Source of the DNA: Rhizophagus irregularis | Taxonomy: Eukaryota | Assembly (NCBI RefSeq): GCF_026210795.1 | Contig: NC_089429.1 | Span: forward strand, 3,968,001 to 4,032,000 | Length of the DNA: 64,000 nt | Direction: 5' to 3' | In this document: piece by piece, positions 1-64,000 of the stretch | How positions within the stretch are numbered: the first letter of the stretch is position 1 | Layout of the letters: each line of letters opens with the position of its first letter | Notes under the pieces: generated by a model | Databases searched by the model: none | The model's input: the letters and a program-made list of their open reading frames with translations, nothing else | What the model was told of the DNA's origin: nothing | Position numbers and translations under genes: made by a program

Positions 1-21
1 GGGGGGGAGGGGGTCAAATTA

Positions 22-300
22 CACTGGTAAAAAAATGATTTATCCTACACATATCTTACACATATTGGGTACTCAAAATGTAGAAAATCATACACAAATA
101 ATACACATATCATACATATATCGGGTACTAATATATATATCATACATATATCAGGTACCTGATAGGTATACTATATATATAAGTACCCAATATGTGTATG
201 ATATGTGTATTATTTGTGTATGATTTTCTACATTTTGAGTACCCGATATATGTAAGATATGTGTAGGATATGTGTAGGATAGACCATTTTTTTACCAGTG
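22..300. mobile_element. Palindromic MITE with CACTG termini (CMC/CACTA-like)
   Basis: CACTGGTAAAAAAATG at 22 and CATTTTTTTACCAGTG ending at 300; TA on both flanks; interior nearly a full inverted repeat. Confidence 0.85.
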
Positions 301-1109
301 TATTAAGTAAACATTTAAAAATAAACATATAAATTAATAACCTTTAGTTTAGCAAAATAAATATATAGTAGTAAATTTTTCTTCAAACTATCATCTGGCT
401 CTAATAACTCATTTTTTTCCCCATGATAAAAACAAATAATTTCTGTTTTTAAATGATGTCATAAATAATATATAGCTTCAATTGGACTACTACAATAGAT
501 TTTTTGTTTAACATAAACTGTTTCGTAAAGATTGTATTTCAGAAGCTATAGGAGATTCACAAATATAAATCACATTATTTAATAAAATTTCTAAATTAGT
601 TTTTTCTTTATCACTCTGCAATTTTACTAAAAATATGGTTTATTACAGATAGTGCAATTGATAAGTTTATGTATATTACTATTATTAATTATACCACTAG
701 GAATAAGAAATTTTTTTATTTATTTTTATTTATTTTTATTATGAAGACATAGATCTGGGAGATTCAAAGAAATTCTTTTAAATATTGACAGATCGGCGAT
801 ATTGTTATAATCACGTGATATAACATATGTTTGTTTATTTTTAAAAAATTTTCAAAAACGAGGGGGGTGGGGTACATTATACAAACTATTAAATTGGAGT
901 GGCCTAATAATGATCCTATATAATCTAATAGCTACTATAAGAGGATATAGGTGAATTTCATATTGGTGATGGTAGAGCACGGAAGCAATCTTATAGGATG
1001 GGAAACCAGTTCAGAGTTTTAATAGATTAGTTATGTATATACCAAAAATTCTGTATTACTATTATATAACTAATAAACTCATGAATTGCATTACCTTGCA
1101 AAAAAAAAA

Positions 1110-3370
1110 AAGAATTTTAATGGTTAATTCTAGGAGATTCAATAAATAAATCACCAATTTTTTCACTATTATAAAATGCACAAAAGTTAATTTGCTTAAT
1201 AAAATTTCAATTTCAGATGGAATTAATTAGTAAAAAATCACCTAAAAATTTAATTGTAATTTTGGCAAAAAGTACTAAAGGGGTAATCAAGTACTTTTTA
1301 AGATGCTAAATATGTGAAAAATAATCATGTATTCAAATGTAAAATAATTTATTATATAATTAAAATTTTATTTTTAAGGCAGATTAACTAATAGGAAATT
1401 AGTTAAAAATCCATTTCTTTTATAATTTTTTAATTTTTACTGTGCAATTTTTGGCCAGAATTATGATTTAAATTTAATAAAGTTTTAAATCATGAATTTG
1501 TAAAAAATAATCATTTTTTATAATATTAAATGCACTATTATTTAATTAAAATTTCATTTTTAAAGTAGGTTTCTTATTATAAAATAAGTTAAATATATTT
1601 AATTTTTAAGAAAATTAAACAAAAAGAATTTCAATGGTTAATTTTAGGAAATTCAATAAATAAATTACCAATTTTTTCACTATTATAAGATGCACAAAAG
1701 TCAATTTGCTTAATAAAATTTGGAATTAATTAGTAAAAAATCACCTAAAAATTTTAATTTTAATTTTGGCAAAAAGTACTAAGGGGTAATCAGGTACTTT
1801 TTAAGATTTTTTAAAATGCTAAATATATGAAAAATAATCATATATTCAAATGTAAAATAATCTAAAATTTTATTTTTAAGGCAGATTAACTAATAGGAAA
1901 TAGGTTAAAAATCCATTTCTTTTTATAATTCCTTAATTTTTACTATGCAATTTTTGGCCAGAATTATAAACAAATTTTTGTATTTTTGATAAAATTTAAA
2001 GAAAAATAAACATTTTTTATAATATTAAATATATTATTACCTAATTAAAATTTCATTATCAGATAGAGTTAACTAATAGGAAATTAGTTAAAAATCCATT
2101 TCTTTTATAATTTTTTAATTTTTACTGTACAATTTTTAGCCAGAATTATAACCAAATTTTTGTATTTTGATGAAATTTTAAAACACAAATTTGTAAAAAA
2201 TAATTACTTTTTATAATGTTAAATATATTATTATCTAATTAAAATTTTATTTTCAGAATAGGTTTCCTATTATAAAATATATTAAAAATGTATTTTAATT
2301 TTTAAAAAAATTAAACAAATATAAAATATCAGAATTTAATGGTTAATTTTAAGAAATCCAATGAAAAAATTAGTGATTTTTTTACTATAATAAAATGTGT
2401 AAAGATTAATTTGCTTAATAAAATTTTAATTTCAAATAAAGTTAATTAGTAAAAAAGTGCCTAAAAATTTAATTTTAATTTTGGCAAAAAGTACCAAAGG
2501 AGTAATCAGATATTTTTTAAGATTTTTTAAAATGCTGAATTTGCAAAAAATAATTATATATTCAGATGTAAAATAGTCTATTATCTAATCAAAATTTCAT
2601 TTTCAGAATAGGTTAACTAACAGAAAATGGATTAAAAATCCATTTCTTTCATAATTCCTTAATTTTTACTGTGCAATTTTTGGCTAGAATTATAACTTAA
2701 ATTTGATAAAATTTTAAATCACAGATTTGTAAAAAATAATCATTTTTTATAGGTTTTCTATTATAAAATGGATTAAAAAATATATTTTAATTTTTCAAAA
2801 TAATTTTAATAGTTGATTTTTGGGAGATTTAATAAAAATAAATCACTGATTTTTTTCATTATAATATATAATATGTGTAAAAGTTAATTTACTTAATAAA
2901 ATTTTAATTTTAAATAGGATTAATTAGTAAGAAAGTACCTAAAAATTTGATTTTAAAATGCTAAATTTGCAAAAAAATAATTATATGTTTGAATGAAAAT
3001 GGTCTATATTTTTTTTATAATTTACAAATTTATGCTTTAAAATTTCATCAAAAATACAAAAATTTTAATTATAATTTTAGCCACAGTAAAAATTAAGAAA
3101 AAATACTGTAATTATTTTTTATGATATTAAATGTATTATTATTTAATTAAAATTTTATTTTTAAAATATTAGATTTCTTATTATAATTTATAAAATAGAT
3201 TAAAAATATATTTTAATTTTTAAAAAAAATTAAATAAAAATCTATATTTAAAGAAATTTTAATGAAAGATCTAATAAAAAAATTAACAATTTTTTTATCA
3301 TTATAAAATACACAAAAATTAGTTTATTTAATAAAATTTCAATTTTAAATGGGAATTAATTAATAAAAAA
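1110..3370. repeat. Degenerate AT-rich tandem array (about 500-700 bp composite units)
   Basis: TTTTGGCAAAAAGTAC recurs near 1261, 1765 and 2480; AAAAATCCATTTCTTT and other blocks recur in the same order. Confidence 0.75.
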
Positions 3371-3591
3371 GTATCTTTCTTTTTTCTTTTTAGATATTAT
3401 AATTTCTTAGACTTTATAAAATAAAAATAAAAGTAACATATTTATTAAAAAAGCATATATTTGAATTCTTTTACTTTAATTTTAAAAATATTCTAATATT
3501 TTTTCTTTATTTTTAAATATTATAATTTCTTGAATTTTGTAAAATAAAATTAAATAAAATAAAGGTAAATTTGTTAAAAATATATATTTAA

Positions 3592-4981
3592 TTGGTGATC
3601 CGCGAGTCAAGTAGCAAAAATGATAATAAAATTTGACAGAAATTTATTAATTAAAAGCCACATTTCTGAATGTAAATTTCTCTAGCCAAATGTTTAAATA
3701 ACGCCATTTTGCTTTAATTGCCGATCTACGAATGAATCAGACCTAGTGATCGGCAAAATCAAATCTCCACTTCCAAAAAAAGTAAAGTCAGTCAATTTTT
3801 AGCCAAACCAATTAAATTTTTTTTAAAAAACTTAGAGATTAAATCTATTTTGTAAAAATATAAATTTAAGTATTTCAAAACTCAAAATTTTGCAAATTGC
3901 TTTTAAATATCATCAATTAGCGAAATTTTAGTAAAAATTATTTATCATTTTTTTTTCTAATAAAAGTACTAGCAAGAAGTCTCAAAATTCACACATATAT
4001 ACTTTGGACATATATTAATAGAATATTAAAAAAAAAAATGATATAATAAATGTAAAAATATTTCCTATTTTAAGGTTAACTAACAATAATCCATTTTCCC
4101 ATTTTTAATGCCTATATGAAACTTTTATAAATCAATCTTTAGGAATTTAAAAATGGTAATTTTATCTTAAAATATTAGTTCTAAACATATTTAAAGCATT
4201 TATTTTCAAATTATTAAGTGAAAAAAATTTTCGGTTTTGTGTCGATGGTTACACAAATTACGATTTGAAGAAATTTAAAGTTTATTGGTAAAAGTTTGAC
4301 TTTTTTAAGAGTTATTTTTGATACTTTAATAAAATAAAGCAAATGTCAAAGTTTTTTCATTAAAAATTTCAATTTATTCGATTAAAAATTGGTGGATATT
4401 CCTATATTGGAAATGCAGATTTAAGGGGTGGTCCGATTGGTACATGGATTACGAATTAATAAAATAGTTTTCCACAGTTTTCCCACCAATCTCATGCAAA
4501 AAAAACTATAATGTAACATTGGAAAAAAGTCCAATTTCTAAGAGATCTGAGATTCAAAAGACAAAAACTAGTTTTATCATACCATATCACTTGTATAATG
4601 AGTGTGAAAAAGTCTTGAATTTGTTGGGTTAGAAGTTATTACAGCATAGTTTACTAATAAAATATATTAAAAATAAAGCAATATGCATGAAAGTTTAGTG
4701 AAATATAAAAAAATTTCCATAATTTGTACTTTTAAAACCTTAGTTTACCTAATAACATAGTAAATGCCACATGCTTTCAAGGTAAACTTTGTCAAAAAAA
4801 AGTTTTACACTTTGTAGCTTTGAAAAATAAAAGTGTAACATTTACTTTATTGTTTGTGTTATTTTTAATAAACTATGCTTATAGTTTTTATTACATCAGA
4901 AATCATTAAAGTCAGCGTATTATGATATGATTTGTGTCAAATTTTATATGTAATTTCTCTAGTTGACTCGCAGATCATCAA
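3592..4981. mobile_element. Non-autonomous TIR DNA transposon
   Basis: TTGGTGATCCGCGAGTCAAGTAG at left is an inverted match to CTAGTTGACTCGCAGATCATCAA at right; both ends flanked by TTAA. Confidence 0.7.
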
Positions 4982-5765
4982 TTAAGTTTTTATTTATATT
5001 AAAATATTTTAATATTTCTTTTTTTTAAAAAAAAAAAACATTGCAGTTTCTTGAACTTTATAAAATAAAAATAAAAGTAGTAAGTAAATTTGGGATTTTT
5101 GCAGTAAAAAAAAAGATAAAACTATTAGAAAAAATAAAAAATGAATTAATATTAAATCTGAACTTATTTAAATCCAAAAATTATAATATAAATTTAATTT
5201 TTTCTAACAGTTCATCTTTTTTTATTGTAAAAACTCTATTATTAAAAAAATTTCTGTAAAAATCTGATCTGTATTTTACCTTTCCATGTTTTTTTTATAA
5301 TAAATATATTATTTTCATGAAATTTATAACTTTAAATCATGGAAATTTTTATCTGACTAATACAGATATCTATGAATATATCATTTTCACAGAATTTTTA
5401 CAGAAGACATGGAGAAATAATAGAAATATTTAAATAAAAATTTTTGTAGGGAATTAAAGATATAATATATAATTGATAATTACTATTTTATGTTATAATA
5501 GTAAGAATTGTAACAGCTATTGCAATCTATTATTACTTTTAAATTTAAAATATTGTAATATTACAATACTTATGATTTTTCAAAAATTTTTTTTTTTGAA
5601 AAATAAAAATTATAAAAATAAGTTTTGTAAAATAAATATCAATATATCATTACAAAAGAAATAATTAATATATTAAATAATTACATATCACATCTTTATA
5701 GAGAATATATATTTAAGTTCTTTAAATATTATAACTTTTTGGATTTTATAAAATAAAAATAACAT

Positions 5766-8093
5766 CCTTAGAAAATTCGCCATAGTAACAAAGAAAGTGC
5801 ATCGCCCTGATCAATTCCGTCATTTCTAATGAACCAATCACTTAGTCCATATGCTGTGGTTACTCTAAGAGATTTGTGTTTAAAAAGGGCTATAGTCCAT
5901 TCAACCAACGATACCGGAATGTCAATACGAAGCATGGCTCATTTTAATACCTCTAACCCAACTGAATCAAATGCCTTTTTCATGTCCTGTGTGAGGATTC
6001 ATAGTTCCTTATTATTTTCCCTAGCGTCTTCGATAAAATTGTTAACTAAGTGTATTAGTTCATTTGTGCATTTTCTAGGTAAACCACAACAATTGTATTC
6101 CTGAAGTACATTACATTGTTTCAGGACAGAACTCAACCTGTTCGTGATCATTTTTGTAAAGGTCTTTCAAAAACAATCTAACAACGCAATAGGTCGTGTA
6201 TTCAGAATGTTGTATTCAAAGTTGATGGGCTTAGGTATAGGAGAATGACCGATGTTTTCCATGCCATGGGTACAAGTACGGTTTGTAGCGTCAAGTTTCT
6301 GAATTTAACTAAGAGGAGAACTAATTTCTCAGGTAATTGTTAGATAATTTTGTAATTAATACCAAATAACCCTGCAGCCGACTTGTTATTTAATTCTCTA
6401 ACGGTTTTAATCCATTCTTCCTTAGTAATCTTTTCTATTGTAGATTCCATCTCCTCTTTGAATTTACCAGCGGGTTCGTAAATTTGTTGCTAAAGCAGTG
6501 TCAGTATATCCAGTAGAGTGTTTCTTTTTCTAAACATTTTTGTGAAATCATTGTCCACTGCATTTTTAACTTCACTGGGTTCTGTAGCCAATCTCTTGGT
6601 CGTAATTCCTGATTCTTCGTTTACTAGCACCTTATCTATAATTATATTAGTGTGGGTGTTTCTATCTAATATATTAGACAGCCATGTTGTTTGGTCTTCT
6701 CGTGTAATTTCTACACGTTTATCTATTTTATCTTTAATGGACTTCGTTTTTGCTGCTTTATATTTTTTGTAATCTGCTCTTAGGTGGCAATTCACTTTTG
6801 TTTTAAGGTTGTCAAACCATTCTTCTGAAAACATGTCATGTGTGGCTATGTTACACTTATTATTATTATCATTTGATGTAACGTAGTCTTGATTATATTT
6901 GGCAATTTTAATTGTCCATCTGAATTTGGCATCCTCATTTGCGATCATTTGTTGATTGCTGTAATAATAGTTATGTAACAGTTGAAGCAACTTATTTGTA
7001 TGTCACTCTGGTCTCAATTTCTTTTTGTTATACTGTTTAAAGGTATTATGGAGTCTGAGGACTTTCCTAAAGAGTTCTATATCCGCTACATTTACTATAA
7101 TACCGTTAAGTATGTTCCAATACCTATCTATATCTTCTTGGGAATGTTCTGTTAAGTTGACTTTATCTTTGAGGATATCTTGATCAAGAGAATTTAGTTG
7201 ATTTTTTATATTGAGCCAAAAGTTATCCCACATTTCCTTTTCAATGTTATCACAATTATATACGACTCTGGTGTAGGCATTATCATTGGGTAATTTATCA
7301 TATACCATGTTTTTCCTATTATTTTGTATGAGGACCAAAGTATCCATGGTTAATGTAATTATATCATAGTCACTGCTTGTGATGAACGTTGAGGGAGTGA
7401 TTGAGAAATTTAACAATTTATTACTGTGGGTTTCTGATACCCAAATTTGGTCTATTCTCGTACTAACACCTTCTTTGTGATAAGTGTTTCCTAGTTCCTC
7501 TTTATTGAGTTTTCTATATGAATTTATAAGACCCAGTGTTTCAAGATCGTTAAAAAATTTGGGTTTTGGGATATGTTGTGATGGAACACGATCTATATGA
7601 CCATTTGTAATCAAATTAAAATCTCCCATTAATATATGTACTATATTGTTTGATTTTTTCCTTATAATATCATCACACATTTCTTTTTTAAGCTGTTCCA
7701 GGGTATCGTGAAGAATTGTTGTTTTTTTTTGTAGTGCCATGTAAACAATCCAGATACAGAATAAAACATTTATAAATAAAAGGTATACTGAGAGTAAATA
7801 TAATGAATGGATTTTATGTCCTTGATAATATTTATTCCATTTCCTTGAACATATTAACGCCACTCCTGATCCTTATTTTTGTCGTATTGTTTACTTGACC
7901 AATAAATATAAAATTGTTCTTTAAAACTATCAGGCGTTTTGAAGAAACTATTTCTCTGGTCTAAATTGGTTTCGTTTAAGGCCATAATGTCCACTTGGTT
8001 TTCTTGCATCCAATTTAGTATTCTATAAAGTTTTGTACTGTTCCCTATCAATCCATTAATGTTGTGTGTTCCAATGTGGAGTGTAAGGTACAA
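5766..8093 (-). pseudogene. Degenerate non-LTR retrotransposon ORF2 (AP endonuclease + partial RT)
   Basis: HNINGL and LNET (7854-8093), MGDFN and RIDQIW (7003-7863), RT N-terminal region continuing to about 5770; several stops and frameshifts. Confidence 0.85.
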
Positions 8094-9917
8094 TGCATTT
8101 AAATCTATTTGTTATTATTCCTCATACCGTATACGTTGACTAATTAAAAAACTATCTATATTTTCTAAATTAACTTTGTTATTGTTATTGTTATTCTTTA
8201 TTCTATTGTTCAACATAAATGTAGCATTAAATAAAGTTTTATATTAATGTTGTCCATTCTGTTAGAGCTATTCGTTCCAGCCTAATCTCTCTTCTGATTA
8301 TAATAATTATATTAAGAAATTAGATTTTTAAAATTAAAATATCAATAGTAACATATACTAAAAAGAAGAAAAATTTTATACTAATAGTAATTTATTAAAA
8401 AAAGAAAAAACATTATAAAATAATTTTTGCATTATATGAAAAATACAAGTATAATGATTCACATATAATATCATGTTATATTCAAGATAATCATTATTTA
8501 CAACTTAATCCAGCAAAATTATAGCTTTAAAGTTTAAACATGAGAAATTGTAAGTTATTTGCAATAAAATTGATTTTTATTTGGATATTTTTAAAATTTA
8601 ATTATTATTGTAGATAAATAAAAGTATATTTAACATTTAGTGCAATTTTAGGCATATTAGTTAGCAATAAATTTAATATTCAAATACAACTATATTACTG
8701 CATCTGTTACTGCTATACCATTAACTGTCCTATTTGCTAATATACCTATACCTTTTATTATTCCTTTCAACTAATTAGATACATCTACAAATTATAAATT
8801 ACTTCAGTTCATAAATTTCTTTTTAATTTGAATCAAAAGTACAATTGGAATGGTAAATATTCTCAATTTGAAACTGTGATATTACTTTTAATTCCATCTA
8901 AGAATCTAAAAGTCTAAACCTTACATAATAAGATTTGTAATGAAATCAAATCTAACAATTCTATCAATCAAAAGAGCTTCAAATCTATCACTAGTTATTA
9001 CTATCAAAATCGATAAAATCATGTCTATTTATTGTAATAAGTGTTTTCATATCAATACAAATTGGAAAAAGATGTATTTGTTGTATTATCATTATTTGGA
9101 CAAGCCAACCAACAATCTCTAGCATATGATCCAAAATGCAAATTCTCTACAAATTCTCTTGTAGAAATAAGTGAAACTAAATATTCTTTTTGTCTTAGCT
9201 TTACTTTGAAAGTAATTTAATAAGTCAAAATAAAAAGATTCTGAAAAAGTTAAAATATATATAAATTAAAATTCAACAACATTTATATTTTATTCAACTT
9301 CTGCCAAAGACTGATTTAAAAAGATACTTAACACTTGCAATAATTGTTGGCATTTTTTAAAAATAAAAAAGGAAGAAATTGAATCGTTATAAAGAAAAAA
9401 TTATTGTTATGCATGCAAACGATTTGATACTGTACTCATTTACTTTCCTTGTGATCACTCCGGATAATAAAGAATGCATATAAAAAATTTTGTATAGATA
9501 AAAAAAAATCTGCGCGCCTGCATCATTTTATAATTTTATGTTACGAGAATCTAAATATTTCATTTGCCCAGCCCAAACTACTACATGTATGAAATTTTTA
9601 TTGATATATAAAGTATAATCACGCTAGGTTTTAAAAATATATATATCACTTATACTATATACCAAACTCTCTGAAACAGACTTCGTTATATCCGGTTAAG
9701 ACTGACTAGATTTGAATAGTTAAAAATAATCCTAAAACTCGTATTTATTGATAAAAAAAAAAATAATAAAAGTAAAAAGTGTCCTAATAAAATAATCTAA
9801 TAGTTAAATGAAAATGAAAATATCTAACAAATAATAGAGTAAAAAAAAATTTTTTTTTGAATGAATAATTTTTTTTTAAATGAATATTTTTTTTTTTATA
9901 ATAAAAAGAAAATTTTA

Positions 9918-12364
9918 TTAGTTAAATTTATCCAGAAATTCAATGGCAAGTTCATGACCATTATAAGCGGACAAGTTCATATAATATTTAGCTTTTTCTA
10001 TGTCTCTTGTACAACCATTACCATTATAATACATATTTCCAGCGTTATACATTGCTATTTTGATACCATCTTCAGCAGCTTTTTCAAAATATTTAAGAGC
10101 TTCCGAATGATTCTGTTTAACACCTTTGCCATTGTACAAACAATCACCATATCTTACTTTTGCTTCAGGGAATTCATTTGCTTCATCATCAGCAACTTCT
10201 TTAAATAATTCAGCAACAATTTTATCTTTATTAGGGCAATCAACATATCCTTTTGAAATATAAAGTGCTTTATAATACTTTGCTTTGATTTGGTCTGGAT
10301 AAGCTTCAAAACATTTATATGCAGCTGTTACATCTCCAACAAGTTTACCTTCTTTATTAATTATCTTGTGTTGTTTTGATGCATCGGTAAGTGTCATGTA
10401 TTTAAATGATTCAAGTAAATCGATTTCGTCAATGCGTTCTGGGGGAAGCTCTTGCATGGAGTTGTTTCTGCTTGGGTTTGAAATACTAGAACTTGATGAA
10501 TCTTGCGGATGTCCTTTGATATGATCTTTATAACAATTTTTAAGAATATCAAACATATCTGTAATTTTTGGTCTAAAATCTGGGTCATGACGAACGGCTG
10601 TAAAAATATGTAAAAAAAATTTAGTATAAAAAATAAAATTATAATTTAACTATTATATTTTACATACCATCAATTTCTAATTGTTTGAATTTCTTTGGCA
10701 TTTGACTATTTCCAGAAAATGGTTCTCTATACCTTTTATTACGTACCCTATCAATTATATCCACAATATCTTCATTACCTTCATATGGAATTCTTTCTTC
10801 AGCAATTTCCCAAAGTAATATTCCAAAACTATAAACCTCACATTTTTGATCATATTTGTAATTTGGGGCCCTCTCTAACAATTCAGGTGCACAATAACGA
10901 ACTCGTTTTAAAGTTTGGCTTTGATTTAATGTAGCTGAAGTTAAGTAACGACTTAATTTAAAATTTGCAAGTTTTGCCGTCTCATCAATTGTAATTAATA
11001 TATTCTCGGCTCTAATATCACGATGAACAATCTGAAAAAAAAAAATTAAACAATTAAATAAAAATAAAAATTTTATTAATTAAAAGCTGGTTATAAAATT
11101 ACCTCAACAGCTCTTAAAAAATTTAATCCGCGAGCAATATTAAAAGAAATACGTAATTTTAATTCAAGATTGAATCGATCTTTATGATTTGTATAAAATT
11201 CACGTAAATTACCAAATTCGGCCCATTCAGTCACCAAATACCATTTATTTCCCTCACAAGTAAGTCCATAAAATTTTATGATGTTTTGCCAATCATGAAG
11301 TTCTTTAAGAATTGTAACATGATTTTGTACAATCCTTTGGTCCTCTTTCTCAGAAATAGTTTTAAAAGCGAATTCTTCACTTTTATTTATTATATTATAC
11401 CATTTAGTTACACGTCCATTTTTACGTGGTTTCTCATTATTATCCGCTTCATAATTACAAAAATTTAGTGAATGTGTCCGAAAGATATTATCAATTTTTG
11501 TTTGATTTTGTAAATTTTCATTCATAAATTTTTCCATTGTAGTATTCATTGTATTAACTTTTACAACTGTTGAGGAAAACTGATCGCTTAAGTTTTTGAG
11601 AAGTTCTTTGATCTCTTTTGCATTACTTCCCATATCATCTCTTATTTCATTCATGTCATCTCTCATATCATTTACGTCGAGCATCATACTATTTGCGTCA
11701 GATTTCATTTCATTCATACCATCCACCATTTCTTTTAGATACTATATTAAAAACAATAGTTATAATTAATTTTTTATACTTAAATAAATGTATAATAGAC
11801 CTAAATTTTTAATCTTACATCAGCTAAATCATTTTGATCGGCTCTTAATTGTTCAAGTTCATCAGCAGTCGTAAGGTGAATAGAAAAACATAATACTTTA
11901 ACATAACCATCAAATTCTTCACATAATTCCACAAAAGTTTTCTCAATGTTTTTCGCCTTAATATGTTTTATCAAAGGTTTCATTTGAGAAATATCTGATA
12001 TAAATTTTTTAATTCGAGCTATAATAATAACTAAATTTTGCAAAGATTTATAATTTTTACTATTAAAAAAATCTTTTTTGTCTTTATTTCGAACTCTAAG
12101 TTCTCGTACAGCTAATTCTGCAACATTAACTCGGTCTCTTAATATTCCACAAGTTCGTTTATTATGTTCAGCAGCTTCTACTAAGTCGAGGATTTCGTTA
12201 AAAACATTTCCAATTTCAGAAATCAATGGAATAAATTTTGAAAATGAAACAGCTGCTTCAATCGCTTCTTTTCCTGTACTTTTCTCATCACTCTTCGCTT
12301 TTTTTTGAGGCCGCGGGGACCTTGGGTGTTTGAATTCCCGTTTGCTTTGTCCACGATCTTCCAT
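9918..12364 (-). CDS. MLKL-like protein: N-terminal helical bundle + coiled coil + TKL-type pseudokinase + Sel1 repeats (4 exons)
   Basis: Exons 12364-11819, 11741-11103, 11031-10668 and 10597-9918 joined by GT-AG introns; FAFK, HRDIRAEN, ANFK in place of DFG, APE, EVYSFGILLWEI; Sel1 motifs YGDCLYNGKGV and AGNMYYNGNGC. Confidence 0.85.
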
Positions 12365-13026
12365 TCTCAATAATTTAATTGAAAAGGAGAATAAAAAATC
12401 TTTACAAAACTTGTTTTTGGACATCAACGTTCTTATACGATCACGTGCTATTTTCTTATACGATCAAATTATGCACCCCTTTTTATGGATCTTTCTTGGA
12501 CTATGGGTGCGTGTTTAATCACTTATATTTTTTTTTGTTTTATTTATCATTTTATTCTTTATTATATATTTATTTCATTTTATTTCAAAGATTTTTCTAT
12601 GGAAAAAAATTTCTCTATATTAAGAAAAACGAACAATTATTATTCAAATAACTTTGTAATGTGGAGCCAAACATATTAGAAATTAGGTAAGTTATGTGAA
12701 TTATCGTAAAAAAAAGGTGAATTCAACATATTAAGTGACTCGTGTGATTGTAAATCTGTAGGCAATGAGTCTGAAGAGTGAGTTAGCAGTCGTTGTATAA
12801 GGATTATACAAGGGTTGATTGTTATTAGGAAAAGACTGCAAAGTATTAGTAGAAGGGAGGAATATAAGAAAAGCTGTTAGGAGAAAAATGTGAATTGTGT
12901 AAGGGTTGTGAATTCGTATTAGAGTAAATAGATACAATACTAGAATTTTCATATGAATTAAATTGCTTGCATCATGATAAGATTGAGTTTTTGTAACATT
13001 ATAGCAATTTCTTCTTTTGTTGGTTC

Positions 13027-14100
13027 CTAAATAAAATATAATTTATTTATACAAATAATAAATTGATTGAAATATACTTTTGTATTTCGGAGATTCTTTC
13101 TTGTTCTTTTAGTATTTCTTTTTTCCGAAGCAAATGTATTAGTTTCATTTTGAGAATTTGATTGAAGGGTTCGAAGAATCTGTAATGGTTTACATGGTTT
13201 CGCTACAACTTTTTGCGGTGCCCCTTTATTAGTTTTATGTTTCAATTCTGGTGGTCTAAAAGGATTCAGAAATATTGTCTTTGGTGAAAATACTGATCCT
13301 CCTAAATTTATAATAAATACAACATAATCATTAGATTAAAATATAAGATTAAAATATAAAATTAAAATATTTTTTTTTAAAAAAAAAAATCTTTACCTTG
13401 TAAATAATAGAATCTGATTATTTCATTATACGCTACATCAGCATCTCCTTCATTGTCTAGAAAATAATCCCTTATTTGAATGTAGATTAGCATTTCGAAA
13501 AAGACATGCTGCATGTTTACAGACATCTCGGAATGGCCCATTCCAAATATAATCGTAACAAATATATTCACCTGTTAAGATATTTGTTAAATAATATCCT
13601 TCTCGATGCGGAATCTTATCCAGATGTTTTTATTCCATTTTTTTGAATAAAGGTTGTAAATTATTTATTATTTCCTCATTTAATTTGATAAATTTACTAT
13701 CAAATGGTAATTCTAATAATTGAATATCATCAAGCTTTCGAACATAAAAATAATCATCATGATTTAAAGACTTAACAAATTCCAGTAAAAAATAAAGCCT
13801 TGTTTTCAATGATAATTTTTTTGAACAATTTTCCTTAAATATATTTACGTATTTAGTTTATAAATTATAAAATAATTAAAAACAAAAAGACAATAATAAT
13901 ACTTCAATTGACTTCATATCAAATATCAAATAATGTTGCTAATCCTGCTTCATATCACTATTTTCAGTTATATTTTTTCTTTTTAACTTCACTCCATACA
14001 AACGTTCAACAAAATTTACAATAGTTTGAACTCCACTATAATTTACTTCTATTGTTCAATTAAGAATTGAATAATATTATATCTTTCCCATCCATTACAA
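13027..14100 (-). pseudogene. Degenerate intron-containing gene fragment with SWIM-like zinc finger (possible MULE remnant)
   Basis: Alternative frame near 13510-13575 reads GEYICYDYIWNGPFRDVCKH; the surrounding sequence has stops. Confidence 0.4.
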
Positions 14101-15276
14101 ATAAGCAATTAAAAAAGAAGACTAAAAAAATGAAACAATTTATTATTTTAACCAATCTTAAAAATCCAAATACTTGTATATGATGAAATTGAAAAATATT
14201 TAAAAATAGAGAAAATTGATTTAGAATATAACTGCTTTACTTGATGGTATGAAAGGTATGAAAAGTTTCAAATTTGCTAAAAAATATTTAGCAGTTTATA
14301 CTGTATTTATTTTATAGCATTTGAATAATTATTTTCAGATGCTAGTAATCTTTTAACTATAAAAAGAATTTGAACAAGTCTTATACTTTTTAATAAATTA
14401 TATTTCTAAAAAGTATATTAATAGTATTTATTTCCTTCAGATATTCAAATAATTTGATTATTAATAATTAATTGAAAATTTGTAATAATTTTTAAAGAAA
14501 TAAAGCAAATTTGATATAAATACAGTTCATACAACTTAGTCCTAGCAATTAAATTTGATGAAATTTAAATCACTACTATTCATTCAAAAAAAAAGATAAA
14601 CATAAAGTATAAATATACAATAATAAACCAGGTTAAGCTTAATTAAACCATGTTTTTAAATTTTCTGTAAAGTATTTTTTAATAAAGTAGTAGCAATTTA
14701 AAGTTGAAATATTTTACTATTAAATTAAATATTTGGCCATTTTACTCTGACCAGAATTACATATAAATCTGGCCAAAATTACTTTCGTTTAATTATTAAC
14801 TATGTAAATCTGACTAAACTTATATATAATTCTGGCTAGAATTAAGAATTATAACTTAATTAAATAAATCTGACCAATAAAATTATAGGATTAAGTATTA
14901 CATAATATAAAAAATTTTTTTATTGGGATTAGGTTGTAGTAAAAGTAAAAAAATATTTTTATTAATTTAAAAATAAGGTTACTTTATAACAATAAAAAAT
15001 GTAAAATCAATAATAAAAAAGAATCTGATTATTTTGAAGTTAAGAGTTTGCAATATTTTTTAAAAAAAATTCTAAAGAATCCAAATATTTTTCTTTTTTA
15101 TTTTTATTTTATATAGTTTAAAATACAAAAAAAAAGAAAAAAGAAATATTAAAACATTTCTAAAATTACCCAAATACATATTCTTTAATAAAGTTATCTT
15201 TATTTTTATTTCATAAAATCCAAAAGCTATTAATGTTAAGAATTTAAACATATGTTCTTTAACAAATTTACTATTA

Positions 15277-16318
15277 CAGTCAACTCCCTCTATAGTCACT
15301 CCCGTTATAGTCACATTCTACTATATAGTCACACCAGTTGAATGTTCAAAACACTTTATTATTAAAATCTATCCTATATAGTCACAATCTATCTATAGTC
15401 ACTATCACACCTATCCTCAAAAATCTTATATTAAAAAGAACCGTTTATAATAACAGTTATATAAAGAATATATTAAATAACTTGGCATCTAATAATCGTA
15501 CAAAGATGTATCATAGCTTGTTAGAATCGTCTCACTGAGACGATTCGAATGGTGGTAGTTTTATCCTTTTCCGATCACTGGCTGACGAGTTATTCAACAA
15601 AATGTTAAACATCGGCATTATAATATTTCTTGATTTACGTTTACTGTGCCATTTAACATTTTGCTAGATTTCTCGGTACCTAGTAATTGTAAAAAGACGA
15701 TTTATAGCTCGTTGGAATCGCCTCATCGAGGCGAATCGAATAGCGGTAAGCTCATCTCTCTGTGATCAATATTGACGGAGTTATTACTTAAAAACCATTT
15801 AATATTTTTTAATTTCGGAAATTGATCTAGTGATTGGATTTCGATGTATCTTATACCATTAGATTCGTCTCATCAAGACGAATCGAATGGTAGTAAGATC
15901 GTCTTTCTAGGATCAATATTGGCAGAGTTATTACACAAAAACCATTAATATTTTTTTAATTTTGGAAATTAATCTAGTGATTGGATTTCAACATATTTTA
16001 TACCATTAGACCGTCTCATCAAGATGAATTGAATGGCGGTAAGATCATCTCTCTACGATTAATATTGGCGAAGTTACGATACAATAAAGTTTTAAGTATA
16101 ATTCTGGCTAAAATTATGTTAATTTTTGGCTGGAATTATGATATACAAATATAAGAAATTTTTTATATAGTCACATCTCTTTATAATCACCAAATATTAC
16201 CTCCATAACCTTCAATAGAGGGTGCGGAAAGTAGTGGCCACTAAACGTACAATACACTTGTAAAATAATCACCAAATATGGACTGTCCCAAATATGTGAC
16301 TATAAAGAGAGTTGACTG
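15277..16318. mobile_element. Tc1/mariner-pogo-like non-autonomous element
   Basis: TA|CAGTCAACTCCCTCTATAGTCAC ... GTGACTATAAAGAGAGTTGACTG|TA; four internal repeats of a GAATCGTCTCATC(A/G)AGACGAATCGAATGG-like palindrome. Confidence 0.85.
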
Positions 16319-17998
16319 TATTTTTATTTATTATTTTATATAAAATCCAATTTTATTTTATAAAGTCAAAAAAGTTACAATATCTAAAAGAGAAAAAAAA
16401 AAATGTTAGAATATTTTTAAATTACTAAAGTAAAGAATCCAAACATTTTATTTTTATTTTATAAAATTTAAAAAGCTATAATGTTTAAAAAAAAGAAACA
16501 TTTCTAAAATAAATAAAAATTCAAATACATATTTTTTTAATAAAATTACCTTTATTTTTATTTCATAAAATTCAAAAACTATAATATTTAAAAAAATATT
16601 TTTAAAATTAAAGTAAAGAATTCAAATACATATTTTTTTAATAAATTTATTTTTATTTCATTTTTATAAAATCCAAGTAATTGTAGCATTCAAAATCAGA
16701 TTATATAATAATTATATAATGAAATAAATATTTAACTGAAGAATAAATTACTAACTGATTATATTATAATAATATTATTAAAAAAAACCTTAGAATAATA
16801 AAATCAACGATTACAAATTACAATTATTATGATGAGTTATAATTAGTTATAAAAAAATTATATTAATAATATAAGTTATAATAAATTAGTATAATTAGTT
16901 TTATCATTAGTAATTATTAGTAAAAGAATTTGTAAAATATTATAGAATAATTTGGAATTTAGTAGAATAATTTAGAATTGAAAAAAAAAATTGGAGAAAT
17001 TATTTCTTTTATTTTATTTATATAATGTAAAAATATTATAAAAAGAATAAGTTTTAAACTTAGATAGAATCCATCTACTACTAAGATATGTTACTAATAG
17101 AAATTTTACTTTCATATGAAATCTTACCTTAGAATTTACTTAAATTCTATTGGTTAATTAATTAAAAAGGAAAAAATTATAACAATATAATATAAAATTT
17201 CCTAAAGTTTTATATGTAAATCTTACTTTAGACTATAAGATGATTTATTTTAATAATAAGCAGAGTCTTACTTAAGTTCTATACTATTTTTCAAGACTGA
17301 AAATAAATAATAAAGTATTCATTTATAAATTTAATAATTAATTCTGTTCTTATAAATATTTATAAAAAAATTAATATTGAAAGATCTGAATAGTATTTGA
17401 ATTCCATTAGACTGAATGGAATATTATTTTTATAAATTTATTAGTAATAATATGAAAAAGCTATTACAATTTAATATTGAATTTAATGAATTAATCAAAA
17501 AATATTAATAAGCAAGAAGAAATTATTGAAATTTTAAATTTTAAATAATGGATTAAAAATTAAATCAAGCATGATAAATAAAGTTATTTTATATTATATT
17601 AATATTATAGAACCTATAAAAAGTCTTTATACTTAAAATATATTTTAAGTATTAATTTTAATTTTATAATATACTTATAATATGCTCAAAATATACCTAA
17701 AATACTCTTGAAATATACTTTTAATAGGTGGCTAAGTATTTAAAATATACTTAAAATATATTTATTGCCATTTTCAAAATTACTGATAAGTTCTAATTTG
17801 CAAGGTTTGATATATGATTTTTCATATAACAAAAGTGAATCATATTTTTACACGAATTTTTAATATTTTCATATCAAATTTTTTTGTAAATTATTAAATT
17901 CAAGATAAAATATGTATTAACACAAAATTTCAGTATATATTTAATATAAAAATTTGGATTTTTACTATATGGATATTATTTATTATATTATTTATATA

Positions 17999-20900
17999 TT
18001 TTTTTTTTTTTTTTAAATGTTGAATCATGTATCATTTTATTAGAATACATTTGGACTACATAATAATCACAACTATTCTGTAAATGATACTCCCAGCTCC
18101 TGGCCAGTCCGATCAAACATTAATTATTATATCACAAATAAAGTAAGAACAAAATTAAAAGTAAATCAAAAGAATTAAAACCAAAATACCATACTGTAAA
18201 CCAAAATTAAACTAAAAAGAGAAATAAAAGTAAAATAAAATTATAAATAAAAAGTAAATAAAAAATTTTTTTTTTTTTTTTTTTAAGTATTACTTCAATA
18301 GTTTTTTGCTTATATATAGTGTAACCTTATCAAACTTCTTCTTTATTGGGATCCAATCCTCACATATGTATTTCTTTATAAAGGTATCCATTGATTTCTT
18401 TACCAAAGGAATTGACTTTTGTATTCGATCTGCTTTTCTTGTTTTTATATCTTTTGCTTTATCTGAAGGTTGATTTAAGTTGTCCTTTGTGTTGTCCTTT
18501 ATTTTGGATTCTGTAGTAATTTTATCTGTTCAAGTAATGCCTTTTCTTTTTTCCCATAAAATAACTTGTTCACATCTTGGTTTCCATAATAATTCTTTGA
18601 ATGCTAAAATAAACCGTATTAAAATATTGGCCATAAGCATCTGTGCCTCAGTAAGAGTTATCTTAAAATCTGTTTGTAATTTTGTTGTTAAACAAGTTTC
18701 AACTTTCACTTCCAATGCCAAGTGTTGGAACTTTTGAAATTTTTTTGATTTTGCTGTAACTCCTAATATATCTTGTAATACATTTCTAATAAAATCTTCA
18801 CCTTGGCATTTAATTTGCTTTTGTTTTAAACATATAATTATAGATTCTTCTGTTGTAATCTCTAAAATTTTTTGCCAAATCAATTCATATGCTTGACATT
18901 CAAATAAGTGATTCCAATTTTCCTTTTTGTTACAGTTCATAACACATTTCATCTCCTTATACAGTTTTGGCTTTCTTAATGCTAGAATGGATCCTAAAGG
19001 AAGGATTTTATGAAACAGTTTTGCTATAAAAGTCCACAAATAGTTAGTTTGCATACTAGTGCAATGAAATCCTTTGCAATAATGAAAAATAAGCCAAGTA
19101 ATTTTCCAGTCTATCTGATTGACATTTGCATAACATAATTCCTGATTATTTTTTAGTAATGACCATTCAGTAGCTTCATATGTAGCTAATATTTTCAAGA
19201 TAAATCGCCTAATATTAACTTCAATAGGATTGTCTATAAAAACAGGAAAATAAGATAGTATGTTATCAATAAAATCTACATTGTTTTTAAATATATTTTT
19301 TCCACATTGGCCTTTTTTTGCCAATTTGTCAGCTATATCATTGCCTATGATGCCACTATGTCCTTTTATTTTAACCAGTTTTATATTTATTGATGCCTCT
19401 CTGATCAGCATAATTATTTTAATAATGATCAGGTTATTAGTTTTTTTGAGCCATTTTCTAGTTGTTGAATCAAAAGCTGAGTTAATTGAATTAATAGCAC
19501 CTAAGCTGTCTGTATATATAGTTACATTAGAATTTTCTGGTGCTGTCAGTAATGCCAAGAAAATAGCTACTATTTCTGCTCTAGTTGATGATGGCCAGAA
19601 AGATAGACTTGAGTATACTGAATATTCTCCTTCTTCATTATTTGTGTAAAATGCTGCCCCTAAATTTATCATATTATTATCTGCCTTATTATGTGAATGA
19701 TTATTGTTATCTATAATTTGATTAGCTAGTGATCCATCTGTATAATATTCAATGTTTTTTAATGACCTTAATCTATATCGTATATTTGTAAATTCTTGTC
19801 TAAGTGTATCTTGTTCTATCCAGCGATTGATCCATGGTTTTAAATTATCTCCATTTAACTCAATTGTGGGTGTTTTTTCCATTTATTGTATATCAATGTT
19901 AGTTGTAATATTTTCAACTCTATTTACTGAGTCTACCATATAATACCAGTCAATATGTGTAATTGCGCCTGTTGATAATCGAGTAAAGATTGGTAAAACT
20001 AATGCATTATGTTGAGCTATTGTAATAATCTTTGGACATTCCTGTTTTTGAATAATTGCTTTTTGAGGATTATCTGAACATATTTTAATATTGCATACTT
20101 CTATAATTAAACATTCAATTTTCCCCCTTTTTTTTAATATGTGTTCTTTTCTTTACAAGTCCTATTGATAATTTATTATTTTTATCTTTTATTATCACAT
20201 ATGGGTGTTTTCGCTTGTCCTCTAATACTGGCTGTAATGTATTATTCAGGAAATTAGATATGGAAAATCTGGATGTTTCTATTATCAATATTCCCTTGAT
20301 CCATTGGGTCAACAGCTGATACCATTTAGCTATGCGTCCTTTGGCTGATAACCCTGCAATAAAACGGTAACATGCCCAGCTTCATAGTGTATCCAGAAGG
20401 TAATATTAATTGACTAGCATATATAAGTGGGTATGAATTTGAGGTTCCAATTTTTCGTAATAAATTGAGGCATCTATGTGTTATAAATATTTCTCTAATG
20501 GGTATACTCCCACTCACTGATAGCCCATGTTGTTCTATTTATATAATCTTGTTGTATAACAATATTTAACTTTCATGCTATAATAATATTATGTAGACTT
20601 AAATTAGATTTGGCTTCTTGATGACCTAAAAATAATGATTCTGATTCATGTTCAAAAATATTATCATGTATAGCCAAACGTAGCTGCGCTGTTCTACATC
20701 TTATCATTATGGATCTAGATGCCAATGAATTGCTATTTATTAGATATGTAAAAGCAGTGATCTGATTTGCGCATATTTGATCCCATGGATTATTAATTCC
20801 TAAAATGTATCGATGATATAATGCTGATGTTGGATAACTTCTAGGCAATCCACATATTTGCTTAACTAACTTGATCACTGGAGTGAATAAAAGATTCCAT

Positions 20901-23900
20901 TCATTTTCTGATAATGTCATTAATTGGGCTACATATATTACTCTTGGGATGAGGACGTGATTAATTAGATAAGCAATGTGTCCTACTGTAATACGTTTTC
21001 GTCTGATAGGATTCAAAAATTTTTCAATTATATCCTTAATTCTTTTGATTGATCTTTTTCTTGAATTGGAAGAAGAGAAATAACATCCTAAATAACGTAT
21101 TTCTTTATCTGTGGCTTGAATTTTTGATTTGTCACGTCCAATAATAATATATAGATCTTCTCTAGGTAATTTAGGATTAATAACAATCAGTTCAGACTTT
21201 TTTCCATTTATATCTACATCATGAAAATTATAGAACTGTGTGGCTATATTGATCGATTCTTGAATTTTATCCCCTGAACTATCCAAATAACTTGTATCAT
21301 CCATATAGGCTATAACTGGTACTCTTAGTCTATATTGTTGCCATGTTGATTGATCCTGAATGTCTGAGGGCCATGTATTCACCATTTCATACCCTTGTTG
21401 GTGGTTGCACGCTTGTTGAATGGCTACAAGCAATGGATCGTAAAAGATTCTCCATAAGAGAGGTGAAATCGCATCCCCCTGGTCTATACCATCTCCTCCT
21501 GTGAAAGTTAGACTAGGGCCAAAAGCTGTTATTACGTTCATTTGTCTATTCTTGAATAGGCCTGTAATCCATATGACAAATTTCTCTGGTATGTCTAGCC
21601 TTCTTAATGCTAATTGTAGACTTTCTAGGCTAACTGAATCATAAGCTTTCATCATATCTTGGATTACCACCCAAAGTTCCCTTCCATTCTCCCTTGCATC
21701 TTCAATTATGTCATTCATCAGTCGTAATGGTATTGCTGTGTCTTCCCTTTTGAGACCGCAAAAATTTAATCCGCGTAAAACTTTATTAGATGTCAAAATT
21801 GCACTTAACCGATTTGTTAATACTTTGGTGACGCATTTCCTGATATTATCTAATAGTGCTATGGGACGTGTGTTGGCCAAAATATAATTAAATTTTTGTG
21901 GTTTTAAAATCGGATGGATAAGTGACTGCTTCCACTGGTCTGGCACAACTCCTATTTTCAAGGACAGATTAATGAATTTTAATAAAATATAACTAGATTT
22001 GTCTGAGAAATGTTTGATTATAGCATATCCAATGCCTGAAGGACCTGGCGCTGAATTCGTATTTACTAGTTCTAGTGTTTGGTGCCATTCTCCTATTGTT
22101 ATCTCGTCCATTAGGTTAGCCATACATTCAGTGAATTCCCCTTTCGGCCTATATATATTACTCCAGAAAACGTCCTGTTCTATTGACTTAGTATTGCGTT
22201 TTCGTAGAATTCCTGCAAAAGTATCTTTTGCATGGGTTCTAATTGTATTAGGATCAAGGGCTAATCTAACACCTTCATTCTCATTAGAAATTACTGCTCT
22301 ATCAATTATAATGTGTTCTTTAACGTTGTCTTGTGTGGAGTGTAACCATTTAGGAATATCTGAATGTATTATATTGCACCGATTTTCTATACTATCTTGG
22401 ATTTTACGTAGCCGTTGTGCTTGTAAATAGTTTTTATCTATTTTGATTCTCTTTTTAAATACTTCTTTAGCATTCTTTATCCATGTGTCACTGAAGAGAT
22501 CGTGTGTAGGAATAGTAAGTTCCTTATGATTATCAATAAATTTGTCATATTCTTTCCTGTTGTAATCTTTGTTGTATTTATTGATTCTATTTATCCAAAA
22601 ATTAATCCATTTATCATCTTTATTGTCAATGAATCCCTGATCCTTGCTTATTTTCCTCATTAAACTTCCCAGTTTAGTGGTATGTCACATGGTTTTATCT
22701 ACAAATGATAATTTATGTCTTATATTGCAACTTCCCAGATATTTAACTGTCTTCATAGGCAGCTCTATATTCACCGCTATTGATATTGCGCTCATGATAT
22801 TGTTCCAAAGCTTATTAAATTTACATCTTATTTTTTCCCCATCATTGTCCGTTTCATATCCTAGTTGTATTTCATGATTGAATTCATCGATTAATTGTTG
22901 AAAGTCTCATGCCTCTATTTCTCTGTCTAATGTTTCGGTAAAATTCTCCCATTGTAAATTAGTAATTTTACTGATGTCCACTATGCGATTGTTCTGATGT
23001 CTATCAACTAAATTCGCATCCCGTGTCTGATCTGGGACAGCAAGCCGGAAGTTGTTCTTAATAAATCCTGATATATTTACCGTTGTTGAAATAATACTAT
23101 GATGGCTATTTGTGATCATCTGTGATGAGTGCACTGAGAATTCTACTGGAATAACATCGGCCTCATGTGTGATCCAGATTTAATCGATTTTTGATCTCGA
23201 TATAGGGCTTGATTTATCCTTATTTTTATCCCATTTCTCATGTGTAAATAGCTCTGTATCCGGATAAAGAGCTCGGCAAACATCATAAAGTCCCAGTTGC
23301 GCTAACTGTATCAGAAATTGTGATCCTGGTTGTTCAGTACTAGGCGAGCGATCTATTTTATTGTCAATTGTGTCGCTAAAATCGCCTAATACAATGTGTA
23401 GTACTACGGTGTTGTGAATTGATCGGTTATGTCCCTCTATAGCCATTTTCAATTTGTCAATCAAGCTTTTCCTCATGTCTTGATTGTTAGGAGCGGCATA
23501 TATCAACCAGATCCATATCTCTCTCTGTATGAATAAGAATTTAACTATTATGATATATGGAGATATGCGTTCTACTGCATAGTAATGTTTCATCCATCTG
23601 TTATGGATCACAAGTGCCGTTCCTGATCCTTTGGTTTTTTGATCTCGTTCACTGAATATTATTGAGTAAACCTTTGACTCAATGTCTTGGTTTATAAAGT
23701 ATTCCTGACGATAGTCTATATTAGTTTCTGATATAGCCATAATATCGATGTTCTTTTCTTCGATAAATTCCAACAAACTGTGAAGTTTTTGTATAGACGG
23801 AGTACTAGCTATTCCATCTATATTATGTGCTGCTATGTGCAAATCTAAATACATTGAATCATTCGTTTCTTGATTATTTAGATTCCCCTAGTAAACCTTA

Positions 23901-24290
23901 ACCTCTGTCTTGCTAAGAATATGTTAACGTTTTCTTCATTTGTCAAAGATTCGACTATTTCCTCTAAATTGTCTGGATCTTTTTGGCAATCTCCTTTTTC
24001 ATACACTAATTCAGTTGTTTTCGGGTGTGTATTTCCTGTATTTATTCTGCCATTCGTCTTATGTTTGTTATGTGTTTGTTGTGATTGCTCATTACTCGCG
24101 TGTTGTATGGAGGACGACGCGTTGTTGTTTTGATTGTTTTTGAGAAAAATGCTCGGAACTTGGCATTGTTCTCTACCTTTCAGCCTTTCTCCGTGTGTAA
24201 CTCTATTGTTTATCATCTTGTATAACCTTCGCTTTTGTTTTTTATTTAGGCCAGCTAAAGAAAAATCTCGTCTTTTCCTTTATTAATATC
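17999..24290 (-). mobile_element. Non-LTR retrotransposon (APE-RT-RNase H), 5'-truncated in ORF1
   Basis: Poly(A) tail seen as a T run at 17999-18014; TSD TATATTATTTATATA at 17984-17998 and 24291-24305. Confidence 0.88.
18530..23854 (-). pseudogene. LINE ORF2 (endonuclease, reverse transcriptase, RNase H), frameshifted
   Basis: APE 23180-23854 (HNIDG, ISET, LGDF); RT 20573-22660 (RPIALL, KAYDSV, GIDQGDAISP, YMDD); RNase H 18530-19882 (YTDGS, RAE, YTDS, KGHSG, GNDIADKLA). Confidence 0.92.
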
Positions 24291-24665
24291 TATATTATTT
24301 ATATATAAAAATAAAGTAAATCATATTTCTGCATAAATTTTAATATTTTGTGTCAAATTTTTTTGTAAATCATTAAATTTAAGTCAAAATGTGTATTAAC
24401 ACAAAATTTCAATATATATTTCTTATAAAAATTTTGGATTTTTACTATACAAATATTATTTATTACAATTATTTATATATAAAAATAAAGTGAATCATAT
24501 TTCTGCATCAATTTTTAATATATTTATATCAATTTTTTTTTGTAAATCATTAAATTCAAAATAAAATGTATATCAATGCAAAATTTTAGCATATATTTCT
24601 TATAAAAATTTTGGACTTTTACTATGCAGAAATCATTTATTACAATTATTTATATATAAAAATAA

Positions 24666-25210
24666 GGAGCTTGCTATTTATCACTGGTGGCAGTGTTGTA
24701 CATGGGACATGTCCCGCCAAAATTTTAATGTTCCAGACATTGTCCTGTCCCATCCACATCCCATCCAAAAATTGTCCAAATTTACAATTTGTCTTATTAA
24801 GACAACACCTAATAGGCTATAATTTATAATTAAGATCACATAATTTTAATATCCCAATATCCTAGACATTGCTAAAATCTTTAGACGTGTCCTGGACTAT
24901 CCCGTCCTGTCCCATCCATGAACATATCCCGTCCCTATGACAACACTGACTGGTAGTGATCATCACCGGTATCACATGATTTTATAAAATTTGTCCAAAA
25001 TTAAGGAATTGACATGTTAATTTCTTTTTATGGGTTTAAATGATATTATACAATCCAAAAAAAGCAATTTTATTTTTCATCAAAAATGGAGAAATACATT
25101 ATACAAGATTCCAAAAAAGGAAATTTTTATGTAGATCACTTAATTCTGGCCAAAATTTTAAAAATTATGTGATACTGATAATGATCACTGCCGGTGATTT
25201 GTAGCAATTT
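24666..25210. mobile_element. TIR MITE interrupted by a hAT-like MITE
   Basis: TTGCTATTTATCACTGGT...TGATCATCACCGGTATCACAT is an inverted match to ATGTGATACTGATAATGATCACTGCCGGTGATTTGTAGCAA. Confidence 0.6.
24691..24948. mobile_element. hAT-like MITE
   Basis: TIR CAGTGTTGT...ACAACACTG; 8-bp TSD ACTGGTGG/ACTGGTAG; internal GTCCC repeats. Confidence 0.8.
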
Positions 25211-25549
25211 TATAAAAATAAAGTGAATTATATTTTACATCAATTTTTAATATATTTATATTAAAATTTTTTTGTGAATCATTGAATTCAAGACAAATTA
25301 AGGCAAAATTTCAATATATATTTCATTTAAAATTTGGACTTTTCTATATCATTATTTTTATATGTAAATAATTGCAATAAACAATATTAATATAGTAAAA
25401 GTCCAAAATTTTTATATGAAATATATACTGAAATTTTGTATTGATACTCATTTTATCTTGAATTTGATGATTTACAAAAAAAATTTGACATGAAATTATT
25501 AAAAATTCATGTAGAAATATAATTTACTTTATTTTTATATATAAATAAC

Positions 25550-26190
25550 AGGATCTCGGACATCACATATATAACTCATAACTGATCTGCATGAATTTAA
25601 GTACTTTTTGCTCCTGCTAAAATAGATCTAATTTGCTAAAAATCAAATTATCACATTTCAAATTTATATTAATTTGCTAAAACTCAAAATATGAGTTAAT
25701 AATTTTTTCTTTTATTATCAATAAAAAAATAAATGATTAATATAAATTAAACTGCCAATTTTTATAATTAAAATATGTAGATTATAGATAAAATAATAAT
25801 TAATAAAAATAATAAATTAAATAAATAATTATTAAAAAATAAAATGTTGCGAAACTAAACGGACGGGTTTTGGCCCGCATTATGCTTAATTTTGGCCGGA
25901 TTTATACTTAATTTTGGCCAAAATATAACCCGGACCCTGAAACTAATATTTTTAAAAATATTATTTATAAAGTTAAAAAAAAAGGATAAGTTAAATTTAA
26001 AAAAAAGTACCAATTTGCTCAAATATAAAATATGACTTTGTAAAATCAATACAATTTGCTAAAACTCATAATTATGACTATTAATTAATTTTCAATCAAT
26101 TTGCTCTATCTAAAATTATGAGTTTAACCTAATTTTGATTGAATTTGCTAAAACTCAAATGTAAGTTATATATGTGATGTCCGGAGTCCT
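25550..26190. mobile_element. MITE with AGGA termini and 8-bp TSD
   Basis: AGGATCTCGGACATCACATATATAACT ... AGTTATATATGTGATGTCCGGAGTCCT; TSD TAAATAAC at 25542-25549 and 26191-26198. Confidence 0.85.
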
Positions 26191-27274
26191 TAAATAACTG
26201 TAATAAATGATATTCACATAATAAAAGTTCAAAATTTTTATAAGAAATATATACTGAAATTTTGCATTGATGCACATTTTAATTTAAATTTGATGATTTA
26301 CAAAAAAAATTTGACATGAAGTTATTAAAAATTCATGTAAAAATATGATTCACTTTATTTTTATATATAAATAATTGTAATAAATGATATCCACATAGTA
26401 AAAGTTCAAAATTTTTATATTAAATAGATACACATTTTATCTTGAGTTTAATGATTTACAAAAAAAATTTGATATGAAAATATTAAAAATTTGTATAAAA
26501 ATGTGATTCACTTTTATTATATGAAAAATTATATATTTTAAAAATGTAAAAAATACACTTATATTGTATTTAAATTTTAATTTAAATATATTTTAAGTAG
26601 AATTTAAGTACTTGAACAAAATATAAGTATATTAAAAATATATTTTAAGAATATTTTAAGCATGTCGACGAGTAGGCTATTTTTTCGATCGTTTAAGGTT
26701 TATTAGAAATGTAATCTCCCCTTTATATTTTTTTTTATTTTTTTTTATTTTTTAGCTAAGGTAATGCAATTTGTGAGTTTATTAATTATATGTAAGAATA
26801 TAAAAAAAACATCTGTTATATAACTAATTTATTAAAACTTCAAACCAGTTTCCCATCCATAAGATTGCTCCTATACCCTACCATTACCTTATGAAATTCA
26901 CCTATATCCTTTAAATCTCCCCTTTATATTAATGTATAGTGATTCTTTTAAGTATAATAAAAAAAAAAAAATTTTAAGCATTTTTAAGCATATTATAAGT
27001 ATATTGTAAAATTAAATTGATACTTATTTTAAATATATTTTAATAAAAAATTTAAATGTATTTAAATATAAATACTTTTTATAGAGAAATAGTAAATAAA
27101 TAATAATATTAAAATATTTCTAAAATTAAAGTAAAAAATTCAAATACACTTTTTTAATAAATTTATCTTTATTTTATATATATATATATATATATTTTTT
27201 AATGATTTATATATGCTTTATTGATATGTAGTTTATATACTATACAAATAAATTATCATAAGCTATATCCACCC

Positions 27275-30200
27275 AGTTGATCCGCTTTTGGTAGAAATAC
27301 AATAAACAAAAGATAGCGGCTATGAAATGAAAGTTAACTGGCCGAATGATATTAATGATCCTAAAACATGGATGCAATACAGGCTTCAGGTCCCCGTATA
27401 AGCATATATGGATGATACGGTATTTTTAGAATCCTCAAAATACAAAAAATAGTAGATATTGCAAATGAATTCTACTTGATTAATGATATTGATATTAACA
27501 TTAAGAAGTCAGAAATGATAATCATCAACCTGACAGTGGAAAGACACGAATAAACCATTGAACTAGATCAGGATCATTCTATAGTTCAAGCCACAGATGA
27601 TGAAATAAGGTATCTCAAGGTCTGGTTCTTCAACAAACTGAATAGGCGACGATGGATGCAACGCCTGTCCACTATAGTAAAGAACTTTTGTGATACAGTC
27701 CGTAGGAAATTCGTTCCAGCTGGTCAATGTATATACTTAATCAATAGGGTATTAATACCTAGATTGACATACATAGCTCAAATCATGACATTGACAGAGC
27801 AAGATTGGAATTACGTATTTGCTCCAGTAATGAAATTGGTTAAAAACTGGATGAAATTACCTAAGAATACACCTTCGTCATTATTGTTTTATGAGGGTGT
27901 CTCATCAGTTTGGATCATCTATGGAAAATCTATTGCATCAATATTATAACAGATTTAACGATTAGACTGAATAGTGATTCACACGCAGCGATATCTACAC
28001 ATATTAGACTCAGAGATGCGCAGCTTAAATCACTCATCACTGATCCGATTTTTGACTGCGATCTTTACGTAATGCCTTGGATAAAACCTCAAATTCAGAA
28101 AAACGTTTCATTTAATGTTTTGGTAATAGGCAAAGCTCTCAACATATCAATGGCGATAAACCTGATTGATAGATCAACTTGAAGTATTTCAGAAGGAAAA
28201 GAGCCATTATTAGAGTTCTTTAAGCAATATCTGCTTACGAAGTACATATACTGGATCAACCAAAGCTCACATTACCCAATATTCTATATTGATCAATTAT
28301 TTATTAGGGGTAAATATCTTATAACATGGAAGCAATACCGTAAATTAGCACTACTCCCAATATAAAAAAGGGTAGCTAGATGGTATCGTGAGGTGGCCCA
28401 TTTGTGCACATCCAGAATTGATAACATAACAGTAACAGATGATCTGGAACTTGCTGAAGTTAATTATTGAGCATTTTTACTGGACATTATACCAGACGCG
28501 CATCGTAAACAAGTTATTTTTATTCAGAAACCCCTGGCTGATTCAGATGCATGATTAATAGGCAAAATTAACAAGATACGACATCACGTACAGGGATTTC
28601 AGTAAATTATCGTCCGAGATACAATGATAATGGTGTAATTGGATGGCAGGACATGTGACGATCCATACCAGCTTACTGTTGTAAAGTGGCAATATTAGAT
28701 AAAGGATTTAATATGCGTGGCTGGAGTTTTCCTAGTGAATGGCTGTCATCAACTCATCAACCTAACATCACGATACTTGAAGATAAGTTACCAATAGTAT
28801 CAGCTCAAAACCCTATAATTAGCCTACCATTGGTTCAGAACATATGGGTTCACAGATGGATAGATGATGATATCCTGAAAGCACAACTAATGGATATTAG
28901 AAATAAACTACTAGCAGAGAGAACATCGGTAGAATATTATACAGATGGTTCGTTCAGGCCAAGCACCCCTACATCAATGGGTAAACAAGATCCCAATTTA
29001 GTGTATACAGACATGGGTACAACGTTTTGTGTTAATAATGAACCTGCTTTGTCAGTCCAAGCAAATGTATCACTATGGCCCTCTTCTACACGTTCAGAAT
29101 TAGTGGCTATTTTTCTGGCATTACTCACAGGTCCTATGAATGCTAAAATCAAGATTTATACAGACAGCCAAAGCATCATTTACAAGATTAACAATCAACA
29201 TAATAAATCGGACAGAAAACTATTGAAGCAGTTTAATTCTTTATTATTACTTAAGATAGATATTTTTTTACAGGAAAAAAAGATGAATCTAGTATTGGTG
29301 AAAGTTAAGGGACATAGTGGAGATGTTATGAATGAAATGGTAGATGAATTAGCTAAAAACACAAGTAACAGCAGCTGTTACTTCAACAACAGGTTTAACT
29401 ATAGCAATAGGACAGTTAGATTTTTTCCAATTTTTAAACAGATTCCAATTGAATACAACTTAAGAAAATTTATCAAAACTCTAATGAATACCAGAGTGGC
29501 AGCAGAATGGTCAATGCTAAAAACCAATGGACATGGAATACCAATTGCCTGGAACATAACTTGGAATTTAATTCATAGATATAAAGGGTTTAATTGTATT
29601 TCAGTTAAAAAACATTGGCATTTAATATTTATTATTAAACTATTTGCTAAAATTCTCCCTTTAGGTACTACTCTAATACAGCGAAAACCAGATATATATA
29701 AAGATTTTGTTTGTTCTAGGTGTAATGCTAACAAAGAAGAAGACATATATCATTTTATTGAATGCAATGCCAATAAGGATCTATAGCCTGTAATTAAAAG
29801 CAGAATGCAAGATGATGTAATTCATATAATTCAAAAATAGAGTAATATGTCAAAAAATACATCTAAGGCTATAAGAGAAAAATTAGACCAGATACTAGGA
29901 TCTCAACATGACAACAACAAATTTATTGACTTTTGCTTTCTTGCTTTGGAAACTAAAGTTAACACTAATTTTTCCAAAGTATCAAAACAGTTATTTGGAT
30001 TTTCAGAGTCAACAAACATTTTATTTTTGGCCTCACTTCTGGACTCCTTTATTATTCATTTTAAAGAACTAATTTGGCTGCCAAGATGTAATGCTACTAT
30101 TGCATGGGAAAAGGCTAGAAATATTAGAAGAAAAGACAAGTTAAATGAATCTGAATATATGGATCATTATTTAAAATCCTCTCACCAACAGGATAATCAT

Positions 30201-30540
30201 TCAAGACAGGATAAACATCTCTCAAAGAAGAATAATTTACCAATTTCACAGAAAGGTCAAACAGTAGTACTTGATGATATTCTTTTTGAGCTGGATTCAG
30301 TACAATCTGAAAACTCAGTGAATGAAAATTTCATTTTATCAAAGTACTATAGAATGGGAAAAAAAGCTCAGGATCAGATGTGCTTACTGATTAGTAATAA
30401 CTGGTAATATAGTTGGGCTTACAAGAAGACAAAAAATATTATTGATAATGTTATAGCAGACCTAATAACAATATAACTATTAATATTCTGAATTTAAATA
30501 CAGCAATTCTGAAAGGAATAAGGAATGGGAAAAAAAAAAA
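27275..30540 (+). mobile_element. 5'-truncated, degenerate non-LTR retrotransposon (RT C-terminus + RNase H)
   Basis: YMDD near 27405, LIPRLTY, RNase H ORF 28686-29786 (YTDGS, RSE, YTDS, KGHSG), zinc motif CSRC...H..C, A-tail at 30531-30540; paralogous to the 18-24 kb copy. Confidence 0.85.
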
Positions 30541-30711
30541 TATATATATATATATATATAATATATAATATATAATAATAATAATAATATATAATAGATA
30601 GATAAATATAGTATTACTAATTTTTATTTTTTTATTTGTTTTAGCATTTTGATGATTGCATCCTTATGGGTGGATATAGCTCATAATAATTTGTTTGTAT
30701 GGTATATAAAC

Positions 30712-31009
30712 AGGACCCCAGATATCTAATATAAAGGTTATAATGGACTTTTGGCCAAAAACACCACTTTTTGCTGAAACTCAAAAAATCGTTTTTTGTA
30801 AATATCTCAGCATCCAGTAATTCAATTTTAATGAACTATTTTTTATTTTGTAGCCCTCATTTAGCTCTACAATTTAAAAAAATGTTCATCAAAATTGGAC
30901 CACTGGATGCCGAGATATTTACAAAAAACGATTTTTTGAAATTCCTGAAAAATGGGCCAATCTGCCGAAAGTGTGACTTATGACCTGTTTTGGAGATATC
31001 CGGGGTCCT
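30712..31009. mobile_element. MITE with AGGA termini and 8-bp TSD
   Basis: AGGACCCCAGATATCT ... AGATATCCGGGGTCCT; TSD ATATAAAC at 30704-30711 and 31010-31017. Confidence 0.85.
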
Positions 31010-31279
31010 ATATAAACTTGATATCAATAAAGCATATATAAATCATTAAAAAAAAAAAAAGTATATGTTACTATTACCTTTTTTTCCTCAAAAACTGACT
31101 TTGCTGAAACTTGGAGTTTACAATCGATATTGATTAGATATCGCAATGATATCATTACGATATCATTACGATATTTTGATAAAAAATAGATTTGACATCG
31201 TTAAGTTAGTCGTAACTGTATTTATTTGACATTGATTAGTTTGATATCTCTGTGATATCGCTGTGATCATTATGCGATG

Positions 31280-31930
31280 TAAATATTATCACGTAACCAC
31301 ATCGTAGTGATGTCGTATTAACATTGAATTAATATTACAACAATATTTGACATTTATTTGATATCGTAACCATGTCGTATTAACGTAGTGATATCATATT
31401 AACATCGAATAATATTCAAAAATATTTTATCTATTTGATATCGTAACCACATCGTAGTGATATCGTATTAATATTGAATTAATATTACAAAATATTTGAC
31501 ATTTTATTTGATATCATAATCACATCGTAGTGATATCATATTAACATCGAATTAATATTGCAAAAATATTTTACATCTATTTGATATCGTAACCACATCG
31601 TAGTGATGTCGTATTAATATTGAATTAATATTACAAAATATTTGACATTTTATTTGATATCGTAATCACATCGTAGTGATATCATATTAATATCGAATTA
31701 ATATTGCAAAAATATTTTACACCTATTTGATATCGTAACCACATCGTAGTGATGTCGTATTTACATTGAATTAATATTACAAAATATTTGACATTTTATT
31801 AACTACATCATAATAATATCATATTAATATCGAATTAATATTACAAAAAATGTTTTACATTTATTTAATATCATAACTACATCGTAATGATATTATATTA
31901 ACACCGAATTAACATCACAAAAATATTTTT
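31280..31930. repeat. 73-bp tandem repeat array with alternating (dimeric) variants
   Basis: CACATCGTAGTGAT at 31448, 31521, 31594, 31667 and 31740 (73-bp period), with degenerate copies on either side. Confidence 0.9.
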
Positions 31931-33628
31931 ATTGTAATATATGTTTATTATTTATTATACATTAATAATAATCATTTTTTATTAGTGGATTATTATGGGT
32001 GAGTGGAGTACGTTTCTTTTCTTCCTTTTTTTTTTTATTCTTTTCTTCTCTTTTTTGTTCTTTTCTTCTATTCTTTTCTTCTCTTTTTTATTTTTTTCTT
32101 CTTCTTTTTTATTTTTTTCTTCTCTTTTTTATTTTTTTCTTCTCGTATGTGAGTGGATGGATACGTCATTTTCAATTTTAAAATATATATATATATATAT
32201 ATAAAAAATAAAAAAAACAATCATGATTAATAAAATGTACTCTTTGTAAAATATATTTAAAATTTAATACATAACCTTGGAATAATAGTTAGAGCAGGTA
32301 ATTCCGGGATTTTGTAAAGAATAATAAAAATGATAATATTTTTAAGTTAGTTCTTTCTTTAAATTTTTTTGAAAGTGGTTTGTTTCTTAAAATCATAATA
32401 TTGTAAAAAAATGCTGGTTGCTACGACTGACAGATAACGACAAATTGTCAGGCTACCCCAGACAAAGTAATTGGAAGGCGGAAAATGCCATAAATATCCA
32501 GCCCTATTTTACAACATTTTCTTCCAGGCTAAAGCAAATATTACAAAAGAAATTGCAAATATATTTAACAAGCAATAGATACATGGCCGTTGAAAAATAT
32601 ATTCACATTTATACCACAGTCTAACAAAAAAATACTCAAACCACAACATATTGTAAAAAAAATATGAAAAATACGCGTATATCCTATTTTCATACCTTGC
32701 TTAACAGCTCCACTATTTATTTAAAAAACGGCTTTTTTCTCTTTTGTATGTGGGTAGGTGGGTACATTTTTCCTTTCTTTATTCTTTTCTTTTGTATGTG
32801 AGTGGCGGGTACATTTTCTTTTCTTTATTCTTGCTTTTATTCTTGCTTTTTGTATGTGGGTGTCTTACTAGTTACTATGTTGAATATATAAACTAAAGTG
32901 TCCCAAAGTATTGTTAATATTGTAAAAAGATAATATAAGTATACTTTAAAAAGAAAAAAGAAGAGACGAACTAAAATACCGTAAAGTATTAATATAAAAG
33001 ATAAGAGAAAAGCGTATTTTTGAAAATAAACAAAAAAAATCTCATTAATAAACGCGAATTTTAGCTATTTTTAGTTATCACATGCATGATATCACATGCA
33101 TGTAATTAAAGTAATTTTAATTGGTTAATTTTAATTTATTATTACATCATGCATATGATTTTATTGGTTAAAATTTTATACGATACAAATTAAAATAATT
33201 ATTTTATTATATTTATATAATTAATATAATTATATGGCTGTAAAATAAAAATTATTTTTTATCCAAATTCTATTTGTAGTATCATGATTTGGTAGTTGGC
33301 ACCTTTCTGAATTACAATTATGAATAAAATGTACTTTTTGAACATTATCTATTACAGTAATTGGAAAAATACGTCTCCATTTATCTCCTGTTGCTTGAAG
33401 ACGGTAAAGTGGACATTTTAATACTGAATGTTCAACCATAGTATCTTCAAACCAATCTACAACAATAAATGCATAATATTTGTTATTATTATCCTTATGT
33501 TGAAAGATACCTTTGATTATTGCATAAGATTCTTCATGATCTTCTTCATAAATTGTGATAAAATCATTGAGATGTAGGTGAACTTTTGAAAGGATACCAT
33601 TTTCTTCTTCAATCATATATGATGCAAA

Positions 33629-34111
33629 TAGTGCTCCAAAACGAGTCGAGTTGACTCGTGAGTTGGTCAAGTTGAGTCGAGTCGAGTTGAAAATTACAAT
33701 CAAATCGAATCGATTCGAGTCGAGTTAATAATTTAATAAAATCGAGTCGAGTCGAGTTAAGCCGAATTAAGCCAAATTTATGGAATTTCCTTTTTTGGAA
33801 ATTATGTTACACAAAATCCGAGACGAAATTTTTTTGAAAATTACAAAAATGGAATTTTGTGGAACGGCTATCGCCAAAAAAGGAAATGATCGGCATAGCC
33901 GAATAAAATCACGTGATTTAATTCGACTCGGTTTGACGGGCCAACTCGACTCGAATCAAGTCGAGTTTATATTTTTATAATTTTAACTCGACTCGACTCA
34001 ACTCGATTTAACTCGAGTCAAATCGAGTTTACATATAACTCGACTCGATTTAACTTGAGTCAAATCGAGTTTACATATAACTCGACTCGACTCGACTCGT
34101 TCGGAGCTCTA
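33629..34111. mobile_element. hAT-like MITE inserted in the transposase last exon
   Basis: TAGTGCTCCAAAACGAGTCGAGT ... ACTCGACTCGTTCGGAGCTCTA; TSD GATGCAAA/AATGCAAA; removal rejoins WYKFA-SYMIEEE. Confidence 0.85.
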
Positions 34112-36317
34112 AATGCAAATTTGTACCAACTAATTGAAGAGTTTATAAGTGCCGCCTCAAACTTCATATCCACATAAGATAAAAACAATTCAGTTTTAAA
34201 ATTATGTAAAGTTAAAAGAAGTTTATCACGTTCCTGCTTTGACATTCTTTTTTTTAATGAAATATTGGAAATAAAGTTTACTGGAGATATAACTAAATTA
34301 AAAGATTAGTAAATATAAATATCAAACATGTACTACTATATGCAATAAAATATTTACTTTTTGTATTATCATCATCATCTTGAACTTGTTCAGTTGCTTC
34401 AGTTGAATATTTATCTTCTGTAACATACCAATTTAAAAATAATTGTCCAAAATTTGAATTTGTAAATCCAGTACAAGATCTATTAAATCTTGGATCAATA
34501 CCACCATCTGCTAAATGTCGAATTGCAAATAAAGTATTGTAACGCTTTAATAAATCCAAATCTATATTTTTGAATACGATGGACCATTTCTTTTATACCA
34601 ACTTGGGTATTAATAAGTGTTCCAAAGGTTTTAGCATGCATCAAAAGATGCATATTAACGTGTATATTTGGTAAATTAACAAAATTTACAAAAACCTATA
34701 AAAAGTAAAATATTGTTAATTATTTGAAATTATTCCATATTTCAATATCAAATTTGTAACTATACCTTTGGAAGGATTGAAAACTCTTCTTCAAGACATT
34801 GTTGCAATTTCTCATAGCTATCTGATGTAAATTTCTCGTTAAAAACCGCTTTCATAGTTTTTGCAACATGTATCCAACAAGATATAATAATTTTTGGAAC
34901 TGAACTAACTCGAAATGCATCAATTCTTTGTTGAATCATGGCTGTTTCATTACGGTTGATACTTGATTCTTTTAAAAACTGGTTTAACAAAAATGGCATA
35001 ATCATAGCTAATCTAAGTAAATCTGACATCATAAAACTATTGTAGTGAGTAATCGGATTTGGTAAGCGAGACCATCTTTTTGGGATTTCAAAATTTTTCC
35101 AAATTTCGATAAAATTATCTTCTTCTTTTCGTGAAAATAATTCACAAGTTAATTTTAGTAGCCGCCCAATCTTTCCTGCAGTCGCATGATAAACATCCTG
35201 CAGCGTCTGTAAATGTCTTTCCCTTTTTAATTTATCTAAAATACTAGGTAATGATCGTATTTTAAGATTTCTTCGTCTGTAATATGATGATAACGTAATG
35301 TTGTTACGATATCCTGATTGTGAGCACTCAATGATTCTTTAGTAGTTTTACAAGTACAACAACCCTTATTTGCATTATGTCTAAATTTATTTTTTAAACA
35401 ATTTTAATAGTTGTCATAAAATTATATTATTATATTATTAACTAAATTGAAAAAATACCTTAATACTCCTGTCAAATCGTTACCTTGAGGTAAATCTGCC
35501 GTAACAACGCCTAAACCAGCAATTATCCATGCATCTTGTTCTTGCACCTTTCCTTTCTCTAATTCCTTCATTTCTGAAATGAATGGTATCATAAATTCGT
35601 CAAATTTTCCTCCAAATGGAATAAACCCAATAACAAAATGGTTCTTTATTAGCTTTCTTTGATGTGCTGGCATATTTCCAAACTGTACATAAGCATCACC
35701 TAGAGAATGATATACATTTCTAAATGTACCAAAATCATCATAATAAAGATCTAAAAACAGCTTATAGATTGGCATAGATGATGATGGTGGATTTCTGATA
35801 GAAATGTAATCAGATGGATGTAGGTATGAAAGCTTTACATTACAAACGTGCCAACGGTTATTACATTTATAAATTATTTCACTAATCTGCAATGAACCAT
35901 CAGGAATATTTTGATGTTGAAACATCATCAATATAGTTACTTTTTCTAAAATTTGAGAAGTCATTATAATTAAAAATGGTTCGTCTTGTAACCATACTTC
36001 ACTGGTAATAGAACAACGTTGTCTTGGTAACCTTTTTAAATTTCTGGGTAAATCTCTATATTCCAAAATTTTTTGAATTTATAACTGATAATATCCATCA
36101 TCATTTTTAAAATTGATCTTAATCTTCCAAGTTTTTTTTGACCATTATCATCATGATAGTAAACAAAATCACCAGATCGGTACAATACTATTTATTAAAA
36201 ATAACTTTAATAAATATTATCAATGATAATAAATTATAATTGTATCAAAGTGTATTATTTTATAACCTTCTGATATTAATATTTCGTGTTGTCCAAAAAG
36301 TGGGGATTCCCTCCATA

Positions 36318-38902
36318 AATTTCCATGCCAAAATTCTGATTTTTCTTCAGAATTAATGCCGGGTTTAAAATACATATGCTTTATTAGCATCGGATTATTA
36401 AGAACAGGCCATATAATTTCACTGATTGAGAGTTGATACGAAAGTTTTGATCCTCGTGAGGTTGATGGAGTTTTTTTTTAGTGAAATTTTAATAGACTTT
36501 GTTATTATTGGTAGGAGAGGAAGACGTTTTCTCCATGATTGGAATCTTCGGATATTTTTACCATATGGGTAGGTTCAAATTGAGAATTGTGAATGATATC
36601 GACAAGATCTTCATATGCTTTTGTAGAAACATTATGCTTCTGAAGCCAGCAAAATAATGCCGTAGTTGTATAATTATTAAAGTACAGTGCAAACTCACTA
36701 TTGCAGAACGGTATCTTGTCTTCATCTAACGCTTCAACAATTTGATCTATTTCTTCTTCTTCATTATTACGTTCCTCTTCATCGTTATTACGTTCCTCTT
36801 CCACTTGATTATTATTATCATCATTATTACCTTCCTCTTCCTCCTCTTCGTCATTGTTTTCATTATTATCTTCCTCCTCTTCCTCCTCTTCATAATTGTA
36901 TTCGTTATCACTTTCTTCTTCCTCTTCAGTATCAGATGAATTGACATTATCTTGCGAAAATATCATCTCATCATTGTAGTCTTGAGGATTAATTGATCCA
37001 TATGCATTATCGTCATCATTAATGTCTTGAAAACTTAAATCATCTTTATGATCATACTGAAAGTCCATATCATCGTTATCATTATCAGGTGAACGTATAG
37101 GCGAACGAATTGCAACTCTCTCGTCAGAATCTGTTGTCTCATTAGGTTTGCTGTAAGAAAACCGATTTCGAAAATTTCCATGCCAAAATTCTGATTTTTC
37201 TTCAGAATTAATGCCGGGTCTAAAATACATATGCTTTATTAGCATCGGATTATTAAGAACACGCCATATAATTTCACTGATTGAGAGTTGATATGAAAGT
37301 TTTGATCCTCGTGAGGTTGATAAAGTTTTTTTTTAGTGAAATTTTAATAGACTTTGTTATTATTGGTAGGAGAGGAAGACGTTTTCTCCATGATTGGAAT
37401 CTTCGGATATTTTTTACCACATGGGTAGGTTCAAATTGAGAATTGTGAATGATATCGACAAGATCTTCATATGCTTTCGTAGAAACATTATGCTTCTGAA
37501 GCCAGCAAAATAATGCCGTAGTTGTATAATTATTAAAGTACAGTGCAAACTCACTATTGCAGAACGGTATCTTGTCTTCATCTAACGCTTCAACAATTTG
37601 ATCTATTTCTTCTTCTTCATTATTACGTTCCTCTTCATTGTTATTACGTTCCTCTTCCACTTGATTATTATTATCATCATTATTACCTTCCTCCTCCTCC
37701 TTTTCGTCATTGTTTTAATTATTATCTTCCTCCTCTTCCTTTTCTTCATAATTGTATTCGTTATCACTTTCTGCTTCCTCTTCAGTATCAGATGAATTGA
37801 CATTATCTTGCGAAAATATCATCTCATCATTGTAGTCTTGAGGATTAATTGATCCATATGCATTATCGTCATCATTAATGTCTTGAAAACTTAAATCATC
37901 TTTATGATCATACTGAAAGTCCATATCATCGTTATCATTATCAGGTGAACGTACAGGTGAACGAATTGCAACTCTCTCGTCAGAATCTGTTGTCTCATTA
38001 GGTTTGCTGTAAGAAAACCGATTTCGAAAATTTCCATGCCAAAATTCTGATTTTTCTTCAGAATTAATGTCAGGTCTAAAATACATATGCTTTATTAGCA
38101 TCGGATTATTAAGAACACGCCATATAATTTCACTGATTGAGAGTTGATACGAAAGTTTTGATCCTCGTGAGGTTGATGGAGTTTTTTTTGGTGAAATTTT
38201 AATAGACTTTGTTATTATTGGTAGGAGAGGAAGACGTTTTCTCCATGATTGGAATCTTCGGATATTTTTTACCACATGGGTAGGTTCAAATTGAGAATTG
38301 TGAATGATATCGACAAGATCTTCATATGCTTTCGTAGAAACATTATGCTTCTGAAGCCAGCAAAATAATGCCGTAGTTGTATAATTATTAAAGTACGGTG
38401 CAAACTCACTATTGCAGAACGGTATCTTGTCTTCATCTAACGCTTCAATGATTTGATCTATTTCTTCCTCTTCATTATTACGTTCCTCTTCATCGTTATT
38501 ACATTCCTCTTCATCGTTATTACGTTCCTCTTCCACTTGATTATTATTATCATCATTGTTACCTTCCTCCTCCTCCTCTTCGTCATTGTTTTCATTATTA
38601 TCTTCCTCCTCTTCCTCCTCTTCATAATTATATTCGTTATCACTTTCTTCTTCCTCTTCAGTATCAGATGAATTGACATTATCTTGCGAAAATATCATCT
38701 CATCATTGTAGTCTTGAGGATTAATTGATCCATATGCATTATCGTCATCATTAATGTCTTGAAAACTTAAATCATCTTTATGATCATACTGAAAGTCCAT
38801 ATCATCGTTATCATTATCAGGTGAACGTACAGGCGAACGAATTGCAACTCTCTCGTCAGAATCTGTTGTCCCATTAGGTTTGCTGTAAGAAAACCGATTT
38901 CG
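36318..38902. repeat. Three tandem near-identical copies of an approximately 855-bp coding segment
   Basis: ACCGATTTCG at 37161, 38017 and 38893; the translated block repeats in ORFs 36505, 37274 and 37715. Confidence 0.95.
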
Positions 38903-40307
38903 AATTCAAATTGGCTCTATTGGTTTATTGTGACTATATCGTCTTCTCATCCTTTGACAATTTAAATCCTTAACTTAATTTAGAATTTTTATAAAATTCA
39001 ATAAATCTTTATAAAAATTATTTATTAAATACCTTAATACCTTTTATATTGTTTAGCGTATCGACAAAAAACCAAAATCAATTCAGTTAAAATTATTACC
39101 GATTTGCTATAGATTCTGATTGGAGTTTTGAAAGTAACACAATCATCAAGTTTTGGAACACAATCGTATACAAAATCAAGTAGCACATTGGAGTTTTAAA
39201 AGTAACACAATCGTCAAGTTTTGGAACACAATCGTATACAAAATCAAGTAGTACATGCTTTTTTTTATCGTTAATCAATACATAAAAATTCAATTAGTAT
39301 AAAAAAAATTTATTTTATACTTGCTTAAATCTCACGAATGCGTCAAAAAACTTGAAAATTAAACTAATTGAATTGCGAAGTTTTTGACCTGTAAATTCAT
39401 ATGCAGGATTATAAAAAATAGTGGTTGAAAATTATACTTAATAAATAGAAAATGCTCTCGCGAAACAATAATTTAGTTAATTTAGTAGTAGAGTATTAAA
39501 GTTTACAATTTAATAAAATAATAGATAAAGTATGATTTAATTTACGATTATATATTTAATTTACGATTATATTTTTCGAACATCAAAACTAATGAAGCGA
39601 ATTCGTTAAACACCATGATTGTTATTAGCAGACCAATTAAATTAATTTTCGTTAATTAATTTTCATTAATTTTAAGCTATTGTCAAAATAAAATAAATGT
39701 TGTGGTAAAACTTCTCTGATTGAACCTCTAAATCAACCACCATAGAAGATAATTACGTGTATAAAAACATCTTTATTATTCCATAGTAAGTCCTCAAATT
39801 GACCCGCGACTCACCCACGGTAAATGCTTTAATTTACCATAAAGACATCGCGACACACCCGTGATACACCTGCGGCATACCCATGGCTTATCCAAATTTG
39901 TTTAACAAATTTGTTTAAACTATTTATTCCACATCATTGCAATTTCTTATTGTGTTCATAGATTGTAGGCATAATAATTTGATTTTATTTTTTTACAAGG
40001 ATTTTTTTTTTACACAGATTTTTTTTATTTTCCCACTCTTTTTACAAAATTCTTTTGTTTCATTAATTCTTTCGTTTTCATTAATATAATTCTTCGTTTT
40101 ATTAATTCTTTCATCTTCATTAATATTTCATTAATTCTTGTGTTCATAGATTGTAGGCGTAATAATTTGATTTTATTTTTTTTTACACAGATTTTTTTTT
40201 TTTTACATGGATTTTTTTTTTTTACGGATTTTTTTTTATTTTCCCACTCCTTTTACAAAATTCTTTCTCTTTCATTTTCATTAATATTTCATTAATTCTT
40301 TAATAAC

Positions 40308-40760
40308 ATGTGGACTGATAGACAATTGCGAGTTTTAATTAATGAAAGAAAAAATAAAAACAATAATTTTCACGAACTTAATGGTAATATGAAGCATAAT
40401 TTTTGGAAAGGGCTAGCAAGCAAAATAAACCTTGAATTCAGAACCACGTATACTGGGAGGCAATGTAAAGAAAAATTTAACGGCTTAGTGCGAGCTTATA
40501 AAGTATATAAACATTATTTTAGGTTCAACTACTATTTTAGCATATTAAATAGTACTAATATAATTTTATAATTTTATTAGAAAATGCAATTATATATCGA
40601 GGGTAAGCCAAAGGGAAGGAAAAGTGCTCTAGGAACGAAGTACTACGAGGAATTCAGTGAACGTTTTTGGGAAAAATGACGTAAATATTAGAAAATCACG
40701 TAAATATTTTATTTTTTTTTTATTTAATTCATAAATTAATCTGATTATTTATTTAGAAAC
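40308..40760 (+). pseudogene. Myb/SANT-like (trihelix) DNA-binding protein, spliced, probable premature stop
   Basis: MWTDRQLRVLINERK...FWKGLASKIN...TGRQCKEKFNGLVRAYK; intron about 40503-40580; TGA near 40677. Confidence 0.65.
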
Positions 40761-42310
40761 AATTTATGATATTGCTCACGAAATCAACACAACAAGCCAT
40801 ACAACAACTTCGTCATCTTCACCACTACATTCACCAATATGCTCACCTATATCACCTCTCCGTTCACACTCATCATCATCACCTACGCCTCTCCGTCACT
40901 CATCACCTACACCTCTCCTCCATCACTCATCACCTATACCTTACCGTTTACGAGGCTCACCTTCATATTATGAAATCATTGAAATTGAATAATTTCGCCT
41001 CTCCGTTTACACTCACCTCACTTCATATGAAATTGTAAATCTTTCAAATCATAATTACTATTTTGTTATATTGATGTCTGTACAACATTTAATTTTGCTT
41101 AATATTATATTGCTGTACAACATTCAATTTTTTGCTTAATATTATATTGCTGTACAACATTCAATTTTTTTATTTTCTGAACGATGTATCTTTCATTATT
41201 TAGAAAAAAATACTATTTACTTTACTACATAAAATAATAAAATATGCTAAATCATTAAATAAGCAAATAAGCAGATCGTCACTGTATTATTTCAATTGGA
41301 ATATTTTAATTATAACCTCCACAATTAATCATGAAAATTATTTTGAGAGTATTCTAGCAACCATCAAACTGTACTATGTTTCATCCATTTATCGTTTAAA
41401 AATTTCTCTTCCTTTAGCAGTTAAGTTTATAAATTTCTATTTAATGGTACTATTGAAATGTAAATTCGTTACCAACTCTAAATATTTTTGAATTTTGTAG
41501 CTTTACATAATATTCTATAGACTGCTCACGACTTTCTTTTCATAATTGTATAATAATATACAAAAATCATATGTTAAGGAGTTGCATTGTCTTTTCGCAA
41601 ATTTAGTAATCAGTCACATATGAGTAAAAAGGTTTGATTGGGTTATTTGGATGCAATAATATCTTTAACATTACGTAATTTAATGCCGAACGATAATAGT
41701 AGCTATAATGGTTATACTTTTTGAGTTTGGTGCATATTATTGTATCACATAAAATGATACTTCACATGATTAATTTCTTCTCACTTCTTTCTTCTAATAT
41801 TTTTCTTCTCACTCCTTATATGGCCTAAAAAAGTATAATAAAATTTATGAAATTGAATCGTAAATACGCAATAAAATAAAGATTTGGAACTGATTTGAAG
41901 TAATCTTCTATATAAAAAAAGTGTCCAGTATTCACTTTTATTATTAAATGAAATACAAATTATTTATATAAATTAAATTTAATTTTCGATCTTGAAATCA
42001 TAATTTTTAGTTTTTCCATCTCCTGATATTTTTAACTGATCCTGCATTTTACACAATACACAATGATATTGAGATCATGTATATTTTCCAATTAAATACT
42101 ACAATCATAATTACAATAGCTAAAATCTCAAAATTATATCATGATAACCTCGCCCTTTTTTTTTGTTCATTCAATGTTTATCACCTACTTTTTTGAGCAA
42201 GAAAGTTGCTCCACATTTTTTATTCATTCATATTTTCTTGATATATATCACCTACTTTGAAACAAAAAGGTTGTTCCACTTTTTTTTTTGCTCATATTTT
42301 TTTTTATATT

Positions 42311-43550
42311 ATGACGACTAAACGTAAATCACCTAATAAATCGTCTGATGATAATCAAGAAATGGAAGTTGAAGGAGGTATGTAGATATAACTCTTTTGT
42401 AAATTTATAGTAAGTTTTGTTATATAGTTATATGTAAAAAGAATAATTAATAAATACCAAAAATATGTATAATAGGATCAAAACGAAAACAAATTACGAA
42501 AAAAAGAAGAGATATTAACATTGAGAAAGCCAATCAGTTGATGAAAAAAAGTAAAAACCATAGTAATAAAGAAGCTGCCGAATCTGCCGATAAAGAAGTT
42601 ATAGTAGTAAATGAAAAAAGAAGTAATGATAATGATGATGATGATGATGATGATGATGCGAGTAAGACGGAAGATCATAAAAAACCCAAAGTATTTCAAT
42701 CAAAGTCAAATTTAGAAATAGTTGCTTGGCTCGTCGATTATCCGGAAATTTTAAGATTGGCACTAGAAATGAACAATACGGATGTTGCTATCTCATCATC
42801 CAGTAAAATTATGGACGTAAGTATTAAATTAACATGATAATATTTATTTGTCTAAATCTTTTAAATAATGTATTTTTAATATTTTAGGATAAAATTTGTC
42901 TATGAGACGAAAGTGTCAAGTGTCTTTTTTACGTGCGAGAAGTCCACGTGGTGAAGTTTTTGATGAGTTGATAACAAAAATTTTCAAAATAAAAATACAT
43001 TCGAACGAAGCTAAAAGCTACCTCAAAAAAACCCGAAAATTTTTCATCGATTTCAGAAATAAGTTTAACCAAATTATTTTAACTTCTGTAGAAGAATTTA
43101 AAGAAATAAGAAAAAACAGGTATTTATTTAATTGTTTCCTAGCTAACCAAATAGTGCTGTTTGTATTAATTATTAATTTAATTATAGAGCATCTACTGGA
43201 AGTTTATCTCAAAAGGAACTTATAGATTACGTTGATGAAGAATTTGTTCAAAAAATTTTAAGCCGACAGCTTGTAGTTGTTAATATTTCAGAATTAACAA
43301 GAAATGAAGGGTTCGATATCTTGGTTGATTTCGTAAGAGAAACCTTTAAGGTTTCGTAGAACAGAAAAAATTTGTCCGCCGTTAAAGAATTAGATAATAT
43401 AACCAAAGAATTAACGATCCCTTCTAGGAGTGGAAATAAGATCGTTGATTCTTTATCGGTAAGTTATTTTATTTATACTGATACTTCATATCCTTTAATC
43501 ATAGTTATTAATAATAATATTAAATTATACATAGTTATAAATCTTAGCAA
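42311..43550 (+). pseudogene. Multi-exon gene of unknown function (possible transposon accessory gene)
   Basis: ATG at 42311, short GT-AG introns linking ORF pieces 42538, 42896 and 43372; in-frame stops present. Confidence 0.45.
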
Positions 43551-44360
43551 ACGCTCTAATTTTTTTATAAAATTATGCATTTTATAACGATATTACATTG
43601 AATAAATTTAGTAAATTTTACAAGTAAATGATAATATGAAACATCATTATTCTAAACATTATACCATAATGTCAAGTGATAATAATATAAAATAAAATGG
43701 ATGTATAAAACTATAAAATGTTTGTCTAAGATATAACACTTTCAAGTTTAAAAAGTAATTATTGTTTTGTTAAAAATGGAATGGTTATTATGTGACATTT
43801 CTTCTTTAATGTATACGGCCTAAATATCTCTATATATTTGACGTTATTATACAGATCAAAAAGAATACATTTACGTAACATTTGTGTAAAGTAAGAACTT
43901 TAAAGTTTAAGCCAATTCTGACTGGTAATTTACAAAATAACAAACACATTTCTTAAAAAAATTCTGAATCAGAATACTTTTCCGGTTTTCATTTTCGATT
44001 CTGCAAAAAATTGAAAAGTTCAGGTGATAATTCAAGAAATATCCACCTATAAAAGACTAAACAATTATCAGGTTGATCAAGTTTGTGTAATACCAAATTT
44101 AATAAATTGTCTGATTAAATAATCGCGTATATTAAATGATCGCGTATATTATAAGGCTATTAATTCCTAAAAAGTCAATTTAACCACTATTTTATTTAAG
44201 ACTATTTATTTTGTACATTTTTTTTTTTTAAAAAAAAAACTTTCTTTCTGAAAGTAGAGTCTGTTGTCGGGCTGGTAGTGTGTCTCGCTACGCTCAACCC
44301 ACCTCGGCCAGGGGCCTCGCAGTACCTACATCTCCCCTCCGTGGGGTAGGAATCCCCTAT

Positions 44361-44603
44361 ATCTGTCACTATCTGTCATTAACATCTGTCATATAATAAT
44401 ATACTAAAAAAGAATGAAATAAGGGAAAAGAGAGGAAAATACGATAGAATCAGAGGGGTATGACAGATATGACGGATATGACAGATGTTTCAGAAAAATC
44501 GGGAGAGGATACTCCCAGAAAAAAGTTTTGATTTTACCCCCCCAGATCTGTCATTCTGTCATAGATCTGTCATATGATCAGGATTCAGTCTATTCATCTG
44601 TCG
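44361..44603. repeat. Iteron-like ATCTGTCA cluster (putative replication origin)
   Basis: ATCTGTCA or variants at 44361, 44371, 44384, 44546, 44554, 44565 and 44596; inverted TGAC(A/G)GAT at 44461, 44470 and 44479. Confidence 0.8.
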
Positions 44604-44720
44604 GAAGCAGTGAGATAGCAAACCGAGTAAACAGGTAGGTTAATAGCCCCTAGAAGGTCTGTAAAGCCACAGAGAGATAACCGGGTAGAAGCGCGGATCT
44701 TTGGAAAAAATACATTCGGC

Positions 44721-44730
44721 AATTGAAGAT
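44721..44730 (+). promoter_or_regulatory. AATTGAAGAT upstream conserved motif (first of 7 in the element)
   Basis: The same or a variant motif lies upstream of each + strand element gene from 44773 to 60373. Confidence 0.65.
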
Positions 44731-44772
44731 TAGGTAACTATAAATTAGTACTCGATTTAATAGAACGAAAAA

Positions 44773-47344
44773 ATGACCACTCAAGCTCAAGTTATCCCCA
44801 AATTCGGTGAACAAACGAAAGCCTTTAGTATCAATGAGCTTAAACGGCTTATTGTCGCTGCAAAGAGTATGAGTGACCTCGATCAAGCCAAGAGGTATCT
44901 TTGCAGTTATTTCATTCCCTGTGCAGATCCTCATGGGGTTTTCTGGTGGGACCCGGATAGTAAAAGTTTGAAACACGTTATTGACAAAAATATTGGTAAA
45001 CTTATCCGTCCAATTATGAAGGTATTCTACACACAACCTGAACAAGGACCCTCTCAAAAGACCGAGTTCAACATCTACAAATGGTTTATGGTCGAGAATA
45101 CCGATGTATGTAATGCAACCTGTGATCCCCATAAACAGCGAATCTTCAGATCCTTAACCGGCCAACTCTATCTAAATATCTTCCCGGGATTCCTCCACGT
45201 CTTGCGTCCGATATCCACCTTTGAGTCTACAATTCACCTCGCGGTTAAATTTATCTTCTCTCACATTCAGGATATCTGGTGTTCGGGTGATTGGAATCTC
45301 ACTGAGTATATCATCAAGTGGTTGGCCGGTGTATCTGCTGGAAGGAAGATGTACTCGATCCTTTACCTGAAATCTGGACAGGGTTGGGGCAAAGGCATTA
45401 TAACAGATTTCATTCAGCGCAGCGTCCTAGGCACTCAACTCGTTTATAAGACCAGCGATCCTCAGACGATTCGTGGAAGTTTCAATGGGCAATTACAGGG
45501 TAAGATTCTTCTTCTTCTCGAGGAAATGCCCACGGAAAAAAGCCAGTGGAATAATCTGTATCGCTCTTTAAAGGATAAGGTAACGAGTGACATAATGGAA
45601 ATCCATGAAAAATACAAGACACCAACACATTATAAAAACTTTATGTCTACTATCGTCCTAACCAACGAAAATGCTCTCAGAGTGGATAATGATGATAGGC
45701 GCACAGTGTTCTTGGATGCGTCACCATCCCGCAAGGGAGACCTCAACTACTTCAAAAAACTCGGTGACGCTATGAAATACCCAGGCGCCAGTGAGGCATT
45801 CTATGCTTATTTGAGAGCCATTGCGAATACTTACTCAGACTTCAATGGAAATCCGCCACCCATGACAACATCCAAACAGGAACATATCATCTCAACTCTT
45901 CCACCGCTATTCCAATTTATAAAGGACACATACCTCATAGTGAAAAATTATATGACCGACCTACCTGTTCAAGAATTTTATAGGGTATATACTTCATATT
46001 GCGAAACTCGTGGCATTACACCCTTATCAAAGATAAACGCTTCTAGAATCCTATCAAATGAGTTGAGTATAAATAGTAATCGGACTTATATAAATAAAAA
46101 GTTAACCCGAGTATATAGCATATCCAGGGAGGATCTTTACAATAAATACCTCGGCAAAAACTGGATCCACGAAACAGACGAGATAGATATAGAAGGAATT
46201 GATATAGAGACTTCTAAGAAACCCGCATCAGACCCCAAAGCCTTGGAAAAGTTCTTGGCAAATATATATAATCCAGCTAACAATCCACAAGACGTACAAG
46301 AGAAACCCGCTGAGAAAAAACCCGCTGAGAAAAAACCCGAACCCGCCGAGGAAAAACCCGCTGAGAAAAAACCCGCTGAGAAAAAACCCGCTGAGAAAAA
46401 ACCCGAACCCGCCGAGGAAAAACCCGCATCTGTAATTCGCAAGACTCCTCCACCGCTTCCACCCAAGCATGACCACTTAAAAGAACGTCCACAAGAGTTA
46501 AGGGAAGAACAACCGGATCCCGATGAAGATACTAGTGAGTCAAACACCGATGAACCTATAGATAACTTCTCAGACTGTTATCTATCTGACGAGGAACCCA
46601 ACCAAGAAGAACCTATCCCCGAGCCAGATAACTACGACGTTTTAGATGACTTGCTATCTGACTCAGATTTTACAACTGTAAACCCAGCTCCTGAACAACA
46701 ACCCGAGTATCCCGCAGAATCTTCTGCATCTGTCACTAAGCCTGACCCAGAACCGGCTTCTGAAGAGCAATTTATCCCAGAACCCGACACAGAACCAGAA
46801 GTTGACCGGGATCCTGAACCAAAGGGAAGGCACTCGAGCGCACTGGGCTTGGCAAGAAAGACACCGATGGGATCGCAAACCATGGGTTAAAAATTTAAAG
46901 GACCAGGTCTTCAATGATCTCTACAATACAGGTAAGGAATTATGGGCCAAGTACCAAGATGCGTCAGACGAATATGACTGGGAAATACTCGCGTTTGAAA
47001 TAGAGGAATGTCCCACAACGCGTATTGAGGACGAGTACCAGTACTACCTTATGGAGGTAGTAGACCGCTTCAAGGACTGGATTGAATATAATGGATACTT
47101 ACCTAAAATACCTAGCCGTAAAGAACTCGCAGATTTAATAAGAATATACAAGGAGAATCGTAATGCCGAGATTATTCCCACCCCCTCTGGTTATGAAACT
47201 ATGAGGGCAGATAAGGGAAAAGCGCGAGAGATCCCTGAGGAACGTCCAAAAACTGATATGGAACGTGAATGGGAGGCCGCCAATGGAATCATCGATGACT
47301 GGGACGAAGAGGATACTGAGGGCGCTATCAACGACATATTGTAA
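44773..47344 (+). CDS. SF3/D5-like helicase with winged helix and acidic Pro-rich tail (frameshift near 46822)
   Basis: Walker A SGQGWGKG, Walker B LLLLEE, motif C VLTN, DDRR; wHTH-like region 45913-46170; ORF 46802-47344 continues it after PEPK. Confidence 0.85.
46300..46427 (+). repeat. Coding minisatellite (KPAEK / KPEPAEE)
   Basis: 15-bp units AAACCCGCTGAGAAA and 21-bp variants in tandem. Confidence 0.9.
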
Positions 47345-47429
47345 GCGCTATTTGAGATTATTTCTTTTTTTTTTCGTATATATATAGAAAGATATTATTT
47401 ATAGTTGAAGACAAATCATATACATAAAA

Positions 47430-49284
47430 ATGCAATACTCAAGAATTGCCCGCACTTTACCAACACGACCTGACATCAAGGAACTTCAGTATTCCGGTGC
47501 TCGCTTTTCCAGAGGAGCTATCGCCAGACTCGGTCAGACTCTCCAGACGCGATTTCCAGATAGAAAGTTCCAGATCCCTACTTCCCTATGAAAACTGGAA
47601 ACCCGGTGGATGGACATCAGGAAACCAACCAGCCAGCCTCTTTTCACTATTAGACCATTATGATGAAGCACAACTACCGGATGACGCAGACCCTGATTAT
47701 TTTGAACGATTCATAATTTATGCAAGAGATAGTCCACCGGCCGCAGGAGGATGCAATGGGGAGCTAAATGATTGCCTGTATGAATGCCTAAAAAATATTT
47801 ACGGCACATTCTCTAAAATGCCAAAGTCAATCGAAAAGCCCGAGTATATCAAAAAGGCATTAGGTCTCAATCGCGATGCTCCCATCCCAGTTTCATGCAT
47901 GGACAAGGTTGAACAACTCGCAGGAAGTCTCGCAATTAATATTGTGGGGGACATTACCCGAATCTCTAAGAGTAAGTCCGATAGACGTGCGACTCTCATC
48001 CTGTCAGAAGGCCATTACTCCCTCGCGTTAAATCCCGGAAGACTCCACTCCAGTAAATTAGATAAAAAGCGTAATTTACCCATTGTATACCATGAAGATG
48101 GGACCAATAATGTAGTCACAATATACAACGGCAAAACGGTTAAGTCTTGCACAATTGCGCAGTTTCAAAAAACTAAGAATTCCAAAAGTTCTTTCATCCC
48201 CGTCAAGAAAAACCGTAAGACTGGAGTATATGAAACTCTTGAAGAAGCATATCAGAGAATCCACGAGGAGCGGAATTCCTTTCTACAGGAGACAAAGAAG
48301 TTCGGTTTAGGAATCGACTTATCATACCATAACTGGTCTTACAAAAGAACGGCTCTCTGGTTATTCGAACGATTAAGTGTAGGGATTCCAGCCAATGATC
48401 CTCTTGACCCGATAGAAGCAGAGTGGTTAAGTGATGCAATGATGGGAGGATTAATCTGGGCAGATAACGAGTGGAAGGGCTATGGAAGACAGTACGATGC
48501 AACAAGTTTATACCCGAGTATTCAACAATCGAATGCAAACTTTCCAATCAGACGGGGTAAATTCCAGACACTTAATGACTTTGTTGACCACAGGGGTTAT
48601 GCCTTGTATGGATTATTCCGTGCCAAGGTAAGTGGGAATAATATTCTCTTCCGACAGAATAAAAGGGGAATCTATACATTCATCGACTTACAACGAGCAA
48701 AAAAACTTGGTCTCAATATACAGTTAATACAGGATGGGAAGCCAAATGCATTGATATACGATAGAGAAGCGAGAATCCCTGGAACTGTAATATTCGGTGA
48801 GTATGTACACTTCCTCTTCAAAATTAAAAACCAGGGTGGCGTAGCTGGCCGCGTGGCAAAGCGAGTCCTCAACACATTATGGGGAGCATTATGCCAGAGG
48901 AAGCGTAATTACAAGACACTCACCGCAGATCAAACAGACCCGTTTACATTTCCAGAGGGCCATACACTCGACTCTATCATACCAGTAGGATCTGACCAGT
49001 GGCGATTCCAGTTCACAAACCCGGGTAATCCCTTCAAAGGTGAGTATCCCAGGATCGCCCCATTCTTATTAGCACGTGGTCGCAAAATCACATCTGAGGC
49101 AATTCAACCATACAAGGATAAAGTACGACGTATCCATACGGATGGATTTATTTTAGAAGAGCAGCCAGATAGCCCCGCGCTTTTCACTTGTTCAGAGAAT
49201 GCAGATACGACTCTAAAGACTTTCAAGTTTGAAACCGCGGGATACTGCCATGTGAAAAATGCGAACAAGGTTATCTGGACATGA
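47430..49284 (+). CDS. Protein-primed family B DNA polymerase-like protein with putative vOTU domain (frameshift near 47577)
   Basis: MMGG, motif A YDATSLYPS, motif B KRVLNTLWG, motif C IHTDGF; ATG at 47430 (MQYSRIAR...) joins LLPYENW after one extra base. Confidence 0.8.
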
Positions 49285-49377
49285 TTGCTAAGAACTGGTA
49301 GGTTTATTTTTTACTGACATATCGTGATGGCATAATTGAATAAACCTATGGGATATGTAATCTTACGAGATACCCAA

Positions 49378-49872
49378 ATGCAAAACACCGACGGATTAGG
49401 TAGACAAGACGATGAAAGTTTCCACGCGTGGGCTAAGCGCATTCAGAATGCTGTGCAATATTATGAGACTTGTAGTAGAATAGGTTTTCATAGGCGGCTA
49501 CCTTATCCAAGGTCTCGTCAAGCTGTATATGCTTATATTGTGCACATTAGGAGAATAGTATCACGACTACCAAATAGGTGGTACTGTACCTACTGTAAAT
49601 CTTTTATTGATCGCGGATGGGGAGCTGACGCTTTCATGGATCAAGCGGTGCGACTACATTTATATAGTTGCCCAAAGCATTTTAATTTCGACTATTATAC
49701 TCATCATGCTGAAATGATCCAGAATGCCTTTAGGAGATATATAGAAAGAAGGAACAATAAAGCGGCTAGGATAATCCAGAAAGTCGCTATCCCCTGGTTA
49801 TATAGACCAGGCTCTCCATTGATGCAAAAGGCCGAGCGACGCTTCTACTGTCTTGCAGTATCCCAAGTGTAA
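49378..49872 (+). CDS. Zinc-finger-like and IQ-motif protein
   Basis: CTYC...H...C; IQNAFRRYIERR and AARIIQK; ATG 49378 lies downstream of AATTGAA at 49334. Confidence 0.6.
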   Translation: MQNTDGLGRQDDESFHAWAKRIQNAVQYYETCSRIGFHRRLPYPRSRQAVYAYIVHIRRIVSRLPNRWYCTYCKSFIDRGWGADAFMDQAVRLHLYSCPKHFNFDYYTHHAEMIQNAFRRYIERRNNKAARIIQKVAIPWLYRPGSPLMQKAERRFYCLAVSQV

Positions 49873-49954
49873 ACCCTGAGGTTCATATTTATTTTTTCTC
49901 ATTCGAATGAACAGGTAACTGAAGATTTATATTTTTTACAAAGTACAAAGAATC

Positions 49955-50425
49955 ATGTCAACATATACCGAATTCGCAAGCATTGTTAACAGCACTGACA
50001 GCACTAGTGATGAGGTTATTTACGAGGCATCGCGCATTCAGCCTAGTGTTATCACTGACGAAACTGTCCCCAAGATTATCCGCGCATTAAAAGATACTAT
50101 AGTAGTCGCATTAGTATCTGGGTTTAGCAAAACCAGTTACCTCGTCCAGGACCACGTGAAGTATATCAAGCGAATCCAAACGGCAAATTCTCCTGTATCA
50201 TATGTGAAGTTCGTGGCCAGAAAACTCTTCCCAGATAATGCGGCATATACTGCTAAAATAGCAAAAATCCGCGAATCATACAAGAATAAACAAGCTCTCC
50301 TAGATAAGCTTGAGGCCCTCTTCGAATTGTATTATAATGCGACTAAGGACTCATCAACCGGTCCCCCAAAGCGAGCTATTACTAAAAACGAGGCTGAGAA
50401 AACCTTAACAGAACTTCTTGCATAA
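49955..50425 (+). CDS. Hypothetical helical protein (156 aa)
   Basis: Intact ORF with upstream AACTGAAGAT and downstream TATTTTTT. Confidence 0.7.
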   Translation: MSTYTEFASIVNSTDSTSDEVIYEASRIQPSVITDETVPKIIRALKDTIVVALVSGFSKTSYLVQDHVKYIKRIQTANSPVSYVKFVARKLFPDNAAYTAKIAKIRESYKNKQALLDKLEALFELYYNATKDSSTGPPKRAITKNEAEKTLTELLA

Positions 50426-50538
50426 GCGGCTCCCTGTGGTCCTACGATCCCTAGTACGAATTTAGTCTATATTTTTTATCCATGTGTAATAGGCATACAG
50501 TAATTGAAGATAGACTATAGTATAAGTAACATAACATC

Positions 50539-50965
50539 ATGTTGGACCGATTACCAGTAGAAATAGTCGAACGCATTGTCGCAAAAGATCCCGGATACTG
50601 ACCTTATTGCAGCGAGTAAGGTAGATAGAGTGTGGTGGCGAGGAAGTTCGTCGAGAGGCGTATAAGAGGTGGAAAAATTATGCCACTACGATCGGGGATG
50701 TGTACTGTGAAATCGAGCTCTCGGAAAGCATTATATAAGAGGGAAATTGACTGGATAACGTTTGAAGATGTAAACGACCTCTATAAAAGATGGATAAACC
50801 AGCTGCACGAGGGGATCAGGCTTTATATTATGGAGAAAATGCTTAGGAATGGGATGGTCGTGGACCCCCCAAGAGAGAAACCATAGAGTATGCATTAAGT
50901 GAACAAAGATGGGGAGGCGATCCTTGGGGACTGGGAGTGGTATGAATGGACTCAACAGGAGTAAG
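50539..50965 (+). pseudogene. F-box-like protein, multiply frameshifted
   Basis: Reconstructed MLDRLPVEIVERIVAKIPDTDLIAASKVDRVWW; motif at 50502; downstream frames continue into ORF 50632. Confidence 0.6.
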
Positions 50966-51485
50966 CATTTTGTACTTGACTTTCGTAGGAATTACCCTGC
51001 AGAGTCATATTTTTTAGATCCGGCCGGCATTACCGCGTAATCCCGAATTACCGAAAAAGGAAATTTATGTTACACAAGGTTCCAAACGCATTCTTACCAA
51101 ATCGATTTTTTGTGGAACGGGTATCGCACAAAAAGGAAATGATCTACGTACCGCATGAAATCACGTGACACTCTACACATTTGTTCAGGGTATCACGTGA
51201 CATGAACTCCGTTCACATTTTCTGTAATATAATCCATAGTTTTCCATGAATGCTTTTTAGGCCAATAATCCAATAACTTATTCATCAGGTATCCTCGTGT
51301 TTTGCGACAAGGACTGATGACCATGTAACCTCATCATCAGGCATCCTCGCATTTTTTGACAAGGACTGATAAGGAATGATGATAGATCTCTTACCGCTGA
51401 TCTATTGACCAAAAATTTTCGGAAAGAAAATTTTATATCTTCGTACTAACAACTCTTATATTTTACCCAACTCATACCTTCTAAC

Positions 51486-53600
51486 ATGTCTAGAAACCTT
51501 GCTAGAAGAGGTGGCGGCAGCTATAACCCTAACAGTAATAAGGCTGCTCGTCAAGAAAAGAAAATAATAAAAAACAACTCTCTGATAACTCTGGTTCCGA
51601 TAGCGATAATAATTCCCAAAAACGTTCCCGTATACTTACAAAAGACTCCATGGATGAAGACTATGAAGATTTCGTTGCCGACGCGCCGGCTGACGGTGGT
51701 TTAGTTGGTTCAACTTCGACCGCTATTCCTCAACAAAATAATTCCCGCAGCACTGCCCAAGAAAATACTCAAGCTTCTACCCCGAAAAATTCTGCTGCGC
51801 CTACTGCGCCTGGCCAAGACGCGTCTTCTGGAGCTAACGCGTCTATTCATACACCTCGAAACAAAGAAAATAACCCATCCCCTAACGCGTCCCCTAATAT
51901 GGACGTTAATGATGGTACATCGCCCTGATCAGGCTGTTGATCCCTCCCCTACCATTACCATTAATCGTCAAGATTTCCTGGCTGCGGCTGCGCCCAACTC
52001 CGCTCCCCCAAACTCTTGAGAAACTTAAAACCAATAAGGCAATTATAGAAGCCGTTAACAACTTATTTTTAGAAACGTATGAATCATATACCGGTCGTGC
52101 ACGTATGACTGGCTCGGGGACGCTAAACGTCTTATCATACATTTTCATACTGCGGAAGCTCGTGACTTGTGTGTTGGTAGCACACATTCCGACTTTCCGG
52201 ACCTTCAATTCCACCTGTACGATCCCAAACAGCTCCCGGTCCGATGAAGACCTCCGTGCAATTCAAGTAACAGATATCCCGTTCTTCATTACTAAACCGC
52301 AACTCCAATCCTATTTCAAGAAGTTTGGCAACCTCCTTACCATCCATCTTTACTCGAGGAAAGGTGCTAAGATGCAACAAGCCCGCATTGTCTATGATCA
52401 TGCCGATGCCATTTCCCGTTTCACTACTCAATGGGCAGTTTACTGCTTTTCTACCCTGCTTGCGTGTTACCCCGTGCCACTACTCCTTGGATCAAAAAGC
52501 CGCTCGTAGAGCGTTCGTGTTGTTCTCTGGACTTCCCGCTAATACTAAAGATATTCATCTCGCTCCTCTGGTTAAAGAACATGGAGCAAAAGCAATTAAC
52601 ATTCCCTTTCCCCTGAATTCTTATAAACCTAAACCTTGGGCTTATGTCACCTTCAACTCGCAGGAAACAATGGATGCCGCTATGGAGCAAACTATTGGTT
52701 TTCAAGGTCGTACTCTTCGGTGGGGTTCATCCAATGATTCGAAAGCTCTTTGCCATCGTTGTGGTAAACTTGGTTGTGCTCCTACCTCTTGCCCGCTTAA
52801 TCAACGCCGTGGTCGCTCACGTACACGTGACCCTGTGGCTGCTCTTAAAGAACGTTTCAATATTGGCCAAAAGCCCGTCCAATAGAACGCACCGCGCAAT
52901 AATTCACGTTCTCGTTCTCGATCTAAATCTCGGGATCGTTCTGCTTCTGCTCACCGTTCTAATTCCAATTCCAATAGTTCTAATACTAATGGTAATAACA
53001 ATAATAATAACAAACCCCCCTCTTCTGGTTCGCCTGCCCATGGACGTGCACCTTCGATTACCCGAAAAGGCAAAGATAGATCTGTTTCTTTTTCGTCCAA
53101 TGCTCGTGCTCCGCTCTCTGATTCGAATTCTTCTAGTGCGCCTAGAGGCCGCTCTTAACATTCTTAATGTTCTAAAGAACCTTCAACAAGATGTTGCTCG
53201 TGTGGAATCCCGCATTTCCTCCCTTGAACTAAACAACCAACGGCTTTCTGCTATAGAAGGTCATTTAGGCATTAGTCCTCCCTCTGTACCTATCATTAAT
53301 TCTGAACCTGATCAAATGGAAGAAGATCCTCCCGAAATCACTGGCACTTTAATCCAACATCCCAATGCTCCCTCATCATCTTCTGGTTCTATGAAACCCC
53401 CTTCCCCTAAATCTATTTCCAACAAGGCTCCATAGCTCGCTTGCTACTTCTAACCCTTCCCAGCAAGACGAATTGAACTCAGTTATTCAAGATCAAAAGG
53501 CGATTAAAGATACTTTACAATCGCTCACTGGTTCCATTCAAGGTTTCATTGCTTCTCTTGGTGGTTCACCCTCCGATCGAGCTTCAGCTCCTTCGCAATA
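51486..53600 (+). pseudogene. LINE ORF1 (RRM-like domains + zinc knuckle), frameshifted
   Basis: IQVTDIPF..LQSYFKKFG, WAYVTFNS, CHRCGKLGCAPTSC, RS-rich and coiled-coil tail spread over several frames. Confidence 0.75.
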
Positions 53601-53649
53601 ACTGACTTCTCACCTTTTTTTCCCCGTACTTTATTATCATTGTGCTCTA

Positions 53650-56600
53650 ATGTCAGACAATTTTAATTATGATACATTTGTTCGAAACCCACCCAACCCC
53701 GTAGATACTTATATCTTTTCTGAACATGAATCTTTATTTACTACCCCAAATTCTTCCCCTATCCCTAATTCCTTTAATATTTCATCTTTTAATGTTAATG
53801 GTCTTCGCCATAATAGTCAAATTAAATTTGAACAAATCTCAAACTTTTTTAATCTTAAACATATTACCTTTGGTGGTATCGTTGATACCCATTTAACCCC
53901 TAAACAAATTCATTTCTTATCTAAACGCCTCCCTAATTATACTGTCTTTTCATCTGATATAGATAAAACCAAACAGGTCAATTCTACTGGTGGCGTCTCC
54001 CTTTTCATTGAAAAATCCCTTGCTTCCCATGTACAAGATTTTGTTTCACATTCCTCACGAATTTTATCTGTTGACCTTTATTTTAAAGGCAACGTTAAAT
54101 TTCGTATTTTTGTGATCTATATTCCCCCTATTTCTGATTCTAAATTACGATCAGAAACTATTGATCTTCTTTTACAACTTTTGGTGCAAACTAAACAACA
54201 AAAATTTTATCATGCCATTTGTGGTGATTTTAATATGCACCTAGATACCTATTACCCTATTTACTTTAATCGCCCTGCTACCGCTTCGCAACGATCATAT
54301 CGTTTGCTACATCATCTTTTATCTCATGGCTATGAAGAAACTATTCCTGTTAACGCTTCTGACTCCTTAGGCACCTTTCACCGTGATGACCAAGTTACTC
54401 GTATAGATTATGTTTGGTCTTGCCCAATGCTAAAAGGCTTCGCTCTCACTTCTTATATCTTTGACGCCCAAGACACCTGCTCTTCGGACCACAATCCTAT
54501 CATCACGTATTTTGATGATTCACTCTTGGTTGCGTCTATCAAGGTTGCTCGTGCTAAACAACTTCAACGACAGACTCGTCGCATTTTTAAATTTGATTCC
54601 GTCACTGCTCAGCAATGGGAATCCTTTTCTACTTGTACTGACTCCTTATGCAACGTTTCTCCTTCCACCTTTTCAACATGGCACATCAATCAACAATGTG
54701 AATATTTACATTCCCGTATCGTGAAAGCTGCTAATGCCTCTCTTCCGTCTGTCAGCGGTTGGCAACCAATTTACACCTACGATGCCTAAGGATTTGGAAG
54801 CTTTAACTCAACATTATCGTTTCCTCAGCCGTCTTCTGCATTCGATACGTTTATTGCGAAAATATCCTTCCACATATTATAATAGATATGAACGTACTTG
54901 GTCCGCTCATTTCATTCGACTTCAAAAGATTCTTCATCTTTATAAGAAGGTTATTCCTTCTCCCCCTATTTTACCTACTTCTTTATCCACATGTAGGCAA
55001 GACGATTTTAAATGTTTATTGGAATCTTTAAAGTCTATCTCCAATACCCTCCATGGTTTCCTTCTTCTCAAAGAAAAAGACTTTCAGGACTCTTCCATTC
55101 GTGCCAAATTGGACGATCGGGACAACAATTTTGAAACTGATATTTCTTCCTTTATTAATTCTGCTCTTTCAAGAACTCGACGCCGTATCACTTTGGATCG
55201 TGTCTTTATTGATTGCCCTACGCATCCCAAACTTTTAACGGACCCACTCGACATTGATAACGCTGTTATCAACCATTTCCAAAATTCCGTACCTATCAAA
55301 TCGACTCCTCCTATTAACATTTCTGCTTTACCGGAAAGATGGTCTTCCGCTTATCGCCCTATGGACGATGTGGATTCCTCCATTTATAATTCTTTATTGG
55401 ATCCTCCTACTCTGGACGAATGGTTGTCTACGGTCTCTTCTATGCCTAATGACAAAGCTCCTGGTCCCTCTATGATCACTTATGAGATGCTTAAGCATCT
55501 GGGCCCTAACACTTCCGCTTTGATCTTAATCCTGGTCCAATCATGTCTTCGTACTGCAGATATTCCTGATTTATGGCGTCAAGCTATGGTTTTCCCTATC
55601 CCTAAACCTCACGAATGGAAATGTCAACTCAAGAACACAAGACCTATTACTTTACTTGAAGTAATTAGGAAATCTTTGGTTAAACTTTTTTACAACCGTC
55701 TCGCTTCCATTTTGGCTTCAAATGAAGTGCTCAGAGGAGGAAACTTCGCTGGTCTGCCTGGTGGTTCTTGTCGCGACCCTATTGTCGTTTTTGAATCTAT
55801 TATCCATGATGCTCATGTCAACAAATCGCCGCTTTGGATCCTTTCGCAAGATATTTCGAAGGCTTTCGACTCGGTTGATCTCAAGATGTTGCGTTTCGCT
55901 CTTGAACGCATTAAACTTCCTGCTTCTGCTACAAAATTTATTTTATCCCTTTTCATGAATCGCTCCAATCGCGTTTTTACTGCTCATGGAACTACTCCTT
56001 CTTACCGTGTTCGAATTGGTATAGATCAAGGCGAAGTTATCTCTCCCTTACTTTGGGTTATATATATAGACCCTTTGTTAACTGTTCTTAAGAATGAAAT
56101 GATGGATCCGTATACGCTTCATGCTCCTTTATTATCTAATCCCTTGGCTATGACCAATTCTGATGGATTACGTATCAATAACTTGGTCTTTATGGATGAT
56201 TCCACTTTAATTTCATCATCCAAATCCGGAATGGAATCGATGCTCTCTATTACGGAAGAATTTTATCAAATTAATAATACTTCCGCTAATCACAACAAAT
56301 ATGTTTTAATTACTAATTCGTTGCCTTCCACTTCAGTTCCTTCACCTTCTCCTGTCGTGTTTGACTTACATTTATCTGGATTGAACAAAGTTCCTTCCAT
56401 TTCTATTGTGCCCATCTCCATGAATAGCTCTTTCCGCTTCCTGGGCGTCTGGTTCAATGTCGCTGGTTCTCGCGATTTTGTTAAAAAGCAAGTTGCTAGA
56501 GAATGTAACTCTTTCGCTGCTACCGTTCGTCCTGCCAAATTATCTGCTAAACAAGTTGTCTATTTGCACAACACCGTCCTTATCCCGAAATTGGAATATC

Positions 56601-59272
56601 GCATGCAAGTCACTCACCTCTCCGAATCTGAATGTGCCTCGGCAACCAGTAGTATTCGTTCCATGGTTAAACATAAGGCCAATTTTTCACGTGTACTCCC
56701 AGATTCTATTTTGTTTTTATCTCAAGGCTTGGGATTGATTAATTTATTTTTTCACCAATCACAAACACATTTAACTAATTTATTTTTATTAGCTAATTCT
56801 TCTTCTTCTTTTATGAAAAATTTATTTTTCTATAGATTACGTTTAATTCAATTTTCTTTTTTGATTCTTATTTCTCCGTTGTTAGTTAAAGATTGGACTA
56901 TATGGTCTAAACTTTTGCTTTTAAGCAGGATTATATCGCTTGCACTATTGCTCTCCTGACTGCCACTCCTTTCAAGTTGTCGTATTCTCCACTTTCAGCT
57001 TTGCCTAACCTTACTATATCCGATGGTCATACGCCTTTATTTGAAATAATGACCCCAAAGATTTTTATCTCTTACTTCCGACGTCTAAGAAGTCTGCAAC
57101 TCTATTACCTATCTCAATTTATCACGCCTCAAGGAACCCATATGATCACTTGGAATGTTTATCTTTCCAGCTTATCAAGTAGGAAAGGTCATCGAGTCCT
57201 CCCGCATAAGTGGTTCAATGACATTCATCAAAATGTCACCGTTCCAAATTCCAATTCTCTACTCTTGGATCAATTCTCTTCCGAAGCCGTTCCTTCAGGC
57301 GTTGATTTGGTTCCTGCCTTTGGTTCCTCTAGAAAATCCATGAAATGGATCGTGTCTTTGGACGAAGATGGTTCCCCCTTTATTTGGAAAACAGCTCGGC
57401 AAACAACAATATTCTTGCAAGATTGTCCATTGGACTTCTGATTGTGTGACTCGACCTAATGATGTTATCACGCTCACTCCTTGTCCTGGTTGTTCTAAAC
57501 ATATACCGGTTACCCATACTAAAAGTAATCCTACAGATGTTACTCCTTTATGTATCATCCCAAAACTTTCTCCTCTTAGATCTTTAATTCTCCCGACAAC
57601 GCAGGAGCGTATTAGACATGATACCTCTACTATTACTTCTCCTTTCACTTGGGCGGACCTTGATGAAACTGTAAGATCATATTATGGTCGTTTGGACACT
57701 CAACCTAATTTTTCACAAGTAGAGATGGTTACTCCTCTCCTACTCTTTCTTCTTCCTCTTTGGGCTCGGCTGCTTCTCTCGCTTTTGCTGCCTCACCGTT
57801 AGCGACTCCTCCTAATAACCATTATTGTTTTTATACTGATGGTTCTTTAATTAACCTTGGCACTCCTGATGTTTCTATGGGTTGGTCTTGGGTTCAAGTC
57901 CTCGATGGCGCTGGTTTTTTCCAATCTATCGCTGCTTACGCTCATGGAATTATTCGTAACTGGCCTTCCTCTACGAAGGCTGAAATTGCCGCTATACATG
58001 CTGCTCTTACAGTCACTCCTCCCTTCTCAACGGTCGACTATTTATACTGACTCTCAATCTGCCATAGATGGTCTTCGTCTATGTGCTACCTTTTCTTATT
58101 CCAATAGTAGGCTCTATTACAAGACCACCAATTTTGAACTTTGGGCTATTATTGAACGTCTCATTTTCTCTAAATCTTTATCTGTCACGGCTGTTAAAGT
58201 GAAAGGTCACTCTGGTAATTTCTACAATGACTACGCGGACTCATTGGCCAATTCTGCGCATACTTCCTCTTCAGCAGTTCTTCTTTCTGATTTGGATCAA
58301 GTATCTCCTCACGATTTCTTATTAAAATATGATGATATTTTATGCGAATCCAACCCACGACGCCTATTCAAGCAATATTCGCAAATGCTGTGGATGCATA
58401 GACTAACGCGTTTATCACGTTTTAATTTCACCATTGATTTATCTTTTACTTCAGATTTCGTGATTGATTGGGATCTTACCTGGTTTTCGCTCAATTCTGA
58501 ACCTCAACATGATGCCTCTTTTACTCGAGCTCATGCTTCCTCTCATCGCACCTTCAAATTCAAACTCTTTTTGGAAGATTTGCCTACTTTGGAACATCTT
58601 AAAAGAATTCGCCCGGACTTGTATATCGACATTTTATCATGTCGTTCATGTCTCGACTCCAAGGAAGATTTCATGCACCTTTTTATGTGCAAATGTAGAC
58701 GAATCGCTATGGAACAGATTCTCCTCTCCTACCAACATCATTTTATCACCAAACTTCAAGAAGCTGGTGATCTCGTTAAGAAAGATCCCTCTTTACTTAT
58801 TAACAAATTTAAATCTCTTCCTTGTTGGTCCTTTTCTTCTTCAAATTGGACTTCATATAGCCTTGTCCGTGGCTGCCTTCCGAAATCCTTTGTTGAAATT
58901 TTTGAAGAACTTTCTATCCCACGTAATTCTGCGATGAAGGTTATCTCTGCCATCCACAATCACTTTATCCAAAAGATCAGAAAACGAATTTGGCTACCGC
59001 GTTCCTATGACAAATCTAAATGGGAAAATGCGATGAACATCACTCAAAAACTTAAACTTTCTCGGCCTTCAAATTTGCCAAAGTCTACGTACTTACCTTT
59101 CTCAACTTTACCTCCTCCGACCCTTTCCGACGCCGCACGTGACTCCGACGTTGATTATTTAAAGAACTCGATGAAATATGGTTTGCCTTGGTTTAATCAC
59201 TATTCGGGTTTTATGGGTCGTCTAACGGTGCAACTTACTAACAGCTTTAGCAGGGTGGTGTGTCGATTTTAA
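53650..59272 (+). pseudogene. LINE ORF2 (APE, RT, RNase H, Zn finger), few frameshifts
   Basis: FNVNGL, CGDFN, RIDY, SDH; KAFDSV, GIDQGEVISP, FMDD, RFLG; YTDGS, YTDSQ, KGHSG; CRSC...H..C. Confidence 0.92.
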
Positions 59273-59626
59273 TAATGGGCGCATTGTTCGTTGGTTTGCT
59301 TGCATAGTTGCTTCTTCTTAGGTTGGAATATATCTAGGCGGGGGATCAGGATAGTTTTAGTGTTATGCGATTTTTTCCTTTCTGAATTAATTTTATAGCT
59401 TTATTACTGTTTTGGAGACTATATAGTTTTATTTTTAGTTAATTTTATTTTTCTTTTTTGTACTTTGAAAATTTTATTTTATTTTTTTGTAAGTTCGTTA
59501 AATAATTTTAATAAAGATAAAGGCTACTATGCCATATTTGCCTTGACAAGGACTGATGACGATGTCACTTGGTTATTGTAAATTGAAGATAACAATTAGG
59601 TATGTAGACACGTACAGAAAAAAGAC

Positions 59627-60211
59627 ATGTCATACCCTTATATAACTAATCCTATAACCGGACGTCCAATCCGTGTTGGTGGAGATACCTTTAATCGAAT
59701 AGTTATGGAATCCCATGATTATATCGATGGAAGGCTTGTCCGTAGACAAACCGTACCGCCTCCACCCCAGGAACAACCTGTATATTTAAATACAGATACA
59801 GGACGCTATATTCAACACGGTACTAGAACGTATCATAGACTGGTTGAGAGTGACTACGAGGTAGTTGAGGACTACTACCTTGTTCATTCTGAAGAGGAGG
59901 AGCTTATAGATGAAATCATCAATGAAACACGCTATAATGAGGAAAATCTTGATGGCCAGCGGTTAACTTTCAATAATATACAACAAATCAGAGCCGCTAT
60001 TCAAGCTGACCAAGATGAATATGATGATTTTATCTTACAGCAGAATACGACTAACGGGACACCTTCCTCCGGTCCTTCCGGTCATCCACGAACTTTGGAG
60101 GACCATGCCCCGAGACTTGCAGAGCTTAATATTGAGTTGTGTAGGGAATGTCTCATGCCTGTAAGCCCAAGTGACTTAACGGACAAGTTGTGCAAGGACT
60201 GCGCTTCCTAA
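59627..60211 (+). CDS. Protein with two 2-cysteine-adaptor-like repeats and a C-terminal C4 zinc ribbon
   Basis: NPITGRPIRVGGDTFNRI and NTDTGRYIQHGTRTYHRL; CREC...CKDC; AATTGAAGAT at 59581. Confidence 0.65.
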   Translation: MSYPYITNPITGRPIRVGGDTFNRIVMESHDYIDGRLVRRQTVPPPPQEQPVYLNTDTGRYIQHGTRTYHRLVESDYEVVEDYYLVHSEEEELIDEIINETRYNEENLDGQRLTFNNIQQIRAAIQADQDEYDDFILQQNTTNGTPSSGPSGHPRTLEDHAPRLAELNIELCRECLMPVSPSDLTDKLCKDCAS

Positions 60212-60372
60212 TGGTGAGTCCTCCGGTCCTCTGGTCTTCCGGTCTTTCCAACGGTTGATCCCTTAATGCCAGTTATTTTTTTTTTATACAAATGACAGGT
60301 ATTTAAAGATAACAATATATAAAAAAGATTGTGAAGGATACTAAGTGAGCGAATAATCAAAGAAAGATAGCC

Positions 60373-60924
60373 ATGTCAACATCAATCGTAATAAACCAGT
60401 GTCAGAACTGTGGAGTATTCTCTGCAAAAGCGGCATATAGAGGATTATCCAGCGTGTTGTATAGACAGATTATAAAGAAGATTGGTGACGAGAGTGAACC
60501 TTTACAAGCCTTGGGACTTGCCAGGGATAAGTTGGTCCAGATTATCCGTCGGGCAAGTAATGCGGATTTTACGCAATTATTCACACAAAGACTAGATATG
60601 AAAATTATGGACGGAGATTCATACGAGGATACTAGGAAGTGGCTTCTTGAACAGCTTATAGCCATTGGATGTGACAGTGGGGAAATTGCCTTATATCAGT
60701 TCTTACGGAATATATACCCGGATGGTATTGACGAACCCTTTACTACATTCTATGAGAACTATGTAAATCATGTAAGAAATCCGATGACTAAGAACTTTGC
60801 TTCTCGAGCCTTAGGAGCTATTGGATTAAAAGCTAGGATGCTACGGATTGACTTCGAAGGACGTAAAAAAAGCGCCATGATTCTTAGGGCTTCTGCGGAA
60901 GAACTTCGTGAGATGGGTTGCTAA
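60373..60924 (+). CDS. Protein with a C-terminal winged helix paralogous to the helicase wHTH
   Basis: QFLRNIY..D.PFTTFYENY...PMTKNFASRAL aligns by eye with QFIKDTY..D.PVQEFYRVY...PLSKINASRIL. Confidence 0.65.
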   Translation: MSTSIVINQCQNCGVFSAKAAYRGLSSVLYRQIIKKIGDESEPLQALGLARDKLVQIIRRASNADFTQLFTQRLDMKIMDGDSYEDTRKWLLEQLIAIGCDSGEIALYQFLRNIYPDGIDEPFTTFYENYVNHVRNPMTKNFASRALGAIGLKARMLRIDFEGRKKSAMILRASAEELREMGC

Positions 60925-61301
60925 AGCAACCAGATTCTTACAAAATACTATTGATCCCTACTCGTAATGCTCGACGGTCCATATGACCCTTAGAAAAGAT
61001 CTGTAAAAGGACCCCGATGCCTTCTATTATTTTTTTATTATCCAAAGGGTGACTAGACTTTAGGACTTCATATCGGAAGAATAACTCCTTTACGGTCTCA
61101 GATTTTGGAATTTCAGTCTTCGCGGTCCTATCCCGTACTTTTGCTAAGAATTTTTGGAAGTCTGATCAGGGTTTTACCAGATAGTCCGTAGGCTTCCCGA
61201 AAGACGTACTTAATCCAGGTATCTGCGTTCTTAGCTATAATACCAGATACGAGGAGGTGTTTTCTCTCTTTAGGCGATGGATATTCCCGAGCGAAACTCA
61301 A

Positions 61302-62126
61302 TTAGCTGGGAGGACTTTTTGCTTCAGCTACAGCTTTCTGGCCATAAGGACTAAACTTTGATCGAACTGGGTTCAAACTCGGATCGAACGGGGATTGAAC
61401 TGAGTTCGAACTAGGATTGAACTGAGATTGATCAGTGATCGAACTGAGACTAGTATCCCATCTAACCCGAATAGATAACGGATCGCTCTTGGATCTTCTA
61501 AGATCAAATACTATAAATTCGCGTTGTAGAGTAAGGTCATCGATTACTGGAGCTAGTGACTCCGATTCTTCTGTATACTGGCGGATGATCCTCTTAGTAT
61601 CGGTCAAACTTCCGTGACCTCCATGTAGGGAAATATAATTCACATTTTCACGAATAGCCTTGGGAATGGTAAAGAATCTTTGGGCCACATAGATACACGA
61701 GATATTTTTGTGACGCCCGTGTGTAAAAAATCCAGTGATGAGATCCTGGGTTTTTTTAGGCGCATCCATCAAATCCTCGAAGATTACCACAGTAGCCTGG
61801 GTGGAGTTGAAGTCCTTAACATTTGGAATCTCACTATGGGATACTGCGGTAAACGGAATTTCTTCTTCTTTGAAAAAATCACGTACGACTGCCCACTTCG
61901 GTTCATCGAGGTATCTGCCAACTAGAATTACCGCATCACATAATATGTACCTTTCGCCATCCTCCTTTGCCTTCTTGTCTCCCATTAACAAATTAATAAT
62001 CATAGTTGTCTTACCCGAGTCAGAACTTCCTGCTACGGCAAGACGGAAAGGCCATGATGGGGCAAACTCATTACCCTGTCTCGAGTCGGTCGTGTACTCG
62101 TCCAAATTGTATACATAAAGATCCAT
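61302..62126 (-). CDS. A32-like (FtsK/HerA) genome-packaging ATPase; C-terminus probably extends to about 61050 through frameshifts
   Basis: Walker A GSSDSGKT, Walker B VVIFED, A32-type GRHKNISCIYVAQ....PKAIREN. Confidence 0.88.
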   Translation of the reverse strand: MDLYVYNLDEYTTDSRQGNEFAPSWPFRLAVAGSSDSGKTTMIINLLMGDKKAKEDGERYILCDAVILVGRYLDEPKWAVVRDFFKEEEIPFTAVSHSEIPNVKDFNSTQATVVIFEDLMDAPKKTQDLITGFFTHGRHKNISCIYVAQRFFTIPKAIRENVNYISLHGGHGSLTDTKRIIRQYTEESESLAPVIDDLTLQREFIVFDLRRSKSDPLSIRVRWDTSLSSITDQSQFNPSSNSVQSPFDPSLNPVRSKFSPYGQKAVAEAKSPPS

Positions 62127-62157
62127 TTGAATTTTATTCTATCTTAGTTTAAATACG

Positions 62158-62862
62158 ATGTCGACACCAATTGCAATTTATACTCCTTCAGAGCCTACTG
62201 GACCGCCTCCTAGGGATTTGCGTGATATGAATAATATACCATTAGTTGCGGTAATTAAGGATCTAACAGATTTTTTAACTGTCAGTGATCGCATGGTTGT
62301 TAATCGAGATGTACAAAATGCAAACCATCGTCTTAAACATGCTCTTAATTTATTAATTCATCGCTGTAGAGAAACATACGAAGAACGCGATATATTAAAA
62401 GCAGAACGTGATCGATCTCGAAAAGAACGTGATGAATTACAAGATGAACTCGAGGTTCAAACGGGTTTGTTAGGTCTTACACAAGATGAGCTAAATAACG
62501 TACAAGATACTATTACTAGTTTAGAAGCTAATTTGGCTGAATTGGAACATGAGTTTGGTGGTATGCGGACGACTAATCGTCGTCTTCAGCAGCAATATAA
62601 TCTTATGAGAGGAGAACGTAATAGAGCTATAGGTGAACGTAATAGAGCTATAGGCGAGCGTGATGTGGCACGAAATCGGCTTGTATATGCCAATAATCGG
62701 GTTCTTTTTGGAATTCGGACATTGGGACGTCTTAGGAATCGACTTTTCCAACAAATAGCCGCTCTGCGTATCCAAGTACAATGGTTTCGGATTAGACAAT
62801 TGAACCCTCCTCCACCTCCTCTCAACCATCCACAAAATACGATATGGCTGCCGTTGGTATAG
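62158..62862 (+). CDS. Coiled-coil protein, probable N-terminal part of the Gag-like gene
   Basis: Heptad-rich ORF with RNRAIGE repeats ending in poly-Pro; overlaps the next ORF by 19 nt. Confidence 0.65.
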   Translation: MSTPIAIYTPSEPTGPPPRDLRDMNNIPLVAVIKDLTDFLTVSDRMVVNRDVQNANHRLKHALNLLIHRCRETYEERDILKAERDRSRKERDELQDELEVQTGLLGLTQDELNNVQDTITSLEANLAELEHEFGGMRTTNRRLQQQYNLMRGERNRAIGERNRAIGERDVARNRLVYANNRVLFGIRTLGRLRNRLFQQIAALRIQVQWFRIRQLNPPPPPLNHPQNTIWLPLV

Positions 62863-64000
62863 CTGCCCCCATATTTCATGGTCGGGAAGATGAAGATCTT
62901 AATCTTTTTATTGATAACTTTTTAGGGTATATTAATACCGTTGGTATTGATCCATTGGACGATGCCGGTGCGCCTCCGGGTCGGGTGCGAGCAATGGGGG
63001 TTCTTCGTAGCTGTATGAGAGATGAAGCGGCGAGGTGGTTTGATGCAGAACTTACTGGAAAAAATTGGGAACTCTCGAATATTCGGTTAGTGGCTACTGC
63101 AAATGGTGGAGCCGGTGCTACTCGCCGAGCGTTCAGAGCTTTAGCTGTTCCTGAGGTTGCTAATGGATTACATGTTGTACTACTTACTCCCGGGTCTGAT
63201 GCTGATGTATATTCAAGGGTTGCAGGTAATGCGGCGAGAACCGTTGGAGAAACATTTTTCCCATCACGCGCTGATATCGTTAGAACGAATTTTAAAGTTG
63301 AAGAGCAGTGGAGGCGTGCGGGCGGACGTCCTACTCATCAACCCGTTAATGGGTTGGGAGATCATGGAGGTCCATTCAATGCTGCTGCCCAGAATCAACC
63401 GATAGTCTTACAGGGGATTCTCCTGGATCAAGCATTTATGCATATGCGCACAAATTTTCCAACCGTCGTGGAAGAAAGACTTCAAATACGATTTAGTAAC
63501 CTTTACCAGGAACAAGGTGAACCTGTTCGATCTTACTATAAGCGAGTTGAGAGGGCTGGGGATATTGTAGGATATAATCGAATTATGGTTACTGACCAGT
63601 TCTATAGAGGACTTTTGCCGGAAAACGTTATTGAAGCTTCCAGAATCGGGGCGGCACCTCTTAATATATTAATCGATAGATTGAGTGATCTTGAGCGACG
63701 AAAGGGCGAAATGTTCTATGGATTACAAAGGCGTCAGGGTATTGAAAAAGCTAAAAAAGAGGAATTGGCTGGCTATACTCATCCCGTGACTCCACATGAA
63801 GGTGCTGTAATACAAAGGTCAACAGACGTTATTACTCAAGAACGATTACAAGAATTGCTCCAGCCGCAGCCGAGGAACTTACCAAGAACTTCCAGGCACA
63901 ATTTAAACAATTACAAGCATCTAAGCCAGTTCGTAAACCACCGGTCTATAGACAACAGATTAAACCTATTCGGCCGAAGCCACGGCCACGCGTTGTTCAG
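62844..64000 (+). CDS. Retrotransposon Gag capsid-like protein (open to the window end; not in the ORF track)
   Basis: Manual translation has no stop: APIFHGREDEDLNLFIDNF, LRSCMRDEAARWFD, MHR-like LYQEQGEPVRSYYKRV, DQFYRGL. Confidence 0.75.
   Translation, partial: MAAVGIAAPIFHGREDEDLNLFIDNFLGYINTVGIDPLDDAGAPPGRVRAMGVLRSCMRDEAARWFDAELTGKNWELSNIRLVATANGGAGATRRAFRALAVPEVANGLHVVLLTPGSDADVYSRVAGNAARTVGETFFPSRADIVRTNFKVEEQWRRAGGRPTHQPVNGLGDHGGPFNAAAQNQPIVLQGILLDQAFMHMRTNFPTVVEERLQIRFSNLYQEQGEPVRSYYKRVERAGDIVGYNRIMVTDQFYRGLLPENVIEASRIGAAPLNILIDRLSDLERRKGEMFYGLQRRQGIEKAKKEELAGYTHPVTPHEGAVIQRSTDVITQERLQELLQPQPRNLPRTSRHNLNNYKHLSQFVNHRSIDNRLNLFGRSHGHALF

Follow-up and report, generated by a model that had tools for sequence, protein, structure and literature searches.

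A Maverick/Polinton-type element of Rhizophagus irregularis with a Gag gene beside its A32 packaging ATPase

Ever since Polinton capsids were identified elsewhere, it has been an open question why none is seen in fungal Polintons, and G. intraradices is still listed as unsolved (PMC7805220). The same question is raised by a 64,000-nucleotide stretch of R. irregularis DNA (NC_089429.1, positions 3,968,001 to 4,032,000), in the following called the window. Its right part belongs to a Maverick/Polinton-type element that is multicopy in Rhizophagus-type fungi. This copy is decayed, and its left 11.6 kb lie inside the window, with the features collected in Table 1.

The element begins at position 44253 with AGTAGAG, where the GC content rises from 0.26 (positions 1-44252) to 0.42, in agreement with the original prediction of a GC-richer cassette. 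A leading AG is a Polinton trait. As a further hint of a boundary, three contigs from one sequencing run diverge before 44266 into unlike AT-rich sequence. No inverted copy of the left terminus was detected within the window, and the right end of the element lies outside it. Public contigs covering 44245-46280 revealed a diverse multicopy family in all four runs and do not delimit the terminal inverted repeat. In three runs, loose contig ends were seen at 44743, leading into another possible start codon, a hint without explanation; one run recorded as RNA contained 5% of the words. A LINE of 8.2 kb interrupts the element and is no part of it: it is bounded by a 15-bp target duplication (51356-51370 and 59543-59557), and its flanks carry on a local tandem repeat across the insertion site. 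Without it, the visible element measures 11,561 bp, close to the predicted 11.5 kb. Four core genes of this copy are broken, i.e. those for helicase, PolB, ATPase and Gag. Shared regulatory motifs had also been predicted, and shared motifs are indeed present: AAYTGAAGAT, a pattern picked post hoc from the data, occurs five times in the window versus 0.91 expected, a number reached by none of 100 shuffles, and four of the five sites lie 37-52 nt upstream of element ORFs. In addition, a T-tract follows within 130 nt after each of the seven plus-strand genes (background 11%). Among the accessory ORFs, the one at 50539 has an N-terminus that, on visual inspection, resembles an F-box.

Table 1. Features of the element and of its nested insertion, in window coordinates
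Feature	Position	Strand	Evidence and remarks
Left terminus and leader, probable left terminal inverted repeat	44253..44772	+	GC step, AGTAGAG start, contig ends
SF3 (D5-like) helicase with acidic/Pro-rich repeat tail	44773..47344	+	DUF5906 E 1e-17, Pox_D5; frameshift near 46823, break by tblastn
Protein-primed polymerase pPolB, ~620 aa	47430..49284	+	PF03175 E 1.7e-6, above cut-off; broken in this copy
Accessory ORF, 174 aa	49348..49872	+	ORF listing
Accessory ORF, 156 aa	49955..50425	+	After PolB in other copies too; fused to PolB in 6 gene models
Broken accessory ORF	50539..50886	+	AAYTGAAGAT motif upstream
Nested non-LTR retrotransposon (LINE): RRM ORF1, endonuclease, RT, RNase H	51371..59542	+	Pfam; frameshifted
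Accessory ORF, 194 aa	59627..60211	+	Weak 2-cysteine adaptor match, PF08793 E 0.001, below cut-off
Accessory ORF, 183 aa	60373..60924	+	Similar ORF convergent with ATPase in locus L005
A32/FtsK-type packaging ATPase	60941..62126	-	PF04665 E 4.6e-11
Coiled-coil ORF	62158..62862	+	Head-to-head with ATPase, 31 bp between starts; overlaps the start of Gag, which is in a different frame
Gag with retroviral CA fold (NTD with insertion of about 130 residues, CTD)	62844..64000	+	Runs off window; frameshift near 63863-63887

The helicase, PolB and A32 ATPase motifs claimed originally are borne out by the Pfam matches in Table 1. The helicase also matches PHROG primase-helicase families; no primase domain was recognisable in its ORF, which forms a separate S3H gene adjoining PolB. 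Relatives of the polymerase have 617-648 aa. Motifs A and B as well as TDGF were present in all 34 sequences and DTD in none, the first Asp of motif C being absent. The Cys motif of a putative vOTU domain was found in 33/34 and its His motif in 34/34 sequences, with about 160 residues from His to motif A, evidence that consists of motifs and length. On this basis, rather than on a fold, PolB appears to have a mavirus-like layout with vOTU present and exonuclease absent. According to the part of PMC11161782 available to us, mavirus-like virophages share with it the half-size pPolB, the putative TP-vOTU-palm layout, the apparent loss of the exonuclease, the missing first Asp of motif C and the separate S3H, whereas mavirus has a jelly-roll MCP, a penton and a cysteine protease, none of them seen in the visible part of the element. 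The likeness in motifs and layout may be due to convergence. Atlas neighbours of PolB include a 623-aa cluster of Preplasmiviricota, and a PDB sequence search with PolB returned nothing. The ATPase frame is open to 61302, and its C-terminal third lies past a stop and a frameshift; relatives have about 395-430 aa, and the Walker A/B and arginine-finger columns are kept across 46 sequences. In the portion seen of a preprint, Glomus/Rhizophagus ATPases cluster with Maverick-Polintons (bioRxiv 2026.06.19.733378).

As predicted, Pfam analysis of the main ORFs and of 58 further stop-free frames of at least 55 aa in the visible 11.6 kb gave no match to a capsid or integrase family. This part contains no unassigned frame above 220 aa, small ORFs being considered by Pfam only, and no rve integrase, the right end lying outside the window. 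Catalogued Mavericks from Glomus/Rhizophagus (P_Gi1.1, P_Gi1.2, Polinton-1_GI) resemble the element in host group and in size, two of 11.0 and 12.0 kb having no MCP, penton or cysteine protease and one of them, Gi1.2, an ATPase (PMC4028283 Table S1). Polintons devoid of an MCP usually have no ATPase either (PMC4028283). We consider it likely that the complete element is without a jelly-roll capsid. A conventional or very divergent jelly-roll module beyond the window, making this an ordinary Polinton-like virus with Gag-protease as an accessory, appears quite improbable: once the remainder of Gag-protease is added to the 11.6 kb in view, the element is already longer than the catalogued Glomus Mavericks of 11.0-12.0 kb (a comparison by size), in which no capsid was found, and five R. 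irregularis genomes yielded no MCP in a survey whose listed profiles do not include Polinton profiles (PMC10640383). In its favor are the right end outside the window, the late discovery of capsids in other protist Polintons, and L022, which among viral contigs has the most similar ATPase (33%, the best of six distant IMG/VR contigs obtained with the ATPase alignment) and encodes an adenain-like protease and capsid-sized ORFs; the PolB profile did not match its large ORF. Scans of IMG/VR viral contigs with Gag-protease, ATPase, PolB and the PolB alignment gave no relative, nor did GTDB scans and phage records.

The predicted Gag-like ORF was upheld by concordant evidence. It has no Pfam match itself (62844-64000), and its identity comes from Atlas features, Pfam matches of relatives and the predicted fold. 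The model (pLDDT 81.8; 33 in a single-sequence prediction) has a two-domain retroviral capsid fold. In the VIA comparison, CA-type proteins fill each of the top 36 rows, and the first unrelated row has a Z-score of 4.7; HIV CA aligned with Z 9.9 over 150 residues, Z 9-10 being moderate for a helical protein, and Foldseek E-values were only 0.005-0.05. The fold is shared by the domesticated CA proteins Arc, PEG10 and PNMA2. PDB sequence searches gave nothing clear with one query (A1) and, with another (A2), PEG10 at E 0.0014, level with an unrelated match. A retropepsin (PF13650) was found in the relatives P0001, P0019 and L008 and would fall beyond the window in this copy. Its motif L[AV]DTCANA is present in 59 of 62 full-length models. 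Of the 62, 58 stop at the protease C-terminus, none shows RT or another domain behind it, and none has a zinc knuckle; a Lys run ends 11 of the 12 metagenomic Gags listed. In L008, an A-run links Gag to the overlapping protease frame, which then stops, followed by a convergent ORF. Ty3/Gypsy elements (Metaviridae) have the same CA fold, retropepsin and Gag/protease frameshift layout, but the RT/RNase H/integrase after the protease, the 5′ LTR and the zinc knuckle are absent here. Distant relatives with an N-terminal coiled coil and zinc knuckle, presumably LTR elements, form a separate branch in the Gag tree (FastTree, midpoint root, 40 of 55 rows). The clade on the side of the element is poorly supported (0.52), and we therefore claim no Gag donor.

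Whether Gag belongs to the element can be judged from the junction of ATPase and coiled-coil ORF. Their start codons are 31-54 bp apart in 10/10 sequences, and the junction is kept in all nine informative soil-metagenome loci, down to 35% identity; the Gag start lies beside it in five of five informative loci, and the protease follows in the single locus long enough. For the ATPase, 12 of 28 pairs were saturated and 16 could be estimated, 15 of them with dN/dS of 0.03-0.13; values were 0.21-0.47 for Gag (10 pairs) and 0.30-0.89 for the weakly constrained coiled-coil ORF. Since the junction recurs in diverged loci under purifying selection, the Gag module is almost certainly integral and not a nested insertion. 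Other copies show the co-occurrence and order that had been proposed as a check: on one 50,541-bp contig the order by accession is Gag-protease, ATPase, PolB; and Gag-protease and ATPase are at most five accession numbers apart in four of five pairs looked up. Less favorable are the remaining pair, 25 accession numbers apart, and the 12 contigs below 300 kb with Gag-protease, of which at least 6 also have PolB or ATPase among the matches listed. A reading in which the Gag ORF comes from an LTR retrotransposon of its own, landed beside the ATPase of this copy, is exceedingly improbable and was rejected. Gag and retropepsin are LTR-element genes and one nested insertion is already present, but there is no place for a 5′ LTR before gag because only 31-54 bp separate the start codons, in 9/9 loci with saturated synonymous sites, and no RT follows the protease in L008 or the full-length models.

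The chimeric structural module of the original prediction is thus supported by co-occurrence, gene order and fold, while its "undescribed lineage" was overstated. Capsid-less Glomus/Rhizophagus Mavericks are already catalogued (PMC4028283 Table S1; PMC7805220), compared here by description, not sequence, and with no mention of Gag or retropepsin in the part of PMC4028283 available; excerpts of PMC11952901 and PMC8647823 report a recent expansion of Mavericks in Glomerales. NCBI taxonomy lists a "Rhizophagus glomeromycete fungus MELD virus" (taxid 2707321), and the legend of Fig. 5 in Starrett et al. 2021, as far as the article was accessible, carries Gag/retropepsin and S3H labels for an unnamed element (PMC8502044). 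Taxon and legend suggest that this gene map has already been drawn, and that element is probably of the same family as ours, although "NC" stands among its labels where zinc knuckles number 0/62 in this family. We found no literature text discussing the map, and the accessible text of PMC8502044 neither discusses nor tests it.

We slightly favor the reading that in this Maverick/Polinton lineage of Glomerales a retrotransposon-type Gag(-retropepsin) is a stable neighbor of the A32 ATPase and likely serves as a particle replacing the jelly-roll module. By analogy to mavirus, the short pPolB would start at the ends of a linear genome and copy it while the SF3 helicase opens the duplex. Gag would be made in excess and Gag-protease via frameshifting at the conserved A-run, and the retropepsin would mature the shell, a task that otherwise falls to the cysteine protease missing here. 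DNA would be loaded or condensed by the ATPase, whose gene abuts the same 31-54-bp intergenic region as the structural genes, and an integrase encoded beyond the window would insert the element. Against this, retroviral capsids have, to our knowledge, no portal, and no A32 ATPase is known to serve a Gag shell. Chances are about even that Gag builds particles carrying the DNA of the element. A capsid swap has a precedent in Bidnaviridae, which in the available part of PMC11161782 likewise combine a Polinton-type polymerase with an unrelated capsid; theirs is of parvovirus type with an ssDNA genome, whereas here the capsid is that of a retroelement and the A32 ATPase is kept.

Alternatively, Gag-protease could be old captured cargo with a non-virion job, e.g. 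against host LTR retrotransposons or in shielding replication intermediates in the hypha, the element being a capsid-less self-synthesising transposon. Glomus Polintons have been read as cases of capsid loss for a transposon lifestyle (PMC7805220), domesticated CA proteins have the same fold, and no relatives were found among IMG/VR viral contigs. We regard this as rather unlikely: it leaves unaccounted for the strong conservation of the ATPase, its head-to-head tie to the Gag module and the conserved Gag/protease frameshift layout.

Taken further, the favored particle-replacement reading would describe an integrating DNA-to-DNA virus of mycorrhizal fungi with a retropepsin-matured, A32-filled virion of retrotransposon-derived Gag, a hybrid of Polinton replication and retroviral capsid with no reverse transcription and possibly with transcription by a helper giant virus, a picture that we hold only tentatively. 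If Gag does serve as the capsid, retroviral-type capsids can carry genomes without any RNA stage, a single element would unite two virus realms, and a dsDNA virus-like agent mobile between nuclei or individuals would exist in arbuscular mycorrhizal fungi.

The GC-richer cassette of the original prediction begins at window position 44253, where GC rises from 0.26 to 0.42, and Pfam matches for SF3/D5 helicase, pPolB and, on the minus strand, A32 ATPase bear out its core genes. A LINE has inserted where the element carries a short tandem repeat. Since this repeat runs on in both LINE flanks, the element halves were once contiguous, and 11,561 bp are left after LINE removal, close to the 11.5 kb proposed. 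The element itself does not qualify as an LTR retrotransposon. By tblastn with intact relatives, this copy has breaks in four genes (helicase, PolB, ATPase, Gag), some of which may be assembly indels. Where homologues of the Gag, the PolB or the ATPase carry a species name, it is Rhizophagus irregularis or R. clarus; the remainder are metagenomic. The TCTGTCA and GAACTGA repeats possibly serve as binding sites or arose by slippage, and the contigs diverging at the helicase promoter motif could represent a different subfamily, a different gene or the element's right end.

Features of the window and their positions
Feature	Position	Remark
LINE fragments	6490-7872, 18530-23887, 28659-30407	more diverged; similar endonuclease/RT/RNase H frames (by eye)
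Kinase + Sel1-repeat gene, pieces	9918-12463	by eye; gene kind expanded in Glomerales
AT-rich repeats	25547-26190, 30783-30965	also in contig L004
Degraded frames	33230-38905	presumably resembling Plavaka/CMC-type DNA transposase
Three 856-bp tandem copies	36317-38782	within the degraded transposase-like region
TCTGTCA and complement	44380-44580	short repeated words near left end
Point of contig divergence	44743	in three runs, contig agreement extends to the helicase promoter motif; a different possible start codon follows
Nested LINE, near full-length	51371-59542	15-bp target duplication each side; many frameshifts
RRM, endonuclease, RT, RNase H	between 52105 and 59272	LINE domains (Pfam), RRM in ORF1
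GAACTGA repeats	61380-61460	in ATPase tail

Using the ATPase, 21 metagenome loci were fetched, 10 of them close (67-100%) and one of these short of upstream DNA. At all nine remaining close loci the coiled-coil ORF lies head-to-head with the ATPase, 31-54 bp apart, and the Gag start is present wherever the locus reaches far enough (5/5). Both Gag and protease stand beside the ATPase in the soil locus L008, whose Gag is 35% identical to that of the window. The dN/dS values were 0.21-0.47 for Gag, 0.30-0.89 for the coiled-coil ORF and 0.03-0.13 for the ATPase (a single near-identical pair at 0.27; 12 of 28 pairs saturated). NCBI gene-set pairs were picked for contigs of equal size, and neighbourhood was judged by accession numbers. 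One 50,541-bp contig carries Gag-PR, i.e. Gag joined to retropepsin (GET67062/63), ATPase (GET67067) and PolB (GET67074/75), by accession number in the gene order of the window. Gag-PR and ATPase are at most five accessions apart in four of five pairs and 25 apart in the fifth; PolB and ATPase are 6-7 apart in two further pairs. As counter-evidence, of 12 small contigs with Gag-PR, just six had PolB or ATPase among the matches listed. With the co-occurrence and gene order found in other copies, the Gag module is part of the element, and a nested insertion of Gag is highly improbable. In L004 (1189-1879), an ATPase of the element type is truncated and gives way to AT-rich repeats; this contig later turns bacterial-looking and is possibly a chimera.

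The Gag-like ORF is a real Gag. The window Gag has a Retrotrans_gag value of 0.93 (Atlas features), and PF03732 matched 17 of 34 relatives scanned, three above cut-off. An AlphaFold model built on 55 sequences (pLDDT 81.8, pTM 0.71) gave retroviral CA and PEG10 as top Foldseek ranks, yet with E of only 0.015-0.05. In a structure-only search the first 36 rows were all CA-type proteins and the best unrelated row had Z 4.7; the model matched HIV CA with Z 9.9 (rmsd 4.2, 150 residues aligned, model 4-281) and RSV CA with Z 9.8. This CA-type fold and the position of Gag and coiled-coil ORF beside the ATPase in other copies support the proposed chimeric structural module; that Gag-PR is instead non-virion cargo seems rather unlikely. 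Among the matches listed, all 62 longer Gag relatives are gene models of 677-921 aa, 57 with a precomputed aspartic-protease domain, 59 keeping L[AV]DTCANA and none with a zinc knuckle, which is present in five distant relatives. In metagenomes the protease forms separate ORFs of 200-255 aa, linked to the element in L008 alone. There the protease frame and the end of Gag overlap at an A-run; beyond the protease stop lies a convergent ORF. A Lys run ends 11 of the 12 long metagenomic Gags listed. By its sequence, this arrangement would match the layout of a programmed frameshift.

In the 34 PolB sequences compared (54-88% identity, 617-648 aa), motifs A and B are invariant, motif C reads TDGF, and a Cys/His pair in the N-terminal part has vOTU-like spacing. 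According to the sections available of Krupovic et al. 2024 (PMC11161782), mavirus pPolB is half-size (TP-vOTU-palm, without exonuclease) and active despite lacking the first motif-C Asp, with S3H separate; judged from sequence features, the element PolB resembles it in architecture. Its Atlas neighbours include a 623-aa Preplasmiviricota cluster. The nearest viral contig by ATPase (33%) is the IMG/VR contig L022; its region 1-15944 holds A32 ATPase, an adenain-like protease and a fibre-like gene, along with one large ORF of no assigned family. In its workings the element corresponds to a Polinton whose polymerase is mavirus-like, while its assignment to the Polintons is provisional as to integrase, TIRs and capsid.

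That a jelly-roll capsid is hidden downstream appears improbable. Glomus elements of 11,954 and 11,019 bp are without MCP, penton and protease, the latter keeping its ATPase (PMC4028283 Table S1), and the text portion consulted describes nine MCP-less elements that lost ATPase and protease too. For G. intraradices, an excerpt of PMC7805220 states that no MCP was found so far. Maverick expansion is covered in excerpts of PMC11952901 and PMC8647823. Of the supposedly undescribed lineage, a gene map was likely drawn before, as Gag/retropepsin and S3H labels appear in figure material of PMC8502044 and its preprint; the element was probably mapped once, but without analysis. Within the partial texts searched, no paper discussed a Gag-bearing fungal Polinton, and the portions of PMC4409740, PMC11296320, PMC3671162, bioRxiv 2025.04.19.649669 and 2026.06.19.733378 leave Gag unmentioned.

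The shared regulatory motifs were also recovered, with patterns set after inspection: AAYTGAAGAT precedes four element genes and a T-tract follows 7/7 plus-strand genes, such tracts occurring once in 8.7 kb of coding sequence. Together these motifs suggest one dedicated transcription signal set. One R. irregularis strain carries an integrated giant virus that is related to asfarviruses and has RNA polymerase genes (PMC10640383, in part), so that transcription by such a helper is conceivable. We consider it reasonably probable that this is a Polinton-type element in which retroelement Gag and retropepsin would have replaced jelly-roll capsid, penton and cysteine protease, while the ATPase would have been retained and co-regulated with the Gag module; Gag would form particles into which the DNA may be loaded.

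Follow-up and report, generated by a model that had tools for sequence, protein, structure and literature searches.

Origins built from opposed short repeats around an AT-rich stretch, adjoining the gene of an SF3 helicase that carries a winged helix at its C terminus, are described for SaPIs (Rep-ori) and for phage P4 (alpha-ori) in the accessible text of PMC9371898, PMC7581432 and PMC4889955. SaPI origins contain 6-12 short iterons and an AT-rich centre, with at least two iterons per side in opposed orientation, and are read by the winged helix of Rep; the Reps bind their cognate origins, the discrimination of Rep1 being modest (PMC9371898). P4 alpha binds its origin by means of its winged helix at the C terminus (PMC4889955), and the winged helix of ORF904 from pRN1 is reported to give no specific footprint (PMC2777425). 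The Mavirus-type pairing consists of an exonuclease-less protein-primed DNA polymerase B (pPolB) and a stand-alone S3H, and the helicase has been proposed to unwind the DNA (PMC11071308).

Regarding the host, Mavericks are reported to be expanded in Glomerales (PMC11952901), and A32 ATPases and D5-like helicases have been noted in Rhizophagus (10.64898/2026.06.19.733378; PMC11296320). The nearest published idea to the array described here is the end-module hypothesis for PLVs, according to which inverted repeats serve as origins for adjacent primase-helicases (PMC11296320). The accessible text of the Rhizophagus Maverick and PLV end-module papers names no repeat word, array layout or wing polymorphism. 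The available parts of PMC11071308 and PMC8547959 mention no iteron array of mavirus or of EMALEs, and none is described for a virophage, Polinton or mavirus in the accessible text of the literature searched (including PMC3671162). The word "iteron" is absent from 10.64898/2026.10.13.758929, and the supplement of PMC11075540 contains no TE sequences.

The array analyzed here is part of a Polinton-like element that occurs in many copies in Rhizophagus-type fungi. It lies in the window, by which we mean the whole stretch of 64,000 nucleotides to which all coordinates refer. Among 86 homologues of the helicase every species-named one is from Rhizophagus, with many copies per genome. The element combines a protein-primed DNA polymerase B with an A32/FtsK-type packaging ATPase, as do Polintons/Mavericks, and a short pPolB with a stand-alone S3H, as in the Mavirus type. 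The D5-like SF3 helicase gene occupies 44773-46890 on the plus strand (DUF5906 at aa 199-310, E 1e-17; Pox_D5, E 2.6e-4; helicase region of NrS-1, E 8e-26), and its C-terminal tail carries on in another frame at 46802-47344. It is followed by a short, Mavirus-like DNA polymerase B of the protein-primed type at 47430-49284 (+; DNA_pol_B_2), which is frameshifted near its 5' end. Judging from its length (approximately 620 aa) and homology the polymerase is probably exonuclease-less, and a conserved Cys and His motif could represent the vOTU domain of the Mavirus type. Further downstream are a stand-alone protein with a paralogous winged helix at 60373-60924 (+; hhalign 95%, E 3.8e-8 against the winged-helix alignment of the helicase) and an A32-like packaging ATPase at 61302-62126 (-; Pox_A32, E 4.6e-11). 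The motif AATTGAAGAT occurs at 44721-44730 (+), 50502 and 59581, with a variant at 47405 and a further occurrence near position 100 of the metagenome locus L004. It stands about 25-50 nt 5' of element genes (about 45 nt in the case of the helicase ATG) and is likely an element-specific promoter element.

The copy in the window shows signs of decay: compared to homologues, frameshifts affect the tail of the helicase and the start of the polymerase, and the element is interrupted by a LINE (RRM, endonuclease, reverse transcriptase, RNase H) at approximately 51000-59560, near both ends of which the motif caaggactgat recurs. No primase family was detected in the helicase or its neighbours in the window, and phage primase profiles match the helicase part only. 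An rve integrase was not found among the ORFs scanned in 44773-64000, the element running past the window. Its window part likewise contains no double jelly-roll capsid and no virophage capsid, penton or protease gene; for a Glomus Polinton, too, no double jelly-roll capsid was detected according to the available text of PMC7805220. A gag-like protein at 62844-63998 (+), open at the window end, has homologues of approximately 800 aa with a retropepsin domain. Several gag-like and helicase homologues sit on equally long contigs (14971, 35433 and 146583), and the gag-like protein may be a resident gene of the Polinton-like element. Elsewhere in the window, the region 36300-38900 contains a tandem duplication of about 880 bp with 95% identity, located within an acidic minus-strand ORF.

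The closest free relatives we found are virophage-like contigs. Neither the window helicase nor the alignment of its close relatives (A1) retrieved a locus in viral contigs, and A1 retrieved none in prokaryote genomes; a third helicase alignment (A3), narrower than a broad one whose divergence precluded searching (A2), led to two loci. The virophage contig L104/L108 encodes a capsid of the Sputnik type and an integrase of the rve-chromo type, along with a helicase and a polymerase that are 33% and 32% identical, respectively, to those of the window (over 513 aa for the polymerase of L104), and all six loci obtained with the polymerase alignment possess such a helicase together with an rve integrase. 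Like the Mavirus-type module, the window element has the helicase in first place close to its end and a polymerase of approximately 620 aa, both proteins being about one third identical to those of L104/L108. It differs from a Mavirus-type virophage in that no virophage capsid or rve integrase was found in its window part and that its ATPase is A32-like. A terminal inverted repeat of 118 bp (88% identity) at 297-414 and 13736-13840 of L108 includes a CCACCGTC array directly upstream of the helicase. This array is in one orientation, and that of the contig L109 is small and mixed. Two of the seven virophage-like contigs end just upstream of the helicase; an array is present in two of the remaining five and absent from three.

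The left terminus of the element probably lies near 44253, a position that is supported though not proven. The GC content is 0.60 from 44253 onwards versus 0.20 in 44100-44252, and three contigs align rightwards only from 44267, with 62-761 unrelated letters on their left. As 44150-44248 was masked as a repeat in the contig comparison, contigs are not traceable over the junction, and the exact end of the GC-rich terminal stretch (44253-44360) is taken from the GC step and these contig alignments. The stretch starts with AGTAG; Polinton ends begin with AG. No unusual fold was found in it (z 0.11), and its likeness to the end of L108 is within chance (22 of 500 shuffles). A second copy of the element end is not present inside the window, the right end lying beyond it. 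The AT-rich left neighbour at approximately 43380-44229 is multicopy in four out of four runs and joins the element at a T12-A10 run.

The array follows directly on the terminal stretch. A word search recovered the layout that the original prediction had claimed from the letters, namely three direct copies, an A-rich spacer, three inverted copies and four more direct copies within about 350 bp of the left end. Block 1 (44361-44393, +) consists of three exact direct copies of ATCTGTCA at 44361, 44371 and 44384. The A-rich spacer, a candidate unwinding region, occupies 44394-44449 (23% GC). Block 2 (44461-44493, -) holds three inverted copies, exact at 44461 and 44479 and with one mismatch at 44470, after which comes a single CTGAAACA-type word (44486-44493). 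Block 3 (44546-44603, +) contains four direct copies, two of them exact (44546, 44565) and two with one mismatch (44554, 44596). Seven out of ten ATCTGTCA-type copies are therefore exact. Within the blocks the copies are nearly tandem, spaced 8-13 nt apart, and the blocks are separated by 67-77 nt. The helicase ATG at 44773 follows 170 bp downstream of the last repeat block.

This accumulation is not expected by chance. Exact matches to ATCTGTCA occur 11 times in the 64-kb window versus 1.94 expected, a count reached in none of 100 shuffles, and the commonest GC-containing 7-mer in 44253-44772 occurs eight times compared to at most four times in 300 dinucleotide shuffles. No RNA family was recognized, the best E of 0.11 falling well short of the family threshold, and a search among phages gave no match at the DNA level. 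The array is neither an independent MITE nor absent from other copies, either of which would have spoken against the origin reading: no inverted repeat bounds the array except the repeats themselves, and contigs tile it into the upstream region of the helicase, continuing to 44719. Short words occurring in both orientations are also densely clustered elsewhere in the window, at 1-350, 30900-31800 and 33700-34300 (ACACATA, GATATCA, AACTCGA); these clusters are probably the ends of other transposons.

Contigs from six of 23 listed runs were compared with the region. In four runs the contigs diverge from the window precisely where the repeat blocks lie, and different repeated words stand there. 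At block 1, TCCTCCACA occurs twice in contigs of three runs, and CTGCCACA in forward orientation was likewise seen in three runs (loose ends at 44350 and 44399). Block 2 is replaced by a reversed CTGCCACA-type word in one run and by three copies of a CTGAAACA-type word in one contig (loose ends at 44455 and 44475), and block 3 by three copies of TCYGTTAC in one contig (loose end at 44551). At least four other repeat words thus occupy the same slots in sister copies. A loose TCYxxxAYA frame accommodates every word, and one CTGAAACA-type word is retained in the window as well. The spacer and the outer flanks are common to the copies carrying other words; the spacer has the highest summed contig depth in four out of four runs, depths not being read as copy numbers, and yields 79-bp matches from divergent contigs. 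As the alternative words were taken from the 24 listed out of 155 loose ends on short contigs, with 9-30 letters each, they represent fragments rather than whole arrays. Five metagenome loci reach at most 188 bp upstream of the helicase and join no full alternative array to its wing on one molecule, and one of them (L001) begins with a single TCTGTAAC word where the last repeat would be, which is too little to use.

These observations bear on the idea that the array is a neutral outcome of slippage and of local inversions within a repeat that is decaying, the alternative words being unrelated repeats with common flanks. Nearly tandem copies within the blocks, a repeat-rich host genome, the other mixed-orientation clusters of the window and the frameshifted and interrupted state of the copy would all fit such an origin. 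Yet the three blocks, which lie 67-77 nt from one another and alternate in orientation, are filled by one word, entire blocks differ jointly in their word from copy to copy with the spacer retained, and slippage does not predict the association with phage helicases reported in the following. We therefore consider a neutral history of the repeats highly improbable.

A further hint towards a function of the array arises from viral contigs. IMG/VR was scanned for three tandem copies of the core word TCTGTCA, yielding 98 stretches, 80 of them with flanks. Mixed-orientation loci, defined by at least two core copies per orientation, accounted for 18 of the 80. A DUF5906 or VapE helicase according to Pfam lies within 3 kb of 14 out of 18 mixed loci, three of the scanned ORFs having been added by hand on the basis of a Walker A motif, compared to three out of 62 other loci. 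A uniform HMM search over all ORFs found an SF3 helicase at 12 of the 18 mixed loci versus 3 of the 62 others (p 1e-7), and after merging duplicates the proportions are 12/16 and 3/52 (p 9e-8). With a scrambled control word a helicase was present at none of three mixed loci and at one of 77 others. For the alternative words of the sister copies the link to helicases is weak or absent among the phage matches listed: CTGCCAC has a helicase at one of six mixed loci and CTGAAAC at none of one. The phage arrays likewise consist of opposed blocks flanking an AT-rich stretch; in 12 out of 14 cases they lie downstream of the helicase gene, in contrast to the upstream position in the window. As judged by eye, the wings of the phage helicases beside TCTGTCA arrays have no evident likeness to the wing of the window helicase, and a recognition code common to both was not found in the same inspection. 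Opposed repeat arrays of origin-like appearance were also seen at L114 (178-300), near position 3000 of L135 and L139, and in L017 and L039, beside ORFs without a match to a helicase family. Their neighbours could possibly belong to unrecognised initiator families.

The array might alternatively comprise subterminal sites to which the integration machinery binds, or else a host factor, the variation of the helicase wing being unrelated. It lies less than 350 bp from the probable end, and the integrase of the element is outside the window or was not found among its ORFs. Subterminal repeats in both orientations are a feature of cut-and-paste transposons (CACTA/hAT), the ends of adenoviruses bind host factors, and TGACAG is what we take to be a word of TALE-homeodomain proteins. 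Against this, five different words are too many for one host factor, retroviral-type integrases recognise only the last bases of an end, and in phages this very word and layout are found beside SF3 helicases far from element ends. Such a terminal or host-factor function appears quite unlikely to us.

The helicase itself provides a candidate reader of the repeats. In agreement with the original prediction, which had placed a helicase with a C-terminal winged helix next to the array, Pfam and the structure model concur in an SF3 helicase whose winged-helix domain spans aa 378-461 (45904-46155, +; Pox_D5, AlphaFold pLDDT 88.6). The best structural matches of the winged-helix model are RFX5 (Z 7.0, rmsd 3.1, 72 aligned residues) and RFX1 (Z 6.5), followed by a Z of 5.4 for the comparison with the P4 origin-binding domain, all of these values being middling. 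A Foldseek search with the 480-aa helicase model returned no match at E<=0.001. In RFX, helix 3 and the wing make the DNA contacts (PMC2777425).

The wing is hypervariable in close relatives of the window helicase. The wing hairpin, a beta hairpin in both models, covers aa 436-445 (46078-46107, +), and DNA contigs show a loose end and a joint at 46079, inside the wing. Of 91 close proteins 57 possess an intact domain, and 45 of these are at least 85% identical to the window protein outside the wing. As isoforms and re-assemblies are included, these 45 relatives are not independent. Their mean pairwise identity is 0.39 in the 10-residue wing versus 0.91 in the other 110 residues, and helix 3 is almost invariant. 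The wings fall into six discrete types with 12, 9, 8, 6, 5 and 5 members. The types were placed on a backbone tree calculated by a quick method with the wing excluded (52 rows, labelled with the six types plus one unassigned row). They require 18 changes compared to a minimum of six and a shuffle mean of 31.6, so they are still clustered, and one type occurs to either side of a branch whose support is 100. This scatter over the tree suggests that wings have been exchanged between helicase backbones.

The array word and the helicase wing are thus both polymorphic among sister copies, and a co-variation of the two, as had been proposed for checking the original prediction, is likely; the octamer itself is not fixed across the family, and the evidence for the pairing is parallel polymorphism. 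The stand-alone winged-helix protein at 60373-60924 behaves differently. Its wing has an identity of 0.86 versus 0.72 for the rest of the protein (25 of 34 sequences) and is nearly invariant even in homologues that are approximately 50% identical elsewhere; a further homologue is encoded in L002 (3973-4575, -). The varying word matches the varying wing of the helicase and not the conserved one of the paralogue; the latter is a candidate for a regulator or for a protein that binds an invariant site.

This comparison is relevant for another explanation, in which the repeats are bound by the stand-alone protein or act as operators of the helicase promoter instead of forming an origin. The element does contain the paralogous winged helix, and the array ends 120 bp before the promoter-like motif. 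Yeo et al. (2002) are said to have found the P4 initiator regulated via a second winged-helix protein, which would be a precedent, and iterons often serve as autoregulatory sites as well. The near-invariant wing of the paralogue, however, stands against a varying repeat word, the AT-rich centre between opposed blocks is origin-like, and autoregulation by the helicase would itself require binding of the helicase. Binding by the stand-alone protein or a purely regulatory role is in our view unlikely.

We therefore propose, with a probability of roughly 0.7, that the array is the iteron origin of a Polinton-like element and the predicted target of the winged helix of its own SF3 helicase, word and wing likely changing together into several specificity types. 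Winged helices of the helicase would bind the oppositely pointing blocks, and its subunits could assemble around the A-rich spacer, open it and unwind the terminal DNA. The protein-primed and presumably exonuclease-less polymerase, which would need help with strand separation, may then copy from the end. If each wing type reads one word, a copy would be replicated mainly by a helicase of its own type, in analogy to SaPIs with their cognate pairs of Rep and origin. Such a diversification might be driven by selection favouring private specificity where many copies, often defective ones, reside together, which is speculation on our part.

The original prediction had argued by analogy with the origin of phage P4. 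The part concerning the origin has indirect support from the neighbouring SF3 helicase, whose winged helix is C-terminal, from a word and layout that mark SF3 helicases in phages, and from the polymorphism of word and wing among sister copies. The element is nevertheless not a P4-type primase-helicase replicon, as no primase domain was detected and a short protein-primed polymerase is present. The array is origin-like as in P4 and SaPIs, yet the lack of a detected primase in the window, the upstream position and the eukaryotic host place the element outside these replicons. In SaPIs the origin is located immediately downstream of rep, and neither SaPIs nor P4 share the position near an element end or the protein-primed polymerase partner. 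Many specificity types would, moreover, coexist in one species.

The broader reading is that a self-synthesising eukaryotic element has been split into at least six replication-specificity groups by paired exchange of wing and word, resulting in a code within one fungal genome that resembles plasmid incompatibility; here we see the arguments as evenly balanced. On the start of replication in Mavirus-type virophages and in Polintons with a stand-alone SF3 helicase, the accessible text goes as far as proposing that the helicase unwinds DNA and that terminal repeats could be origins; the array offers a concrete candidate of 250 bp. The candidate binder is 100 residues long, and the natural alleles of word and wing provide built-in controls. 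If the broader reading is true, the array would be the first defined origin for a replicon with a Mavirus-type helicase and a protein-primed polymerase, and nature would have supplied, with this family, a library of D5-type winged helices for reading their recognition code. Should the pairing hold, it would point to competition between copies of one element, in which exploitation by defective copies is avoided, and might explain part of the expansion of Mavericks in Glomerales.

What the first reader, a model, noticed from the sequence alone, without database searches (positions are those of the whole stretch)
44721..60310. Element-specific upstream motif AATTGAAGAT before each + strand gene from 44773 to 60373
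Seen: AATTGAAGAT at 44721, AGTTGAAGAC at 47403, AATTGAATAA at 49334, AACTGAAGAT at 49917, AATTGAAGAT at 50502, AATTGAAGAT at 59581 and ATTTAAAGAT at 60301. They start 27-72 nt before the ATG. The motif also pointed to starts the ORF track missed (47430, 49378, 50539). Known: it resembles the mimivirus early promoter AAAATTGA and the ATNTGA UCS of yeast cytoplasmic linear plasmids. Inference: transcription by a dedicated or helper-virus RNA polymerase, as in virophages.
Basis: partly seen in the sequence, partly recalled or inferred. Interest (0 to 1): 0.78.

Follow-up and report, generated by a model that had tools for sequence, protein, structure and literature searches.

The report
Giant-virus-type promoters in fungal Polinton
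Each gene of a virus-like transposon in a mycorrhizal fungus sits between a short conserved upstream word and a downstream T-run, a layout like that of giant-virus early genes, so the element is likely read by the RNA polymerase of a co-infecting giant virus rather than by the fungus.

Summary
Observation confirmed and extended. All seven strings are at the stated places, 27-72 nt before the ATG. They lie in a capsid-less Glomeromycota Polinton (D5 helicase, pPolB, A32; Gag-like/aspartic protease; chromo-integrase in a relative), interrupted by a LINE whose ORFs are not part of the pattern. The conserved core is AWTT(G/A)AAnA; the GAT tail is local. A matrix trained on the seven sites scores 24 held-out upstreams from distant relatives above 1000 of 1000 shuffles. 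This three-part grammar matches poxvirus/asfarvirus early transcription, and an asfarvirus-like endogenous virus with RNA polymerase genes is published for this species. No RNA polymerase gene was found in the element, so a helper is more likely than a dedicated enzyme. Nothing here shows function: no start site was mapped, poly(A) reads are scarce, and some cross a predicted terminator. New variant of a known kind.

The parts
44253..64000 (.). Glomeromycota Polinton copy (left end near AGTAG at about 44253; right end beyond the window)
   Evidence: GC rises from about 25% to about 42%; gene order shared with L002, L006, L008; that Polintons start with AG is recalled, not tested
44721..44730 (+). 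Promoter core before primase-helicase; predicted start about 44746-44747
44773..47344 (+). D5-like SF3 primase-helicase, frameshifted near 46890 (ORFs 44773-46890 and 47051-47344 are one gene)
   Evidence: DUF5906 and Pox_D5; both parts match one long ORF in L002
47365..47374 (+). T10 run, predicted terminator
   Evidence: poly(A) reads cross it
47403..47412 (+). Promoter core before pPolB; predicted start about 47428
   Evidence: core 26-30 nt before the ATG in 10 of 10 pPolB orthologs aligned
47430..49284 (+). Protein-primed DNA polymerase B, frameshifted near 47575
   Evidence: DNA_pol_B_2; P0001 95-98%; many R. irregularis homologs
49307..49312 (+). TTTA-T6, predicted terminator
49334..49359 (+). 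Core AATTGAATA plus TATGTA at +16..+21; predicted start 49359
   Evidence: same in L004
49378..49872 (+). Variable-slot gene of unknown function
   Evidence: present in L004, absent between pPolB and the next gene in L001 and L002
49892..49897 (+). ATTTA-T6, predicted terminator
49917..49926 (+). Promoter core AACTGAAGA
49955..50425 (+). Conserved 156-aa gene, no family hit
   Evidence: orthologs in 11 of 37 loci; no Pfam hit
50472..50477 (+). CTATA-T6, predicted terminator
50502..50511 (+). Promoter core before F-box-like gene
50539..50967 (+). F-box-like gene, frameshifted in this copy
   Evidence: intact ortholog L001:2439-2855, weak F-box hit; paralog in L008 passes the F-box cut-off
51330..59545 (+). 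Inserted non-LTR retrotransposon (RRM, endonuclease, RT, RNase H); not part of the motif pattern; GACAAGGACTGATGA at both sides
   Evidence: boundaries approximate
59581..59606 (+). Core AATTGAAGA plus TATGTA at +16..+21; predicted start 59606
59627..60211 (+). Gene with 2-cysteine-adaptor-like repeats
   Evidence: PF08793 E 0.00095, below cut-off; named homologs only in R. irregularis
60276..60285 (+). GTTA-T10, predicted terminator
60301..60310 (+). A-core variant ATTTAAAGA (weakest of the seven)
   Evidence: leave-one-out p 0.37
60373..60924 (+). CxxC plus probable winged-helix protein; candidate DNA-binding factor
   Evidence: alignment; Atlas leads under 0.9 only
61030..61036 (+). TATTA-T7, predicted terminator, overlapping KKII codons of the A32 gene on the other strand
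   Evidence: same codons and T-run in L008
60937..62126 (-). A32-like packaging ATPase, frameshifted in its C-terminal part
   Evidence: Pox_A32; 403-aa ortholog in L008
62125..62154 (.). Overlapping divergent cores: ATTTGAA (+, 62125) and ATTTAAAC (-, 62154); both imperfect
62158..64000 (+). Coiled-coil ORF overlapping a Gag-like ORF that continues into an aspartic protease in other copies

Best explanation
The motif is a conserved, strand-specific upstream word of a capsid-less fungal Polinton that likely acts as the core of a giant-virus-type early promoter, likely read by the transcription machinery of a co-infecting asfarvirus-like virus. Shown in sequence: each gene is a cassette of core AWTT(G/A)AAnA, a spacer of about 15 nt, a TA dinucleotide 20-21 nt after the G, a short leader, an intron-less ORF and a TATTTTTT run after the stop. 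Inferred: a D6/A7-type early factor binds the core, the viral RNA polymerase starts at the A of TA and stops at the T-run, giving one mRNA per gene; the integrated copy stays near-silent until such a virus infects the fungus, as with virophages, PgVV and transpovirons; the A-core variant before right-half genes (A32, Gag-like/protease, integrase), which tolerate internal T-runs, would be a second, later class.
For: Core: held-out score 5.49 vs 3.56, 0 of 1000 shuffles; de novo top words in 48 upstreams are T-runs and AATTGA/ATTGAA, with ATTGAA in 17 and its reverse complement in 0. Spacing: none of 44 cores closer than 26 nt to the ATG, mode 27-28; TA at +20/+21 in 14 of 24 sites far from the ATG, 3.5 expected, p 0.0002 with position search corrected; TA 20, CA 0 of 39. 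Core-plus-TA pattern in 19 of 39 element upstreams, 1 of 39 reverse strands, 1 of 49 non-element ORFs. Vaccinia UCE geometry puts the start at G+20 (my arithmetic from PMC6211774); the ASFV early initiator is TA* (PMC7458399). Terminators: T5+ within 80 nt after 43 of 55 stops, 15.2 expected; TATTTTT 33, its reverse complement 3, AATAAA 3. T5+ inside ORFs: 2 vs 21.0 in 8 pPolB genes, 10 vs 20.9 in 23 other element ORFs, 30 vs 28.0 in retrotransposon ORFs; A5+, C4+ and G4+ runs not comparably depleted. Pacmanvirus has AAAATTGA plus WWTTTATTTTTTAWW (PMC11788076); ASFV ends at poly(T) (PMC7163114). An asfarvirus-like endogenous virus with RNAP subunits, capping enzyme and VLTF3 is in R. irregularis 4401, asfarvirus-like polB in all five strains (PMC10640383). 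In IMG/VR the full grammar precedes an ORF in 14 of 56 hits, 7 of them named giant-virus MAGs, and the genes include Rpb3 and Rpb6.
Against: No start or end was mapped and no helper DNA could be examined. The core lacks the upstream AAAA of mimivirus/vaccinia and has A instead of G in 31% of 44 sites; I could not see the ASFV logo. In the window only 2 of 7 sites have TA exactly at +20/+21, 4 of 7 within one base. Window ORFs pooled show no T5 depletion (7 vs 7.5, all 7 in A32 and Gag-like genes). Orthologous upstreams and ORFs are related, so p-values overstate independence; the pattern was derived from these same sites; three or four anchors fit poorly. 12 of 55 stops have no T-run within 80 nt. 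Poly(A) reads cross the T10 run at 47365 (depth 21-49 in three runs). 42 of 56 viral hits precede no ORF and look like chance. Host controls are mostly transposon relics; true host promoters were not sampled. The nearest capsid-bearing relatives (L094-L097) do not use this motif.
Confidence: 0.6

Rival explanations
1. Compact host RNA polymerase II promoters: the core is a TATA-like TBP site (TATTTAAA/ATTTGAA), TA is the initiator, and T-runs are fungal U-rich 3'-end elements; the element is an autonomous nuclear transposon.
For: A-core variant resembles a TATA box and the core-to-TA distance of about 25 nt is near the Pol II range (recalled); the element has a chromodomain integrase and many nuclear copies; an earlier AI note reports host-type gene-by-gene promoters in an animal Polinton (unchecked).
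Against: G in the core in 63% of sites is unlike TATA; CA never occurs at the initiator position (0 of 39); AATAAA after only 3 of 55 stops; Pol II-transcribed retrotransposon ORFs show no T-run depletion; G-core in 0 of 49 non-element ORF upstreams; few full-length-fitting reads in poly(A) libraries (no positive control).
Confidence: 0.2
2. The helper is not a giant virus but an unseen autonomous sister element or cytoplasmic linear plasmid (pGKL2-like) that carries its own reduced RNA polymerase and capping enzyme; this element is the pGKL1-like dependent partner.
For: Same geometry as the yeast UCS (27 of 44 cores within 40 nt of the ATG; PMC6211774); fungal host; lone capping-enzyme genes outside the large viral region in strains A1 and B3 (PMC10640383).
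Against: No RNA polymerase gene in window, L008 or the element ORFs scanned; ATNTGA met in about 27% of sites; yeast elements end at stem-loops with U-tracts and have no integrase (integrase point recalled).
Confidence: 0.1
3. Relic or replication signal: the words were promoters in a viral ancestor and now persist by descent, or are binding sites of the element's own CxxC/winged-helix protein with no role in starting transcription.
For: This copy is broken by at least four frameshifts and a LINE; little RNA; candidate DNA-binding gene at 60373.
Against: Core, spacing and T-run avoidance persist across relatives with only 55-60% pPolB identity and intact ORFs, and across non-homologous genes and swapped cassette genes, which implies selection in the lineage's recent active state.
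Confidence: 0.1

Closest known systems
Glomus/Rhizophagus Polinton (Kapitonov and Jurka 2006, seen only as cited in PMC7805220 and PMC11296320; passages read)
   Same: pPolB, RVE integrase, A32 ATPase, primase-helicase, no detectable major capsid protein, same host species
   Different: No promoter or terminator grammar was found in print by my searches; nor the Gag-like/aspartic protease module
Asfarvirus transcription signals: ASFV EPM, TA* initiator, poly(T) terminator (PMC7163114, PMC7458399); pacmanvirus AAAATTGA and WWTTTATTTTTTAWW (PMC11788076); passages read, logos not seen
   Same: Upstream TGA core, TA at fixed spacing, TATTTTTT after stops
   Different: No AAAA run before the core; frequent G-to-A variant; located on a 15-kb integrating element, function untested
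PgVV/Gezel-14T Polinton-like virophage (bioRxiv 10.1101/2022.07.28.501842) and pacmanvirus transpoviron pltv (PMC11788076); passages read
   Same: Small element without RNA polymerase that carries its helper's early promoter
   Different: Those carry the early motif before a minority of genes (5 ORFs; 2 of 12) and have a known helper; here nearly all genes carry the core, the host is a fungus, and no jelly-roll capsid was found
Yeast cytoplasmic virus-like elements pGKL1/2, UCS ATNTGA (PMC6211774, passages read)
   Same: Fungal, pPolB-based, one conserved TGA word per gene 20-40 nt before the ATG, start about 19-20 nt after the G
   Different: pGKL2 encodes the polymerase; termination at stem-loops; this element integrates and has A32
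Capsid-bearing PLV/virophage-like contigs L094-L097 (IMG/VR)
   Same: pPolB about 30% identical, DUF5906 helicase, RVE integrase (with chromodomain in three of four), A32
   Different: L097 has a Preplasmiviricota double-jelly-roll capsid; their leaders are TATA-rich and lack the AWTTGAA core

Membership tests
Polinton/Maverick | Protein-primed PolB | tested here: met
   DNA_pol_B_2
Polinton/Maverick | RVE integrase | tested here: inconclusive
   rve plus chromodomain in relative L008; the position lies beyond the window end in this copy
Polinton/Maverick | A32-like ATPase | tested here: met
   Pox_A32
Polinton/Maverick | Jelly-roll capsid and cysteine maturation protease | tested here: not met
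   No tblastn hit of five capsid or capsid-candidate proteins and one protease in window or L001-L033 (low sensitivity); literature also reports no MCP
Polinton/Maverick | Terminal inverted repeats and target-site duplication | not testable with these tools
   Right end outside the window; no genome held
NCLDV early promoter (UCE/EPM/AAAATTGA) | TGA core in AT-rich context | tested here: met
   T 95%, G 63% (A 31%), A 97% of 44 sites
NCLDV early promoter (UCE/EPM/AAAATTGA) | A-run upstream of the core | tested here: not met
   Only two A columns; position -5 is T in 61%, -6 to -8 mixed
NCLDV early promoter (UCE/EPM/AAAATTGA) | Start site about 20 nt after the G at a TA initiator | tested here: inconclusive
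   TA enriched at +20/+21; no start site mapped
NCLDV early promoter (UCE/EPM/AAAATTGA) | Poly(T) terminators after genes and avoided within them | tested here: met
   (sequence only)
NCLDV early promoter (UCE/EPM/AAAATTGA) | Bound by D6/A7-type factor, read by viral RNAP, early timing | not testable with these tools
   needs experiment
Yeast VLE (pGKL-type) | UCS ATNTGA | tested here: not met
   second position T in 27%, A in 70%
Yeast VLE (pGKL-type) | Own or partner-encoded RNA polymerase and capping enzyme | tested here: inconclusive
   none in window or L008; a partner element could not be searched
Yeast VLE (pGKL-type) | Stem-loop terminators | not tested
   no folding test was run
Virophage / transpoviron | Virophage capsid and protease genes | tested here: not met
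Virophage / transpoviron | Replication depends on a giant virus | not testable with these tools
   inferred from promoter grammar only

The most novel reading that the evidence does not exclude
The long-known capsid-less Glomus Polinton is a satellite of the asfarvirus-like giant virus of arbuscular mycorrhizal fungi, with early and late promoter classes, and it has replaced the jelly-roll capsid and cysteine protease by a captured retrotransposon Gag-protease placed head-to-head with its packaging ATPase. It would be the first giant-virus-dependent element in fungi and a living parallel to the step that led from Polintons to yeast cytoplasmic linear plasmids.
Probability: 0.25. Interest if true: 0.88.

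Novelty: new variant of a known kind. Interest (0 to 1): 0.64.

Why it matters
No dsDNA virus had been shown to infect these fungi when the endogenous asfarvirus-like region was described (PMC10640383). A multi-copy element whose genes keep giant-virus-type start and stop signals across distant lineages is independent, indirect evidence that such viruses infect Glomeromycota recurrently, and would explain how a Polinton without capsid or polymerase for transcription is expressed. It gives base-level predictions (start sites, end sites, shared motif in the giant virus) that existing genomes and a 5'/3'-end experiment can test, and it corrects gene starts in a repeat family annotated as hypothetical host genes.

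Tried and rejected
No own genome held, so no genome-wide host control and no count of copies. No close relatives in IMG/VR by pPolB or A32. No RNA holder listed. Four 2026 raw runs laid on 44200-51400: 162, 187, 118 and 102 reads of about 11 million each, 73-98% running on into unlike sequence, no pile-up of starts or ends; without a host control this does not measure expression. The right half of the element has no RNA data. Splice-donor reading of CAGGTAAYT rejected: GT is absent at most sites. Reading the core as the 3' signal of the upstream gene rejected: it precedes the first gene and its distance is fixed to the ATG, not to the T-run. Reading 62158 onward as a separate gypsy insertion rejected: same position in L008, no RT in 62 longer homologs' listed domains. 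Gag-like model unusable (pLDDT 32.6); no PDB relatives for pPolB, capsid candidates or Gag. The 2C-adaptor gene gave no named viral homolog. Host kinase control (12 vs 10.6 T-runs) is confounded by intron edges. Kapitonov and Jurka 2006 and the 2024 MMBR review were not held. No supplements were opened; those of PMC10640383 may list genes of the giant-virus region. Own-findings look-ups by place, words and sequence gave nothing.
Full report
1. Observation. All seven strings stand at the stated coordinates, 52, 27, 44, 38, 37, 46 and 72 nt before ATGs. The three additional starts are supported by orthologs. Inside the element, 7 of 9 plus-strand matches with up to two mismatches lie in the 4.4% of sequence 20-80 nt before an ATG; the 8 minus-strand matches lie within plus-strand ORFs. 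The word itself is common in the AT-rich host DNA (3.9 per kb against 1.8), so specificity lies in position and strand.

2. What the region is. GC rises from about 25% to about 42% near 44253. Genes: D5-like helicase, pPolB, three small genes, a LINE insertion (about 51330-59545), two small genes, A32 on the minus strand, and a coiled-coil/Gag-like gene running off the window. pPolB homologs are numerous in Rhizophagus irregularis, with more distant ones in metagenomes. Of 37 metagenome loci, L008 (58% pPolB identity) shows the same order and continues with aspartic protease, RVE-chromodomain integrase and DUF5679. This fits the capsid-less Glomus Polinton named in PMC7805220 and PMC11296320 (passages); the original description was not held. 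This copy is broken by frameshifts in helicase, pPolB, F-box-like and A32 genes. No gene hit an RNA polymerase family, and the sequence beyond DUF5679 was not seen.

3. The core. In 48 curated upstreams the top enriched 6-mers against shuffles were TTTTTT, ATTTTT and AATTGA/ATTGAA, the last in 17 upstreams and its reverse complement in none (near-duplicates included). A matrix from the seven window sites alone scored 24 upstreams of distant loci (close loci and four near-duplicates removed) at 5.49 against 3.56 +/- 0.41; 0 of 1000 shuffles reached it. Distances to the ATG run from 26 to 72 nt, mode 27-28, none shorter than 26. Three or four anchors fit poorly.

4. A second element. Among 24 sites at least 34 nt from the ATG (five close orthologs dropped), TA starts at G+20 in 14 (3.5 expected; p 0.0002 after allowing for position search), often as TATRTA at +16..+21. 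Over 39 sites the dinucleotide is TA 20, AA 9, CA 0, and TA occurs in ten gene families. In the window it is exact in 2 of 7, within one base in 4 of 7. The two-part pattern is in 19 of 39 element upstreams, 1 of 39 reverse strands, 1 of 49 non-element ORF upstreams and 2% of random host 100-mers (pattern derived from these sites). It also marked further intergenic sites in L005, L010, L013, L015 and L024 that were not used to build it, and five or so hits inside ORFs or on the opposite strand.

5. 3' signal. A run of five or more T follows 43 of 55 stops within 80 nt (15.2 expected, orthologs not collapsed); TATTTTT 33, reverse complement 3, AATAAA 3. Inside ORFs T5+ runs number 2 against 21.0 expected from synonymous shuffles in eight pPolB genes and 10 against 20.9 in 23 other element ORFs, but 30 against 28.0 in retrotransposon ORFs; other homopolymers are not comparably depleted. 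In the window the seven plus-strand genes hold none, while A32 and the Gag-like genes hold seven, so the pooled window count is not depleted (7 vs 7.5). In relatives internal runs are again almost all in right-half genes, which also prefer the A-core (G-core 19 of 24 left, 3 of 15 right).

6. Comparison. Vaccinia's 15-nt UCE has TGA at positions 6-8 and ends a median 12 nt before the start, which puts the start at G+20 by my arithmetic; pGKL is 11 nt (PMC6211774, passages). ASFV has an EPM related to both, 9-10 nt before a TA* initiator, and ends at poly(T) (PMC7163114, PMC7458399, passages; logos not visible). Pacmanvirus has AAAATTGA and WWTTTATTTTTTAWW, and its transpoviron carries viral promoters (PMC11788076, passages). 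PgVV carries its helper's early motif before five ORFs (bioRxiv 2022.07.28.501842, passages). R. irregularis 4401 holds a 1.5-Mb asfarvirus-like region with both large RNAP subunits, capping enzyme and VLTF3, and all five strains hold asfarvirus-like polB genes (PMC10640383, parts 1-3 of 5 read; also PMC7017919, passage). A scan of IMG/VR for terminator-core-initiator gave 56 hits; 14 precede an ORF, 7 of these on named giant-virus MAGs against 8 of the other 42 (p 0.04), with Rpb3 and Rpb6 among the genes. This points to giant viruses generally, not to asfarviruses. The nearest capsid-bearing relatives (L094-L097, pPolB about 30%) share helicase, integrase and A32 but have TATA-rich leaders without this core, so the signals were not simply carried over from them.

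7. RNA. Four 2026 runs gave 102-187 reads each on 44200-51400, mostly fragments running on into other sequence, no start or end pile-up; reads around 47092-47573 cross the T10 run. This fits stray host transcription of silent copies but does not support the predicted mRNAs, and there is no control for the fungal share of the libraries. The right half has no RNA data.

8. Mechanism and odds. Shown: conserved, oriented, spaced core-TA-ORF-T-run cassettes. Inferred: promoter and terminator function (about 0.9), reading by an NCLDV-type polymerase supplied from outside (about 0.7, of which giant-virus helper 0.6, plasmid-like partner 0.1); host Pol II 0.2; relic or other binding site 0.1.

9. Novelty. 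Helper-matched promoters are known in virophages, PgVV and transpovirons, and the element is known. Searches for a description of these signals in Glomeromycota Polintons found none (listings only, subscription papers not covered). Two earlier AI notes on Polinton promoter boxes in other genomes are unchecked leads. Verdict: real feature, new variant of a known kind, interest 0.64.

Noticed in passing
window 62158-64000; L008 5995-9423: Gag-like plus retropepsin polyprotein (about 680-920 aa in R. irregularis models, no RT domain listed) sits head-to-head with A32 in both copies; candidate replacement for the missing capsid and protease. Gag assignment is weak (Retrotrans_gag E 0.03 to 1e-4, below cut-off; model failed).
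   Followed up: partly
window 62844-62862; L008 7215-7230: The coiled-coil ORF overlaps the Gag-like ATG by 16-19 nt in both copies, behind a proline-rich stretch; possible programmed frameshift or re-initiation.
   Followed up: no
element-wide: Two core classes: G-core before 19 of 24 left-half genes but 3 of 15 right-half genes; internal T5 runs occur almost only in right-half genes.
   Followed up: partly
between pPolB and the 49955 gene: Variable cassette slot: 49378-type gene in window and L004, Gag-like fragment in L007 and L030, other genes in L011 and L031, empty in L001, L002, L008.
   Followed up: partly
window 50979-51299: 321-bp stretch that reads from other copies replace by a short T-rich sequence: probably a second small insertion in this copy.
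   Followed up: no
window 47430-49284; alignments A1, A3: Short (about 620 aa) pPolB with invariant Cys and His in the N-terminal part, like a vOTU-type protease domain (recalled), and little room for an exonuclease; 1946 clusters at 50% identity belong to the wider family.
   Followed up: no
L034-L036: Very distant pPolB contigs carry a different repeated upstream word (TTTTATATAAA-like).
   Followed up: no
L098 29-562 and 8440-10056: A pPolB fragment of this family on a contig with an NCLDV major capsid gene.
   Followed up: no
window 9918-12463 (-): Multi-exon host gene that looks like a kinase with Sel1-like repeats (from the translation; not scanned).
   Followed up: no
window 31268-31929; 36317-38782; 41-302: 73/146-bp tandem array, three 855-bp tandem copies of an acidic ORF, and a long near-perfect inverted repeat in host DNA.
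   Followed up: no

What the first reader, a model, noticed from the sequence alone, without database searches (positions are those of the whole stretch)
61302..64000. LTR-less Gag capsid-like gene head-to-head with a DNA packaging ATPase
Seen: only 31 bp separate the ATPase ATG (62126, minus) from the coiled-coil ORF ATG (62158, plus). That ORF overlaps a Gag-CA-like frame from 62844, so there is no room for an LTR or PBS. The CA-like region has the P.F.G..ED...F start, the A..WF helix, the MHR-like Q..GE.V..Y..R and QF..GL. Known: these are Ty3/Gypsy-type capsid motifs. Inference: a retroelement capsid may have been recruited as a resident gene, and possibly as the virion shell, of a DNA element.
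Basis: partly seen in the sequence, partly recalled or inferred. Interest (0 to 1): 0.9.

Follow-up and report, generated by a model that had tools for sequence, protein, structure and literature searches.

The report
Polinton with a retroelement Gag capsid
A virus-like DNA transposon (Maverick/Polinton type) of a mycorrhizal fungus carries a retrotransposon-type capsid gene right beside its DNA-packaging motor gene, in many copies and under purifying selection; this Gag likely replaces the jelly-roll capsid reported missing from these fungal elements, which would make a DNA virus in a retrovirus-like shell.

Summary
The window holds one Rhizophagus irregularis-type Polinton (D5 helicase, PolB, A32 ATPase) split by a LINE with a 15-bp target duplication. 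The ORF from 62844 is predicted to fold as a two-domain retroviral/Ty3 capsid (pLDDT 86; the top 37 structural matches are all CA) with a 120-residue insertion that matched nothing. Homologues continue into a retropepsin in the -1 frame and stop; none of 135 carries RT, integrase or a zinc knuckle. ATPase-gag adjacency recurs: a metagenome copy keeps the exact 31-bp gap, 19 of 40 annotated gag accession groups lie within five accessions of an ATPase (under 1 by chance), and a 32%-identical gag shares an 11,574-bp contig length with an ATPase. dN/dS is 0.20-0.27. Published tables list Glomus Polintons as lacking jelly-roll capsid, penton and cysteine protease. Likely, Gag-protease replaced that module. 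Particle formation and ATPase-driven packaging are untested, and DNA beyond the protease was not seen. One 2021 figure legend already names Gag and retropepsin in a PolB element, without discussion.

The parts
44250..44520 (.). Putative left end of the Polinton-like element (approximate; partner TIR lies outside the window)
   Evidence: GC steps from 0.278 (flank) to 0.424; no inverted copy of this end elsewhere in the window
44773..46890 (+). D5-like superfamily 3 helicase with a low-complexity tail
   Evidence: Pfam DUF5906 1e-17, Pox_D5 3e-4; PHROG primase families 2e-22
47431..49284 (+). Family B DNA polymerase of the organellar/viral (protein-primed) type; 5' end frameshifted in this copy
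   Evidence: DNA_pol_B_2 E 1.7e-6; frames
49348..50886 (+). Three small element ORFs (174 aa, 156 aa, a broken ~115 aa); no capsid family matched
51371..59542 (+). Inserted LINE (RRM ORF1, endonuclease, RT, RNase H); not part of the element. Its RT is not the gag's pol
   Evidence: Pfam; exact 15-bp target-site duplication at 51356-51370 and 59543-59557
59627..60924 (+). Two small element ORFs (194 aa, 183 aa)
   Evidence: GC 0.423 like the left half
60938..62126 (-). A32/FtsK-type genome-packaging ATPase, about 400 aa with a C-terminal extension; broken here by a stop at 61302 and a frame change near 61166
   Evidence: Pox_A32 4.6e-11; Walker A GKT, Walker B FED, GRH and Q invariant in 40 of 40 homologues; tblastn
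62127..62157 (.). 31-bp divergent intergenic gap; no room for LTR or PBS
   Evidence: same 31-bp gap in metagenome copy L002
62158..62862 (+). Coiled-coil ORF (234 aa), likely the split-off N-terminal (matrix-like) part of Gag
   Evidence: coiled-coil Pfam hits; fused in frame to CA in distant relatives P0228, P0242, P0214, P0218; dN/dS 0.41 vs L002
62844..63713 (+). Gag capsid (CA) region, residues 1-290: NTD, insertion, MHR-like segment, CTD
   Evidence: AlphaFold2 pLDDT 86.4; VIA-align Z 10.0 HIV-1 CA, 9.8 RSV CTD (rmsd 2.2, 71 aligned), 9.2 PEG10, 6.4 Ty3 NTD (74 of 74 aligned)
63057..63419 (+). About 120-residue insertion inside the CA N-terminal domain
   Evidence: folds alone at pLDDT 82.5, pTM 0.77; no match with Z>=2 among 48,161 chains; no significant viral match
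63714..64000 (+). Post-CA Gag linker, frame broken near 63866; Gag end and protease ORF lie beyond the window
   Evidence: tblastn of P0074 and P0092; read laying indel table

Best explanation
This is a resident, selected coiled-coil/Gag/protease cassette of a Glomeromycota Maverick/Polinton family, and its predicted retroviral-type capsid likely serves as the element's particle shell in place of the jelly-roll capsid module. Shown: the cassette sits head-to-head with the A32 ATPase in many copies, evolves under purifying selection, and lacks a zinc knuckle and any fused pol. Inferred from protein overlap: Gag ends on a lysine run and the retropepsin starts in the -1 frame, so Gag-PR is probably made by a -1 frameshift on an A run. 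Inferred mechanism: an ancestral Polinton captured gag-pro from a Glomeromycota retroelement lineage with coiled-coil, CA, CCHC and PR, and lost MCP, penton and adenain. The RNA-binding knuckle was lost because no RNA is packaged. PR would mature the shell, and the retained ATPase would pump the PolB-replicated linear DNA (at least 12.8 kb without the LINE) into it. My odds: residency 0.92; CA shell encloses the element's genome 0.6; ATPase-driven filling of that shell 0.45.
For: Fold: 37 top rows of VIA-align are all CA or CA-derived (Z 10.0-5.1; first unrelated row 4.9), covering both domains; Foldseek agrees on PDB and viral libraries though no row reaches E<=0.001. Linkage: L002 (gag 85% identical) keeps the order, the 31-bp gap and the frame offset. 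19 of 40 gag/PR accession groups have an ATPase accession within 5 (13 of 22 GET, random mean 0.64; 5 of 16 GBC, random mean 0.10; 1 of 2 CAB). 2 of 3 further targeted look-ups were adjacent. 12 of 21 gag contigs of 10-100 kb share their length with an ATPase contig, including an 11,574-bp ENA contig with a gag 32% identical to the window's. Selection: gag dN/dS 0.27 and 0.20; CA residues 7-71 show 9 synonymous and 0 non-synonymous changes; ATPase start 0.07. No pol: 135 of 135 hits list only protease Pfams or none; 101 have the last protease strand and all end within 15 residues; 0 of 135 have CCHC. -1 overlap: only a shift of 2 nt of 12 tested is compatible. Tree: 25 split, knuckle-less Gags fall on one side of a 95/91 branch against 11 fused or knuckle-bearing ones. 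Literature: P_Gi1.2 has ATPase but no MCP, penton or protease (PMC4028283 Table S1); no MCP yet found for G. intraradices (PMC7805220).
Against: No particle, expression or packaging datum. DNA beyond position 64000 was never seen, so a separate pol, integrase or jelly-roll gene downstream is not excluded by my calls. 21 of 40 gag accession groups had no listed ATPase within 5 before the targeted look-up, and many listed ATPase accessions (e.g. most of the P0406 cluster) have no listed gag neighbour; the lists are partial, so gag-less copies may exist. GET and GBC series come from one strain and partly count the same loci. The 11,574-bp link rests on contig length alone. The protease has D-T/S-C/A/N rather than the usual D-T/S-G in most members, so activity is uncertain. 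No known Gag shell has a packaging vertex (recalled). P_Gi1.1 lacks the ATPase. I could not show that this element is P_Gi1.2 (11,019 bp, shorter than this one).
Confidence: 0.58

Rival explanations
1. Gag-PR is resident but is not a packaged-genome virion. It forms an intracellular cage or carrier for replication or nuclear delivery in the coenocytic hypha, or a decoy that restricts related retroelements, while the ATPase does another job such as DNA segregation.
For: All linkage and selection results fit equally. Domesticated CA proteins (Arc, PEG10, PNMA, Ty1-derived Drt2) are among the fold matches. One Glomus Polinton lacks the ATPase.
Against: A maturation protease with a conserved -1 overlap is kept. 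ATPase motor motifs are invariant in 40 of 40 homologues although the usual capsid partners are reported absent.
Confidence: 0.25
2. The element still encodes an unrecognised jelly-roll capsid, beyond the window or among its small ORFs, and Gag-PR is an accessory passenger.
For: The right end was not seen. Other 'capsid-less' Polintons later proved to have divergent MCPs (PMC7805220). The small ORFs were not folded.
Against: No unassigned ORF in the 11.6 kb of element in the window exceeds about 220 aa. Two analyses found no MCP in Glomus Polintons. About 1.2 kb more is already taken by the Gag end and PR.
Confidence: 0.09
3. A 5'-deleted Ty3/Gypsy or DIRS-like retroelement inserted once and was amplified passively with the Polinton, with pol downstream in another frame.
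For: CA fold and gag/-1/pro layout are retroelement features. Gene models would not fuse a pol that lies in another frame.
Against: dN/dS 0.20-0.27 between copies. The same layout persists at 32% Gag identity. There is no knuckle in 135 homologues, and protease ORFs end in unrelated short tails without a shared slippery motif. No LTR-like repeat.
Confidence: 0.08

Closest known systems
Maverick/Polinton elements of Glomus intraradices (= Rhizophagus irregularis): P_Gi1.1 / Polinton-1_GI and P_Gi1.2
   Same: Same host lineage, similar size class (11-12 kb listed); P_Gi1.2 has the ATPase; no MCP, penton or cysteine protease found (PMC4028283 Table S1). Mavericks are expanded in Glomerales (PMC11952901 passages).
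   Different: No gag or aspartic protease is mentioned in the passages and table I read. This element is at least 12.8 kb without its LINE; identity with P_Gi1.2 was not tested.
Unnamed 'MELD virus or related element' in Fig. 5 of Starrett et al. 2021 (PMC8502044)
   Same: [quoted passage not shown] It may well be a Rhizophagus element (inference).
   Different: The figure is not held and the supplement is cut, so the element is unidentified. Sections 3.4 and 4 do not discuss it. The legend names an NC, which this family lacks.
Ty3/Gypsy retrotransposons (Metaviridae) and retroviral Gag-Pro
   Same: Two-domain CA fold, MHR-like segment, retropepsin, likely -1 frameshift.
   Different: No LTR or PBS room, no CCHC, no RT, RNase H or integrase fused; 120-residue insertion in the NTD; linked to PolB, D5 helicase and A32 ATPase.
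Animal Polintons/adintoviruses, virophages and PLVs
   Same: PolB, A32 packaging ATPase, integration in host chromosomes.
   Different: They use double jelly-roll MCP, penton and adenain-like cysteine protease; here Gag CA and an aspartic protease occupy the structural slot.
Caulimoviruses and foamy viruses (recalled; their coat/Gag proteins appear)
   Same: dsDNA inside a CA-type shell.
   Different: They make that DNA inside the shell by reverse transcription of co-assembled RNA; they have no PolB or packaging ATPase.
Domesticated gag genes (Arc, PEG10, PNMA, Drt2)
   Same: CA fold kept without pol.
   Different: Those serve the host as fixed genes; this one is multi-copy and travels within a mobile DNA element.

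Membership tests
Polinton/Maverick | Family B DNA polymerase of the protein-primed type | tested here: met
   DNA_pol_B_2 above cut-off, E 1.7e-6; terminal protein domain not tested
Polinton/Maverick | Retroviral-like (RVE) integrase | not testable with these tools
   None in the window part; right end lies outside; no genome held
Polinton/Maverick | Terminal inverted repeats and target-site duplication | tested here: inconclusive
   Only a putative left end near 44250; no partner in the window
Polinton/Maverick | A32-type packaging ATPase | tested here: met
   Pox_A32 4.6e-11; motifs invariant
Polinton/Maverick (polintovirus) | Double jelly-roll MCP, penton, adenain-like protease | tested here: inconclusive
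   No match among window ORFs, none long enough for an MCP; small ORFs not folded; right end unseen; reported absent in P_Gi1.1/1.2
Ty3/Gypsy LTR retrotransposon | Gag with two-domain CA fold | tested here: met
   (predicted model)
Ty3/Gypsy LTR retrotransposon | 5' LTR and primer-binding site upstream of gag | tested here: not met
   31-bp gap to the ATPase in the window and L002; no repeat of 59560-64000 elsewhere in the window
Ty3/Gypsy LTR retrotransposon | CCHC nucleocapsid (common, not universal) | tested here: not met
   0 of 135 close homologues; 5 of 142 further representatives, all distant, have it
Ty3/Gypsy LTR retrotransposon | Aspartic protease | tested here: met
   PF13650/PF13975 in homologues; catalytic Asp kept, Gly often replaced; lies beyond the window
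Ty3/Gypsy LTR retrotransposon | RT, RNase H, integrase after the protease, and 3' LTR | tested here: inconclusive
   No such domain in 135 hits up to 921 aa or in 22 long or odd homologues scanned; protease ORF stops within 15 residues; downstream DNA unseen
DIRS/Ngaro tyrosine-recombinase retroelement | RT/RNase H and tyrosine recombinase with split or inverted repeats | tested here: inconclusive
   None fused to or seen beside gag in available data; downstream DNA unseen
Domesticated host gag gene | Fixed single-locus host gene outside a mobile element | tested here: not met
   Dozens of loci in one strain, beside ATPase copies

The most novel reading that the evidence does not exclude
Glomeromycota Mavericks are a chimeric kind of virus: a linear dsDNA genome copied by a protein-primed PolB and pumped by an A32 ATPase into a protease-matured shell made of retroelement Gag. 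This would be the first motor-filled CA capsid, a join of the Varidnaviria replication/packaging module with the Ortervirales capsid, and the missing capsid of the Glomus Polintons.
Probability: 0.45. Interest if true: 0.95.

Novelty: new variant of a known kind. Interest (0 to 1): 0.8.

Why it matters
Packaging ATPases of this family are thought to work with jelly-roll capsids, and Gag shells to assemble around RNA. An element that keeps the motor, drops the jelly-roll module and keeps a knuckle-less Gag with its protease suggests that capsids can be swapped between virus realms. It offers a concrete, testable answer to the stated gap that no capsid is known for Glomus Polintons (PMC7805220). 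It may also explain how Mavericks expanded in Glomerales (PMC11952901). A Gag shell that takes 13 kb of dsDNA would be of structural interest in its own right.

Tried and rejected
No genome is held for the window, so the right end, integrase and DNA after the protease could not be read. Six scans of viral contigs gave no relative with gag; the one ATPase hit, L003 (32%), has a different gene set with no gag ORF evident. The prokaryotic genome scan gave only a 35-residue match. The metagenome scan gave two short contigs, L001 and L002. Run contigs cover all 30 bins of 61100-64000 in 4 of 4 runs, but no piece spans it and depth cannot rank genes. Expression was not tested: only one holder is on record as RNA, with a share of 0.05, and I did not lay it. 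ESM Atlas on homologue P0165 gave Retrotrans_gag clusters at 0.88, a lead only. Rejected: that the window's RT serves this gag (it belongs to a LINE bounded by its own target duplication); that an intron truly joins the coiled-coil ORF to gag (gene models disagree with each other on the junction; not tested on reads). I saw no canonical -1 slippery site at the coiled-coil/gag overlap by eye. In the first tree (CA without insertion, 34 of 42 rows) the split between knuckle-less and fused Gags was unresolved. The resolved tree (36 of 42 rows) used groups in which three partial proteins (P0188, P0222, P0231) were assigned to the fused set without showing a knuckle, P0188 and P0222 after I had seen the first tree, and it has no outgroup. 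Five look-ups of earlier scan findings found nothing on this element.
Full report
Setting. The window is AT-rich eukaryotic DNA; the closest homologues of both the gag and the ATPase are annotated in Rhizophagus irregularis. From about 44250 the GC content rises from 0.278 to 0.42. The genes from there on are a D5-like helicase (44773-46890), a family B polymerase of the organellar/viral type (47431-49284), small ORFs, an A32 ATPase and the gag region. A LINE with endonuclease, RT and RNase H lies between; it is bounded by an exact 15-bp target duplication (51356-51370, 59543-59557). The two flanks are therefore one Polinton-like element, about 11.6 kb within the window, whose right end lies outside. 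No genome is held.

Observation. This copy is damaged or mis-assembled: the ATPase has a stop at 61302 and a frame change near 61166, and gag has a compensated scramble at 63176-63188 and a frame break near 63866. Contigs of four public runs show the unbroken letters at these places.

Fold. An AlphaFold2 model of residues 1-340 on 42 sequences has mean pLDDT 86.4. Against 48,161 PDB representatives, the first 37 rows are retroviral, retrotransposon or domesticated CA. Examples: HIV-1 CA Z 10.0 (rmsd 7.4, 166 aligned), RSV CTD Z 9.8 (rmsd 2.2, 71), PEG10 Z 9.2 (rmsd 2.4, 84), Ty3 NTD Z 6.4 (rmsd 3.1, 74 of 74). The first unrelated row has Z 4.9. Single Z values are modest for a helical protein, but the uniform list is not. 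Foldseek ranks the same proteins first, with no row at E<=0.001. By sequence, 24 of 42 aligned members match Retrotrans_gag at E<=0.1 and the profile finds PEG10 at E 0.0025. Residues 72-192 form an insertion in the NTD; folded alone it is confident (pLDDT 82.5) and matches nothing at Z>=2. It is also present in the knuckle-bearing relatives, so it predates the capture.

What follows CA. Among 73 + 62 homologues of 211-2000 aa, the only Pfam domains listed are aspartic-protease families. 101 contain the last protease strand, and all of these end within 15 residues; none of the 135 has a CCHC knuckle. In metagenome ORF calls Gag is a separate protein of about 450-490 aa that starts at the CA methionine and ends on a lysine run, and the protease is a separate ORF. 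The Gag end of P0010 and the protease start of P0327 can be encoded by the same DNA only at a 2-nt shift, of 12 shifts tested. This fits a -1 frameshift on an A run; it is inferred, as I saw no DNA there. The catalytic Asp is kept but the following Gly is often replaced. Distant relatives (about 25-30% identity) have the coiled coil fused in frame to CA, and 5 of 142 representatives carry a CCHC knuckle. On a 36-row tree the 25 split, knuckle-less Gags lie on one side of a 95/91 branch (caveats under Tried and rejected). I could not see the context of the fused relatives; they may be retrotransposons or another Polinton family.

Residency. L002, a metagenome copy with an 85% identical gag, has the same head-to-head ATPase, the same 31-bp gap and the same frame offset. 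L001 has a different coiled-coil N-terminus with the same junction. One run contig with 18 differences bridges the ATPase/coiled-coil gap (X1 record 3). In NCBI annotations, 19 of 40 gag/PR accession groups have an ATPase accession within five numbers: 13 of 22 and 5 of 16 in two series of one strain (random means 0.64 and 0.10), and 1 of 2 in other strains. The lists were partial (10 clusters each, at most 15 members shown), and the two series partly count the same loci. Of three further ATPase clusters looked up on contigs that lacked a match, two were adjacent to gag and one was not. Many listed ATPase accessions have no listed gag neighbour, so gag-less copies are not excluded. Gag or protease homologues also occur in R. 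clarus, Entrophospora candida and Glomus cerebriforme, and ATPases in R. clarus, context unseen. Between copies gag has dN/dS 0.27 (272 codons) and 0.20 (209 codons); residues 7-71 have 9 synonymous and no non-synonymous changes; the coiled-coil ORF has 0.41 and the ATPase start 0.07.

Mechanism. The simplest reading is module replacement. The ATPase keeps Walker A, Walker B, the GRH motif and the glutamine sensor position in 40 of 40 homologues (motif names recalled). Its usual partners are reported missing in Glomus Polintons, and none is evident in the window. Gag keeps CA and a protease but has lost the RNA-binding knuckle and pol. I infer that CA assembles a shell, the protease matures it, and the ATPase fills it with the PolB-replicated DNA. 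A rough check from recalled numbers: 13 kb of B-DNA (about 14,000 nm3) would fill about 40% of a 40-nm cavity, the scale of a Ty3-type shell, a density that would call for a motor. None of these steps is shown. Rivals are a non-virion cage or decoy role (0.25), a hidden jelly-roll gene (0.09) and a passive retroelement remnant (0.08).

Literature. Ten full-text searches found no paper that describes Gag as the capsid of a Polinton. The nearest is PMC8502044 (passages, sections 3.4 and 4, outline), whose Fig. 5 legend lists Matrix/Capsid/NC/Pro similar to retroviral Gag and retropepsin. The figure is not held and the supplement is cut, so the element is unidentified and the unseen files may bear on priority; its preprint has the same legend (passages). 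PMC4028283 (passages; Table S1 whole) lists P_Gi1.1 without MCP, penton, ATPase or protease, and P_Gi1.2 with ATPase only. PMC7805220 (passages) says no MCP is yet known for G. intraradices. A 2026 preprint (10.64898/2026.06.19.733378, passages) notes Glomus and Rhizophagus A32 ATPases and has no occurrence of 'gag'. PMC11952901 and PMC11075540 (passages) report Maverick expansion in Glomerales with no mention of gag or capsid. Term searches in PMC4409740, PMC3671162, PMC11161782, PMC4642659, PMC10120064, PMC6431247 and 10.1101/2025.06.16.659975 added nothing on this point. The 2006 founding Polinton paper is not held, I did not try the 2007 Maverick paper, and subscription journals and Repbase were not searched.

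Verdict. A real, conserved feature. The element family is known, and a Gag in a PolB element has probably been drawn once; its residency, selection, loss of the knuckle and likely role as the missing capsid appear undescribed in what I could search. New variant of a known kind; categorically new if the particle is shown. Interest 0.8.

Noticed in passing
window 51371-59542: Near-complete LINE (RRM ORF1, endonuclease, RT, RNase H) inserted in a short repeated motif of the Polinton, with an exact 15-bp target duplication.
   Followed up: partly
window 63057-63419: About 120-residue Gly/Ala/Asn-rich insertion in the CA N-terminal domain, confidently modelled, with no fold match; shared by the whole Glomeromycota Gag lineage; may form a surface protrusion.
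   Followed up: partly
window 44723, 47405, 49919, 50504, 59583: Motif (A/C/T)TGAAGA(T/C) lies 23-47 nt upstream of 5 of 10 element start codons examined; possibly an element-specific promoter. No significance test was run.
   Followed up: partly
window 60938-61300: The ATPase family has a conserved C-terminal extension of about 130 aa with no Pfam match; a candidate docking domain.
   Followed up: no
window 62834-62862: The coiled-coil ORF stops 16 nt after the gag AUG, in a conserved out-of-frame overlap where distant relatives are fused in frame; suggests reinitiation or recoding.
   Followed up: partly
window 46288-46427: 15-bp-period repeat encoding a KKPAE-type tract in the helicase tail.
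   Followed up: no
window 9918-12463 (-): Multi-exon gene with protein-kinase-like and Sel1-like stretches (by eye).
   Followed up: no
window 6490-7872, 18530-24279, 27554-30407, 33230-38905: Older LINE-like remnants, and tandemly repeated transposase-like pieces on the minus strand (by eye).
   Followed up: no
L003 1301-15942: IMG/VR contig with an A32-like ATPase, a 490-aa capsid-like ORF, a protease-like ORF and PolB (by eye); looks like an ordinary Polinton-like virus.
   Followed up: no
proteins P0228, P0242, P0214, P0218: Related Gag family with in-frame coiled coil, in most cases a CCHC knuckle and KKN-type ends; candidate donor lineage or a second Polinton family. Context unseen.
   Followed up: partly
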